Positions 1 to 64,000 of a stretch of 64,000 bases of DNA are shown here, one piece after another. Source of the DNA: Eledone cirrhosa (taxonomy: Eukaryota); contig OZ024743.1 in the NCBI GenBank assembly GCA_964016885.1, forward strand, positions 118,172,001 to 118,236,000. The letters are read 5' to 3'. The first letter of the stretch is position 1. The number at the start of each line of letters is the position of its first letter. The notes under the pieces were generated by a model. The model made no database searches and had not been told where the DNA came from. It worked only from the letters and a program-made list of their open reading frames with translations. The translations under genes were made by a program, and so were the position numbers.

Positions 1-76
1 TTGTGTTTATGTGTGTGTGTGTTTGTGTCTGTTCATATTTTTAGCCAGCTTCATACTTTTTATAGAGTTCCATATA

Positions 77-116
<40 letters not shown>

Positions 117-326
117 TAGACATACATACACAGAAATCGCGCGCAGTCATATATACAAGTTCTCGAGCATAGACGAGCGTCTTGAGCAAGCGACTTTTAC
201 CGTAGTGTTGGTCCAACCCTCTAGAATGAGACTGTGTAGAGGCCGTATATCTCTAATTCAATCATCAAGAAGGTATTACACACCGTCTGTCGACGGTTCT
301 GTGTGAAGATTAATTCAATAGTACTA

Positions 327-511
327 AGGCGGTGGATTGGCGGTATCGGTAGAGGGTCGGACGCCATGCTTTCCAGCATAGTTACGTCCCTTTACGATCT
401 GAGTTCAAATCCCGCCGAGGTTGACTTTGCCTTTCATCCTTACGGGGTCGATAAAATAAAGTACCAGTAATGCACTGGATAATTGCTGGCCTTGTGCCTA
501 AAGTAGAAACA
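327..511 (+). mobile_element. tRNA-derived SINE, full length, with target-site duplication (TSD)
   Basis: A-box-like TGGCGGTATCGG and B-box GAGTTCAAATCCC. Core GACTTTGCCTTTCATCCTTACGGGGTCGATAAAATAAAGTACCAG recurs in about 8 copies in the window. TSD ATTAATTYAATAGTACTA at 309-326 and 512-529. Confidence 0.9.
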
Positions 512-1249
512 ATTAATTTAATAGTACTACACATATCTGTAGAATATTCAGCTAATTTCAAACTAATTCAATAAACGATTAGTTCATTTCATCAAACAAC
601 TGAATGCGCACCATCGCAGTATTGTTTGTGGGAATCGAACTCTAGCCTGCCGTCGGATGGACGGCTGTGCTACCGTTAGGGGTTTATATGCCAAAGTTGT
701 TGAACTGTTTTTCATAGACAAAAATTCTGTGTTGTAGCAGCTTACAATAAGCTCACATACATTCAAAATTCAATCTCGCTTAACACCCTATAAATATGAT
801 TTATTCTTTGATAACATCTACTGGCCAAAAGATTAGATTTAGAAATGATAGGTAAGTGGTCAGTATTCTCTTGGTGTAATGGTAGGGCAGCCGTCTAGCA
901 TGCTGTTTTGAGCTCGACTCCCACATGCAAAACTGTCCACTTTTTCCATTTCCCTTAGCAGCTTCTAATAAACTAACATAATTTCAAAATTAAAATTCGT
1001 TCAACGTATCGTAAATTGATTTTTGTTTGTGTATAAATTCAGATTTCGATTCACCATAGCAGCTTCGGACATGTTTTCCCTCTGTAGGATATTTTACCCG
1101 CGTTTCTAATATATTATTTATAACGGCCGATTGTTGCTACAGTTAGTTTCTGCGTTTGTTATTCCAACAATCTAAACTCTCAAATGAACAAGCATTTCAG
1201 GAATTTCAGAAGATCCTCCGCCGTTTGACGGTTTTTATTTTTCATCCCG

Positions 1250-1720
1250 CAGGGTGTCCATAATCCTCTTCCCCATCAAGCAAGCTTGGTGAGGTTGCCA
1301 GTTTAGTCGCCGACAACCCGGTTATGCACAAGTTGTACTGGGGTGCATCTTACCATTAGCGCTGAAGAGCGACCTGACATAAAATATATATATATCATGA
1401 GCAAGAGACTCCCAGTCTTCATTAAGACATCTCTCTAGAAGTTCATATAAAATCTGCGACTTCGTTTGCATCCAATGATGTAGAACAGTCCTTCTTTTGG
1501 GGTAAATGCATTCGGTGTTTAGAGAGTGGGATTGGCTCCGTGCACAGCCTTTCTTCACTTAAAAAAAGATTCAAGCACAGTCATCGTTTGATAGGTGACA
1601 TTTTTTTGGCGATGCATGGCATTGCTGGTCATTGGCAAGTCCCTAGCAGGAATAAAAAGACACGTCGATGCTGATTCTTAAGTACCAATCGATGGCATTA
1701 CTCGAAATCGAATTGCAGCC
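1250..1720. repeat. Dispersed repeat, unclassified; homologous to 55080-55690
   Basis: 1281-1378 matches ~55590-55688 on the same strand. ~1420-1720 matches ~55150-55430 on the opposite strand. Confidence 0.6.
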
Positions 1721-2599
1721 ATCATCATCATCAAGTATGTATGCATGCATGCATGTATGTATGTATATATGTATGTATGAATGTATGTATGCATGTATGT
1801 ATGTATGGACGAATGCATGCATATATGTATGTATTTATGAATGTGTGTATGTATGTATTATGTATGTAAGAATGCATATATATATATATATGCGTTCGTA
1901 TGCAAATTCAAATGGTAATAGCATTAGAAAATCGGGTAAACTATCTTTAGGGTAGAGAGAGAGACATATATTGATAGATATAGACGGAAATAGAGACTGA
2001 AAGAGAGACAGATTGAAAAAAAAAGAAAGAAAGAGAAAGAGAAAAAAAAACAAAAACATACAAACAGTTAAAAAACAGACTGGGGCAAATATACTGTTTT
2101 AAGTTACATCTAGTATCTTAATGTCTGAAAATTATGCAGAGCAAAATTCTATTTATTTTCTCTCTTAAAATATATCTTGGCCACAATCTAGACAATAAAT
2201 TCCACTCTTTAAGTTTTTGATTGATTGATTGATTACAAATATATTAATCTGTTAACGTATTCATACATTTAATTATTCATTTCATTTTATTTTATTAACA
2301 GGGGAGTCCGGCCATTGGTTTGCGCGTGAATACAATGCCAAAGGCGTCGTTGTATGAGGGAATTGGCTTGTATATAGAATACTGACAAATCGTGATGAGC
2401 TGTAATCAGATGATAACAAACCACCCACAACATCTGTTTCGGAGTGAGGGTCAAAAATATGACAATGGAAATTTAAGCCGTAGAAATGTTCGGCGTGTCC
2501 TGGTGTGACCTGAAAATACATCTTTCCTTTCCTTCCGTGTATTTTTCTTTTTTATTCTTTGTTTCCTTCGTTGGGTCTTTTTTTCTCTATTTATTTGTT

Positions 2600-2639
<40 letters not shown>

Positions 2640-2789
2640 TTTATAATTTTTATTCCAATATCGCTGACAAATGATGATTGTTGTTTGTGGCTTTGTTTCA
2701 ATGAATCAAATTCTCTTCTAGTTTCTCTCTCTCACTTTCCATTCATTGCATCTCACCCCTCGATCTCTCTTTACCTCCTCTCTCTCTCC

Positions 2790-2848
<59 letters not shown>

Positions 2849-2859
2849 CCTCTCTCTCA

Positions 2860-2893
<34 letters not shown>

Positions 2894-3076
2894 CACCTAT
2901 CACCCTACCTCTCTCTCTCTCTCTATAGATATATATATATATGATATATATATCACCCTACTCCTCTTTATTTATCTATCTGTGGTGTATCTTTCTATCT
3001 CTTAGAAAGATATACAAGGAGAACATATTACAAATGAATTAGATTTCTAGATAGACAGATAGATTTCTAGATTTCT

Positions 3077-3447
3077 AGATATACACATAGCTAAATAGTG
3101 AGATATATAAATAAGTAGATAGACAGATAGATATACACACAGCTAAATAGTGAGATATATAAATAAGTAGATAGACAGATAGATATACACACAGCTAAAT
3201 AGTGAGATATATAAATAAGTAGATAGACAGATAAATATACACATTGCTAAATAGTGAGATATATAAATAAGTAGATAGACAGATAAATATACACATAGCT
3301 AAATAGTGAGAGATATATATAAGTAGATAGAGAGATAGATATACACACAGCTAAATAATGAGATATATAAATAAGTAGATAGACAGATAGATATACACAT
3401 AGCTAAATAGTGAGATATATAAAAAAGTAGATAGACAGAGAGATAGA
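3077..3447. repeat. Minisatellite, 52-bp unit, about 7 copies
   Basis: AGATATACACAYAGCTAAATAGTGAGATATATAAATAAGTAGATAGACAGAT repeated with period 52 (ATACAC at 3081, 3133, 3185...). Confidence 0.95.
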
Positions 3448-3474
3448 TAGATATATCTCTCTATATATATTTTA

Positions 3475-3625
3475 GTCTTTTACTATTTCCAGTTATTGGA
3501 CTGCGAGCATGTCGGGGCACCCCATTAGACCGTTTAAATCGATTCTATGGACCCCAGTACTTATTTTATCAAACCTATATTGTCGAAAAGCTAAGTTACG
3601 GAACATAAACAATCAAACAAACACA
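3475..3625 (-). mobile_element. Degenerate SINE-like repeat of a second family
   Basis: GACCCCAGTACTTATTTTATC resembles the reverse complement of the SINE core. The family assignment is from memory of octopus repeats. Confidence 0.45.
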
Positions 3626-3882
3626 CATACGCTTGCATACAGAAATATATTGAGATTTATCAATAGATAGCGATGTTTAGAGTAAAGGATGAAACTAGAG
3701 AAAAGATCTTCTCGTTGCAACTGTTACCATTGGGTCTATTCCTTATTGCCAGTGTTTGTATGTTACTTTATCTTTCATTATAGCATAACTATGATTATAA
3801 TTATTATTTCTATTTCTATAATTAAAAGTAATAACAATTCAGTTACTGTCATTGTTGTCGTTGTTGTTATCACTATAAAGAA

Positions 3883-4509
<627 letters not shown>

Positions 4510-6060
4510 CGGCACTACACTAAGAGAATACGAAGCGGTGACAGGAGCAATGATCAACCAGGAAAAGTCGGTGGGCCTGCAGCTCGGCACATGGAGAGGC
4601 AGGTCCATGCTGTCCAACAGCGTCGTCGGGCGGTGGACGGAGGGACCAGTTAAATTGTTAGAGGTCTGTTCGGTCCGGAGCTCCAGACGGACAAAAACTG
4701 GGACGATGTGACGAGCAGGGTGGCTTCTCTCACCCAGAATTGGGCGGAGAGGAGGCTATCTCTGAAAGGTCGAGCGGAGGTTGCTAACGCGTACATCGCG
4801 TCCGTCATCTACTACCGCCTGACCGTCGTGCTTTGTCCTAAGCCTCGCCTGACTGCGCTGGAGCGTTTGCTCTTTCGCTTTTTATGGAAGGGATGCGCTC
4901 CGATGGTCAGGCGTTCCATCTGTTGTCAACACCCGCTACGTGGAGGGATGGGCATGCCGTGGATAATGATGCGCAGACACACGCGCTCAGGCTACGACAC
5001 CTCCACCTCTTCCTCAACGGTGATCAGGTGTGGTCGCCGTTTGCTAGACGCGTCTTTACCCAGCTCGTCTCCTTGACGGAGCTGCAGTACTGGGTCAAGC
5101 GAACACCGAGAGGAAGCGCTTGGAGACTGGAATGTCTTCAGGCGCTCACAGCCCTCGACCAATCAGGCAATGTAATCGGTGGAAACTCCACCTCGGCGTT
5201 CTATAGAGGATTAGTGGGGGGAAAGAGCGACGACGTACTTGGGGAAACTCTAGGCGTCGACGAATATCAACTAGCCAATCTCTTCGGAATAACTTTCGGG
5301 CCGGGGCCTATGGACAACTTCCAGAAATCCCTGGTCTGGCAGTGCTACTGAGGAGCTTTGCCAGTTCGGGATAAACTCTACAGGCATGGAGGTGCCGTCA
5401 GCCTAGCATGTCCGAGATGCACGCAGTGCGACGAAACCGTCCAATGCCCGTGCATTGCTGAGTTGTGGGTTTATGTCGAACACCTGCTGTCACGTGTAGG
5501 ACGGATCCGGCTATCAGCTGAGTCCACCGTGAGGATTGCCCCGCCCTCTTGCTTTAGCCGGGAAGGGCAGGCAGTTTTTATCTGTTTGGTGGCCATGGCG
5601 AAAGAGATAGTATGGTGGACACGTTTGAAAGGGCTGAAGACGAGCACTTACCTCTTCGGTGATGCCCTGATTAACTTTTTCAAATTTCATTTGAAAAGGA
5701 AAATCAGGGTATAGAGGGAAGTGCTCTCTTCCCAGCATTTTGTTGAAAGATGGGTGAGAGACGGAAGAATGGCCGGAGTGAATGGGCCTACTCTGAGTAT
5801 GTGTCTGTAAATTAAAGGTGGAAAACTGGGATAGGGCACTTGCCCTGGTGATCAGGGTCACTGTGGTATTTTAATGGGCTTTCTCCACAAATGTCCCTCG
5901 GAAGTCTCCCCCCTATTGTGGAATTTTTCATTGTTATTTCTTTGTTACATCCTCTGTTTTTGTTTTTTACACGCAGAAATACCCATTTGTACCGTCCTGT
6001 ATTGTCCTGTACTGTCCTTAATGTCTACTTTATGTAAACCCTTGTGGTTAATAAAGAAGG

Positions 6061-6124
<64 letters not shown>
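4510..6124 (+). mobile_element. L1/Tx1-type LINE copy A (subfamily 1), 5'-truncated and decayed, with (ATT)n tail 6062-6124
   Basis: Collinear with ~10465-12058 of copy B. C-terminal ORF2 has stops and frameshifts. 3' end reads AACCCTTGTGGTTAATAAAGAAGGC(ATT)n. Confidence 0.95.
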
Positions 6125-6332
6125 GGCGACCTACGTAGTAAATCGTATCATCGTGAGCTCCGCAAAGGTTTGTTATTTCCGTTTGTTAAAAATTGTCATT
6201 TATGGAAAATTTTATTGTTAACTGTTTATAAGCGCACATACATTGTTTTCCGAAAAGGACACCCAAAAAGATTGGGGCCTTGTGCCCAAAATTTTAACTT
6301 TTATTATTATCAAAAAATTTCTTTGAAAAAAA

Positions 6333-8328
6333 ATGGCTAATTCACCTCTGCACCAAGCAGCTGAAAGCCTTCCTCACAAATTAACACCTCACACCGACAC
6401 CACCATTGTAAATGTTACTACGTTTGCCAACACTACTAAAAATGTAAGCAGTAGCAATATTTTAAATTTGTCTCAGGCAGACATTCATTTCCCGCCATTA
6501 CCAATGACTGCAGGTGTTAAAGCCTCCACCACCACCACCACCGCGACAACCACCACCCACACCACCACCGCGACAACAGAAACAAAAGAAGAAAAAAAAA
6601 AATTAACTCGTGATGTCGAAATGAAATCAAGCAAAATGGACTCTTCCCCACCAAAGACGACTGACGTCACCACCACCACAACTGAAACTAAAATTAATAT
6701 TAACACAAATAACGATAGCAACAACAACAACAATGACATTATAAAAACCACCCTCAGTTTTGCCAGAGTAGCAAAACAGTTCGAAGCATTTACGGTAACT
6801 CAGGAGGATTTAGAAAATGCCAAACAAATGGTAAAGAAAGATGGGTACAGGGTCAGCCTCACCCCCCACCTAATAAAATGGAGCATCAGCGCCTATGCAC
6901 CGTGTCGTATCGAACAATAAATGTAAAATCGCGCCGAGTGGAACGGGCACCCGAGTCCCAAATCCAAAAAGCTTTGGAACATGTGTGGGCAAGAAAAACC
7001 CACATCAGACGTGGGCAGAAGTATGGAACCGTGGACGTGTTCTTTGAAACACCAGAGGAGGCTAGAGAACACTCCATGGCCCCATTAAGAATTGACGACT
7101 TCACACTCGTCCCAAGCTATTGTGGCCAGAGACTCGTAAACATCAGGGTGACCCATGTTCCACCGGCCATCGAAATTCCCTGGCTAATAGCGGCCATCCT
7201 CGCCGGCATCGAAGCCAAAACAAAAATAATAGCAATAGCAAAAGAAAAGCAGGAGAACTGGTTCGGATCTGGGATGGAGCTCCTGATCCAAGCGGACCAA
7301 AAAAGCATTGAGGAGATCCCAGAGGTAATAGACCTCACTGACGGCAGCCACCTCACGGTAATTAACGAGTGCAGAAGACCTAGGTGTGTCGTTTGTGGTG
7401 AAGGAACCCACCTAAGGGCTTTCTGCCCTCAGGCTAAAAGGTTGAGGCCACCTCTCCTACCCACCCCAGTGACACAACCATCAACACCACCAGTAGCAGA
7501 GATGGCAGCAACAACTGTAGCAGCAACAACAGAAGCAACTATAACAGCAACAATCCCAGCAACAGTAGCAAAAGCAACACCACCACTACCACCACCAGCA
7601 AAACCAACACCACCACCACCCAACGCTTCAGAACTAGCACCAGAGCCTACACCATCCACGACGCCACAACCAAAACTAACGCCTGTGGAGGATTTTCCAC
7701 TCCCCGGCCTATCACAACTGGAGACAGATTGTGACGACGAGGAGTGGGAAACGATATCCGGAAAAAAAAAAGAAACCAAAAAAGAAAAAATTCTCTTCCT
7801 TCCCCCTCCAAAAACAAAATACAGAGGGAAACAAATAAATTAAGAAAGAAAACAGTTAGGACAGATATGCCACCATCCACACCAGCATCACCAACCCCAT
7901 CAACCCAAACACCAACACCATCACCATCATTAACCCCAACACCACCATCACCTACACCACAAAAGTCACCAAAATGCGAAACAGAAACAAACCCACAACA
8001 AACGCAAACAAAACAAAACAACCAAAACGATACACACTACACAGCATTAAATTTGAACAACAAGCAATTATTACACTACATCCAACACAACACCAGCATC
8101 ACAGAAAAAGACTACACAACAACCCCAAAATTCACACCACCTCCACACATACAAATCACTCGCATCACACAGAAAACGTACATGACACTAAAAAAAAAAT
8201 TCCCCAAAGACATCGGAGACTTCCGACAAGCACTCTCCAGGAGGATTTATAAGGACATCCTTCCTGAGGAGGCCAGAAGCAGTGAAAAGGATGGAAAAAC
8301 CGTCCTTCCCCTACGAGAAGTAAGGTAA
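6333..8328 (+). pseudogene. LINE ORF1 (gag-like RNA-binding protein with zinc knuckle), frameshifted
   Basis: Pieces 6333-6920, 6878-7843 and 7744-8328. CVVCGEGTHLRAFC fits CX2CX4HX4C. RGQKYGTV is homologous to RGRQYGTV in copies C/D. Confidence 0.85.
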
Positions 8329-8362
8329 GTGGTCTTTCCCATCTTTTCCACTCCTTTTCAAC

Positions 8363-11300
8363 ATGACCTCACTCAGAATAGGCAGCATAAATGCGCGTGG
8401 CTTGGGGTCGTTATGGAAGCAGGGCCACCTGCTCAACGACCTCAGGTCACTAAACATAGATGTAGTGGCCATCAGCGAGACCAGAATCTCCGAAGCACAG
8501 GCTTTCGCACCGATCTTCGGCGGCTACGATGTGTACGCATCTCCCAGCCGTCCGGGATCGGGGGGAGGAGTTGCTGTGCTTTTTCGGAGAGGTTTGGATC
8601 TTGCCATACGGGCCATCTTCCTGGACCCAGAAGGTAAGTTGGTGGTGCTGGACGTGACCAGCGGAGACGGGCAAGCTTTCCGGTTAGTGGCCGTCTATGC
8701 CCCGACAGGAGCAGGGCGGCCTGATTTCTTCCGGCGTCTGGAGACCTTTCTTGGAACGTCCCGCTCTTTAGTGTTAGTGGGCGACTGGAACGGGATCTTA
8801 GATGCACGCTGGGATTGTGTGGGATTAGTGGATAGGGAAGGAGGGTGCAAGAGTCTCACCAACCTGCTCAGACGTTTTGAACTGTCTGACAAGTACCGAA
8901 TGGATTTCCCGAATGTACCAATGTGGACTTGGACAAATCGCATAGGGTCATCCAGATCATATCTAGATAGAATATGTTGTAGGGAAATAGATATGTCTAG
9001 CATAGGCTGTCCACAATTCAAGATAGTCAGCTACACGGACCACAAATTCGTGATCTGTGTGCTTGACTTAGATAGGCTTCATAGACGAGGACCCGGCTAC
9101 TGGAAGCTAAACGCGTCCTTACCAGCGCGCAAGGCCTACAGAGACCGGATTAGCGAACTAGTTAAGCGGGCGTTGACGGGGCCATCGTCAACAACAAGTG
9201 GTGGTTTGCTCTGAAAAGAGCAATTAGAATAGAGTCCATTAGGTTTAGTAAGACTTTAGCAATAGAGAAAAATAGAGCAGAGGGAGAATTAGTTAGAAAA
9301 TTAGATGAGGCGCTCAGCAAAGGCATCGCGACCGACGTACTTGCGGCGAGATTGGCCCTTGACCAATTCTTCAATGCAAAGCACGAAGGATGCGTTGTCA
9401 GAGCTAGGGTGCGTGCTCTCAGACACGAGAGGACGAAAGCCGTTCAATGGGCCCGAGTGGCGGAGGCGCGTCGTGGCAACAAAGCCACGATCCGGTCTTT
9501 GGTGGACCACGACGGGCGCATGCTACTCGATCCCGGGCAAATGTGTGAAGCTTTTCAGCGACACTTCGCTCAACTGTTCGGGGCAGTGGCGGGCCGTATC
9601 GAGGGATGGGCTTTAGTGTCTACCTCGACGGACTGCCGCGGCTTTCGGCCAAGAGGCGGAGTGTTGCGAAAAGCCGATAACAACCGCTGAAGTACGGGAT
9701 GCAATGACTAGTTGCACAAGGGGTAAATCGCCTGGTTTGGATGGTCTGCCCTATGAACTTTACGTACAAATGCCAGACTTGTTCGGAGGCCTCTTGGCGG
9801 ACGTCTACTGCAACTGGCAACAGAAAGGGAGAATTCCCAGCTCTGTGAGCCGAGGAGCGGTGGCGCTGCTGAGAAAGGATCCGAACAAGGGGGATAACAT
9901 AGATAATTTTAGGCCCATAACTCTGCTAAACACAGAGTTCAAGATTTTGGCCAAGGTGCTAGCAAAGAGCTTGGCGCTTGTCGTTGGTGGTCTGGTGGGA
10001 GAGGCACAGACATGCGCCATTCCCGACAGATCCATCCACGACAACCTCCACCTCATGCGATACATCGTAGAGAGTGTAGCTAGGGAACCTGGCACGGGTG
10101 GGTCTTTGATCAATTTAGATCAGTCGAAAGCCTTCGATAGGGTCGACCATCGTTACCTAGCGGCAGTCCTGAGGGCGGCTGGCTTTGGGCCCGTCTTCAG
10201 AGGCTGGATCGATGCCATGCACAGCGACATCTGCTCTGTAGTGAGAGTGAACGGTCACCTTTCGGAACCGTTCAACATCATGCGCTCGGTCCGCCAAGGA
10301 TGTCCCCTCTCGTCCCTATTGTACGTATTGACTCTCGAGCCATTACTGCACAAACTGGAGACGTTGAGGGGGGTCCCGCGCGAACTAGGATGCGGAAGAT
10401 CCGTGTCAGCATATGCCGACGATGTCACCGTAGTGGTGTCGAACGCCAAACACATCGAGGCGATCGGCACTACACTAAGAGAATACGAAGCGGTGACAGG
10501 AGCAATGATCAACCAGGAAAAGTCAGTAGGCCTGCAGCTCGGCACCTGGAGAGGCAGGTCCATGCCGTACAACAGCGTCGTCAGACGCTGGACGGACCGA
10601 CCGGTTAAATTGCTAGGGGTCTGTTCGGTCCAGACCTCCGGACGGACAAAAACTGGGACGAGGTGACGAGCAGGGTGGCTTCTTTCACCCAGAAATGGGC
10701 TGAGAGGAAGCTATCCCTGAAAGGTCGAGCGGAGGTGGCTAACGCGTACATCGCGTCCGTCATCTACTACCGCCTGACCGTCGTACCTTGTCCTAAGCCC
10801 CGCCTGACTGCGCTGGAGCGTTTGCTCTTTCGCTTCTTGTGGAAGGGACGCGCTCCGATGGGAAGGCGGTCCATCTGCTGTCAACACCCGCTACGTGGAG
10901 GGATGGGCATGCCGTGCCTGATGATGCGCAGACACGCGCTCAGGCTACGACATCTCCACCTCTTCCTCGACGGTGATCAGGTGTGGTCGCCGTTTGCTAG
11001 ACACGTTTTCCCCCAGCTCGTCTCCTTGACGGAGCTGCAGTCCTGGGTCAAGCGAAGACCGAGAGGGAGCGCTTGGAGACTGGAATGTCTCCAGGCGCTC
11101 ACAGCCCTCGACCAATCGAGCAATGTGATCGGTGGAAACTCCACCTTGGCGTTCTATAGGGGATTAGTGGAGGAGAAGAGCGACGACGTACTTGGAGAAA
11201 CTCTAGGCGTCGACGAAAATCAACTAGCCAATCTCTTCGGAAGGACTTTCGGGCCGGGGCCTATGGACAACTTCCAGAAATCCCTGGCCTGGCAGTGCTA

Positions 11301-11778
11301 CCAGGGTGCTTTGCCAGTCCGGGATAAACTTTACAGGCATGGAGGTGCCGTCAGCCGGGCATGTCCGAGATGCGCATAGGGCGACGAAACCGTCCTGCAC
11401 GCACTCGTCCAGTGTCCGAGCATTGCTGACTTGTGGGTTTATGTCGAACACCTGCTGTCACGTGTAGGACGGATCCAGCTATCAGCTGAGTCCATCGTGA
11501 GGATTGCCCCGCCCTCTTCCTTTAGCCGGGAAGGGCAGGCAGTTTTTATCTGTCTGGTGGCCATGGCGAAATAGATAGTATGGTGGACACGTTTGAAAGG
11601 GCTGAAGACGAGCACTTACCTCTTCGGTGATGCCCTGATTAACTTTTTCAAATTTCACCTGAAAAGGAAAATCAGGGTAGAGAGGGAAGTGCTCTCTTCC
11701 CAGCATTTTGTTGAAAGATGGGTGAGAGAAGCAAGTATGGCCCGAATGAATGGGCCTACTCTGAGTATGTGTCTGTAA
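8363..11778 (+). pseudogene. LINE ORF2 (APE endonuclease, reverse transcriptase, C-terminal zinc finger), disrupted
   Basis: APE motifs SINARGL, SETR, GDWN, TDH. RT motifs KSPGLDG, QGCPLS, YADD. Frameshifts near 9180, 9610-9660 and 10620; in-frame TAG stops at 11377 and 11572. Confidence 0.95.
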
Positions 11779-12018
11779 ATTAAAGGTGGAAAACTGGGAT
11801 AGGGCACTTACCCTGGTGGTCAGGGCCACTGTGGTCTTTTAGTGGGCTTTCTCCACAAATGTCCCTCGGAAGTCTCCCCCCTATTGGGGAATTTTTCTTT
11901 ATTTTATTTCATCCTCTGTTTTTTTTACACGCAGAAATGCCCATTTGTACCGTCCTGTATTGTCCTGTACTGTCCTTAATGTCTACTTTATGTAAACCCT
12001 TGTGGTTAATAAAGAAAA

Positions 12019-12058
<40 letters not shown>

Positions 12059-12270
12059 GACGAAAGTGGATGTACGTTTTTTGAAGCTCCGTGAGTAAGC
12101 GATTTTTTGAGGATTAATTGTAGAGAATTGTTTATTTTTTGTACCGTTGAAGCATTATAAGACTTTCATTTGTATCCTGTGAAGGAATAACTCATAATAT
12201 TTGGGCCTTTTGGCCCAAATATTTGAACTTTATTTTGAAAAAAAAATAATAATTTTTTTCTCAAAAAAAC

Positions 12271-14182
12271 ATGGCGGAGCCACGCCCCCTAGAGGCGGGT
12301 CTGCTGTCGTGCAACGGCGACTTGAGCGTTGAGAGGAGAGGTGAGGCGAGGAGCGCCACCAGCACGAGTGTGAGCAGCGACAGTGCCAGCACCAACGGGC
12401 CGAGCGGCGCGGAAGTAGGTAACAGCGACAACACCAACACCAACAAGCCGAACAGCGCAGAAGGTGGTAATAGCGAGAGCACCAACAAAACAAACAGCAC
12501 AGAGAGTAATAGTAGCGACAGCAACAGCACCAACAAGGCCAACAGCACAGAGGGAAACCACGACACAGGGGAGAACAACAACAGCAATAGCAGCAGCAAC
12601 ACCAACAAGAACAACAACAGTGACAACACCAACAAGAACACTTTCGCTGCTGTGGCAGCGGCTAAAAGGAGACCATGCTACAGCATCGACTTAACCAACA
12701 GAGAGGAAAAGTTGGCCCAGGCCTGGAAAATCATAAATCAAGAGCAGACCTGGGCAAACTTAACTGTCCCGGCAGAAGCCATTGAGGCAGTGGAAAAAAG
12801 AACGGTGAATTTCAGATGCATCTCAGTAGAGACAAAGAGGGCAGCGATAATCGCCCAAGCTGACATAGAAGCCGCACTGAAATACATCAGAGAGGACACA
12901 GACTTCATAGAGAGGGGCAGGCAATACGGCACCGTTTCGGTGCTGTTCAAGTCTGAAGCCCTCGCTGTGAAGCATTCAATGACCCCTTGCAAAACCAGCA
13001 AGGTCATAATGTACCCCTCCCACATGGGAAAACGAATAGCACGTGTGCGCATTCCCAGGATTCCACCAGGACTTGATATGTGGTGGCTCCTGGGTTGCGT
13101 AATCGTGGAAGGAACGGATACAGTCCCGGTAGAGGCAACGAGAACTGCCAGGGACGACTGGTCCGGGGTTGATCTGGAGATACTGCTCCAAATCAGACCC
13201 GAAAACGTAAAAACAATCCCGGACCACATCCGCCTCCAAAACGGGAGGGTGTTGCATATAATGACTGAGGGCAAAAGGCCGCATTGTTTCCTTTGTGGGG
13301 AAACGACACACTTGCGAGCCTTCTGCCCTCAACTGCCGAAAAGCGCAAGGGGTCGAAAGATTCCACTGCTGGCGACGCCGGGACAAGGACCACCAGCAAC
13401 ACCGTCAACAATGGAACCACCAAAATTGCACACCCAGGGGGGAAACGAGGAAAGCTCTCCCATTCCCCCTCCCCCCCAAAATACACACACGAACAAGAAC
13501 ATAAACACTCACTCAGATACAAACACGCTCACAGCCACAGACCCCTCATCCTCCAGCAGTGAAGATGAGGGAAAACCAAAGTCCCCCAAAATACAAAAAA
13601 CAAAACACAAAAAAAAAAAGAAATCCACAAAGCACAAACACCCCCACAAAAAAAAATACACACACCACCCACACAAACATTTTCCCCACAGCATCACCAA
13701 CACAACCACCAAAATCCCCCAAACGCAAACAAGCTAAACAGACACAAGAACAAATAGACACACAAACATCAGAAACTACAGACACCCCACCCACAACAAA
13801 CGCAGACACAATAGAAACAACACTAACAAAGCTATCACCACCACAATCACACGAACAAATAAAACCCGAGCAACAAAACATTAAAAACTTCGTGCTTGCC
13901 AGAAGGGCCAACAAGGAATTGATGGCCCATGTAGCACGAAGCACAAACATCGAAAAAGACGGGGAAACATTTGAAGCGAGCACATTTCGCGTACCAGATA
14001 ATTTGCTTCTGATGCGAATGTCGCTCGCTTCATACAAAGAAATTCGAAAGAGCTTTCCTCGGGATGTGGGAACCCCGAACGTAAAACCCACGTCAAGACT
14101 ATTAAAGGGGTTCCCAAAAGAAACCCCACAAACCATGGAGGTCGAACCACCCGACCTTCACAAGACCCCGGAAGGTAAGTAA
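12271..14182 (+). CDS. LINE ORF1 (about 636 aa if repaired); one frameshift in an A-run near 13610
   Basis: ORFs 12271-13737 and 13559-14182 overlap across poly-A runs. Zinc knuckle CFLCGETTHLRAFC; N/S/T-rich N-terminus. Confidence 0.85.
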
Positions 14183-14211
14183 ACCTTTCCTCTCCCATTC
14201 ATCCTGCCAGC

Positions 14212-17200
14212 ATGGCCATAAGAGTAGGAAGTTTAAATGTTCGTGGCCTGGGGTCGCCCTGGAAGCAAGGTCACTTGCTCAACGACCTCAGGTCACTAGG
14301 AATGGATGTAATTGCCATCAGCGAGACCAGAATTTCCGACACACGCGCACTGGCGCCGATTTTCGACGATTATCAGATCTTTGCATCTGTTAGTCGGCCG
14401 GGAATGGGAGGTGGAGTGGCTGTGCTGTTTAGGAAATGTCTGGATCTCGAGGTAAGGTCAATCTTCCGGGATCCTGACGGAAAGTTGGTGGTCCTGGACG
14501 TGAGCAATAGCGAAGGTGGTGCCTTTAGACTGGTGGCCGTCTACGCCCCTACTGGGGCCGGTCGGCCGGACTTCTTTAGGCGCCTGGAAAACTTTCTGCT
14601 TACGTCTCGCCCTTTACTGTTAATAGGGGATTGGAATGGCATCTTAGAAGCACGCTGGGATTGTGTGGGAGTATCTGATAGGAGCGGGGGGTGCAAAAGC
14701 CTCAAGTACCTGATCAGCCAGTTTCAACTGTCTGACAGGTACCGACTAGATTTCCCTAATGCGCCAGTATGGACCTGGACCAATCGCATAGGGTCATCTA
14801 GATCGTACATAGATAGGATTTTCATTAGGAAAAGAGATAGAAATAGTGTAGGATGTCCACATTTTAAAACGGTTGCCTATTCAGATCACAAGCTTGTGAT
14901 CTGTATGGTCGACCTAGATAAGACACGTAGGTTAGGACCTAGCTACTGGAAGCTAAACATGTCGTTTCCGGCACGTAAAGCTTACAGGGACCGGGTCAAC
15001 AACTTAGTTAAGCAAAAGTTGACAGGGGGGGTTGTCAACAACAGGTGGTGGGGGGCACTCAAAAGAGAGATTAGAGCAACCTCGATAGGATTTAGCAAAG
15101 AAGTAGCAATAGAGAAAAATAGAAAGGAGGAGGGGCTGATAGCTAAGTTAGACGAGGCTATTTGTAGTGGCATTGCAACAGACGTGCTAGCGGCGAGAAT
15201 GGCACTAGACCATTTCTTCAATGCGAAACACGAAGGTTGCATTGTCAGAGCTAAGGCGCGTGCTCTGAGGAACGAGGGAAGCAAAGCTGCCCGATGGGCT
15301 CGCTTTGCAGAGACGCAGCGTGGAAATAAAACCACAATTCGGTCTTTGACGGATCGAGATGGACACGAACTGAGCGATTCCAAGCAGATGTGTGAGGCCT
15401 TTCGCCAGCACTTTGCTCGATTGTTCGGGAGGATGGGTGAGTCGGAGACGGCGGCGGACTTCAGTCCCTACCTCGACGGCTTGCCACGCCTCTCGACGGC
15501 CGACGCTGAGCGCTGCGAAGAGCCGATAACATCAGCCGAAATTCAGGACGCCCTTGTCGGCTGCTCGAGTCGCAAGTCACCCGGTTTGGATGGTCTGCCC
15601 TACGAGCTTTACGTAAATATGCCAGACTTGTTCTCCGATCTCCTCGAAGCGCTCTACTGCAACTGGCAGCAGAACGGGAGCATTCCCAGTTCTGTGAGCC
15701 GTGGCGTAGTGACGCTGATAAGGAAAGACGAGAACAAGAGGGACACACTAGATAATTTCAGGCCCATAACGCTGCTCAACACAGAGTTTAAGATTTTGGC
15801 CAAGGTGTTAGCGAAAAGGTTGGCGCTTGTCGTCAAAGATTTGGTTGGGGAGGCGCAAACTTGCGCAATCCCGACCAGGTCCATACACGACAACCTCCAC
15901 CTCATGCGATACATCATAGAGAGGGTTGGGTGCAAACCTGGCTTCGGTGGGGCTCTGATCAATTTAGATCAATCGAAAGCATTCGATAGGGTCGACCATC
16001 GGTACTTGGAGGCTGTCCTCGAGGCGGCTGGCTTCGGCCCCGTCTTCAGAAGCTGGATCGCTGCAATGTACAGCGGCATCCGCTCGGTGGTCAAAGTTAA
16101 TGGCCACCTCTCGGAACCGTTTCAGATCTCTCGATCGGTCCGTCAAGGGTGCCCTCTCTCCTCACTTCTGTACGTATTGACTCTTGAGCCTCTACTGCGG
16201 AAGCTGGAGTTGTTGCAGGGCATCCCGCTCGAACCGGGACGTAGAAAGGCTGCGTCCGCTTATGCGGACGACATCACCGTGATGGTGTCGGACACCTCGG
16301 AAATCGAGGTGATCCGCACCCATTTGGAGGAATATGAAAGGTTGACGGGAGCAAAACTTAACCCGGAAAAGTCGGTGGGCTTGCAGCTCGGCACCTGGAG
16401 AGGCAAGTCCATGCCGTCCAACAGCGTCGTTGGGCGCTGGACAGACGGACCGGTAAAGTTGCTCGGGGTTTGGTTCGGACCAGACCTCCAGGTGGATAAG
16501 AATTGGGACGAGGTGACGAGCAGGATAGCCAACCTCACCCAGAAATGGGCTGAGAGAAAGCTATCACTGAAAGGGCGGGCGGAGGTGGCGAACGCGTACA
16601 TCGCGTCCGTCATCTACTACCGCCTGGCCGTCGTGCCTTGCCCCCGTCCACGCCTCGCCAATTTGGAACGGCTCCTTTTCAAATTTTTGTGGAGGGGACG
16701 GGTCCCGTTGGTGAGGCGGTCCATCTGCTGCCAGCACCCTCTTCGTGGAGGGCTGGGCATGCCGTGGCTAATGATGCGCAGACATGCGCTGAGGCTGCGA
16801 CATCTCCAGATATTTTGCCTAAACGGTGAACAGGTGTGGTCGCCGTTTGTTAGACGGGCCTTTCCGCAGCTCATCTCTTTGACTGAGCTGCAGTCCTGGG
16901 TCAAGAAGAGACCGAGACTGGGCGACTGGCATCTGGAATGTTGCCAGGCGCTCACTGCACTCTGCAAGGTGGGCAATGCGGTCAGTGGAACTTCCACTCA
17001 AGATTTCTATAGAGGATTAGTGGAGGGCAAGTGCGATGACGTACTAGGAGAGGCTCTGGGCGTCAACGAAGTAGAACTGACCAGTATGTTCCGGAGGACT
17101 TTCGAGCCGGGGACGATGGATAACTTCCAGAAATCCCTCGCTTGGCAGTGCTACCGGGGGGCGCTGCCGGTTCGGGATAAACTCTACAGGCACGGAAGTG

Positions 17201-17631
17201 CTGTCAGACGAACCTGCCCGAGATGCGCGCAGAGCGACGAAACCGTTCTGCACGCACTCGTCCAGTGTCCGTGCATTGCTGACTTGTGGGGTTATGTCGA
17301 ACAGCTATTGTCGCGTGTAGAACGGATCCGGCTATCGTCCGAGTCCATAGTGAAGATTGACCCGCCGCCTTCTTTTGGTCAGGAAGGGCAGGCAATTTTC
17401 CTCTGCCTGGTGGCAGTAGCGAAAGAGGTTGCATGGTGGACCAGGTTGAAAGGACTGAAGACAGACACTTTTCTCTTCGGCCAATCCCTCATCAACTTCT
17501 TCAAGTTTCACTTGGAAAGGAAGGTGAGGGTGGAGAGAGAAGTGCTGCCCCCCAGTACATTTACTGAAAGGTGGGTGAATGTGGCGAGAATGGCCCGCGT
17601 GAGTGGGCCTACTCTGATCATGCGCCTGTAG
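14212..17631 (+). CDS. LINE ORF2, intact 1139 aa: APE endonuclease, reverse transcriptase, C-terminal CCHC zinc finger
   Basis: Motifs SLNVRGL, SETR, GDWN, SDH, WKLN, KSPGLDG, FRPITLLN, KAFDRV, QGCPLS, YADD and CPRC...ETVLHALVQC. Confidence 0.98.
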   Translation: MAIRVGSLNVRGLGSPWKQGHLLNDLRSLGMDVIAISETRISDTRALAPIFDDYQIFASVSRPGMGGGVAVLFRKCLDLEVRSIFRDPDGKLVVLDVSNSEGGAFRLVAVYAPTGAGRPDFFRRLENFLLTSRPLLLIGDWNGILEARWDCVGVSDRSGGCKSLKYLISQFQLSDRYRLDFPNAPVWTWTNRIGSSRSYIDRIFIRKRDRNSVGCPHFKTVAYSDHKLVICMVDLDKTRRLGPSYWKLNMSFPARKAYRDRVNNLVKQKLTGGVVNNRWWGALKREIRATSIGFSKEVAIEKNRKEEGLIAKLDEAICSGIATDVLAARMALDHFFNAKHEGCIVRAKARALRNEGSKAARWARFAETQRGNKTTIRSLTDRDGHELSDSKQMCEAFRQHFARLFGRMGESETAADFSPYLDGLPRLSTADAERCEEPITSAEIQDALVGCSSRKSPGLDGLPYELYVNMPDLFSDLLEALYCNWQQNGSIPSSVSRGVVTLIRKDENKRDTLDNFRPITLLNTEFKILAKVLAKRLALVVKDLVGEAQTCAIPTRSIHDNLHLMRYIIERVGCKPGFGGALINLDQSKAFDRVDHRYLEAVLEAAGFGPVFRSWIAAMYSGIRSVVKVNGHLSEPFQISRSVRQGCPLSSLLYVLTLEPLLRKLELLQGIPLEPGRRKAASAYADDITVMVSDTSEIEVIRTHLEEYERLTGAKLNPEKSVGLQLGTWRGKSMPSNSVVGRWTDGPVKLLGVWFGPDLQVDKNWDEVTSRIANLTQKWAERKLSLKGRAEVANAYIASVIYYRLAVVPCPRPRLANLERLLFKFLWRGRVPLVRRSICCQHPLRGGLGMPWLMMRRHALRLRHLQIFCLNGEQVWSPFVRRAFPQLISLTELQSWVKKRPRLGDWHLECCQALTALCKVGNAVSGTSTQDFYRGLVEGKCDDVLGEALGVNEVELTSMFRRTFEPGTMDNFQKSLAWQCYRGALPVRDKLYRHGSAVRRTCPRCAQSDETVLHALVQCPCIADLWGYVEQLLSRVERIRLSSESIVKIDPPPSFGQEGQAIFLCLVAVAKEVAWWTRLKGLKTDTFLFGQSLINFFKFHLERKVRVEREVLPPSTFTERWVNVARMARVSGPTLIMRL

Positions 17632-18122
17632 GCTGGTGAATTCGAGAAGGAGAGGGGTGCCCTTCCCGGGTGCCCTAGGAGCGTCGGGTGGCTCAGGACT
17701 GGTGGGGTGCTTGAGTCAACCCTGGGTGGTGATCCCTCTTATTGGGGAACTTTCATTGTTGTATTTTTATTGTTATTTTGTTTTTGTTTTTTTTGTTATT
17801 TATACTTACTCGATCTCTATGTAAACCCCCACTGTCCCTGTCTATTGTGTTGTCCCCTATATGTCGGCCCTTGTGGCCAATAAATGAAATCATTATTATT
17901 ATTATTATTATTGACGAAAGTGGATGTACGTTTTTTGAAGCTCCGTGAGTAAGCAATTTTTGAGGATTAATTGTAGAGAATTGTTTATTTTTTGTACCGC
18001 TGAAGCATTATAAGACATTAATTTGTATCCTGTGAAGGAATAACTCATAATATTTGGGCCTTTTGGCCCAAATATTTGAACTTTATTTTGAAAAAAAATA
18101 ATAATTTTTTTCTCAAAAAAAC

Positions 18123-20038
18123 ATGGCGGAGCCACGCCCCCTAGAGGCGGGTCTGCTGTCGTGCAACGGCGACTTGAGCGTTGAGAGGAGAGGTGAGGCG
18201 AGGAGCGCCACCAGCACGAATGTGAGCAGCGACAGTGCCAGCACCAACGGGCCGAGCGGCGCGGAAGGTGGTAACAGCGACAACACCAACACCAACAAGC
18301 CGAACAGCGCAGAAGGTGGTAATAACGAGAGCACCAACAAAACGAACAGCACAGAGAGTAATAGTAGCGACAGCAGCAGCACCAACAAGGCCAACAGCAC
18401 AGAAGGTAACCACGACACAGGGGAGAACAACAACAGCAATAGCAGCAGCAACACCAACAAGAACAACAACAGTGACAACACCAACAAGAACACTTTCGCT
18501 GCTGTGGCAGCGGCTAAAAGGAGACCATGCTACAGCATCGACTTAACCAACAGAGAGGAAAAGTTGGCCCAGGCCTGGAAAATCATAAATCAAGAGCAGA
18601 CCTGGGCAAACTTAACTGTCCCGGCAGAAGCCATTGAGGCAGTGGAAAAAAGAACGGTGCATTTCAGATGCATCTCAGTAGAGACAAAGAGGGCAGCGAT
18701 AATCGCCCAAGCTGACATAGAAGCCGCACTGAAATACATCAGAGAGGACACAGACTTCATAGAGAGGGGCAGGCAATACGGCACCGTTTCGGTGCTGTTC
18801 AAGTCTGAAGCCCTCGCTGTGAAGCATTCAATGACCCCTTGCAAAACCAGCAAGGTCATAATGTACCCCTCCCACATGGGAAAACGAATAGCACGTGTGC
18901 GCATTCCCAGGATTCCACCAGGACTTGATATGTGGTGGCTCCTGGGTTGCGTAATCGTGGAAGGAACGGATACAGTCCCGGTAGAGGCAACGAGAACTGC
19001 CAGGGACGACTGGTCCGGGGTTGATCTGGAGATACTGCTCCAAATCAGACCCGAAAACGTAAAAACAATCCCGGACCACATCCGCCTCCAAAACGGGAGG
19101 GTGTTGCATATAATGACTGAGGGCAAAAGGCCGCATTGTTTCCTTTGTGGGGAAACGACACACTTGCGAGCCTTCTGCCCTCAACTGCCGAAAAGCGCAA
19201 GGGGTCGAAAGATTCCACTGCTGGCGACGCCGGGACAAGGACCACCAGCAACACCGTCAACAATGGAACCACCAAAATTGCACACCCAGGGGGGAAACGA
19301 GGAAAGCTCTCCCATTCCCCCTCCCCCCCAAAATACACACACGAACAAGAACATAAACACTCACTCAGACACAAACACGCTCACAGCCACAGACCCCTCA
19401 TCCTCCAGCAGTGAAGATGAGGGAAAACCAAAGTCCCCCAAAATACAAAAAACAAAACACAAAAAAAAAAGAAATCCACAAAGCACAAACACCCCCACAA
19501 AAAAAAAAAAAATACACACACCACCCACACAAACATTTTCCCCACAGCATCACCAACACAACCACCAAAATCCCCCAAACGCAAACAAGCTAAACAGACA
19601 CAAGAACAAATAGACACACAAACATCAGAAACTACAGACACCCCACCCACAACAAACGCAGACACAATAGAAACAACACTAACAAAGCTATCACCACCAC
19701 AATCACACGAACAAATAAAACCCGAGCAACAAAACATTAAAAACTTCGTGCTTGCCAGAAGGGCCAACAAGGAATTGATGGCCCATGTAGCACGAAGCAC
19801 AAACATCGAAAAAGACGGGGAAACATTTGAAGCGAGCACATTTCGCGTACCAGATAATTTGCTTCTGATGCGAATGTCGCTCGCTTCATACAAAGAAATT
19901 CGAAAGAGCTTTCCTCGGGATGTGGGAACCCCGAACGTAAAACCCACGTCAAGACTATTAAAGGGGTTCCCAAAAGAAACCCCACAAACCATGGAGGTCG
20001 AACCACCCGACCTTCACAAGACCCCGGAAGGTAAGTAA
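18123..20038 (+). CDS. LINE ORF1; one frameshift in the A-run near 19500
   Basis: ORF 18123-19613 plus the downstream frame ending at 20038; CCHC knuckle present. Confidence 0.85.
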
Positions 20039-20067
20039 ACCTTTCCTCTCCCATTCATCCTGCCAGC

Positions 20068-23000
20068 ATGGCCATAAGAGTAGGAAGTTTAAATGTTCGT
20101 GGCCTGGGGTCGCCCTGGAAGCAAGGTCACTTGCTCAACGACCTCAGGTCACTAGGAATGGATGTAATTGCCATCAGCGAGACCAGAATATCCGACACAC
20201 GCGCACTGGCGCCGATTTTCGACGATTATCAGATCTTTGCATCTGTTAGTCGGCCGGGAATGGGAGGTGGAGTGGCTGTGCTGTTTAGGAAATGTCTGGA
20301 TCTCGAGGTAAGGTCAATCTTCCGGGATCCTGACGGAAAGTTGGTGGTCCTGGACGTGAGCAATAGCGAAGGTGGTGCCTTTAGACTGGTGGCCGTCTAC
20401 GCCCCTACTGGGGCCGGTCGGCCGGACTTCTTTAGGCGCCTGGAAAACTTTCTGCTTACGTCTCGCCCTTTACTGTTAATAGGGGATTGGAATGGCATCT
20501 TAGAAGCACGCTGGGATTGTGTGGGAGTATCTGATAGGAGCGGGGGGTGCAAAAGCCTCAAGTACCTGATCAGCCAGTTTCAACTGTCTGACAGGTACCG
20601 ACTAGATTTCCCTAATGCGCCAGTATGGACCTGGACCAATCGCATAGGGTCATCTAGATCGTACATAGATAGGATTTTCATTAGGAAAAGAGATAGAAAT
20701 AGTGTAGGATGTCCACATTTTAAAACGGTTGCCTATTCAGATCACAAGCTTGTGATCTGTATGGTCGACCTAGATAAGACACGTAGGTTAGGACCTAGCT
20801 ACTGGAAGCTAAACATGTCGTTTCCGGCACGTAAAGCTTACAGGGACCGGGTCAACAACTTAGTTAAGCAAAAGTTGACAGGGGGGGTTGTCAACAACAG
20901 GTGGTGGGGGGCACTCAAAAGAGAGATTAGAGCAACCTCGATAGGATTTAGCAAAGAAGTAGCAATAGAGAAAAATAGAAAGGAGGAGGGGCTGATAGCT
21001 AAGTTAGACGAGGCTATTTGTAGTGGCATTGCAACAGACGTGCTAGCGGCGAGAATGGCACTAGACCATTTCTTCAATGCGAAACACGAAGGTTGCATTG
21101 TCAGAGCTAAGGCGCGTGCTCTGAGGAACGAGGGAACCAAAGCTGCCCGATGGGCTCGCTTTGCAGAGACGCAGCGTGGAAATAAAACCACAATTCGGTC
21201 TTTGACGGATCGAGATGGACACGAACTGAGCGATTCCAAGCAGATGTGTGAGGCCTTTCGCCAGCACTTTGCTCGATTGTTCGGGAGGATGGGTGAGTCG
21301 GAGACGGCGGCGGACTTCAGTCCCTACCTCGACGGCTTGCCACGCCTCTCGACGGCCGACGCTGAGCGCTGCGAAGAGCCGATAACATCAGCCGAAATTC
21401 AGGACGCCCTTGTCGGCTGCTCGAGTCGCAAGTCACCCGGTTTGGATGGTCTGCCCTACGAGCTTTACGTAAATATGCCAGACTTGTTCTCCGATCTCCT
21501 CGAAGCGCTCTACTGCAACTGGCAGCAGAACGGGAGCATTCCCAGTTCTGTGAGCCGTGGCGTAGTGACGCTGATAAGGAAAGACGAGAACAAGAGGGAC
21601 ACACTAGATAATTTCAGGCCCATAACCCTGCTCAACACAGAGTTTAAGATTTTGGCCAAGGTGTTAGCGAAAAGGTTGGCGCTTGTCGTCAAAGATTTGG
21701 TTGGGGAGGCGCAAACTTGCGCAATCCCGACCAGGTCCATACACGACAACCTCCACCTCATGCGATACATCATAGAGAGGGTTGGGTGCAAACCTGGCTT
21801 CGGTGGGGCTCTGATCAATTTAGATCAATCGAAAGCATTCGATAGGGTCGACCATCGGTACTTGGAGGCTGTCCTCGAGGCGGCTGGCTTCGGCCCCGTC
21901 TTCAGAAGCTGGATCGCTGCAATGTACAGCGGCATCCGCTCGGTGGTCAAAGTTAATGGCCACCTCTCGGAACCGTTTCAGATCTCTCGATCGGTCCGTC
22001 AAGGGTGCCCTCTCTCCTCACTTCTGTACGTATTGACTCTTGAGCCTCTACTGCGGAAGCTGGAGTTGTTGCAGGGCATCCCGCTCGAACCGGGACGTAG
22101 AAAGGCTGCGTCCGCTTATGCGGACGACATCACCGTGATGGTGTCGGACACCTCGGAAATCGAGGTGATCCGCACCCATTTGGAGGAATATGAAAGGTTG
22201 ACGGGAGCAAAACTTAACCCGGAAAAGTCGGTGGGCTTGCAGCTCGGCACCTGGAGAGGCAAGTCCATGCCGTCCAACAGCGTCGTTGGGCGCTGGACAG
22301 ACGGACCGGTAAAGTTGCTCGGGGTTTGGTTCGGACCAGACCTCCAGGTGGATAAGAATTGGGACGAGGTGACGAGCAGGATAGCCAACCTCACCCAGAA
22401 ATGGGCTGAGAGAAAGCTATCACTGAAAGGGCGGGCGGAGGTGGCGAACGCGTACATCGCGTCCGTCATCTACTACCGCCTGACCGTCGTGCCTTGCCCC
22501 CGTCCACGCCTCGCCAATTTGGAACGGCTCCTTTTCAAATTTTTGTGGAGGGGACGGGTCCCGTTGGTGAGGCGGTCCATCTGCTGCCAGCACCCTCTTC
22601 GTGGAGGGCTGGGCATGCCGTGGCTAATGATGCGCAGACATGCGCTGAGGCTGCGACATCTCCAGATATTTTGCCTAAACGGTGAACAGGTGTGGTCGCC
22701 GTTTGTTAGACGGGCCTTTCCGCAGCTCATCTCTTTGACTGAGCTGCAGTCCTGGGTCAAGAAGAGACCGAGACTGGGCGACTGGCATCTGGAATGTTGC
22801 CAGGCGCTCACTGCACTCTGCAAGGCGGGCAATGCGGTCAGTGGAACTTCCACTCAAGATTTCTATAGAGGATTAGTGGAGGGCAAGTGCGATGACGTAC
22901 TAGGAGAGGCTCTGGGCGTCAACGAAGTAGAACTGACCAGTATGTTCCGGAGGACTTTCGAGCCGGGGACGATGGATAACTTCCAGAAATCCCTCGCTTG

Positions 23001-23487
23001 GCAGTGCTACCGGGGGGCGCTGCCGGTTCGGGATAAACTCTACAGGCACGGAAGTGCTGTCAGACGAACCTGCCCGAGATGCGCGCAGAGCGACGAAACC
23101 GTTCTGCACGCACTCGTCCAGTGTCCGTGCATTGCTGACTTGTGGGGTTATGTCGAACAGCTATTGTCGCGTGTAGAACGGATCCGGCTATCGTCCGAGT
23201 CCATAGTGAAGATTGACCCGCCGCCTTCTTTTGGTCAGGAAGGGCAGGCAATTTTCCTCTGCCTGGTGGCAGTAGCGAAAGAGGTTGCATGGTGGACCAG
23301 GTTGAAAGGACTGAAGACAGACACTTTTCTCTTCGGCCAATCCCTCATCAACTTCTTCAAGTTTCACTTGGAAAGGAAGGTGAGGGTGGAGAGAGAAGTG
23401 CTGCCCCCCAGTACATTTACTGAAAGGTGGGTGAATGTGGCGAGAATGGCCCGCGTGAGTGGGCCTACTCTGATCATGCGCCTGTAG
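20068..23487 (+). CDS. LINE ORF2, intact 1139 aa (APE-RT-zinc finger)
   Basis: Same motifs as 14212-17631. I see three amino-acid differences (S/T, A/T, V/A). Confidence 0.98.
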   Translation: MAIRVGSLNVRGLGSPWKQGHLLNDLRSLGMDVIAISETRISDTRALAPIFDDYQIFASVSRPGMGGGVAVLFRKCLDLEVRSIFRDPDGKLVVLDVSNSEGGAFRLVAVYAPTGAGRPDFFRRLENFLLTSRPLLLIGDWNGILEARWDCVGVSDRSGGCKSLKYLISQFQLSDRYRLDFPNAPVWTWTNRIGSSRSYIDRIFIRKRDRNSVGCPHFKTVAYSDHKLVICMVDLDKTRRLGPSYWKLNMSFPARKAYRDRVNNLVKQKLTGGVVNNRWWGALKREIRATSIGFSKEVAIEKNRKEEGLIAKLDEAICSGIATDVLAARMALDHFFNAKHEGCIVRAKARALRNEGTKAARWARFAETQRGNKTTIRSLTDRDGHELSDSKQMCEAFRQHFARLFGRMGESETAADFSPYLDGLPRLSTADAERCEEPITSAEIQDALVGCSSRKSPGLDGLPYELYVNMPDLFSDLLEALYCNWQQNGSIPSSVSRGVVTLIRKDENKRDTLDNFRPITLLNTEFKILAKVLAKRLALVVKDLVGEAQTCAIPTRSIHDNLHLMRYIIERVGCKPGFGGALINLDQSKAFDRVDHRYLEAVLEAAGFGPVFRSWIAAMYSGIRSVVKVNGHLSEPFQISRSVRQGCPLSSLLYVLTLEPLLRKLELLQGIPLEPGRRKAASAYADDITVMVSDTSEIEVIRTHLEEYERLTGAKLNPEKSVGLQLGTWRGKSMPSNSVVGRWTDGPVKLLGVWFGPDLQVDKNWDEVTSRIANLTQKWAERKLSLKGRAEVANAYIASVIYYRLTVVPCPRPRLANLERLLFKFLWRGRVPLVRRSICCQHPLRGGLGMPWLMMRRHALRLRHLQIFCLNGEQVWSPFVRRAFPQLISLTELQSWVKKRPRLGDWHLECCQALTALCKAGNAVSGTSTQDFYRGLVEGKCDDVLGEALGVNEVELTSMFRRTFEPGTMDNFQKSLAWQCYRGALPVRDKLYRHGSAVRRTCPRCAQSDETVLHALVQCPCIADLWGYVEQLLSRVERIRLSSESIVKIDPPPSFGQEGQAIFLCLVAVAKEVAWWTRLKGLKTDTFLFGQSLINFFKFHLERKVRVEREVLPPSTFTERWVNVARMARVSGPTLIMRL

Positions 23488-23760
23488 GCTGGTGAATTCG
23501 AGAAGGAGAGGGGTGCCCTTCCCGGGTGCCCTAGGAGCGTCGGGTGGCTCAGGACTGGTGGGGTGCTTGAGTCAACCCTGGGTGGTGATCCCTCTTATTG
23601 GGGAACTTTCATTGTTGTATTTTTATTGTTATTTTGTTTTTGTTTTTTTGTTATTTATACTTACTCGATCTCTATGTAAACCCCCACTGTCCCTGTCTAT
23701 TGTGTTGTCCCCTATATGTCGGCCCTTGTGGCCAATAAATGAAATCATTATTATTATTAT

Positions 23761-23761
<1 letters not shown>

Positions 23762-23799
<38 letters not shown>

Positions 23800-23836
23800 C
23801 ATCATCATTATCATCATCATCATCAGCAGCAGCAGC

Positions 23837-23892
<56 letters not shown>

Positions 23893-23962
23893 GGGTAGTG
23901 GTAGTAGCAGCAGCACCAGCAGCAGCAGCAGTAGTAGTAGTAGTAGTAGTAGCAGCAGCAGC
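23762..23962. repeat. Compound (AGT)n/(ATC)n/(AGC)n microsatellite, right flank of the LINE array
   Basis: Direct reading. Confidence 0.97.
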
Positions 23963-24516
23963 CGGATGGTGGAGGAGGAACAGCAGTATTATTATTAATA
24001 TCGTTAGCTGTTCCATGATCCATTTTGTATCGTAGACCACCTGTCACGAACGCGTTTCGTTGTAGTTATCAGATGAACGCATCATCTGGACAAGGTCAGT
24101 GTTATCGTGTGTATCTTTGACAAACGTATGGTTCCAGACAGAAAGGAGTGTTTTGAAAATCCTGAATGGAATGAGCCTCTCTTTTTGCTTCTATCAACCT
24201 ACTTAGAGCTAATAATAATCACAAATCTATGATTCACGTGTGAAGTACTTATTTTAAGATTGGCAATATTTTATTCACTGTTGACAGAATGGGTTTCCTT
24301 AACAAATCTAAGCATTTCTTTCGTAATGAAATCAAAATGTATTGTATTATTTCATTACCACACCATTTCCCATGCAGTAGTGTAGGCACGCATGCGCACA
24401 CAGAGACACGCACGCATTCATATAAAGTACGTAAGGAAATACATATTTTGCAGTTGTGTTGAGAATCGTTTTTTCATGCAAAACATTTCGGAAGATACAC
24501 AAAAAAACACACGTAT

Positions 24517-24742
<226 letters not shown>

Positions 24743-25039
24743 TCTGTTTCGTCTATCTTCTTGATCTTGCTAATGAGACTGGAGTCATCTTAGGTCAGTG
24801 ATCCAGAGGCATCATCATGCCTAGAGCGGACCAGGTCCACTAGTACTCCCCATCGCTGTATCCTCCAAGGTGACATCGAGCCTCTGGAAATCCTCCATGA
24901 TGAATATCCAGCCATCTGGTGCGGCGTCTGTCGCGAGACCTCTTCCAGCCTGTAGTTGCTGCTTCGAACGAGAGTAAGGCCTTACCTTCGGGAACTACAA
25001 TATTACACACCTGAAGTAGGCGGAGGACACCACCCTATT

Positions 25040-25442
25040 CAGCAACTCGATTGGTGAGAGACGCACTGACCATATGCCGAGAGGAATCTGTAAAGCTTGG
25101 CCTTCGTGTAAGCTGGGCGAAAACCAACCTCATGCATATCGGCGATGGCCCGGATCTTTCCCCACTTCAAATTGGTCCCGACATCCTGGAGTTTGTCAGC
25201 ACCTTCATTTACCTGGGCTCAATAGTCACCAACAATAAAACCTGATCTCGGAGATCAACCACAGATGTGGTCTTGCCGCCGGGGTCATTCACTCCAGATG
25301 GAAGCCCCTTTGGTATCACTGCTCTCTCAGCCATAAGACGAAGCTCTGTATCTACAACGGGTTGGTCCTCTCTGCTCTCCTTTATGAAGCAGAAACGTGG
25401 CCTCTAATAGGACCTTGGCTAAGAGGATCGATGTCCTCGACA
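25040..25442 (+). mobile_element. Decayed RTE-like LINE reverse transcriptase fragment
   Basis: LGLRVSWAKTNLM...FIYLGSIV fits the late RT/thumb region of RTE-type LINEs; stops follow. Confidence 0.7.
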
Positions 25443-27101
25443 AAACACACACGCGAGCGCATACATACACACACACATATATTGAATGTAAAACGAGAGC
25501 ACCTGGCTGCATATCGAGCTTTTTAATCACACTCTCCCATCTTTATTTAGAATATGATTTTAAAAAAATAAAAGCTCAAGGCTTTTACGAATTTTTCTCA
25601 AATATTCTTCGCTTAATGCGTATATATGGAAAATTAAAATTGATTTGCTTAAGGCAGAGAAACACGGTTTTGGGGAGTCACATATTTCTCATAAGAAATC
25701 TTTGAACAACTTTGCAGATGTTTTGGAAATCTAATATCTTAGAGTATTGAAGACAAATAGAGAGGTAAGATCGATAAACTCTACTATGTAGTAACATGTT
25801 CCTCACAAACGGTATTTGAAAAATTTGGGAAAATAGAGCTTGATAGATTTGTAAAAGCCTGTTGTCTCCTTTGAGTTTAAATTTCATTTTAGTTGGAAAA
25901 ACAGTATTGTAGATTGATTAAAAATATTTTCTAGTATACGGATACAACCATATTTCTATGTGTGTTTGCTGCATCTTTCTATTATATTGATCTCAAAAGG
26001 ATGAATAATGAAATTCGGTTTATTGATTACAAATTTATAAAAGCTAATTTAATGCAAATAGATTGAAAGTCAACATTCTGTGATACATGTTTAATTCATT
26101 AGTTATAATTTCTTTCTATTCACCAACACTACTCTTAGAAAATAAAATAAGACAAAAATAGAAATGTTGTCTTTGGTAAAAAGACAAATCAGAACATTTG
26201 AAACTTAGATAAGTTCAGGCATATACACGTATGCACCACCCATCCGTTTCGGCACCTGCTGTGGATCAAAATACAGCAGGTCTAAATAAAATAACCTTTA
26301 AAAATCTAGGCGAACACACATTATGTTAGATCATATATACAAGAACACATTCAATGATAATTTATTACCTAAATATAAAGTCAAACCTTCGCAAAATATA
26401 ATCATTGCGAAAACTGAAATTAGAGAAAAATAATACCTCACATCTGGTCTACACATGATTTGTTTCAGTTATAACGACCCTTAGGATTATTCCCTGTATA
26501 CCTATTGAAACAAATCCAATATGGTCGTATTGTAATTTACATTAAACCGGGATTAACTTTATTAGAATTAAGTGCAATAAAAGATTCCCGAAATATTTTT
26601 ATAGCATACAAGTTTTTTCGGTTTCACAGGCGTCGATGTTACTATCGAATGTCAAAGAAATATACTTGTCGAGTAATATTGTTTGACTAATACTCAAGTA
26701 ATAAAAAAAGAAAACAGTCGGCGAAATTTACTGCGAAAAAGGCGTCAATTTTATATTACAATTGTGTTAATTATATTTCTCTCCAATGGCATGTGTCTAA
26801 AACCTCATATATGACTTTTATTGGAGACGAAACGGTGGCAAATGTCTAACAAAAATTCCAACACTAAATATGAAAGCTTCAAGACGTCCAGTACCCATTT
26901 ACTGACTTGATCAAGATGAAGATTTCAAATCACATTATAATATGGTAGCGTATGATTTAAGTAAAATGTGGCAACAACATTGAATCTGCCTCGTAGGCTC
27001 AGGTTAGCTGCTGTTACTGCTGCAGTTACTACTACTACAACTACTGCTACTACTAGTACTACTACTAGTAGTAGTAGTAGTCTAGAGTAGTTCAATTATG
27101 A

Positions 27102-27315
27102 TTTCTAGTATAAGAACAAGGCCAGTAATTTGGTGGGAGGGGAAAGTCGATTAAATCGTCACCAGTGCATGACTGATACTTTATTTTATCGACCCCGAAA
27201 TGATGAAAGGCAAAGTTAACCTCGGCAGGATTTGAACCCGGACCGTAAAGGGACGTAACTCTATGCTGCAAAGCATGGTGTCCAACTCTCTACCGATACT
27301 GCCAATCCACCGCAC
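27102..27315 (-). mobile_element. tRNA-derived SINE with a perfect 21-bp TSD
   Basis: Reverse complement of the 327-511 family. TCTAGAGTAGTTCAATTATGA at 27081-27101 and 27316-27336. Confidence 0.92.
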
Positions 27316-27774
27316 TCTAGAGTAGTTCAATTATGAAAGACGTTTTAGCCGTGATAACCGTGTTACTTTTTTAAGAGACAATACACCCACCATTAAGTTA
27401 CACCATGGTTTCTTTCTCTTTTCAAGAGAGTCGGGTGATAATTTAGGGGGAATTGATTGCTATTTCTAGCAGCTCGAGGCGAAAAAGTTTCGAATAACAC
27501 TTCAGCCTAACGTAATAATGGAAAAATGGAAAAAGAAAAAAAAAAATTATATTCATATTTACTATCACTAATTTTGTTAATTCTGCATTACTTTCAATTA
27601 TTTACATTATAGGGAACGTTATTCATTGAGAGAAAGGGTAAGGGTTAGGGTTAGCGCCATACATTTTTTTGAAAATGCTTTTATGGAAATGCACTCTTTT
27701 AGTATTTCCTTTGTTTTGGCGATGTTGATATAATTGCCATTGGTGATATTTTATTTTATTATTACACCCATTTT

Positions 27775-28633
27775 GACTGGCATCTGGAATGTTGCCAGGA
27801 ATTCACTGTCCTCTACCAGGCTGGCAATGCGGTCAATGGAACTTCCACTCTCGAGTTCAATAGAGGTTCCGTGGTGGGCAAGTACGATGACGCACACGGA
27901 GAGGCTCTGGGCGTCGACAAAGTCGAACTGACCAGTCTATTCCAGAGGACTTTCGAGCGGGAGACGAAGGATAACTTCCAAAAATCCCTCGCTTGGCGGT
28001 GTTACCGGGGGACACTGCCGGTTCGAGATAAACTCTACAGGGACGGAAGTGCTGTCAGATCGAACAGCTGTTGTTGCTTGTAGAACGGATGCGGCTATCA
28101 GCTAAGTCCATAGTAAAGATCGACCCGCCACCTTCTTTTGGCCAGGAAGTGCAGGTAATTTTTTATGTCTGGTGTCAGTAGCGAAAGAGGTTGTGTGGTA
28201 GACCAAGTTGAAAGGACTGAAGACAGACAGTTTCCTCTTCGGCCAAGTCCTCGTCAACTTTTTCAAGTTTCACTTGGAAAGGAAGGTGAGGGTGGAGAGC
28301 GAAGTGTTGCCCCCAGTACACTTGCTAAAAGGTTGGTGAATGTCGCGAGAATGGCCCGTGTGAGTGGGCCTACTCTGATCATGCGCCTGTAGACTAGTGA
28401 ATTTGAGGAGGAGAGGAGTGCCCTTGAATCGTCGGGTGGTTCAGGATTGGTGGGGTACCTGAGTCACCTCTGGGTGGTTATCCCTCATATTGGGGAATTT
28501 TCATTGTTGTATTTTTCTCGCTTATTGTTATTGTTTTCCTATTTTTTACTCGATTTTTGTGTAAAACCCCCACTGTCACCTTCTATTGTATTATCCCCTA
28601 TATGTCGGCCTGTGTGGCCTAGAAATGAAACTG
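27775..28633 (+). mobile_element. Old 5'-truncated L1/Tx1 subfamily-2 copy with a 16-bp TSD
   Basis: Homologous to 16924-17891 with an internal deletion. TSD TTATYACACCCATTTT at 27759-27774 and 28634-28649. Confidence 0.9.
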
Positions 28634-29232
28634 TTATCACACCCATTTTAATTTACCTTATTTAGAGAACTGTTGTTACTGTGGTAGTCTTCTTGTTAAT
28701 GTGGTAATCTAAACTATAATAAAGTAAGACGCGCGGGACTGCGTACGGTTTATAATTTTTTTATCCCCTTAGTAAAATAAGTTGGATTACTTTGAATAAA
28801 TAATGAAAGAATATTACATAATTTATCTAGTAAATTTCGTGGCTGTTCATTAAATATATTTTATTACTTATTTAAAGATTCACTTCTTTAAAATTTTCAA
28901 ATGTCAACACTTCTGGTTAGTGATTGTTTAAATAAACATTCATATATTTCTGTCATAATTTTCTCCTAATGCAGTTTATATATATAATATCGTCTTTTTT
29001 TAAATATATCATGGATTACGTTACTGATTACATAAGACAGTGTAACACAATCTTGGTTCAATTTCTGTGTATATTGTCAATTACGATTTTATTTGATCAT
29101 ATCCACATGCATACATAATTGCGTATAATATCAATATACACACTAACTATTGGAGCGCTTGCCAGCATATCTACGATTTTACGTTTCTTTTCCATTTTTC
29201 TACCCACCGAAATACGATTCTCGCTGAATTTA

Positions 29233-29307
<75 letters not shown>

Positions 29308-29479
29308 CTAGGCACTTCGTTATCCAAGAATGAGGGACCATATCGAATGCTTTCTTGTAATCTGTCCATCACATGCAAGACCAGTATGCGTCCTCTTACA
29401 GGTCCTTATTATCATCTTGTCAATAAGTAACCCTGTCTTTTGTACCACAGCGCTTCTTTCGGCATCCTTTGATTTGAAC

Positions 29480-29631
29480 TTTACATTTTGAGTTCAAATC
29501 CTGCCGAGGTTAGCTTTGCTTTCATCCTTACGGGGTCAATAAATAAAGCACTGGGTTCAATTTAATCGACTTTCCACATTCTCAAAATTACTGGCCTTGT
29601 GCCTATACTAGAAATCATTATTATTATTATT
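29480..29631 (+). mobile_element. 5'-truncated SINE with (ATT)n tail
   Basis: B-box, core, and 3' end GGCCTTGTGCCTATACTAGAAATC(ATT)n. Confidence 0.88.
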
Positions 29632-29963
29632 ACAGAGATTATTTGCTAGTCGCGCTATGAAACGTAAATAAATACCTGATGCTATTTCGCAGCTTTTGTC
29701 AACCAAATTTTGCTTACAATGCTTTAGTCAGTCGTATTCTATATGGTAAGATACAATTGTCCAAATTGCGGCAATATAGAATCGAACGCGAAAACACGTT
29801 GTTACGAAGCGATGTACCCGTATGTTTGTCACCCGTGTTATTGTAGTCATTGACGACTTAGTTGTTGTTCTTTTTGACATTGCAGTTACTGTGCTATAGC
29901 TGTTGCTACGATTAATAAAATGGTATTGCCACCATTTGGGTAGATCTGTTGTTTTTGCTGCTG

Positions 29964-30156
29964 TTCAACCCCAGATAATTTCTAATCTGTCATACGTATA
30001 ACTGATCACAAGCAGAGGAAAATAAGACCGTATATTCATTAAAGATGCCAATATATTATTTGAAAGATATTGGCATCTTTAATGAATATAAGGTCATATT
30101 CTCTCTGCATTTGATTAGTTATTTGTCTGCCAGATTAGTAATTATCTGGGATTGAA
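29964..30156. repeat. Imperfect palindrome with ~90-bp arms abutting a SINE 5' end
   Basis: Arms 29964-30054 and 30067-30156, for example TATATTCATTAAAGATGCCAATAT / ATATTGGCATCTTTAATGAATATA. Confidence 0.9.
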
Positions 30157-30158
30157 AA

Positions 30159-30345
30159 GGGAGTGGATTGGCAGTATCGGTAGAGGGTCGGACGCCATGC
30201 TTTGCAGTATAGAATTACTGCGCCTTATGTTCTGAGTTCAAATCCCACCGAGGTTAACTTTGCCTTTCATCCTTACAGGGTCGATAAAATAAAGTACCAG
30301 TAATGCACTGGGATAATTGCTGGTCTTGTGGCAAATGTAGAAACA
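30159..30345 (+). mobile_element. tRNA-derived SINE
   Basis: Full-length match to 327-511. Confidence 0.9.
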
Positions 30346-31224
30346 ATTATTTGAAAGATATTTGGTTGCTATTTCTAGCTGGTTGAGGGGCCATTGAGAG
30401 ATTTAATCTATTGGTATAACAACTATAATTGGTTGTTATTAATATTGTTTTGCTGACTGTCATTATTGTTCTACAGCAGATGATGGTGATGGCTATAAAG
30501 GATTTGTTGTGTTGCTGTTGTTTATATTGTTGTTTGTGCTGTCGTTGATATTGCGTTGTTTGTAATGTTTGATAATGCTGCTGCTATTTTTATTGTTCGT
30601 TGTTGTTTTTGGTTTTATTTTCTGTATTTTTCATTTATTGTTAGGGCTATTGTTTTTGTTGTTTTCGTTTTAGTTGTTATTTGATTCTAGTTTTGTTGTT
30701 TTTATTGTTGTTTAACTGCTGCTAGCATTGTTGTTGTTGGCCATGTTTATTATTAGTTTGTTTGTTTTTATTCTTTTGTTCTTTTATCTATCTATATATA
30801 TTTGTTGTTGTTCTTTTTGTTGTTGATCATGATGACATTGTTGTTACAAGATATTGTAATGTCATTTTATCATATTGTATTATATTGTATTGTATTGTAC
30901 TTTATATAATTTCCATAAACAATTGGTCCCATCGAGAAATGAACTATATATGCCTTGCTCCACCTGGTGCATTTTGTTAGCCAATGTAGGCACAGATGGG
31001 AGTTTCACGCTTTTCTAGGCAACCAAGTGATTCTCTTTAAGCACTTTTTCCTCTATATTGCGCTAGAGACAGACTAGCCTTTTCAGGGCCATCTTAGCCG
31101 CTCAAAATGTTAAACAAACAAAATGTATAAAAACAAATAATGGAAGAAAAATAATAGATAAACAATAAACAAAGAAATAAAAAAAATATGTTGAGTGTTA
31201 AGCAGGAAAATGGAGAAAATGCAA

Positions 31225-32520
31225 TTTGGTGGTGGTCGTGGTGGTTATGGTTGTGGTGGCGAGTTGGTGTTGATGTTATTGTTTTTTTTTTGTTGTTGGT
31301 GTCAGTGGTGGTAAAGTTAATGCTGTTGGTAATGATGATGCTGTAGGCATTGGCGCTTTTGTTGTTGTTATTGTTGATGGTGGTGGCGTTATTGTTGGAT
31401 TGCTGATAGTGGCAGTGGCGGTGGCGGTGGTCGTTGTGATGGTAGAGGTGGTAGTGACTTAGGAATTAAAACGGTTTTGCTTGAGGTGTTGGTGGAAGTG
31501 GGAGCGTTATTGCTTTCGGTGGTGGTGGTGGTGTTGGTGATGGTGGTTGTAATGGTGGTTGTGGTGGTGGTAGTGGTGGCAGAGGTGGTGGCGGCGGTGG
31601 CGGTGATGGTGGCGGTGGTGGTGCTGTTAGTGTAAGAAGCGATATTGTTTTGAGTATTATTGTTGTAATTGTTGTTCTTGCTGATGGTTTCGTTACTTGT
31701 GGTTGTGGTGGCATTGGCGGTTATGATGCTGGTTGTGTTGTTACCAGTGGTGGCGTTAGTGGTGTTAGTGACACTGGTGGGGTTGGAAGTGACGGGAATG
31801 TTATTGATATCGTTTTTGTTGTTGTTGTTGGTGGTGATGTGGGGGGGGGGGCATTGTGGAAGGTGGGGATGATATGGGGGTCGGTTTATCATGATAGTGA
31901 TTGTGGTGTTCGTTGAAGCGGAGATATAGGAAGCAGTAGCAGCTTCTGTTGAACTGATGTTGGTAATGAAGGCGGCAGTGTCTTATGATTGGGAGGTGGT
32001 GTTTTGATAGCGATGGTGCCTATGTTGTTGCTATGGTTGTCGGTTGTGGTGGTGTTAGTGTCCATAGTGTTGTCATTGATGTTAGTTGTAGTGATAGTGG
32101 TAATGAAGATAGTATTGCTTTTTAGCGGTATTCTTATACGTGCTGATGATGTTAGTGAAGGTGGTAGCAAAGGTGGTGGTGAATTTGTGGTTGGATGCAG
32201 TACTGCTGGTAGTGTTATTTATGATAAGACTACTGGGGTGATGTTGGTGGTAGTGCAGGAGCCCTGTGATATTGATGATTGTGCAGATGGTGGTGATGAA
32301 GATGAGGAGGTATTGCCGGTTATATTGCAGTTGATAGAGAGTGGGATTGATGGTGGTGGTGATAGTGATTATAGTGATGACGAAGATGATGCCGACAACA
32401 GATTTCATAGTAGTTAGTGGTGGGTGATGATCTTGATAAAGTAGATGATTGTAGAGCCGCATTCTACTTTGGGTGTCGACGCTAGAAGTAACGATGGTGG
32501 TAGTGGTGAGAAAGGCGAGC
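31225..32520. repeat. GGT/GTT/GAT-rich low-complexity tract
   Basis: Degenerate triplet repeats that give Thr/Val-rich pseudo-ORFs. Confidence 0.85.
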
Positions 32521-32708
32521 AAAGAAGTCTCTAATAATGACCGGATAGCCAGAGGGTGTAGGTCAATGGATCACTTTAGTTAATAAGATCTATTTTAATT
32601 TGGTTTGGTTTAGACCGCACATTATCTAATTCTGATTGGAGTAAAGGACATAGAGAAAACAACATAAACACATACACACGCACTGATATATATATACCTC
32701 TACTCTTT

Positions 32709-32755
<47 letters not shown>

Positions 32756-32825
32756 ACTCTCAAGAGCGTGAAACTAATAAACCTTTGTTCGTACTGCCTC
32801 TCTGTTTTGTTTCCGTTCAATTTTT

Positions 32826-32902
<77 letters not shown>

Positions 32903-33099
32903 CGTGTGTGTGTGTGTGTAAAAGCAGTTGAGTTACGTAGTATTGAGATTGTTTCGAAGTTGTAATGTGTGCGTCCCAACTCATATGACCATAAAAGTAA
33001 TGATCGATCACTACAAATAATAGTTTAGAGAATATGCTGAAGTAACTCTGGAGAGAAAAAATATCGGAATCAAATCCTACATCTCATCCATAATTTCCT

Positions 33100-34280
33100 C
33101 TGGCTTTGTCTCATCTCAATTCCTCTTATATTTATAGTCCCTGGATGATTTGCTATAGAATGATTCATACCATTATGAATTAGTACTACCTGTCTTGTGC
33201 TAAGCGAACATTATACGTGGTATAATTATCTCCTATGGTACAAATACCTCCGACGAAACACGTGGCATGGATTAACAAAACTATCCATTTCTCTTTTCAG
33301 CAAACCCCGGGCAATGTAATTTCGAGCATAAAGGCGGTATTGTATGATATTGAGCCCTGGTTGCTTGACAGCTTTGAACATGTCACAGGAAAGATACGTT
33401 GAATAATGTATTTCTCGATTCCCTATGTACAGGGAAAAGACAGGATGATCAAAGTTGGCATACTGTTTATCATAGGTCCCTTGGATTAGGTTTGATCTGA
33501 CGCTAGAAATCGACAACTTATCTCAAATTATTGATGATAAATCATATAGTGCAATTGTTGATACAAAATAGTCGAGAAAATGACGGGTGGAGGGTGTGTC
33601 AAGTTTGGGGAGGTCTAGAACACATGGCGGACTCAAAATTGAACCATCAATAAGAATTTCAGGCTAAACAGGTATAAGAGTTTCTTTTCCACTAATCCCT
33701 CATCTGTAAGTTGGATGAATTTGAGATATTGTGAGAATCATGCATTTCCCAAGTCTTCATTAATTTTACAGTTACGGCAGTCTTTACTGAAAGTTCTTTA
33801 CCACATACCACTAATATTCAATGTCTTGACAAGAAAATAAGATGATATAATTTTATTGACTGTGAAAGTATTTAGAAGCTAGTTAGATGAGTGGTTTAGG
33901 ATGAGTGTTAACCCATGACCATTGTATATTTTTTCTGAATACCGAATTTGATGTTTAGCTTAAACATTTGTAGATCAATGTTATCAATATTTCCCGAAAG
34001 TGCATTTTGTTTCATTGTAACTGTTACAGATTTTATTGACTATTTTGTAAATAAGTTAAAGAGAAGTAAACTCTGATATGCTTCTAATTCTCACCAGTAA
34101 AACAATGCAAGGCATGTTAATATGCTCTGTATAAATTGACCAACAACATTCAAACTAAGCTAATTTGTCATGCACGTAGCATCCCTGAGAACATTTTCAC
34201 CGTTGTTGTTTTAAATTAATTAATCAAAGAATAGTTTTCACACAAAATCCAACTAGTCATTCTATGATCTAATAAGTTTC
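33100..34280 (-). mobile_element. Possible highly decayed Penelope-like RT remnant
   Basis: Weak minus-strand resemblance to the Penelope GLPKxHK...RPI region near 33560-33625. No intact motifs; boundaries approximate. Confidence 0.3.
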
Positions 34281-34299
34281 TCCCCGAGTAGATCTAATA

Positions 34300-34512
34300 A
34301 TTGTTTTTATTTTAGATTCAAGGCCAGCATTTTAAAGGGGTGGGGAAAGTCGATTGAATCGACCCCAGTGCTTACTGGGACTTTATTATATCGGCCCCGT
34401 AAGGATGAAAGACAAAGTTAACCCCAGCGGGATTTGAAATCCGCAAGTAATAGGCCATAACTCTATGCCACGTAACATGGTGTCCGACGCTCTACCAATT
34501 CTGAAAATCCAC
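34300..34512 (-). mobile_element. tRNA-derived SINE, first of a tandem pair
   Basis: Reverse-complement match to the family. CCGAGTAGATSTAATAATTGTTT is duplicated at ~34284 and ~34512. Confidence 0.85.
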
Positions 34513-34524
34513 CGAGTAGATGTA

Positions 34525-34711
34525 ATAATTGTTTCTACTTTTGGCACAAGGCTAGCAATTATCCCAGTGTATTACTGGTACTTTATTTTATCGACCTCGT
34601 AAGGGTGAAAGGCAAAGTTAACCTCGGCGGGATTTGAACTCAGACCATAAAGGGCCATAACTCTTTGCTGCAAAGCATGGCGTCTGACCCTATACCGATA
34701 CTGCCAATCCG
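34525..34711 (-). mobile_element. tRNA-derived SINE, second of the tandem pair
   Basis: Reverse-complement match to 327-511. Confidence 0.9.
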
Positions 34712-35258
34712 TAATAATATTAAAACGTGAGTGAATAATACAAAACATGTAAGATATTTATCAAAGCGCAATCATTTATGAAATTTATATCTTCCTTTAA
34801 TTTTTAATCAATAAAGATTTCTAAATTCTTCCTATTTTTTCATTCAAAATAAATATCATTGACCTTAATGTTGATTCTGCTCAATACGGGTGTAATTTCT
34901 ATTGATGAAAAATTATTTTCGGCTCGTAACATAACAAATACTTAACTATATGTTGTTCATGAAGAATGCATTCTCAGACAGGAAACAGAAAGGGGGAATG
35001 TAACCTTCATACTATTCAATTTCTAAGGAGCATTAATGACTTAAAGACAAATGTTTCAAATAGGAATCAAAACCAAGATGCAGTCTCGGTTCGTTGATAC
35101 TTTTGAACGACATCATGGCGCCAGTAACAACAATGACTGTATTGTTGACTTTTGAAACTGTAATAACAACAGCCAACCTCACCCCACTTGACTTTTCTCT
35201 TAATCCTTATCGCCCTTGGCTGTCATGCCTATATATATTTACATGAATATATATATAT

Positions 35259-35323
<65 letters not shown>

Positions 35324-35391
35324 ATGTGTAGGCAAGTGTATATAACTTATATTTGTATATAAATAGAGAAATATATATATATGCATATATA

Positions 35392-35437
<46 letters not shown>

Positions 35438-35473
35438 ATATATATTTATACATACATATATACACACACACAT

Positions 35474-35560
<87 letters not shown>

Positions 35561-36089
35561 TTTGTATGTGTGTGTATCATCATTTCAACCTCTACGATCA
35601 GCATCACCATCATTAACAAAGAGGACAGTTTTTCATAAAATATGACACGCCGTATCAATAGTTGAGAAACAGAGAACACGAGGTTCCACCTCTATGAATA
35701 CGTACAACCAACAAATTGCCTTACCCACCACCAACAGCAACAGCACTATTATTAAAGCAATATTGATAGCAATAGTAACAAATCAAATAACAAAATAATA
35801 ACAATATTAAATCAAAAAAGAAAGAAACAAACAAACAATACATACACGTACGCAAATCTGTGTGATTGACATTTACTTTCGCTATGAGAAATGCATAATA
35901 TTTCTCTCCCTAAAGGTTTTCCTGTTTTCATATCAGAAAAATAACAGTGCCGCGTATATGCGAATGAGCACTTTGATTTGTCCTTATAACTAAAAGATAC
36001 CACGCCATTTATGGACGCGTTACATATACACACATACATACAACATGCATGCAAACGTACACAAAAGCATATGTATATAGATGTGTTTT

Positions 36090-36188
<99 letters not shown>

Positions 36189-36274
36189 TATATATATATA
36201 TATATGCATATAAACATATATATGTACACGAGTATCTGCTAACACTCGCACACATCAACTACATACACATCCCA

Positions 36275-37085
36275 GGGCTGTCGCTTGAGGGTGCATTTGA
36301 GATTGTTTCTCTTGCTAGTACCTCTGTGATCGCTTGGCACCCAGTGCCGCGGCTGTGAGGCCGTCGGTGTTGAATATTTCCAAAATTCCCTGCAGCCCCC
36401 TCACCTCCCAACTCTATCCACTTCTACGTACTTAGGGACTTCTTACTTCGTTATTCAGCTGGTGTGGTATTACACAGAACTAAGGGATTTCTTTTACGGC
36501 CGTACAACGAAATGAAATATACAAGGCAACGTAACCACCCTCTTTTCAATACAACCTCTCGGAACTTCTTTTACATCTATGTGTATGGGTGTATACGCAA
36601 AATTTCGTATACATATTTATATAACTCCCAACGTCAGCCTGTTCAAGCGCGCGTGCTCTCACACAGCGACCTCTCGCAGAAGCCAGCCCCGTCGTAGTCT
36701 AATGCCCATCCTTCCAACCTTTGTGCAAACAAACACACCTACACATACACGCTGATACGCACACAAACGCACACGCATGTTCACTTAAAATATACTGCGA
36801 TTGCAACCCTTTATAAACCTCTCTAATACCCAAGATACCCACTGACCAGCATTTGTCCTAAATGGCTGACTGAATACACACGTGTTTTTTTCAAAAAAAA
36901 ATATTTTCTGTTCCTTTCTTTTCTCATTCTCTATCTTTCTATTTTCTCTTTTATTTCTCATTCAATCTACTGATGAAGGACTAATATCCCAAACCTTAAG
37001 ACACTGTTCCTAATATATGAACCGTAAAACTAATACATTTCTTCATTGCAAGGTCATTTGTTTTGTTATCTTTGTTTATTATTTT
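36275..37085 (+). mobile_element. Possible Penelope-type 3'/pseudo-LTR remnant
   Basis: Bounded by TA/CA microsatellites. Degenerate hammerhead-like CTGATGAAGG-ACTAATAT-CCCAAAC at 36970. Confidence 0.35.
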
Positions 37086-37113
37086 ACATATATATATAGA
37101 GAGAGATATATAA

Positions 37114-37335
37114 GCGCGATGGATTGGCAGTATCGGTAGAAGGGCGGAGGCCATGGTTTGCAGCATAGAGTTACGGCCCTTTATCATCCGAGTTCAAATC
37201 CCGCCTAGGTTAACTTTGTCTTTCATCCTTATGGTGTCGATAAAATAAAGTACCAGTCACGCACTGGAGTCGATTTAATCGACCCCCCCCTTAAACAAAA
37301 TTACTGGCCTTGTTCCTATATAAGAAACCATTATT
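37114..37335 (+). mobile_element. tRNA-derived SINE
   Basis: A/B boxes, core, and 3' end GGCCTTGTTCCTATATAAGAAACCATTATT. Confidence 0.9.
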
Positions 37336-37336
37336 T

Positions 37337-37370
<34 letters not shown>

Positions 37371-37509
37371 AAACAATGGTTTCTTATATAGGCACAAGGC
37401 CATTATATTATTGTTGCTACTCTGAGCTTCTCAGATTTTCAAGGATCACGCAACTCTCTCTCTCGATCTCGATCTCTCCTTCTCTCTCTCTAACTCTCTT
37501 TCTCTCTCA

Positions 37510-37561
<52 letters not shown>

Positions 37562-37571
37562 ATGTGTGTGT

Positions 37572-37622
<51 letters not shown>

Positions 37623-39031
37623 TGTGTTACATATATATTAGACAGTAATAGCCAACACAAATGTCTTCGTAATCTTTTCCTTATTCGTTTTTTCAATAGT
37701 TCTTGCTTTTACCTTTATTTATTTCTCTCTTCGAATGGCTGCTCATGAATGTAGTTATGTTAAACTTACATCTATGTTAACAAGGCATTATTTTGTTCTA
37801 AATCAGAAATTTGTTTCATCCGCCAAGAACTCTTATTTTCCACATGATATCATAGGTCAAATATTTGTGATTAAGTAAAGCATAAGATTCCTTGTCAGAT
37901 TTCATAAGAGAAATGCTAATGATCTACGTGACACGACAGCAAAAACAAAGGGAAAATATCACTACCATCAATTCAATACTACTTGCATCCGTTCACACAT
38001 TTACTCATTCAAAGAATTTTTGCCATGATATTATTTGTGCACGCAGCTTTGCAATGGCCGAATGGTAATGGAAAGTAGGTATCAACCGTTTCACTTCATG
38101 TGTTGCCAGCTTATATCGCATTATTTGAGCAAAGATCTTGGTTATTTTACATACTTTGTGTTAGTATTGCATGTTCATGTTAGATTTTATGAGAATTGCA
38201 ATTGCAATCTTACGAGAAATAAACAAAAACAAATCTATTGTAGATTACAAAAGAAGGAACAGTCAAAATATTATTAAGGATATTCAAACTTGGAAACCAA
38301 AGAAAGAGAAAGGGACAAAATGACTTGTGTTATTGGCAAGGATTTCGTTTAGATGAAATGCATAATTGGGAGATGATCTTTGCTTCATGGTTGGTTTCAA
38401 AGAAATATTACAAAGCTTAAAAGGATATTATAGCAGCCAATCCAAGTCAAGCAAGTTAATGGGCTCTTATTCTTTTTTTACAGCAGAGTTAAAGGTGGAA
38501 GGGCAGCATAGATGACATTTGCTAGGCTGCCTCAGTGACTAGTCGAGGGGAAGGGAGCAAGAATTTACTATTCATGGCAACTCATAGGTTGCTGCATTAA
38601 AAAGCGGAATATAAAACCACCAAGTTATCCTTTGACCGGAGGCTTGGGTTGCCTGCTTGCAAGAGAGTGGATTCTTGCTAAGGCACTTAGGAGCTGGGCG
38701 GTGGAGTTAACTCGGCCGATCGATAAAATGTTAGTGACTCACGTATGATTTCCTAATTAAAACAAATTATCAATTTCTTATTTATGACATTGATGAATTA
38801 GAAAAAGGGGCTAAATTTAGTGGGATCAAAATAGGAAATCTTTTGTATAAAAGAACCTACTGATTTATCACTATTGCTTCATCTACCCCAGCAATATAAC
38901 TAGAGGGTCAGCCAACATGCTTTGTGGTATACAATTACATTACAATGTTTTGATGTTCAAATACCAACAGGGTGATTCCGTCTTTTATTCTTCCAGAATC
39001 AAATAAATAACAATCAAATGCACGTGATATA

Positions 39032-39143
39032 TTCTTCTTCTTCTTCTTCTTCTTCTTCTTCTTCTTCTTCTTCTTCTTCTTCTTCTTCTTCTTCTTCTTC
39101 TTCTTCTTCTTCTTCTTCTTCTTCTTCTTCTTCTTCTTCTTCC
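39032..39143. repeat. (TTC)n microsatellite, probably the (GAA)n tail of a minus-strand LINE remnant at ~39144-39350
   Basis: Direct reading. The adjacent GC-richer segment and the (AAG)n tail of the RTE at 41596 suggest a tail origin. Confidence 0.8.
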
Positions 39144-39714
39144 TGAGATGGCCGCGAGGGCAACGCACTCAAATACTTCTCCAGCGGGTCCTGTCAGAAG
39201 CAACCGTCTCCAAATAACCCAGCTGGATCTTCAAGCACGACTAGCCAAGCTCATGGATGTTATCCAACCATATTGCTCGGGATACACCCCTGGGTCTCCT
39301 ACCTGTTGGTTTCACCCGTAAAATCAGCCCAACAATTCTTTCATGAGACATTCAACCACATTCACAATATACTATAATATACTGTTCACGAAATATATTG
39401 CCCATGTTAAACAATTACTAATAATTTAAGAAAAAAACGATTTTATGTGCAAACCTACGCAATTTTTTGTGAATGAATACGGGGTTTACCCACAAGATAA
39501 TGAAGAAACTGAATTCTGTTTCCTTTGATTAGTTTCATATTCAATATACGTCTCGTAAGTTTACACACTTCATATCAAATCGTGTTGTTTCTTTGTTGAC
39601 ATTCATTGTGATAAAATGCATATAAAAATTGTAATTTATAAAAATTAAGAATATAACGTAAAACAAAGAAAATAGCTTTATTTATTATTTATGTTCATTT
39701 CAAGACAGCCATGT

Positions 39715-41612
39715 TACAGAGGTATTCGCGTTGTAGGTAAGGAGTAGGAACTAGTGAATGAAGCCATATGCTACCGGAATGATGTAGTCGGTGCTTCCTC
39801 GATAACTTTTCGTGACTCTGGTTCTGTAGATTTTAATGAAGACTGAATTTCCAATATTCAGTTAGTACGCGAGAAATGACTGACCAAGCGGCTGTGGGGA
39901 TAGTCAGAACGCCCTCTCCCTACTGTTAGGCCATGCTACGGACTGTATCTCATTAGGAAAGAGGATATGCCTCTTGAATCTTCAGATAAACGAGGGGGAT
40001 CTATGTGTGGTGCAACTTTATGCGCCAAACAGAGAGTTCAAAATCATACCCTTCCTTAGTGAAGTCACTGCAGTTTTTAGATGTAGTTAAGGCTTGGTCA
40101 TATAACCTAAAGGAAAACTTCGATGCACACATTGGTGCTGAACTTCTGACATGGAAAGGAGTGATTGGAAGGAATGGCGATCCTGATCTGAATATGAATG
40201 GAAAGGCGTTATTAGACCTATATTCAGCAGAGATAGGACGTTCAAATGTTATGACATGACAGGAACCGATTTCAGGTAAATAAATAAAGTTTTCTGACAG
40301 ACCATCCACCTACTTCCTGATAAGGTCTCCTTCTCCACACGTGCTTTCAGGAACGTGTTTGGGTTTTCTTTTTCTTGGAGAGTTGATGAGTATACTTTGC
40401 TGCTTTTCTAAATCCTTTCGCACAGCATCGACTGATGTGCAGGGGGTGCGTCTGGGATCGATGACTAACATTCCAGAGAGGGAGTTTACAAGATCAATGA
40501 AAGAGCTCAAATGAAATTCGACCCAGGATGTTAAAAGTCTCAAATATGAAAGATATTCTTGGACTAACTCGTATCAGGAAAGACACCTATGCTATGGCAA
40601 TCGGGAGTGATAATCCTCAATTTAAAAAAAGGAGCCAACAGAGATTGCTTCAGTTGCAGAGCGATCTCCTTGTTAAGCCTCTATAGTAAAGTATAAGCTA
40701 AGTGCTTGAGAGCTTCCTGTTGCCCTGATGTCTCTATACATATGCCCTACTATTTGTATCTGGATAAATGGTGCTAACTCGAAATCATTCAATGTGGGTG
40801 TCAGATTCCACCAAGGGTGCGTACTGTCACTTCTCTCCTTCATTATCTTCATAGACAGGATTACCATTCCCAGCCGTGTTGGAGGTGCTGTCAGGACTGG
40901 TGAATGTGGGATTAGTCGTCTGGAATTTGCCGACATATTGGAATTACTTAATTCTTCAGAAGATGATTTCCAACATGCACTTGATAGGTTTCCAGCTGAG
41001 AGGTTAAACTGAGGAATGTAGAGACTGAGAAACTCGTCCTCTCAGGGAAGCGTGTGGAGTGCACTCTACGTATGAGTAGGTTTCCACTGAAGCAGGCGGA
41101 GAACTCCAAGAATCTCGAAGTCGTGTGCATGAGTGATGGAAAGCAGAAAGTTGAATTAATTGCAAGAGTTATAGAAGCTGGTGCAGTAATGCGCAAGCTT
41201 CTGCATCCGGTCATCAGACGGGGGGATATGGGTGTAAAAGCCAAACTCGCTATCTTCAATTCGGCATTTGTGCCAACCATCAACTATGGTCATGAATATA
41301 TGGTCATGATCGTATGAATACGTTAGGGAATACAAGCGACCGAAACGAGGTTCCTCTGAAGGGCTTTTCGAATAACGCTACTCGATAGAGAATCACTCCA
41401 AATTGAGAGAAAACATAACCGATATTGCAGGCATAATGAGAAAAACCAGTCGGCACGAGCCCAAGGCTAGATACCGAGCAACATATTTGGATTATATACA
41501 GGAGCTTGGAAGGCCTCGGTTGCTTCTGCCAGGACATGCTGGATGGCCTGCTTGAGAACCCTGTCCACACGACTCTCTCGGGAATAAGTAGGCAAAGAAG
41601 AAGAAGAAGAAG
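39715..41612 (+). mobile_element. Decayed RTE-clade LINE (APE + RT) with (AAG)n tail
   Basis: APE-like FDAHIG...WKGVIGRNG...LNMNGKALLD. RT-like FNVGVRFHQGCVLSLLSFIIFIDRI...RLEFAD. C-terminal AKLAIFNSAFVPTINYGHE. Many stops. Confidence 0.85.
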
Positions 41613-42405
41613 TATCTTGGTCGATAGATGACGTAGAAATTCAGTATTATTGATCATGCGTTTCTCTGCCATTCGATCAGTTTAGATTTCCACTTCAGCT
41701 TTACATTAAATTTAAACTTTTTCCAGCGTTTCTTTATGATTCTGTTGCATTGAAAATCATAATCTTTTCATTGTAAAATCATTTAGGTGGCATAAGATAA
41801 AATTTTGTAATGGAAGGTGTAGAGTTGGATGATTAATATTTAAGTCGTGTTTGGTAGGATTTGAAATATTTAGCTTATAATTTGAGAAGGTCATAAATAA
41901 TCTGTTTTTTTTTTCTTTCTTTCAGTTCAGCTGAGGTCAAATTTTGTAGACATATTGAAAAATCAACATACTAATTTCATAATATCTTAATTCTATAATA
42001 TTGGTACCATATTTATTATTTCTATGTTAACAGAATTAAAGATGCTTGAATAAAATAGAAATTATGGCAATAACAAATGTAACAGTTATGAAAAGGTTGT
42101 GACGAGCGTATGTTTACGTAATTCGTCTTAAATGTCATAAAAATATCAAGATGTGTCACTAATTCAGGCCTCATGCCACTTTCTTTTATTTGATTTAGAA
42201 GGTGAAACCTTTAAAACAATATTAGTTTAGATTTCTTGCCTACAACGAGTCCACTTTACAATGTTTCTTAACACTAAACATCAGTAACTCTTCTTTACCT
42301 GACAGAAGTTTAAATCTACAAGCTATAAAAAAAAATTATATATAAACGTTTGTGTATTAAACACTGACACATGCCCACTCTCAGACACACATACTCACAC
42401 ATATA

Positions 42406-42467
<62 letters not shown>

Positions 42468-42522
42468 TTTCTCTTTCGCACTCTTTCTTTCTCTCTCTCT
42501 CTCTCATTCTTTCTCTCTCGCA

Positions 42523-42604
<82 letters not shown>

Positions 42605-42615
42605 GTATATATATG

Positions 42616-42646
<31 letters not shown>

Positions 42647-42653
42647 GTATATA

Positions 42654-42751
<98 letters not shown>

Positions 42752-44240
42752 CTTGCAAACGTTTGTTTTATTGCAATACCTTCGCGAAGAAGATTTTCTC
42801 ATAAAAATCAACTCGCCATAGAATATATTTGTTTTTCTATCTTTCGTCTGATATTCAGCCCTCTAGAAAGGTATCTACAGCAAATAAAATCAAAATAAAA
42901 AAATAAAAACCTTTACCAACAAATATTCATACCATTTAATGCCTGGCTAGAGCTATTATAGCTACTGACAAATTCTGGTCGTTTATACACATTTCCACGA
43001 TATACTTGACCAACTCCAGCAAACGAAATATTAAAGACGCTTGGTAAGAAGAATGTCAGAATCAAAGTAAAACATACTATAAATTGACATGCAAGCATAC
43101 TGAAGAAATCCATATTTATTTCCAAGTAATTTCCTAGTTTGAATATTAAACGCAAACATCTATCTGACATAGATTGTGAAATAAAATATTTTTCTTCTTT
43201 CTAGAGTTGTATTGTATAAAAGCCTAAAGCGTTTCTCTGAGACTAGAAAAAAAAAAACATTGCATAGAATACTTTCAATATAAAAAAAACGTCTACGATG
43301 CGGTTTTACAAAATTACTGAAAATTTAGCACGAGCTATTATTTTAGAATGACAAATGACTGAAATCTTTCATTTTGGTTCTACTGAAGAAGCGAAGTATC
43401 TGAGAGTTTGATCAAAGAAGAAATTTAAGATCAATACAAAATAAACTGTTGTTAATAAGCAATGAATTTGCAGAATCATTGGGGTGTCTTGCTATTTGTT
43501 CCGGCTCATTGCGCTCATCATTTCAGGGTCGATAACTAAATATCTGAGCGCGAACCTTTCTTTCGTTCAGACCGAGATGGGCTCCGCCAGTTTTAAGATG
43601 GCCGGAGCACAACTATTAGAACGGCGCCCCTAAAGCTGCCGTTGTAAACAGCATAAAAGGGATAATGTCTTGGTATCTCTTACTCCGCCCCTAGATGCTG
43701 ATATATGTTCGACTTATTGTGTTTCATTTGATATATACCCCGTGTCGATTAGTTTATGAAATGATCCTGAATTGGCATCTTATTGAACGCAGGAAGGTTT
43801 ATATGCTTAATTATGTCTTTCTGGGTTCAATTCAGCTGCCCAGGTGCTTTGGCAAAGTCTACTAGTGTACTCTCGGATTAACTTGTGAGTAAAATTTCAT
43901 TGAGGAAACTTAGATGTTATACTATATGAGAATTCATTAACACCGAATTAAATAGCTTTCCTCACTCAGTATTGAGGGAAATGATTTGAGAGTTATAGAA
44001 TTGTGTATATAATACATTTATGGAGATGTTCATCTGCATATGGTGCGGGTTTGACTAGCTGGTATGCATTATCAGTAGCCAAATACAGCGTGAGTAGGAG
44101 AGTACATGAAATCATAAACAATATATCTCTGTAAAATAGGCCTCGCTGTAGGTATTTTAAGTAGCAATCATGTCTCAGCTTCTTCAGTAACGACACGACA
44201 ACACCCTACATTATAGTATATAAGGATTTATTATTATTAT

Positions 44241-46060
44241 TAGTCGGCCAAGAATAGGAGGCAGGGTGGCAATACTGATAAGGAAAGGTCTAAATTTCGA
44301 GATAAGGTCGATCTTCCGGGATCCGGACAGTAACTTGGTGGTCCTGGACGTGAACAGTAGCGAAGGTAGTGCCTTTAAACTGGTGGGCGTTTAAGCGCCG
44401 ACCAGAGCCGGATGGTTGGACTTCTTTAGGCGCTTCGAAGCCTTTCTGGAAAGGTCTCGCCCTTTACTATATGCGGGGAACTGGAATGGTATCTTAGACG
44501 TTCAAAAAAGTCTCGAATATCTGATTCAGTTTAACTGTGTGACAGATGCCGACTAGATTTTCCTGATGCACCAGTGTGGACGTGGATCAACTGCATAGAG
44601 TCATGTAGATCGTATAAAGATAGTTTTTTTTTATTGGGTTAATATTTAAGGATAGAATAGGCTCTCCATAATTTCAAACGGTCGCCTATTCAGCACACAA
44701 GTTTGCGATCTGCATGGTCAACATAGATACAACACGCAAGTTAGGACATGGTTACTGGAAAAGAACATGTCGTTACCGGCACGTAAGAATTACAGGGACC
44801 AGGTCAACAATTTAGTTAAGCAAAAGTTGACAGTGGGGAAGTCAACAAAAGGTGGTGGTGGGTTCTCAAATGATAGATTGGAATAAACTCGATAGATTTT
44901 AGCAAAGACGTAGCGTTAGAGAAACATTAGATGGAGGGTTAGCTAGTAGATAAATTAGACAAGGCTATTTGTAATGGCATTGCAGCTGGCGTGCGAGAGG
45001 CGAGAATGGCATTAGCACATTTCATCAATGCGAAACGTGAAGGTTGCATTGACGGAGCTAAGGCACATTCTCTAAGAAACGAGGTAAAGAAAGTTGTTCG
45101 ATGAGCCCTTGTGGCAGAGGCGCAATGTGGAAAGAAAACTACAATTTGGTCTTTGACGGACCGCAAAAAACGAGAGCTCAACGATTCCAGGCAGATGTGT
45201 GAAAGCTTTTACCAGCTCTTTCGTCACGTTGAGTAGGGGGCGGAGATGGTAGCTGATTTTAGTCCCTACTTCGATGGCCTACCGCGTCAATTACTAGCCG
45301 ATGCTGAGTGCTGCGAAGAGCCGATAACATAGTTATGTCAGATGCGTTCGCTAATTTCCTCGAAGGGCTCTACTGCAATTGGTAGCAGAAAGGGAATATT
45401 CCCAGTTCTGTGAGCCAGGGCGTAGTGACGCTGATAAGGAAAGACGAGAACAAGTGGGTTACGGTAGATACTTGAGCCCCATAACTCTGCTAAACACAGA
45501 GTTTAAGACTTTGACCAAGTGCTAACGAAGGCGTCGTTATTTGTCGTCAAGGATTTGGTAGGGGAACAGCTGCAGTCTTGGGTCAAGACGTGACGGGGAT
45601 ATAGCGTGTGGCATCAGGAATGTGGCCAGGCGTTCACTGTCCTCCAATAGGCGGGTAATGTGGTCAGTTGAACTTGTACTCTCAAGTTCCATAGAGTATT
45701 AATGGTGGGCAAATGCTAAGACGCTCTCTGCGAGGCTCTGGGCTTCGACGAAGTCCAAGTGACCAGTATATTCCGGAGGAATTTCAAATTTTAAAGCCGG
45801 GGACTATGGATAACTTCCAGAAATCCCTCGCTTGGCATGGTGCCCACGAAGCGTCGGGTCGTTCAGGTGGGTGGGGTACATGAGTCGCCCTCGGGTGGTT
45901 GTCCTCCTATTGGGGAATGTAATTTGTTATAATTTTATTGATATTTTAAAATGTTATTTATATTATGTACACGTGGTTATATGTAAAAACCACACTACCC
46001 CTGTCTTAGTATTGTCCCCTATATGTCGGCTCTTGGGGCCAATGAATGAAATCATTATTA
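44241..46060 (+). mobile_element. Old L1/Tx1 subfamily-2 copy, 5'-truncated with large internal deletions
   Basis: Homology starts at ~14391 of copy C, directly after TTATTATTATTAT, and jumps near 45330, 45565 and 45835. Ends GGCCAATGAATGAAATCATTATT. Confidence 0.9.
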
Positions 46061-46080
46061 ATGATCATTATTAATGATCA

Positions 46081-46230
46081 TAAGGATGAAAGGCAAAGTC
46101 AACCTCGGCGGGATCTGAGTTCAAATCCCGCCGAGGTTGACTTTGCCTTTCATCCTTACGGGGTCGATAAAATAAAGTACCAGTAATGCACTGGATAATT
46201 GCTGGCCTTGTTCCTAAAGTAAAAACAATT

Positions 46231-46235
<5 letters not shown>
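46081..46235 (+). mobile_element. 5'-truncated SINE whose 5' end is a 34-bp fold-back inversion
   Basis: 46081-46114 is the exact reverse complement of 46125-46158; core and 3' end follow. Confidence 0.92.
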
Positions 46236-46311
<76 letters not shown>

Positions 46312-46703
46312 CAAACATATAATCCTTACATACATACATACATACAAACATATACGTACCTATAGATGAAAGCACTCTCTGTTTGAAAAATTATCCGTCC
46401 GAAACTACATAAACCCCGTGGTTTTAATTCCAACAGTAATATATATTGTATAACGTTTTAAAACTATGAAAGTATTGTATGCTACTAGTCTATGCAGTAT
46501 GAGGGTGATATGATTTAATGTTTTTATAAACAAATAAAATTTATCAATTATGTATTTGTTTTCTCAAACTTTAAACCAACCTTTAAGCGTAGGTGTTATA
46601 AGAAATATAAAAGTACATATAGAATTGTAAAATATATTCGTGATTCGAGATCGAATTTTATATTCTTTACAAAGTTTTGTATGTGCATGTGTTTTGTATG
46701 TGC

Positions 46704-46757
<54 letters not shown>

Positions 46758-46758
46758 C

Positions 46759-46856
<98 letters not shown>

Positions 46857-46924
46857 CATGTGTGTGTATGCATGTATATGTATGTATATGTTTGTAGCTT
46901 GCTTGAAGAATTGTTTAATATGTA

Positions 46925-48900
46925 ACACAAATTTTTATTTTGAAGACCAACACAATCCAGTCTTTTGGGATTCTGGATTATTGTTTCATTATCTGGCATG
47001 CAAGTATAGACAGACTTATTGAATTTAAAACACTTCTAAATGGACTCAACACAAACATTCAATTTACAATGAAATACAGCCATGAACAACTTCCTTTCCT
47101 CGACATCATTATCAAGAAAACCAACAACAAAATAGAACAGACGTATACTATAAACCCACAGACTCCAAACAGTATGTTCCATTCAACTCATGCCACCCTA
47201 GACACACCAAAATGAGCATTCCTTACAACCTAGACAAAAGGATCTGCGCAATATTATCTCATGCTACATACGTCTAGAAGAATTAAAGAACACACTTATT
47301 AGCAGGCATTACCCACCATCCCTAATCAACAATGGATTCCAACGTGCACTAAAACTCAACATCCAGGAACTTAGACACCCCAAACCAAGCAATGATATGA
47401 AATTGAAAACTCTACCATACATCTCCACACACAACCCCCTTAACAATGAGGCATACGACTCCATCCTCCAGAATATACCTTTACTTAAAGGAGACCTAAG
47501 AATAAATGAAATCATTCAAACGGACAGATCATAAAGAGCGAAAGACAACCCAAATCAATATAAAACATCCTTACACAGGCAAAAGTCTAGCTTACCTTCA
47601 CAATGAACCCTACAATAAAAAAAATACGGAAGACCCAACTGTGATATAGGTATCAATCTAATAGAGGGATCGGAGTTCCACTTGAAACAAGGACAACATT
47701 TTACAGATAAATACAATTTCGCATATGCATCAGAAGACCTGCTTTATTTGTTGACTTGCTCAGTTTGTCAAGAGCACTACATAGGACAGACTAAAAACAG
47801 CCTCCGCCAACGTATGACCGTTCATATATCCCAAATTAAAATACGGGACGGGAATACAGAAAGATAGCACTGAGTGAACACATTTGGACCTGCGCATCTA
47901 ATGAACAACCCAATTTCAGAATGTTTCCCCTCTACAAATTTACAGACAACGCTTCCTACATCCAGCGCATTAGCAAGAAACCACACTTTATCGCCAAATA
48001 CGAACCCCTTCTAAATTCATCCACTTCGGACTAAACTAAAGCTGGCACACTTTAAAATTAACGCCCTAGACAAATTAACCCTTTGGCAATGTATCCTTCT
48101 CCAAGATTCCAAGCAACCACACAGAAACACCCAATTCAGCTAGTCCTTAGGTTTTTCACGAGATAATTTGATAAATAGGCGCATTAACGTGTCAAATTAA
48201 ATGTTTTACAATATGTACGACCCGGTACGTTTTAGCTTTAAATCCCACCAATGTCATCCTTCTCTCTCATCCTTCTCTCTCACCCTTCATGGGCCCGCAA
48301 TATTTATGCTTTCCCGTAATCGATAAAACCCCTTTTCTCCATTCCCCTGAATCTGGAAGTCTCTGCTGAAGATAGAATAGTTATTTCAGTAACTCTGAAT
48401 CTTTTTTGTGGCAAAATCACAAAGTCAATGCTGATGATTTCTTCTAAGATAAAATACCAAGATATATATTTCTAGAGCCCCCCCCCCCCCCCGGTCAACT
48501 CTAACGTCATCCAACCTTTCAAACCAATCCCAGCTCGCTTTTGTTTCAATTTCTGAGAGTGGATTTCACAATAACAGACTTCTCCTTCTTCCCTCTCCTC
48601 CTCATCTCACTCTCCTCCCCCTCCCCCCTCTCTCCCCCAACTATTACCAAAATATGTATGTAAAAGTTAATAATTTTTCTTCCACATGTTATTATTATTA
48701 TTTGTATAAATATGTAACTTAACCATATTATGCATATCCGCAATTGACAATGCATATAATGCTGAAACCGGTACCATTATTAAATGCCGAAATATCCTCT
48801 TTATAAATATATAAAAAAATAATTAAATGTTTTGATATTACACTGAAAGAATCTCATCAGCATTTTCTACTGAAAAAATATTTTTCCTTTCTACTATTTG
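46925..48900 (+). mobile_element. Penelope-like element, 5'-truncated and decayed: RT C-terminus, GIY-YIG endonuclease and 3' region
   Basis: IQFTMKYSHEQLPFLDIII followed by frameshifted VYYKPTDSKQY. LLYLLTCSVCQEHYIGQTKNSLRQRMTVH (47682-47867) is a GIY-YIG motif. Flanked by (TG)n and (TA)n. Confidence 0.9.
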
Positions 48901-49474
48901 CTTTTATATGTATATATATATATATATATTGTTATTTGCCACTCTGTGTGTGGGGGGAGGGCGTGTGTGTGTGTGGATATATGTATGAATGTATCTATAT
49001 GATAGAAATAGAAAATACATCCAGAAAATTTCGTCATCTAGAGAGTTTAAAAATTACAAAAGGAAATGTCTTCACTATATTTTTAGTAGACTTTATGTCA
49101 ATTCGAATATAGCCTCCAAACTAGATTTATTACGTACGATAATGTAATTGAATTCGTAATTATTTTGTCTAAAGATGACGTAAACTAACTTTACTTGTTC
49201 CGAGAATTGAACAGAATGGAACAAAATTATGAACTCAAATGCGCTCCAGACTATCTATACCTTTTTGTTGTGTATATAGAAATACATGAAACAATGCGAG
49301 CTTCTTAAAACTATTGTAATGTGTAATTTGAGGACGATTCGTGTGCTATAGAAAGCAGGTGAATTGACCATGTAGGTAGAACTGTTCCCGTTTGTTCCGG
49401 TAGGAGCAGCAGCAAGAGCAGCAACAGCGTTAGTAGTAACAGCAGCAGCAGAGCAGCAGCAGCAGTAGTAGAAT

Positions 49475-49507
<33 letters not shown>

Positions 49508-51937
49508 AACTACGATGTTGGTGATATTGCTAGCGGTTGCTGTGATGTAGGATGAGGGGAGCAAGCAGCTGTAGTAGTCAATGTTTTGGTTTCTAATCCT
49601 CAGGTTGATCTTAAAATTGCCGCGCCTAAATTCAAGGGTCTACTAGTATTGTCATTCGAGATCACTTCATACAATTTGTGACACCTAATCAAGATCGTAG
49701 AGTGTGATGTAGACAGTTAGGTCTGGATATTTGGGAAAAATTCACATTACCTTCGCAGTTTTTCAGAGACCGGTGAGACTCATGCCGTTAATATTCAGAT
49801 GAGTAACACACAAATGAATGTCTGCAAGAAACACATTTTCAGGGAGAGAATTCCTTATTTTGTGAAGGAAAGAAAGGGCTACCTCTATTCAATAAAGAAA
49901 CCCCTATTCCACTAAGGATTTCTGCTTTCATTGGGTGTGTGATGTGATATAATGTTGGATACTGAGTGTATCAACAAATACTATGTCAACGTAACTTTAA
50001 GCTATATATATATATATATGGGAAGTGAAGGATGTAATTTGTTAATGATCAACATCAATATTTTAATGTTCATTCTGTGCGCCTGTATTGGTTGGACATG
50101 TTTGTCCTACACCACATTTATATAATATTTTGTCATCTTAGCTGTGAGACCAAGAATGCTTAATTTTTACCTCATCGTCATTCTTAATAACCTGAAATTT
50201 AAATATATCTACTTTCTGATCCAGTTTCTATTTATTAGAATAATCTCAATTAATTCATTCATACAATTGAGTATATATAAATGGGAAATCACGTTCTCGC
50301 ATTTTTTTAATACATATATTGAAAATACCACAGCTATTCAAGGAATATTCATTCAAATTCTCATTAAGGATAATCAATTGCCACATATTTAATTATTGCA
50401 GAAGTTTATGAAGATACGTAATAATAGAGATATCTTTGCAGAAATTCCTATATTTCTATGAAAAAAAAAATCATATTTTAATATTTCTTCATAAATCAAT
50501 ATATTCTTTCCGGCCCCTTTTTTTTCTGTTTGTGACAATCATACGAAATTTGCTTGATCGGTAATATAAAGTATATAATGTATTTGTTCATATCACTTCT
50601 TCGAAGCCATTAATTTCGTCGTTTCTGCGTCATATTATATTGACAGTTTCTTTTGTACTCAAGAGACCTCTAAACAAGCTCGTGTATAAAATTTGCTGAA
50701 ATGATCACAAATTTGGTTATAAAATTTGCAGCTTTCTCATTAACTGCCCACAAATTTTCGACAATTTATAAATATATTTGCTGTGTGCTTTTTCATATAT
50801 TCTGCGAGATATATATGCACAAACACATACACACACACACGCATACACAAACCCATTATCAATGCCCGAAACGAAATGATCAACACATGCGCGCGCGCAC
50901 ACACATATACATACATATATATATATATGTCTGTGTGTGTGCTACCTGTGTGCAAATATTGTATTTTTTCTTCAATACGTTATATATTTTACTACAAAGA
51001 AAAACAAGCCACAAACAGTTGGTTTCTTCTAGAGAGAAAATAAAAAGCATAGAAAAGAAATAGAAAAATATCACCAAACGATAAAGGTATTTTGAAATAA
51101 ATGTGTTGTTGAAATAAAACTGCTTTGCCCATAAAAAGCAATTTGATTATCAATGCCCGAAACGAAATGATCAACTTTAGGAGACAATTTAATATTTTGC
51201 AATAATTTACAATTATCTGATAAGTTTAATTTTTTCCCTTTCCTATGTTTTCAAGTACATTAGAACGCACATAAGGTTTTCTGTTTTAATATTGATAATG
51301 TATTAAATATTGATTTATGTCGACTACGCTCAATACCTTAAATTTAAAGAAGGCAGAAATGTAACATACATAACTATCAAAGGTATATAAATTACAAATT
51401 GGAATCGACACAAGCTTTAGGTTTATCATAACTCTACCTTCATGCTTAACATTTAATATTGCTCGCCTTCGTATCACAACGAGAAAGAAAGTGTTGATTT
51501 ATAGTATAACTACATTATAAAAAGCGAGAATCAGATATTCGTTCAACTTTATCGATCGATTATTATCAAGAGAATTAGCAGGAAGTAAAAACAGGAACCC
51601 TGCTGCATATTTATATTATTTACAGTGTGTCTGTCTCTTGTTCAACGTTTCTATTATTACCATTAATATATGATATTTGCCTCATATCTCTGATGAAATT
51701 CAATTATAAAAACTTTTCCTGAGTATTTTTCTTTTGTGGATTATTTTCCGAATTGGGACTTCCGAACATCTATTACAAAACTTGGAGCAGACACTAAGTC
51801 TCTCTTTTAGACATTTCATTTTAATTTCTGGTGTTTAAAATTCACAATATTTAGCATGTCTACTAGAGGAGCAGTAGAAGGTGATATCACGAAAAGGAGT
51901 TTCACTGGAGATTGTCTTTCAATAAAAATACAGAATT

Positions 51938-52204
51938 GAAGTCATCACCTTTCTCTGCTCATCAGTAGTTGTTGAGAAATTAGCGATCACTATATATTTG
52001 TCGGTTCCATCATGTAGAGCTAATTTTAATGTCTTGTTAACCAGGCTGCAATTTTTAGTGGCATAGGCTTTCGAGACAAGCTGGATTCTGAAGACACGTG
52101 CGCTAATTCATATCGCACACAATTCAGTCTTCTAATATTTTTAGAAGTGGAAGGATCGCTAATTTCTCAAAAACTGCTGATGAGCAGAGAAAGGTGCTGA
52201 CTTC
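51938..52204. repeat. Inverted repeat with 51-bp arms (51938-51988 / 52154-52204)
   Basis: GAAGTCATCACCTTTCTCTGCTCATCAGTAGTTGTTGAGAAATTAGCGATC versus its near reverse complement. Confidence 0.92.
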
Positions 52205-52247
52205 CCTTAATAAAATGTTGCGAAACAGTTTCCAAAACTGTCTAGTT
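52172..52247 (+). ncRNA. Type I hammerhead ribozyme
   Basis: Stem I AACUG/UAGUU; CUGAUGA 52177-52183; stem II GCAG/UUGC; GAAA 52222-52225; stem III CAGUUU-CCA-AAACUG; GUC cleavage triplet ending at 52242. Confidence 0.8.
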
Positions 52248-52361
52248 GTACTTAAAACAAACAATATTGCTGTAGTTAGTAATTTTTCACCCTAGCAAAC
52301 CTAGTCCTTACGATTCGAACACATGTATGTTTATATTAGTGTTCATCTCTTTTGTTTATTC

Positions 52362-52401
<40 letters not shown>

Positions 52402-52482
52402 CCAAATATTAATATGGTTCATTGATTACTCAATGAATACAGTTTTACAATAGATTAAAAGCCAAATTTTCGTGGAGTTTTA

Positions 52483-52757
52483 ATATTATTCAAAATATTA
52501 ACAATTGAAGATATTCACATAATCAAAATATATGATTTTATATATGACATACCTCTACAGTCTTGATATTTCAATGTATGTACTGCCAATACAGGAATTG
52601 AAATATCAAGACTGTAGAGGTATGTCATATATCAAATCTTATATTTTATCTGAAGAGGACGTACTGAAAAAACAACACAGTACCTTCGAAACATATATAA
52701 TTAAGCATATATTTTGATTATGTGAATATCTTCATTTGTTATTATTTTGAATAATAT
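52483..52757. repeat. Nested inverted repeats
   Basis: Outer arms 52483-52534 / 52706-52757; inner arms ~52529-52575 / ~52597-52645. Confidence 0.9.
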
Positions 52758-52769
52758 ATATATATATAT

Positions 52770-52852
52770 ATAGGAACGAGTAGGACCCCGACGGCTGAGC
52801 TCAAGCCGTTTCGACGGCTAATAGCCGTCTAAACGGTCCTACTCGTTCCTAT
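52770..52852. repeat. T-shaped hairpin
   Basis: 18-bp stem ATAGGAACGAGTAGGACC / GGTCCTACTCGTTCCTAT enclosing two GACGGC...GCCGT hairpins. Confidence 0.9.
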
Positions 52853-52948
52853 TACCCACTCTACTACCCTAAGTATTGAGTACTTTGGTGCGTTATGGTC
52901 CATCTGGTTCCGGACCACATTTCCTTCGTTATATATATATATATATAT

Positions 52949-53174
52949 ATTAGAAATATAAGCTATCGCGGTATTTTGACTAAAGAAATTAAAGAAATTA
53001 TTTAGCCTGATAGTGGGGTTAAGAACCCTCGGAGAAATGGAAAAAGATGAGTATTGACATGTACGTCAATACTCATCTTTTTCCATTTCTCCGAGGGTTC
53101 TTAACCCCACTATCAGGCTAAATAATTTCTTTAATTTCTTTAGTCAAAATACGGCGATAGATTATATTTCTAAT
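52949..53174. repeat. Near-perfect palindrome, 110-bp arms, 6-nt loop
   Basis: Arms 52949-53058 and 53065-53174; two mismatches by eye. Confidence 0.97.
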
Positions 53175-53235
53175 TTCAAACCCGCTCGCTATTTCGAAAA
53201 TATTCTTACTTTATATATATACACACACACACACT

Positions 53236-53320
<85 letters not shown>

Positions 53321-53525
53321 GGAGAGATTGAGAGAGAGCGGAAGATTGACAAGTTGCTACACACTTCCCATGTACCAAATTCCACTCAAAATACATTGTT
53401 GATTAACTTAATCAATCGGAAGTAAGAATTGTTGCACACTGTGTCCTGTGGTTGTGGCAACATGTCCAGAACTTACGATTGCGAAACGAACGTTTTAACT
53501 ATGTATACGTTTTTAGCGTACCGTT

Positions 53526-53592
<67 letters not shown>

Positions 53593-53597
<5 letters not shown>

Positions 53598-53710
53598 ATG
53601 ATGGCTGCCCCCTCGCTATCGAGAAAAAAAAAAAATATATATATATATGTATATATATATTTTTTTTCTCGTGCAATGGCCGTACTCGATAGCGAGGGGG
53701 CAGCTATCAT

Positions 53711-53715
<5 letters not shown>
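53593..53715. repeat. Nested palindrome inside (TA)n
   Basis: TGATGATGATGGCTGCCCCCTCGCTATCGAG / CTCGATAGCGAGGGGGCAGCTATCATCATCA, with inner CGAG-An-(TA)n-Tn-CTCG. Confidence 0.92.
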
Positions 53716-53775
<60 letters not shown>

Positions 53776-54086
53776 ATATACATCTATCTGAAATAACACA
53801 ACATAGAAAAATATATAAGAAGTTAAAGAATTTTGGGAATTTCATTTACAGATTTTCAGACTGAAATCAAATATAATGAAACTGGAGATACTTTCTCTAT
53901 TAAAAACAAATATTTCTACTTCACTTTTCTACTATTTTAGATATTAAATATATACTGCAAAAAAAGGACTATTTACATGAATGGATAAATATATTTCTTG
54001 TCACACAAATATATACACACATACGTACAATATGTTAAGTCATAGTATATTATATTATATTATACATAGATACACACACACTCACA

Positions 54087-54139
<53 letters not shown>

Positions 54140-54835
54140 CCACATATATATATATATATACACTACCATAATACCCGTAAAAAATGATTGGTTTATATAA
54201 AATAATATTTAAATTAATAATTCCTTGTATTGCTTGGACGAGATTTCGGATCAACTTCATCTACTAACTCCTACTCAAATTTCTGACAGAGTACCTCAAT
54301 TGTCGCAATACGTCACACAGATAGCGGGAGAGGGGGGTGAGAGAGAGAGACGTAAAGAAAGAGAGTAGGGCAGAGGAGGTAGGTTGAGAGACTACACACA
54401 CTGAATAGAATGATAGGCTAAAATTGATATTGGGAAGCTGAGGCATGCATACACGCCTCACTTAAGAAATTGTCTTTTGAGGCAACACTATATACAGCAT
54501 TAGTACAAAGTTACATATTCTTCTCTTCATTCTTTCTCTTGCAATAAAGATATACGAAAATATATATTCCTATTCTTAATATTGTTTGTTTCTTTTTTCT
54601 CAAATCGTTACAAATACTCTATTATTGTGTAGATTAAATTTATCATTTTTCAATCTACTGGGAAATACTTAAATTTGACGCGTTGACATTATACATATTA
54701 TGCACAGCTATATATTTCTCATATATTTGAAATGTTATAAACTTAGCAAAATCATTTATTTACTTTTAATATTTCTCATTATTAACTTACTGTTCCGCAC
54801 AATTGGAAACATATACTTACAAATTTACCTCATTT

Positions 54836-54890
<55 letters not shown>

Positions 54891-55079
54891 ATCTCTCTCT
54901 CTCACTTTCTATCTCTCTCTGGAAGAAATCTGCTGTACTCACGCCTGGAGAGGGACGGGCTCCGCCAGGTTTGAACTGCCCCCCAAAATGCCGTATGTCA
55001 ATACGGCGCCCCTACAACTCTATCAGGAGTTACGGGACCACACATACATACATACACACATACATACATACATACATGG

Positions 55080-55690
55080 TGGCTACCAACTCGTTTTCGA
55101 GTACAGCCACTACTTTATATCCATGTAGGAGTACCCCTACCGATGCGCTGAACGAGTGTGACTTTTTAATCCAGCCAGCGACTTGAAAACTCTGGTACAA
55201 ACACTACACTTGTGACAATTATTGACACATAGTGCTGGGCCCATGGTACCATGTGACGGCAAGTGCAGAGAGATCTCCAGATATAAAGCAATGCCTGTGC
55301 CGTGAAGCTTTTATAGTGAGCAAAGGCACTGCACAAAGCCAGTCCCACTCTCTTAACCAAGATGATATTTACCAAAAAGAAGAACAAGTCAACATCATTG
55401 GATACCATCAGGGTTGCAGGTGTTATATCAGAGTTTTCCTTCTCCTAGAATTCTGCTTTGACAAAGGCTAAGGGGTCATCTCTCCCGGTGATTTTAGATG
55501 GCCATTGACTCTTAAGAGCTCCTTTGCCCTTTGACAGGTTTTGTTTTTAGTCCTACAGGATGTCCAAAGTCATCCTCCTCACCAAGAAACCTTGGTGGGG
55601 TTGCCAGTTTAGTCGCCAACGACACGACCATGAGACAGGTTGTACTGGGATACATGTTACCAGTAGCACCAACTGGTGACCTGACCTGAC
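55080..55690. repeat. Dispersed repeat homologous to 1250-1720, bounded by (CATA)n
   Basis: Shared GGTTGCCAGTTTAGTCGCC...GTTGTACTGGG...GACCTGAC and GCACA/GCCAGTCCCACTCTCT blocks. Confidence 0.6.
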
Positions 55691-55755
55691 ACACACACAT
55701 ACATACATACATACATACATACATACATACATACATACATACATACATACATACA

Positions 55756-55788
<33 letters not shown>

Positions 55789-56881
55789 GATGAGTACACC
55801 TCAAGTATTTGTATGTTACGTGTCCTTATAAGATTTTATCATACAACGTTTTTAATTTCAGAATCTATGAAATTATTTTATGGTGGCTGTTATGCAGATT
55901 AAGGTTTCGTTTTTTTAAACAATTTGAGATATTTTGAGATATTCTAGCACATGTTTACATGTAAAATAATATCCCACCAATAAATAATCCAATCAGTTGA
56001 AGTATTGATAAAGGTAACAAACGTGTTGCATCTATAAAAACGACAACAACAACAAAAATAACAAAAACATAGATTGCAGCATAAATTAAAGATTCATGAG
56101 AATACCTTACCTCGATGCCAACTGGTTTCATTTAACTAATGAAATGTATGATTCTTGCAATTAGTAAAAATTCTCGGTGTATAACGGATCGCTGGATTGT
56201 TTACCTTCATGAGTTGTTAAAGTTTCACTTGATTAGTGTTAATCTTTATCAGGAAAGTATTTTATTCATATGCATTGTTACCCGAAGAAATAGTAAAAGC
56301 TCTAGGAATCAGTTTTATAAAAGAGGGATATTAGGAGTAAATTTATAATAAAATACAACACCTCAACCACAACTTAGCAGAAACTACAAATTTAAACTTG
56401 CAGGCTGAATTTTTTTTTTTTATTAATATGAAAAAGGAAAGGAAACAACAGCTGATACCGAGATAGGACCAATGGAAGTGTTTCCACAGTGTTAGCTATT
56501 CTATATAATGTCTATATAATTCTATATAAAGTCTACAGCATATTACAACGTTGCTGGTTTTAGGAAAGATTTGATCTCAGAATCCACAGAGTCGGAATAT
56601 ACGCCTAAAGGCAACCCAGTCAACGCTCTAACACTTCTCCCAATCGCCCTTCATCGAAACAGGCATTTAGAGATGCAATCTTGGCTTTAGTGTGATTTGA
56701 TCCCATGGCGCAGAAAATTGGAAACAAAAGAAATTAGAAGCAAATAACAAAACTTTTAATCCGATATGCTAACAGCTCTCCAAAGTGGCTACGAAAAGAA
56801 AGTGAAACGTAAATCACTCCTATGCCAAACACTCATACAGGCGCGCGTGCGCGCACACACACACACACACACACATGTATG

Positions 56882-56922
<41 letters not shown>

Positions 56923-57095
56923 TTATATATATATATAAATGTATATATATATATAAATTTAATTTATAATAAATTGAAGGGAAAGCAACTGGTGCTTGTG
57001 TTTCTTATTGGCAACATTACCCTCCCAAAATATAACAATTTCGGTTTCAACACACGTTTTCAGATAAAGAATCTTGCTAAACAAATTCAGAAACG

Positions 57096-57139
<44 letters not shown>

Positions 57140-57718
57140 GCAAACATATATATTAATGTGTGTAGATATATGTTGCCGCGATATACAAATTGATAAATAA
57201 CTTTTCGAGGTATCAACATTTATAAAACATTATTTGTCAAAACATATAGCCACTATTAAGTTGTATATTTATATATATCTACATACATATACTTATACAA
57301 TGTGTATGCATATATCTATGGGTGTGTGTCTATACATAAGCATATATACATACATACGACAATACACAACCTCTTCCACATAGACAAGCAAACAAACACA
57401 CATGCACATACACACGTATGTATGTAACTATATGAAAGATAAATCTTGAAATGGAATGGTGTGTAATGTGACATAAAATTAGGCGATTGTGTTAACGAAA
57501 ATTTGAAATCAAATTTGACCTATATTCTGACAGGAGGAACTCAGCTGATAATTCCATAATTCCTGCTGTTATTGAAAACCGAAAAGTATTAAGTTTTTTG
57601 AATACCAAAAGAGAAATAAAAAATAAAATAAAAATAGAATACTTAAAATGATGAAAACTTTAAAATAAACAAAAATGAAAAGAAAACAAGAAACAAATTC
57701 GGTTTTATCTCACGTATT

Positions 57719-57768
<50 letters not shown>

Positions 57769-57769
57769 G

Positions 57770-60700
57770 AAAATAATGGTTTCATTTATTATTAGCCACA
57801 AGGGCCGAACATTGAGACAATACACAGACCAGGACAGTGGTGGTTTACATAAAATCGTGTAAAAAATGACAACAAAAACAATTAACAAAATTATATGAAC
57901 AGGAGAATTCACCAATAGGTGGTTACCACACAGGAGTGATGTCAGAAAACCCACAAATCCTAAACCACCCTCATCACCAACAGCATTGTAGGAAGGTCTC
58001 CTCTTTCCTTTCATCTTTCCAGCCTACGACCGCATGGTTTGAGTGGGCTTGTTCACATGGGCCATCCTCGCAAAATCACTTGTAGTATTTACCGGGTCAC
58101 ATCATCAGTCATGGCATGCCAAGCGTAAAGGGTGTTGACAACAGAAGGTCCCCCTCACAAGAGAAACCTCTCTTTTCCACAAAATTTTAAAAAGCATGCG
58201 TTGTAATTTGGTGCGATGTGAACCGGAGTAAGGCACGACGATCAGGTGGTAATAGATGACAGACGCCCTGTACGCATTGGCCACCTGCACATGATCATTC
58301 AGGGATAAATATCTCTTGGCCCAATCCTGACAGGGATGGCCTACCTGCTCTTTACCTCGTCACAGATCTTATCAACCTTAAGGTTTAAACTAAACCAGAC
58401 CCCGAGCAACGTCACCGGTCCGTCTGTCAAGCGTCCTGCAACGCTGTTAAATGAAATGGATTTGCCTCTTCAAGTGCCAAGCTGTTGACACACCGACTTT
58501 TTCGGGTAAAATAAGTAGCCGACTACCACTATTTTCGCCTTAGTGACTCGGGAGTCAGTATGTACAGAATGGAGAAAACAGGATGTCTTTGACGGACCAA
58601 GCCCATGATCTGTGCATTGCAGCTATCTAGCCTCTTTATAGATCAACTCTGCAGATGACGAATTTGTGCCCCTATGTTATTTTATTTTATTATACTATCC
58701 TAATCTAAAACCTGTCTATGTGGATGGTACACGTCTGCACTAGTGCATTTGGGAAATCTAATAGTTATTTTTCAGACATTTGGAACTGCCTGGTCAGGTT
58801 CGTAACGCTTTTGCACCCCCACTTTTTTCTATCGGCTACTCCCATACAATCCCAGTATGCGCCCAAGATGCCAACCCTGCTAACAGTAACGGTGACATAT
58901 TCATAGAAAGACTTCCAGGCGCCTGAAGAAAGCCGACTGTCCAGCTCCAGCCAGGGCGTCGACGGTCTAAAAGCAACATCTTTGCATGTCGGAAATCTTG
59001 GTCTGGTTGACGGCATCCATCGCTCATAAGCTGAGATCGTTGAGCAAGCGACCTTGCTCTCAGGACGACCCAAGGCCACGAACACTTATACTTCCTATTC
59101 ATAGAATTGCAATGTTGGCTGATTAGTTAAGTGTGAAAAACGGGTGGGGTGGGGGCTACTTCTCCAGCGGGTGCTGTGTGAGATGGGTGGTTCGATCTCC
59201 ATATCTGTTTGGGTTTCTTTTGAGAACTCCTTTAAAAGCCTACTCGTGGTTTTGAGATTAGATTTTGAGGATATTCTACGCTGTGGGGAAGCACCCCTTA
59301 ATATTCTTGTAGGCACCTGGCGACATTCGCATTATCATTAATATTTCAGGTACTTTAAAAGTGGCGGTACCGAAAATCTCCCCATCTCGCTCAATTTATT
59401 TACTTCGTGCTATGAGAGTCATCCATTCGTTGCTGGCCTTTCTCATTAGAGAAGATTGATATCTTTTTGGCGTGATGTTGTGCTGTTGGCGGTTTTGTTG
59501 TTGGTGAGGTTGGTGTTGAAATAGTTCTGTCCATATTTGTTTTGGTAGTAGTTCCTCTCTTTTCTGGAGTTTTCTGAGTAGTTTCTGTTGTTCAAATGTT
59601 GCAGGTGTTGTTTTTGTTTTGTTTTTGTTTCTAGGGGTTTTTGGGGTTTCCCCTCTTCCTTATTGCGAGAAGAGGAGACTTATGTATCTGAGTAATTTGA
59701 TTCAGAGTGCGTGATTGAGTGTGTTTGTGTGGGTGGTGTTTATTTGTTCTTGCTGTTGCTGTTGCTGTTGCTGTTGGTACTCTTTGTGGTTTTGTTGGAT
59801 TAACTGGTGGTGGTGCTTCTGCTGTTGTTGCTGTTGCTGTTGTTTCTGTTGTTTTTTTCTGGTGTTGGTGCTGCTTCTACGGTTATTGGTTTTGCTGTTG
59901 ATTTTGATGCTGCTATCAATGTTGGTGCCACTCTTGTTGTTGTTTCTTTTGAAAGTTGTTATTGTGACTTTCGGGTCCTCGTTCGGCAGAAAGTGGCAAT
60001 GTGATACCTTATCTTCTATGGAGGGCAGAAAGCTCGCAAATGATCTATTTTCCCACACAGATGACAACGAGGCTGTCTGCCATCAACTAATACCTGCACG
60101 TCCACATCACGTGGAATGGGAATGATGGATGTCAGCTAGACCCATAACAGTTTTTCCCTGGTTCTTTTCACTTCCAGGAATATGTTGCCTCCTGCTCGGA
60201 CGATGCAATTCAATATCCATCAGATATTCCCTTCCGGTGGCGTCCTTGAGGTTTTGACCCTTACCGTCCTTCTTCCTAAATAGGATGGGTAGAGCACATG
60301 CTTCTCGTTACAACAGGGTATTACGGAGGATTTGACGGCTAGGGCTTCACTTATATAAGGAAATGAAATGCCTGCACACTGCTTAGCCCTCGCAATGTGA
60401 AAATCGGGTGTTACCTCTTTCAGTGCCCTTATAACATCTCTCTGATTTTCTGGCTCCGGCCGTTTCGTGTTTGTGGACACGTATTCCTAAATCATATTGG
60501 GGGGGGGGGGGGGGGAGGCGTCAACACGTTGGGGTGGGAGCTACGGCAGCGCATAATTTTTCTACTTTTATTAGTTTGGCAAATATGTCTCCTTTTCTAT
60601 AATTTTCCTCACGAACAATTGAGTTCTTTTGGCACTCGTTGCTGCAAATATGCTTGTTGTTGTCGTTATTGTTGTAGTTGTCATAGTTGTTATTATTCTT

Positions 60701-61290
60701 GTTGCTAGTATTATTGTTGTTGTTATTGTTGATGTTGTTATTGTCGCTTTTATTCTTGCTGCCATGTATGTTGTTGTTCTTGTCTGTATTATGGGTATTT
60801 TTTATTTTTGTTTCTGTAATAGTTTTTGTTGTTGCAGCTGTGTTGGGATGGTGTTGGTGGTCGTTGTGTTGATATTAGTTCTATTGATTTTTGTTATTGT
60901 TTTATTTAGTTGCTCGTGTGAATGCGGTGTTAAATATTTTTTAAGGCGGGAAGCTCGCTTGTAATTCTCCATTCCAGAGTTGTTGTTGTTGTTCTTGTTG
61001 TTGCTGCTGCTGCTCCTGCTGCGGCTGTTACTGTTGTTCTTTGAACTTTGGCTGATCGATTTTGAGGAAAGCCTGCTGTTTTTGTTGTAGTTGCTGGTAA
61101 CAGGGGTGACGTTGGTGAACAGCCGACTGTTCTGTCTTGCGGGAAGAATGCATTTAAATACAGCGGAGGAATCTTTGTTGGCCACCATCTTATTTTGAAA
61201 AAATTATCGAGTGGATTGTTTGGAAAATGTACACAGGTGTAACTCCTAAGGGCTACTGGTAGAGTAAACCTAACCAGCTCCCGAATATAC
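57770..61290 (-). mobile_element. Old near-full-length L1/Tx1 relative with ORF2 deletions; 3' end runs into (AGT)n
   Basis: ORF1 remnants (start 61188; LYPSYLGRRTVRVK; TSRLLKEFSKETQTDMEIEPP). ORF2 remnants (WDCMGVADR; VANAYRASVIYYHL...CCQHPL). Minus-strand 3' end CGGCCCTTGTGGCTAATAAATGAAACCATTATT. (ACT)n at 57721-57767. 5' boundary approximate. Confidence 0.9.
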
Positions 61291-62444
61291 TGGTTACTTT
61301 AACTATAAAACAATATCAAATGTTAGATAGAATATGTTGGATAAAAATAGAATAACAATAAACTTACAAGAGCGATCTGCAATACGTTTCGACAAAGGAA
61401 CGAACAAGATAATATAAATAATAATAGTAATAAGATAAAATATAATGGTCATATTCTTAATGATATTTACTTCATTGGACACAAGGGAACAATGATACAA
61501 CATCATCATAAGATACGACACAATTTTTTTATTCGGTGTAAAAAAATAATGTTCAATGTTTCAGTAATAAAATTAAGTTGAAAACTATCAGAAATAATTT
61601 CTTTTCTTGCCACAAGGGCGATATATTCATTTGAAATAATTTTAGTAGAATATCACGAAACAAAATAATAATAATATTAATAATAATAATAATAATTGTA
61701 ATAAATGGAATCAATATTTCCACTACCACAATAAATTACAATCACCATCGTTGTCGTCTACATCATCATTTTCATTATTGTCATTATTATTATTATGACT
61801 ATTATTATTACTGTTGTTGTTGTTATCATTATTATTATTATTGTTGTTGTTGTTGACATCGTCGTCATCATCATCATTATCATCAACATCGTCATGTTCA
61901 TCATCATCATCATCATCATGTTAATATGTTCAAAGGAATTAAAAAAAAATAGGGTTTATTTTAAAACTTTTTAATTAGACAGTCATAAAGATACACTTAT
62001 GATATTTTGCGTGCGTTTGTATTTAGCAACTATCTGTATATGTATATTTTAATGTATATTTAGGAACGTGTGAGTATGTGTCTCTAAGCGTGTGTGTATA
62101 TATGTGTTTATGTATATGTCCGTATGGCTATGTATGTTTGAGTGTGTGGTTGTGGGTGTCTTTCCGTTTGTAATTTTTTTTAATTCTCTGATTGATAACT
62201 CTCTGGAGAAATTGTGTTTAGTTATTAATCTAATTGATGTTTTTATATTATAAAGAGAAGTCTGTTTTTGAAAATATAAAGAAAAATACAACATATAAAC
62301 AAATAATTAGATTATATATATATATATGTATATATTGTGTCTGTGTTTATGTATATATATATATATATGTATGTATAAATATATATATATAATATAAGTA
62401 TACATACATACATATATATATATATGTGTGTGTGTATATATCTC

Positions 62445-62508
<64 letters not shown>

Positions 62509-62661
62509 GCTAGAGCGATAGATAGATACATACATACATGCATACATACTAATATACGTTCTTTCAGAATCGGGTAGATGGAAAATGTGGTGTGGGAGTA
62601 ACATTTATAAACAAGCAAAAAATAATCACTAATACATACATATATATGCATACATACAAAC

Positions 62662-62752
<91 letters not shown>

Positions 62753-64000
62753 TTACATATATATATACATTTATATATAAACAAATATATATATATACAT
62801 ACATATATATATATATATACATTCATATATATATTTATGTATGTATATATATATATAAATAAATCTACTAAAACAACAACATATCAATGATATTAATGAA
62901 ATCCTTCATGTATTCTATTGTAGAAATGGATTGTAAATGTATTAATACACCGGCAGATTACCACCTGATGGCTTTTGTACTAATATTAATTTTACCACGC
63001 ATTGTGATCATATGAATATTTACAACATTAATTTCGCGTTTTAAAATATCTAAGTGTTTCACAATCGACTTAGATATTAGATCGATGAAAATACTCCCCC
63101 AACACGCACACATATGCGCCCGCGTATATATATATATATATATACATACTCACACAGGTACAGAGACCTCATGAAATTGATGAAATTGTTAATTTGAAAT
63201 TCATTAAAAATCATATCAAACATCTGTATTCAGATTAATCCTAATCAGCAGTATCCTTTAATGAGATATTATTAGGCATAGTGAATTTAAATATGTGTGA
63301 TATTGAAGATGTGATATTCATGAGTAAACCCGAAAGCTTTTCTTTGTCACTCTGTCAAAAAGCACGACCGATATTATTTTAGAATTAGTTACGTCGGCAT
63401 AATGCTCGTTCTCTTAAGCCCCTTCATCTTTATTGACATTTTCAGATTCCATCTAACTATCGAACTTCTACCTGTTTGCTCTGCATATGTATATATATGC
63501 TGCGGAATGTTTCTCATATCACTCATATTGAAAATACATTAGATAATGTGGCTCTTGTTGAAATCTTTATAAAAATAAAAAACAATCAGCATAAAACAAA
63601 TTGACGTAAGTGTCACTGATGGCTTGTCTTTGAACATTATTCTTCAGCAGGACTTAGGACAGGCTGCGCAATAAAGAAAAAAACCCATCAGTTTACAATA
63701 TGGCTGCCTGTTTTGTTTGTACTCCACAATCTCAGATATACGTCATCTTGTTCTTGATAATGAATGTCTATATTTTCAATTTTCATTACCTGTCTGGTTT
63801 GTTATACTTCTATTGTACCTTTTAAATTATCAAGAATTGTTTGTGATAGCGTGACAAAAACGGTATTGCAGAAAAATAAAAACATAAGTAATTTCCATTA
63901 CTAGGTGGGTTTAAATTTAACATGGCATTGACTTTCCATATTGAAATACAGTGTTTGACAAATATGTGCACGCTGTAATCGACTCTATCCATTCCTATAA

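Follow-up and report, generated by a model that had tools for sequence, protein, structure and literature searches.

Several retrotransposons are known to settle in microsatellites. The accessible parts of two reports describe Kibi, Koshi and crocodilian Tx1 families that target (TC)n, (TTC)n and (TTCC)n/(TTTC)n (PMC4494074; PMC3812793). Dong elements are found in TAA repeats (PMC3812793). The principle of double insertion by site-specific elements has also been published, and the accessible part of that study includes tandems such as the Drosophila R1 array, jockey and P dimers and the hobo expansion (10.1101/158386); tandem copies are likewise on record for SINEU-3 (PMC4494074, partial text) and Utopia (PMC4640811). 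For Octopus vulgaris, which has a genome of similar size, the available portion of one survey lists 13 recently active L1-Tx1 families and 5 Dong–R4 families, with no analysis of targets or arrays (PMC13282606).

We analysed a window of 64,000 nucleotides from Eledone cirrhosa (contig OZ024743.1, positions 118,172,001 to 118,236,000 of the forward strand). The window holds an array of four elements, all head to tail on the plus strand: A (4510–6061), B (6125–12019), C (12059–17891) and D (17913–23746). They are separated by (ATT)21 (6062–6124), (ATT)13 (12020–12058) and (ATT)7 (17892–17912), that is, 63, 39 and 21 bp, and D is followed by (ATT)5 (23747–23761), which we read as its 3′ target copy. 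On either side lies a compound (AGT/AGC)n microsatellite (3883–4509, which contains no ATTATT, and 23762–23962), so the block splits such a tract. Element A, the oldest, is a 5′-truncated B-type copy that starts at position 4341 of B, is 92% identical to it and retains the 3′ part of ORF2 and the 3′ UTR. Element B is full length, with frameshifts or stops in both ORF1 (from 6333) and ORF2 (from 8363), in which a CCHC knuckle, an APE endonuclease and a reverse transcriptase (RT) are still recognisable. The young, full-length element C has an ORF1 (12271–14182) with putative RRM-like domains and a CX2CX4HX4C knuckle, and an ORF2 (14212–17631; 1,139 aa) with APE, RT and a C-terminal zinc motif, catalytic motifs present. 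Element D, the youngest, is also full length, with a frameshifted ORF1 (from 18123) and an open ORF2 of 1,139 aa (20068–23487). Between C and D identity reaches 99.5%, with 19 substitutions among 28 columns that differ; the ORF2 DNA of B and C is 76.6% identical. An earlier, sequence-only reading had given this layout, the coding state of each element, the two subfamilies and the split tract, and all of these hold. It had also taken the copy at 57770 in the same window to end in (AGT)n; AGT is indeed there, but the 3′ end first runs into ATTATTTTC. The region 31000–32600, considered as a related ORF1, gave no BLAST match to the array elements.

By sequence, the array elements class as L1-group, Tx1-like retrotransposons whose families are large in this genome (22,625 related 3′ ends), with the Tx1-like label taken from ORF1 type and target preference. 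The Pfam domains of ORF2 (PF03372, PF00078 and PF13966) all score above cut-off, the last two in the expected order, and domains and motifs together give the L1-group set of N-terminal APE, RT and C-terminal zinc motif. Against solved structures, ORF2 matches human L1 ORF2 best (197 bits, versus 81 for R2), a coarse test because only L1 and R2 are solved. A Type I ORF1 (RRM plus CCHC knuckle) has been described as consistent with Tx1 (PMC5203782). In the array elements, the knuckle is present in ORF1 of B and C, and the RRM part is suggested by atlas matches to zf-CCHC and ZCCHC3-like RNA-binding clusters (0.90–0.93, a lead), with no RRM called by Pfam in ORF1. A homologue search returned 42 proteins of 37–78% identity, none of them a named Tx1 element. 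Although human LINE-1 is the best structural match, the array elements differ from it by their CCHC-type ORF1, strict target, conserved 3′ hairpin and lack of poly(A), which was absent at all 60 fetched 3′ ends; together with the lack of a Pfam match to Transposase_22, the mark of mammalian-type L1 ORF1, this sets aside a mammalian-type L1. Both ORFs are open in 64 of 98 sampled C copies, and ORF1 measures 636 aa in 54 of the 98. From its ATG it gives 488 aa in C and 496 aa in D, both frameshifted in A-runs, possibly through homopolymer error.

The flanks identify the target. Full-length C starts, located by their 5′ 20-mers, directly follow (ATT)3 in 318 of 324 cases; because (ATT)3 directly precedes just 0.03–0.04% of background positions, this is not chance. 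An (ATT)n run stands before every one of the 60 full-length starts fetched for B and C (two from the window itself), and 59 of 60 fetched 3′ ends continue with ATT, the remaining one with GTT and then ATT (three from the window). Among truncated copies, 15/25 have an ATT run upstream, against a background of 0.3–0.4%, and 10/25, A among them, do not. These frequencies lie far above the more than 20% of flanks given as the mark of a target preference in the accessible part of one study (PMC4494074). ATT triplet repeats are thus almost the only places where these families land, which bears out the earlier suggestion of sequence specificity. That suggestion had named both ATT and AGT tracts; ATT runs do take later insertions, but AGT is the next triplet at just 5/38 C loci, and loci whose 3′ flank changes to AGT still have ATT on the 5′ side, so (AGT)n is not a target. 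Kibi, Koshi and the crocodilian Tx1 families likewise combine APE and RT with specificity for short microsatellites; theirs are pyrimidine-rich, unlike (ATT)n, and the likeness is one of target habit. Placing the array elements in the Kibi/Koshi lineage by a (TC)n or (TTC)n target fails, since the flanks are (ATT)n, and compound tracts that carry CTT on the upstream side are few.

In pure ATT tracts, a tail made by the element and a duplication of its target look alike. The sequence-only reading took each (ATT)n run as the element's own tail, serving as the next target so that arrays grow downstream. An ATT run does follow all 3′ ends examined, and in one double insertion the junction holds 6 units, compared with 4 on either outer flank. 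However, at one locus (L327–L328) an impure 18-mer, ATTATTATTATCATTATT, stands before, between and after two copies that are 26 substitutions apart, with no net tail; this is the only such impure duplication among 98 copies. For 68 of 98 C copies the flanks match over 15 or 18 bp, and some 3′ runs are just 2 units long. At one recurring site, the median for empty loci is 7 ATT units (30 loci), whereas filled loci carry 10–15 around a single element, and each extra element adds 6. The ATT run is therefore best read as a target-site duplication of 15–18 bp and not as a tail, which would supply fresh targets on both sides of each insertion. In 12 other copies the 3′ run is impure within 15 bp and the 5′ run is pure ATT, which implies either a shorter duplication in those copies or an overwritten 5′ copy.

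Tail and duplication also differ in the direction in which they let arrays grow. In the window, the distance to the nearest sampled relative is 4.9% for A (an upper bound, because the sample was picked by likeness to B and C), 1.7% for B and, over 5.8 kb, 8 substitutions for C and 3 for D. The age order is thus A, B, then C/D, and the decay from left pair to right pair that had been noted is real; an order like this has a one in three chance if tracts are chosen at random. Elsewhere, too, older B-type copies lie upstream of C (as in the array at C1:181.4 Mb), a B tail leads into a C start at least 11 times, and young C is upstream in 0/30 examined C-type-to-B junctions, all as expected of self-made tails. 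By contrast, among 41 C–C junctions the older copy is upstream at 8 and downstream at 12 (13 ties, 8 near-identical), a 10-copy array has its youngest part at the 5′ end, opposite to the window's gradient, and at 5 loci young C lies upstream of more diverged E copies. Downstream-only addition therefore fails as a rule, array growth is two-directional genome-wide, and self-made tails as the engine of growth are improbable.

Our favoured account, which we hold with considerable confidence, is that the block comprises four separate L1-group, Tx1-like insertions in (ATT)n, each of which likely duplicated about 15–18 bases and left targets on both sides, so that any ATT-seeking family could pile in; landing almost only in ATT, with such copying each time, accounts for the head-to-tail order. 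For C and D, one competitor is local duplication, unequal exchange or assembly error. Across the genome, 8/41 C–C junctions join copies no more than 2 substitutions apart, 13/41 neighbours are mutually closest relatives, and C–C junctions are in excess; indeed, some arrays elsewhere expanded further by local duplication. Moreover, in four read runs compared over 4380–12500, no read spans a junction: contigs and RAD reads break at the ATT runs or get skipped, and pile up from other copies. Even so, D is 3 substitutions from a dispersed copy and C is 8 from its nearest relative elsewhere, against 19–20 between the two, and C shares variant sites with the dispersed copies L136, L146 and L149. By their sequences, C and D thus class as separate insertions from different sublineages; local origin, which would also leave A–B and B–C unexplained, is very unlikely here. 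Co-mobilisation as a dimer is rejected as well, with no haplotype pair shared among seven arrays and the window. The impure 18-mer locus shows a duplicated target in the junction and C–D the independent origin of neighbouring copies, and the array shares with published double-insertion tandems its head-to-tail copies, a target that is kept and multiplied, and, in other arrays here, later expansion through unequal exchange. It differs in having a dispersed triplet target, many loci, and several families together with a SINE and a family on the opposite strand.

Such arrays are common in this genome. Among the first 100 listed 3′ ends, 21 have a same-strand neighbour within 7 kb and 2 an opposite-strand one, with 2.8 expected, confirming the tandem excess that had been anticipated. 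The proposed multi-family landing pad is also upheld: mixed-family junctions make up 9/36 (p = 0.11), and 16 of the first 100 V(ATT)5 tracts follow this group's 3′ ends, enough to explain them. C–C junctions are another matter. They number about 45/324, or about 30 without likely local duplicates, where random tract choice predicts 3–4.5; this excess, roughly 7-fold or greater, indicates that plain mass action is incomplete.

One further reading takes the ATT in front of full-length copies to be a leader present on the RNA, with tandems arising in a single event through template jumping or read-through. In its favour, full-length starts show exact ATT|G phase in 98% of cases, compared with 60% ATT of variable phase at truncated starts (Fisher p = 3e-9), and 5′ runs are pure where 3′ runs are impure. 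Yet truncated copies, which could not carry a leader, lie in ATT much more often than background positions do, the ages of neighbours are up to 5% apart, and no haplotype pair recurs at different arrays. As a replacement for targeting we regard the leader as scarcely credible, although it may add to it. Under repeated targeted insertion, the APE domain would nick the (AAT)n strand, the RT would bind the 3′ CUUGU hairpin and prime at the nick with no poly(A) tail involved, and the cut in the second strand would fall 15–18 bases further on; later ATT-seeking elements of any family could then pile in upstream or downstream. In the window, A likely came first, at a short ATT seed or an imperfect site in the AGT tract, so that only its 3′ side would have offered a target, and B, C and D would have followed.

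The general mechanism is not new, but an (ATT)n target is one we have not found described for this group: the literature searched listed no (ATT)n-specific Tx1, which does not imply absence from print. The range of targets used by Tx1-like APE endonucleases thus comes to include (ATT)n. Although the APE domains of B and C are 72% identical, they have the segment WTWTNRIGSSRSY in common without a change; it lies in a loop that we presume steers target choice. As a young system, these elements allow tests of how targets are chosen, of tail against duplication and of the passage from a transposon dimer to a satellite, and nested insertions call for caution wherever ATT microsatellites serve as markers or repeats are annotated in this genome. 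More speculatively, a poly(A)-free, hairpin-recognising L1-group lineage might have given rise to a large part of the ATT microsatellites of its host, might drive a major SINE and might prefer the ATT run ahead of its own 5′ end (ATT|GA), perhaps by means of an (AUU)n RNA leader. Inserting repeatedly at dispersed sites, it would then grow full-length arrays of up to ten copies or more, in the manner of telomeric retrotransposons at the ends of chromosomes; we offer this tentatively.

Also noteworthy, beside the missing poly(A) and the unexplained C–C excess, are the 3′ hairpin and the sharing of the target. The hairpin stem is compensated, GGCC/GGCC in C (17866–17878, followed by AATAAA) and AACC/GGTT in A (6037–6049) and B (11995–12007), around a constant CTTGT loop; D has its hairpin at 23721–23733. 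Rfam gave nothing at gathering level in two loci. The compensated hairpin is shared with a SINE, and the array elements are a likely partner of this abundant SINE. Dong is an R4-clade element with a C-terminal restriction-like endonuclease. The array elements share its microsatellite class (TAA/ATT) and differ by having ATT on their own sense strand and by their N-terminal APE domain, which in place of that endonuclease excludes them from the Dong/R4 clade. The same ATT tracts are also occupied, head-on, by a family of opposite direction, so that two unrelated endonuclease types use one microsatellite from opposite strands. Its RT scores 110 bits against R2 and 50 against L1, and a C-terminal PD..D..K motif is visible; this R2-like family may be a candidate for the Dong/R4 clade.

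The four elements of the array, A to D, and the spacers between them lie in the assembled sequence where the sequence-only reading had placed them. Element A (4510-6061, + strand), which corresponds to the 3'-terminal 1.55 kb of a B-type element at 92% identity, is followed by (ATT)21, element B (6125-12019, +), (ATT)13, element C (12059-17891, +), (ATT)7, element D (17913-23746, +) and, directly 3' of D, (ATT)5, with (AGT/AGC)n tracts on both sides of the block. B and C have only ORF2 in common (76.6% at the DNA level; 72% protein identity between their APE domains). C and D differ in 28 columns, mostly within the first 750 bp; their ORF2 is open (1139 aa, APE-RT-zinc motif), and ORF1 is frameshifted within A-runs in both alike, which may be sequencing error. 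The best solved-structure match of ORF2 is human L1 ORF2 (197 bits; R2, 81 bits). ORF1 contains a CX2CX4HX4C knuckle, and its likeness to zf-CCHC and ZCCHC3-like RNA-binding clusters is a lead only; PMC5203782 describes an ORF1 of such type as consistent with Tx1. The homologues returned included no named Tx1 sequence for comparison, and we describe the elements as L1-group members that behave like Tx1 and are putative members of that clade.

The 3.0-Gb genome holds 324 exact matches to a 20-mer from the C start, 318 of them immediately 3' of (ATT)3, a motif found directly upstream of 0.03–0.04% of background positions. All 60 full-length B and C starts fetched (for each family, the 30 top-scoring of 40 scored; two are the window's own copies) are preceded by (ATT)n, in the phase ATT followed by G, and 59 of the 60 fetched 3' ends run on into ATT. 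Truncated copies served to test ATT as a target against a leader, that is, (AUU)n carried at the 5' end of full-length RNA. Removing 6 full-length copies of family E (a further family with B-like ORF2) and 3 subfamily or internal boundaries from 34 rows left 25 truncated copies; an ATT run lies upstream of 15 (14 flagged by script and L136 by eye), and 10, including A, have none. Past the run, the first non-ATT triplet at 38 C loci is GTT in 8 and AGT in 5, and ATTATT is absent from the left (AGT/AGC)n tract. Taken together, the starts, 3' ends, truncated copies and next triplets identify (ATT)n as the target and the AGT tract as a compound neighbour. Three decayed C relatives (68–87%) lie elsewhere in the window, at 27775-28630 (+), 44240-46053 (+) and 57771-59253 (-); the first two have ATT at their truncated 5' edge, and after the second come a SINE and (AAT)13. 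Internal ATT runs of two other dispersed repeats (L220-L249; L140, L147 and L150) are also hit repeatedly, and one right-flank motif occurs 1,279 times.

Of 98 C copies, 68 have flanks that agree with each other over 15 or 18 bp. At L327-L328, where two C copies are 26 substitutions apart and the upstream one is younger, ATTATTATTATCATTATT occurs directly 3' of a SINE end, between the C copies and past the second; this amounts to an 18-bp duplication with zero net tail, its target used again. At L144, a truncated SINE lies between 18-bp impure repeats, and imperfect repeats of ~16 bp enclose the old relic (27775-28630). Empty copies of one recurring site have a median of 7 ATT units (n=30), and singly filled copies 10, 13 and 15 (n=3). 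Counter to duplication, the 3' run of 12 other C copies becomes impure in under 15 bp although their 5' run is pure, and the unit number at one double insertion is higher in the junction than at either outer end. Either an (AUU)n leader or a duplication of shorter length would account for such cases; the leader fits the presence of upstream ATT in 98% of full-length versus 60% of truncated copies, although later deletions among truncated copies may inflate this contrast.

Such elements insert by target-primed reverse transcription. Here, APE would nick the (AAT)n strand, the 3' hairpin would be recognised and reverse transcription primed at the nick, and a second-strand cut 15–18 bases along would give the target duplication. 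B and C carry an identical APE segment, WTWTNRIGSSRSY. This segment, which we take to influence target choice, aligns with the stretch altered in LR1, a variant of L1. Every element closes with a CUUGU-loop hairpin, AATAAA and an ATT run, with no poly(A) at the 3' end. A and B have an AACC/GGTT stem, C and D a GGCC/GGCC stem. Four stem pairs are retained in 86–96% of 57 distinct LINE contexts, although the stem switch may be a single lineage event. Two further features lie in the 5' UTR: a hairpin with a long perfect stem in C (12193-12226, -20.2 kcal/mol) and GGGC-CTTGT-GCCC in B (6272-6290), an echo of the 3' hairpin. An abundant SINE-like element has the same loop on a 3-bp stem (kept in 90–98% of 49 contexts), is also located within ATT runs and is likely to be carried as a passenger of the array-type elements, judging from these shared features. 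It carries a tRNA-type box, finishes in GGC-CTTGT-GCC followed by ATT, and was seen at L143, L132, L133, L144 and L136, just 3' of C, and at L327:900-1056. At 17 of 79 loci, an R2-like element bearing a PD..D..K motif adjoins the far side of the ATT run with its 3' end, in head-on orientation. This restriction-endonuclease-type family (L126:7609-9900 (-) and 16 other loci) has (AAT)n ends, and its truncated 5' ends likewise adjoin the repeat.

A search for the shared 3' motif gave 22,625 genomic occurrences, against 102 for a control. There are 67,123 V(ATT)5 tracts, a count that leaves out tracts preceded by T; 16 of the first 100 listed stand behind such a 3' end, so the group provides much of its own target. 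The proposed multi-family landing pad is supported. Of 36 junctions, 9 are mixed-family, for which mass action suffices (p = 0.11), and an array on contig 1 is nearly like the window's (two B-type, three C, then AGT). C follows another C at 17 of the first 100 C starts listed, including a ten-copy array, and about 45 C-C junctions (about 30 without likely local duplicates) were observed against 3–4.5 expected. Genome-wide, 50 C-type-to-C junctions have 4–7 units. A young C lies upstream in 27 of 30 C-type-to-C junctions examined and upstream of family E at 5 loci (E total uncounted), versus none of the 30 examined out of 36 C-type-to-B junctions; C and E begin with GA, and B with GG. Alternatively, this C-C and C-E pattern may reflect hot sites or copy-to-copy exchange. 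Family E (L343-L348, L166, L177, L178, L198) has an ORF2 94–97% B-like from B position 2157 onward and a 5' UTR and ORF1 of its own, a 5' module swap; ORF2 is open in L343 and L344. Two B-copy pairs with identical flanks, L162/L163 and L188/L189, 24 kb and 426 kb apart, are segmental or assembly duplicates.

Three substitutions separate D from a dispersed copy, and for C the figure is 8, versus 19–20 between C and D; being closer to dispersed copies than to each other, they are separate insertions. A differs by 4.9% from the nearest relative sampled, and B by 1.7%. The suggested left-to-right decay gradient is real, but this order has a 1 in 3 chance, because A offers only a 3' target. Downstream-only sequential addition fails more widely: among 41 C-C junctions (8 near-identical, 13 ties), the more diverged copy is upstream at 8 and downstream at 12 (p = 0.5), and the ten-copy array (L200-L207) has its youngest copies at the 5' end. 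Arrays instead grow in both directions, with some local duplication. That array (G000 C1, 423.36-423.42 Mb) consists of full-length C copies with (ATT)5 at each junction, the last copy abutting a short 3' fragment from this family in inverted orientation. Variant sites of C copies are mosaic across sublineages, which suggests template switching or gene conversion.

Earlier work describes microsatellite targets for Kibi, (TC)n, Koshi, (TTC)n, and crocodilian Tx1, (TTCC)n/(TTTC)n, and SINEU-3 in tandem around a duplication (PMC4494074); Dong inserted in TAA repeats (PMC3812793); Utopia in tandem (PMC4640811); and insertion that keeps its own target and creates another, with dimers expanding afterwards (10.1101/158386). 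As assembled, the array is real and well supported, and this known mechanism accounts for most of it. The (ATT)n target is apparently new for such elements: the available parts of PMC3747384, PMC4824008 and PMC9004415 hold neither a Tx1-SINE pair nor an ATT target, and literature searches, which did not extend to Repbase, Dfam, supplements or Kojima and Fujiwara 2004, listed no ATT-specific Tx1. Young L1-Tx1 and Dong-R4 families are reported from Octopus vulgaris (PMC13282606, the available parts of which contain no target analysis). Elsewhere in the window, a long degenerate (GGT/GTT)-rich low-complexity stretch (30500-32600) contains short spurious ORFs and no matches to the array elements, and a 52-bp minisatellite (3076-3445; 7 copies, 94% matches) lies just to the left of the AGT tract.

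Follow-up and report, generated by a model that had tools for sequence, protein, structure and literature searches.

A Tx1-type LINE and an abundant SINE of Eledone cirrhosa with a common 3' hairpin motif: a probable partner pair

A LINE of the Tx1 type and a very abundant SINE in the genome of Eledone cirrhosa end in the same small motif and, judging from their sequences, are quite likely to be a partner pair. In the common 3' end, a stem of 3 bp closes the 5-nt loop C(T/C)TGT; the segment GAAA follows, and ATTA lies 16–17 nt past the loop. The motif, its distance from the 3' end, the type of target-site duplication, the nesting of copies and the ages are common to both families. Because the SINE has the same terminal motif, it is likely to be copied by the LINE ORF2 protein (ORF2p). 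Our preferred reading, to which we give a probability of about 60%, is that ORF2p of this (ATT)n-targeting member of the L1/Tx1 group would bind RNA at a small 3' hairpin, made up of a 3-bp stem and the loop CUUGU, and copy the SINE in trans.

The window, by which we mean the whole 64-kb stretch of DNA analysed, contains four head-to-tail LINEs of the L1/Tx1 group (copies A–D) joined by ATT runs, together with relics and eight SINE copies (Table 1); the subfamily labels of LINE and SINE are our own assumed naming, with no tool behind them. Copies C and D are 99.5% identical, as are copy C and 20 other genomic copies, and copy B is 77% identical to copy C over ORF2 and the 3' UTR. ORF1 of copy C has no Pfam match. 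In ORF2, PF03372 (APE endonuclease), PF00078 (RT) and PF13966 (C-terminal zinc-binding, zf-RVT) are recognized, and its best solved relative is human L1 ORF2p (E 3e-57), with R2 at 1e-22; the nearest named relative of all is from Argonauta hians (69%). In an RT tree (FastTree, 108 sequences) built without named Tx1 or L1 references, the LINE has a long branch to itself, within a 0.968 clade that also contains elements inserted into U2 snRNA and 5S rRNA genes. U2 and 5S genes are targets described for Tx1 families (PMC4494074). Target specificity and target-site duplications of 7–20 nt, features of the L1 group and Tx1, have their counterparts here in the ATT runs that house the young copies and in duplications of 10–19 nt in truncated ones. 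The CCTTGTG-type terminal motif is absent from the recognizable 3' ends of 80 metagenome loci, very distant relatives of 25–45% identity. An internal U2-like stretch is present in one Tx1-like element from a metagenome that sits in U2 snRNA genes, and in two other loci.

Table 1. Positions of the LINE and SINE features in the 64-kb window.
Feature	Position	Strand	Remarks
SINE, short subfamily	326..511	+	hairpin GGC-CTTGT-GCC at 488-498; A/B-box-like head by eye
LINE copy A, subfamily 1, only 3' part aligned	4526..6061	+	hairpin 6037-6049
LINE copy B, subfamily 1, frameshifted	6125..12019	+	hairpin AACC-CTTGT-GGTT at 11995-12007
LINE copy C, subfamily 2, full length, ORFs intact	12059..17891	+	
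ORF1 of copy C	12271..13737	+	CX2CX4HX4C zinc knuckle visible in translation
ORF2 of copy C	14212..17631	+	apurinic-type endonuclease, reverse transcriptase, zf-RVT
Copy C 3' hairpin GGCC-CTTGT-GGCC	17866..17878	+	only the inner three pairs (17867-17877) form the conserved core
Copy C element end	17879..17891	+	AATAAA signal and GAAATC
(ATT)7	17892..17912	+	copy C tail/target; also insertion site of copy D
LINE copy D, subfamily 2	17913..23746	+	hairpin 23721-23733
SINE, long (older) subfamily, 5' part unaligned	29479..29616	+	hairpin 29593-29603, end GAAATC
Two tandem SINEs	34298..34710	-	second inserted in ATTAT end of first
Old LINE relic	57779..59253	-	hairpin GGCC-CTTGT-GGCT at 57806-57794

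The terminal motifs cited in a first-pass annotation of the window are all present at the positions of Table 1: GGCC-CTTGT-GGCC in copies C and D, followed by AATAAATGAAATC and ATT repeats, AACC-CTTGT-GGTT in copies A and B, and the relic and SINE versions. In the relic, ATTATTTT comes next instead of a long ATT run. Most details that it gave for the tails hold as well, apart from copy A, which ends GAAGGC rather than GAAAAC, and the SINE at 488, which is followed by ATTAAT and not by (ATT)n. This SINE is flanked on both sides by an 18-nt duplication with one mismatch (309-326 / 512-529).

The SINE is non-coding and about 185–210 nt long, with short and long subfamilies and the termini GAAACA, GAAACC or GAAATC. 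Evenly spaced genomic samples totalling 800 kb contain 156 matches to it. Exact genome-wide matches to one 32-nt end give at least 116,492 copies, a number that the short subfamily reaches despite lacking about 30 nt just upstream of the final ~35 nt; the needed signal should therefore sit in the last ~35 nt of the SINE. Arrays of three to four SINEs occur head-to-tail, each inside the ATTAT end of the preceding copy. In the SINE head, A- and B-box-like motifs are discerned by eye, against what we take to be the A/B-box consensus; ARAGORN and Rfam make no tRNA call, and the hairpin has no family match in Rfam. Membership of the MetaSINEs was rejected, since inspection by eye showed no resemblance to the Meta sequences of bivalves (supplement of PMC4824008), and BivaCORE-SINE2 has only a faint likeness, also by eye.

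The tail pattern is found 93 times in 864 kb (72 SINE, 12 LINE and 9 other matches), compared with 2–8 matches in five shuffles. Identity across representatives of seven LINE subfamilies is 92% in the 11 columns of the hairpin and 54% elsewhere in the 3' UTR, and the hairpin is the top-ranked 11-column window of the 3' UTR for conservation. Its inner three pairs are intact in all 12 LINE and SINE representatives: one is an invariant C-G, pair 2 is C-G in the LINE and G-C in the SINE, and pair 3 is G-C or A-U, setting subfamily 1 apart from the rest. Of the stem covariation proposed at first, these three conserved pairs hold, with about two independent double events among related sequences; pair 4 is broken in 7 of the 12 representatives. 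The covariation score of 0.451 is reached by none of 500 shuffles, which ignore kinship, and the best slid register scores 0.174. Among the first 100 listed of 16,475 LINE ends, inspected by eye, pair 3 is G-C in 36, A-U in 59, G-U in 2 and broken in 3, and pair 4 is broken in 13. Both bases of pair 2 are changed in only 25 LINE-type ends, versus 13,734 with C-G, and the difference between the LINE and SINE stems can equally be read as one lost pair. In contigs of two other organisms (from one study), the 3-bp hairpin and the tail are kept and the sequence diverges immediately upstream.

The folding z-scores (0.0 for copy C, −1.9 for copy B, +1.3 and +0.2 for SINEs) lend no support to a stable structure; the hairpin is weak and its folding marginal, and for the SINE at 488 it is not part of the minimum free energy fold in a 54-nt context. 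The sequence common to LINE and SINE is short, namely a 7-nt core, GAAA and the spacing; published LINE-SINE pairs have 35–61 nt in common at 72–95% (PMC11481361). End-anchored matches of LINE to SINE tails have shuffle p values of 2e-4 to 6e-3, for windows picked post hoc. When entire LINE copies were scanned, the best match to the SINE tail was internal, ahead of the 3' end, in three of four scans. The conservation of the motif with compensatory changes, as read from the alignments, is real but thin, comprising three pairs only.

The LINE carries two further hairpins. One, of the CCCC-YTATT-GGGG type, lies in the 3' UTR at 17734-17747 (+) and at the equivalent place in other copies; in the relic it is CACC/GGTG, a compensatory change, and it is missing from the SINE. 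The other, TTGGG...CCCAA, is found about 45 nt upstream of the ORF1 start, at 6272-6290 (+), 12201-12220 and 18054-18073, and is kept across LINE subfamilies whose 5' UTRs otherwise differ. In copy B it reads GGC-CTTGT-GCC, as in the SINE, and is that copy's best match to the young SINE tail. This 5' hairpin could be a second protein-binding site, or a product of chance.

Genome-wide, the LINE has about 14,000–16,000 ends (13,734 with the exact pattern, 16,475 in the wider set), and reversed controls of the exact end patterns gave 0 matches for the SINE type as well as the LINE type. Of twenty young subfamily-2 copies, which are among the best matches to the LINE 3' end and thus the youngest ones, every one extends to the 5' end; for the L1 group, so little truncation is unusual. 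All 19 young full-length LINEs with printed flanks lie inside runs of at least five ATT, with seven of them inserted in another Tx1 end, one in a SINE end and one in a CR1-like end. None of 30 young LINE ends carries poly(A). A sister Tx1 branch, with 7,061 exact ends, keeps the same hairpin, ends in (ATCT)n and also forms tandem arrays; about 80 of its first 100 ends listed have the loop CCTGT, so the loop is not constant across the genome, as had been supposed from the window. A sister SINE with an ATCT end was not found: the search gave one match, plus eight SINE tails followed by ATATCTAT.

The insertion footprints of the SINE were analysed in 1.4 Mb of unbiased, evenly spaced sequence, 0.05% of the 3.0-Gb genome. 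Of 99 SINE 3' flanks, 84 begin with ATTA. Exact duplications of 7–19 nt, counted from the element end, are present in 44 of the 99 (control mean 12.6, maximum 21) and those of at least 10 nt in 22 (control 0.84, maximum 4); 38 of the 44 duplications start with ATTAT. What follows the SINE is therefore the start of its target-site duplication and not an (ATT)n tail of its own, and the (ATT)n tail that LINE and SINE had been said to share is not a common tail in that sense. Instead, (ATT)n is a target common to both and probably also the priming sequence. Duplications of 10–19 nt that start with ATTAT are present in five truncated LINE copies, and an old LINE copy at a plain ATTAT site has a near-duplication of about 18 nt (by eye); 17 of the 27 LINE ends listed gave none, their junctions being unresolved or old. 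Directly behind a same-strand tail lie 17 of the 99 SINEs, and none is tail-to-tail with another tail. LINE and SINE copies are nested head-to-tail in the ends of one another. The ATT run past the element end has a median of 5 nt for the SINE (n=82) and measures 14–74 nt for the LINE (n=12). The SINE target is thus looser than that of the LINE, a difference that any model must explain and that ours puts down to tail length.

The ages of the two families, whose comparison had been proposed as a check, overlap. Divergence from the column mode has medians of 6% (n=53) and 17% (n=32) for SINEs, and the nearest-neighbour identity of LINEs is 74–99.6% (n=13). None of the SINE copies seen matches the 99.5% identical LINEs in youth, the closest SINE pair being 1.7% apart. 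Taken with the insertion footprint, the nesting and the failure of the other LINE clades seen, this overlap supports the pairing of LINE and SINE put forward by the first-pass annotation.

For RNA binding, nicking, priming and mobilization in trans, we infer the following route from the sequences. ORF2p would bind the hairpin together with the GAAA segment, and its endonuclease would nick the bottom strand at ATTAT sites. The freed DNA end may then pair with AUUAU(UAUU) in the RNA, 16–17 nt past the loop, and prime reverse transcription; priming at this place would account for the lack of poly(A) on the copies despite the AAUAAA of the LINE. Long ATT runs would be preferred by LINE RNA, owing to its long (AUU)n, and for SINE RNA, whose AUUAU end is short, any ATTAT site would do. 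Every new copy would become a new target, giving rise to tandem arrays, and the SINE end would be a mimic of the LINE end.

Other readings assign the hairpin or the partner differently. The Tx1 lineage might mobilize the SINE by priming at AUUAU and binding RNA in a general way; the hairpin would then be kept in the LINE for another job, 3'-end processing beside AAUAAA, and simply be inherited by the SINE. The motif indeed abuts AATAAA in every LINE subfamily, the hairpin is weak with a variable loop in the ATCT branch, and the case for crocodilian Tx1-Mar and SINEU, as presented, rests on the target and the 5' heads, the tails being poly(A) (PMC4494074). We nevertheless consider this unlikely: the SINE, in which AATAAA is not present, keeps the loop, the three pairs and the spacing in young and old subfamilies while the bases in between vary, and poly(A) is not seen on the LINE copies. 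It is similarly improbable that the SINE tail has a longer match in its true partner, some other LINE that is rarer or extinct (from Nimb/I, RTE or a different Tx1/L1 branch), and that the present likeness reflects distant kinship or chance. The shortness of the match, the looser SINE target and the small part of the genome read without bias leave room for such an element, and CR1, CR1-Zenon, L2 and Nimb are the partners given for mollusc SINEs (PMC11481361). A better match to the SINE tail in another LINE clade was nonetheless sought and none was found in the 1.4 Mb. The hairpin-tail pattern has 166 matches there (115 SINE, 15 LINE, 36 other); the 36 comprise six further ends of the Tx1-type LINE family, five truncated SINE tails and 25 at the level of shuffles (15–26). 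A covariance model gives 94 SINE, 14 LINE and 13 other matches, with no recognizable new LINE end among the latter, so that neither scan of these samples reveals a third family with the motif at its own end. When SINE-type tails were chosen for atypical upstream sequence, 28 of 30 were SINEs and the remaining two had no LINE body attached.

Candidates from other clades fare no better; their labels CR1-like, RTE-like and Dong/R4-like are ones we presume rather than tool results. The RTE-like elements end in (GAT)n and the Dong/R4-like ones in (AAT)n, both without the motif. Dong/R4-like (AAT)n elements sit tail-to-tail in ATT ends of Tx1, so several clades use the same ATT microsatellite. The CR1-like LINE is very abundant and young; its ends are ATTAT, it has a 3' stem-loop of its own and it leaves no target duplication. 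That it mobilizes the SINE is very improbable and already largely refuted: ATTAT does follow 17 of 20 of its ends, in short runs like those of the SINE, and CR1/L2 elements are the usual SINE partners (PMC3747384 Table 1), but its hairpin differs in sequence and shape, and none of the 13 copies whose 5' junction is visible has a duplication of at least 5 nt, as against the 7–19 nt of the SINE.

The wider picture, for which we see an even chance, would be that of an animal L1/Tx1-group element that reads a minimal 3-bp hairpin instead of poly(A), with a 16–17 nt ruler for priming on its own microsatellite tail, a switch of target from (ATT)n to (ATCT)n with the hairpin kept, and a SINE driven to several hundred thousand copies. 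The clade from which the relaxed mammalian L1 arose would then have a stringent-type member still alive, and a likely driver is named for a major repeat of the genome. It has been proposed, from three SINEs of plants and an alga, that recognition of a specific 3' RNA structure is ancestral in the L1 clade and that recognition of poly(A) came later (PMC3472496). The present animal element makes this proposal directly testable, with its intact copies of 99.5% identity, its natural variation in stem and loop, its two targets and its abundant passenger SINE, and comparison is possible with human L1 ORF2p, whose structures are solved.

A hairpin-type tail common to LINE and SINE is rarely reported for L1-group LINEs. 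The suggestion that such a tail is unusual for the group holds as to rarity and gives way as to precedent, which exists in maize/sorghum and Chlamydomonas (PMC3472496, PMC3747384); in crocodilians a SINE family driven by Tx1 has been proposed (PMC4494074). The 58 LINE-SINE pairs of one review, as set out there, include three SINEs with L1 tails, none with a Tx1 tail and none from a mollusc (PMC3747384). Our search of the literature found no Tx1-SINE pair with a common 3' hairpin and no octopus pair; the repeat databases (Repbase, Dfam, SINEBase) lay outside it, and prior annotation there is possible.

In the three known cases of SINEs with an L1 tail and a compensatory hairpin (PMC3472496, PMC3747384), LINE1-1_ZM with ZmSINE2/3 of maize/sorghum and L1-1_CR with SINEX-3_CR of Chlamydomonas, an L1-clade LINE and a tRNA SINE likewise have a common 3' hairpin (Ohshima 2012, PMC3472496; PMC3747384). 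Like the present pair, they are inferred from sequence and have a conserved loop and 3' flank with a compensatory stem (PMC3472496). They have about 50–80 nt in common and hairpins of −11 to −18 kcal/mol (PMC3472496, PMC3747384), whereas the present pair is of the animal Tx1 type, with about 30 nt in common, a 3-bp stem only, a microsatellite target and no poly(A). In crocodilians, the LINE Tx1-Mar has likewise been proposed to mobilize a SINE, SINEU, on the grounds of a common target preference and overlapping age (Kojima 2015, PMC4494074); SINEU differs in its U1/U2 heads, poly(A) tails and Mariner target, and its description, as presented, gives no common 3' hairpin (PMC4494074). Kibi, Koshi and the crocodilian microsatellite Tx1 elements are also microsatellite-specific, their targets being (TC)n, (TTC)n, (TTCC)n and (TTTC)n (PMC4494074), in contrast to the (ATT)n target of the present Tx1 and the (ATCT)n of its sister branch. 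Eel UnaL2 with UnaSINE and zebrafish ZfL2-1 and ZfL2-2 similarly place a stem-loop shortly upstream of a short 3' repeat (PMC4176376). These are L2-clade elements with longer stems, tested by assay, and for ZfL2 the tests show that the loop is read specifically and the stem is exchangeable (PMC4176376); the present pair belongs to the L1/Tx1 group and is known from its sequence.
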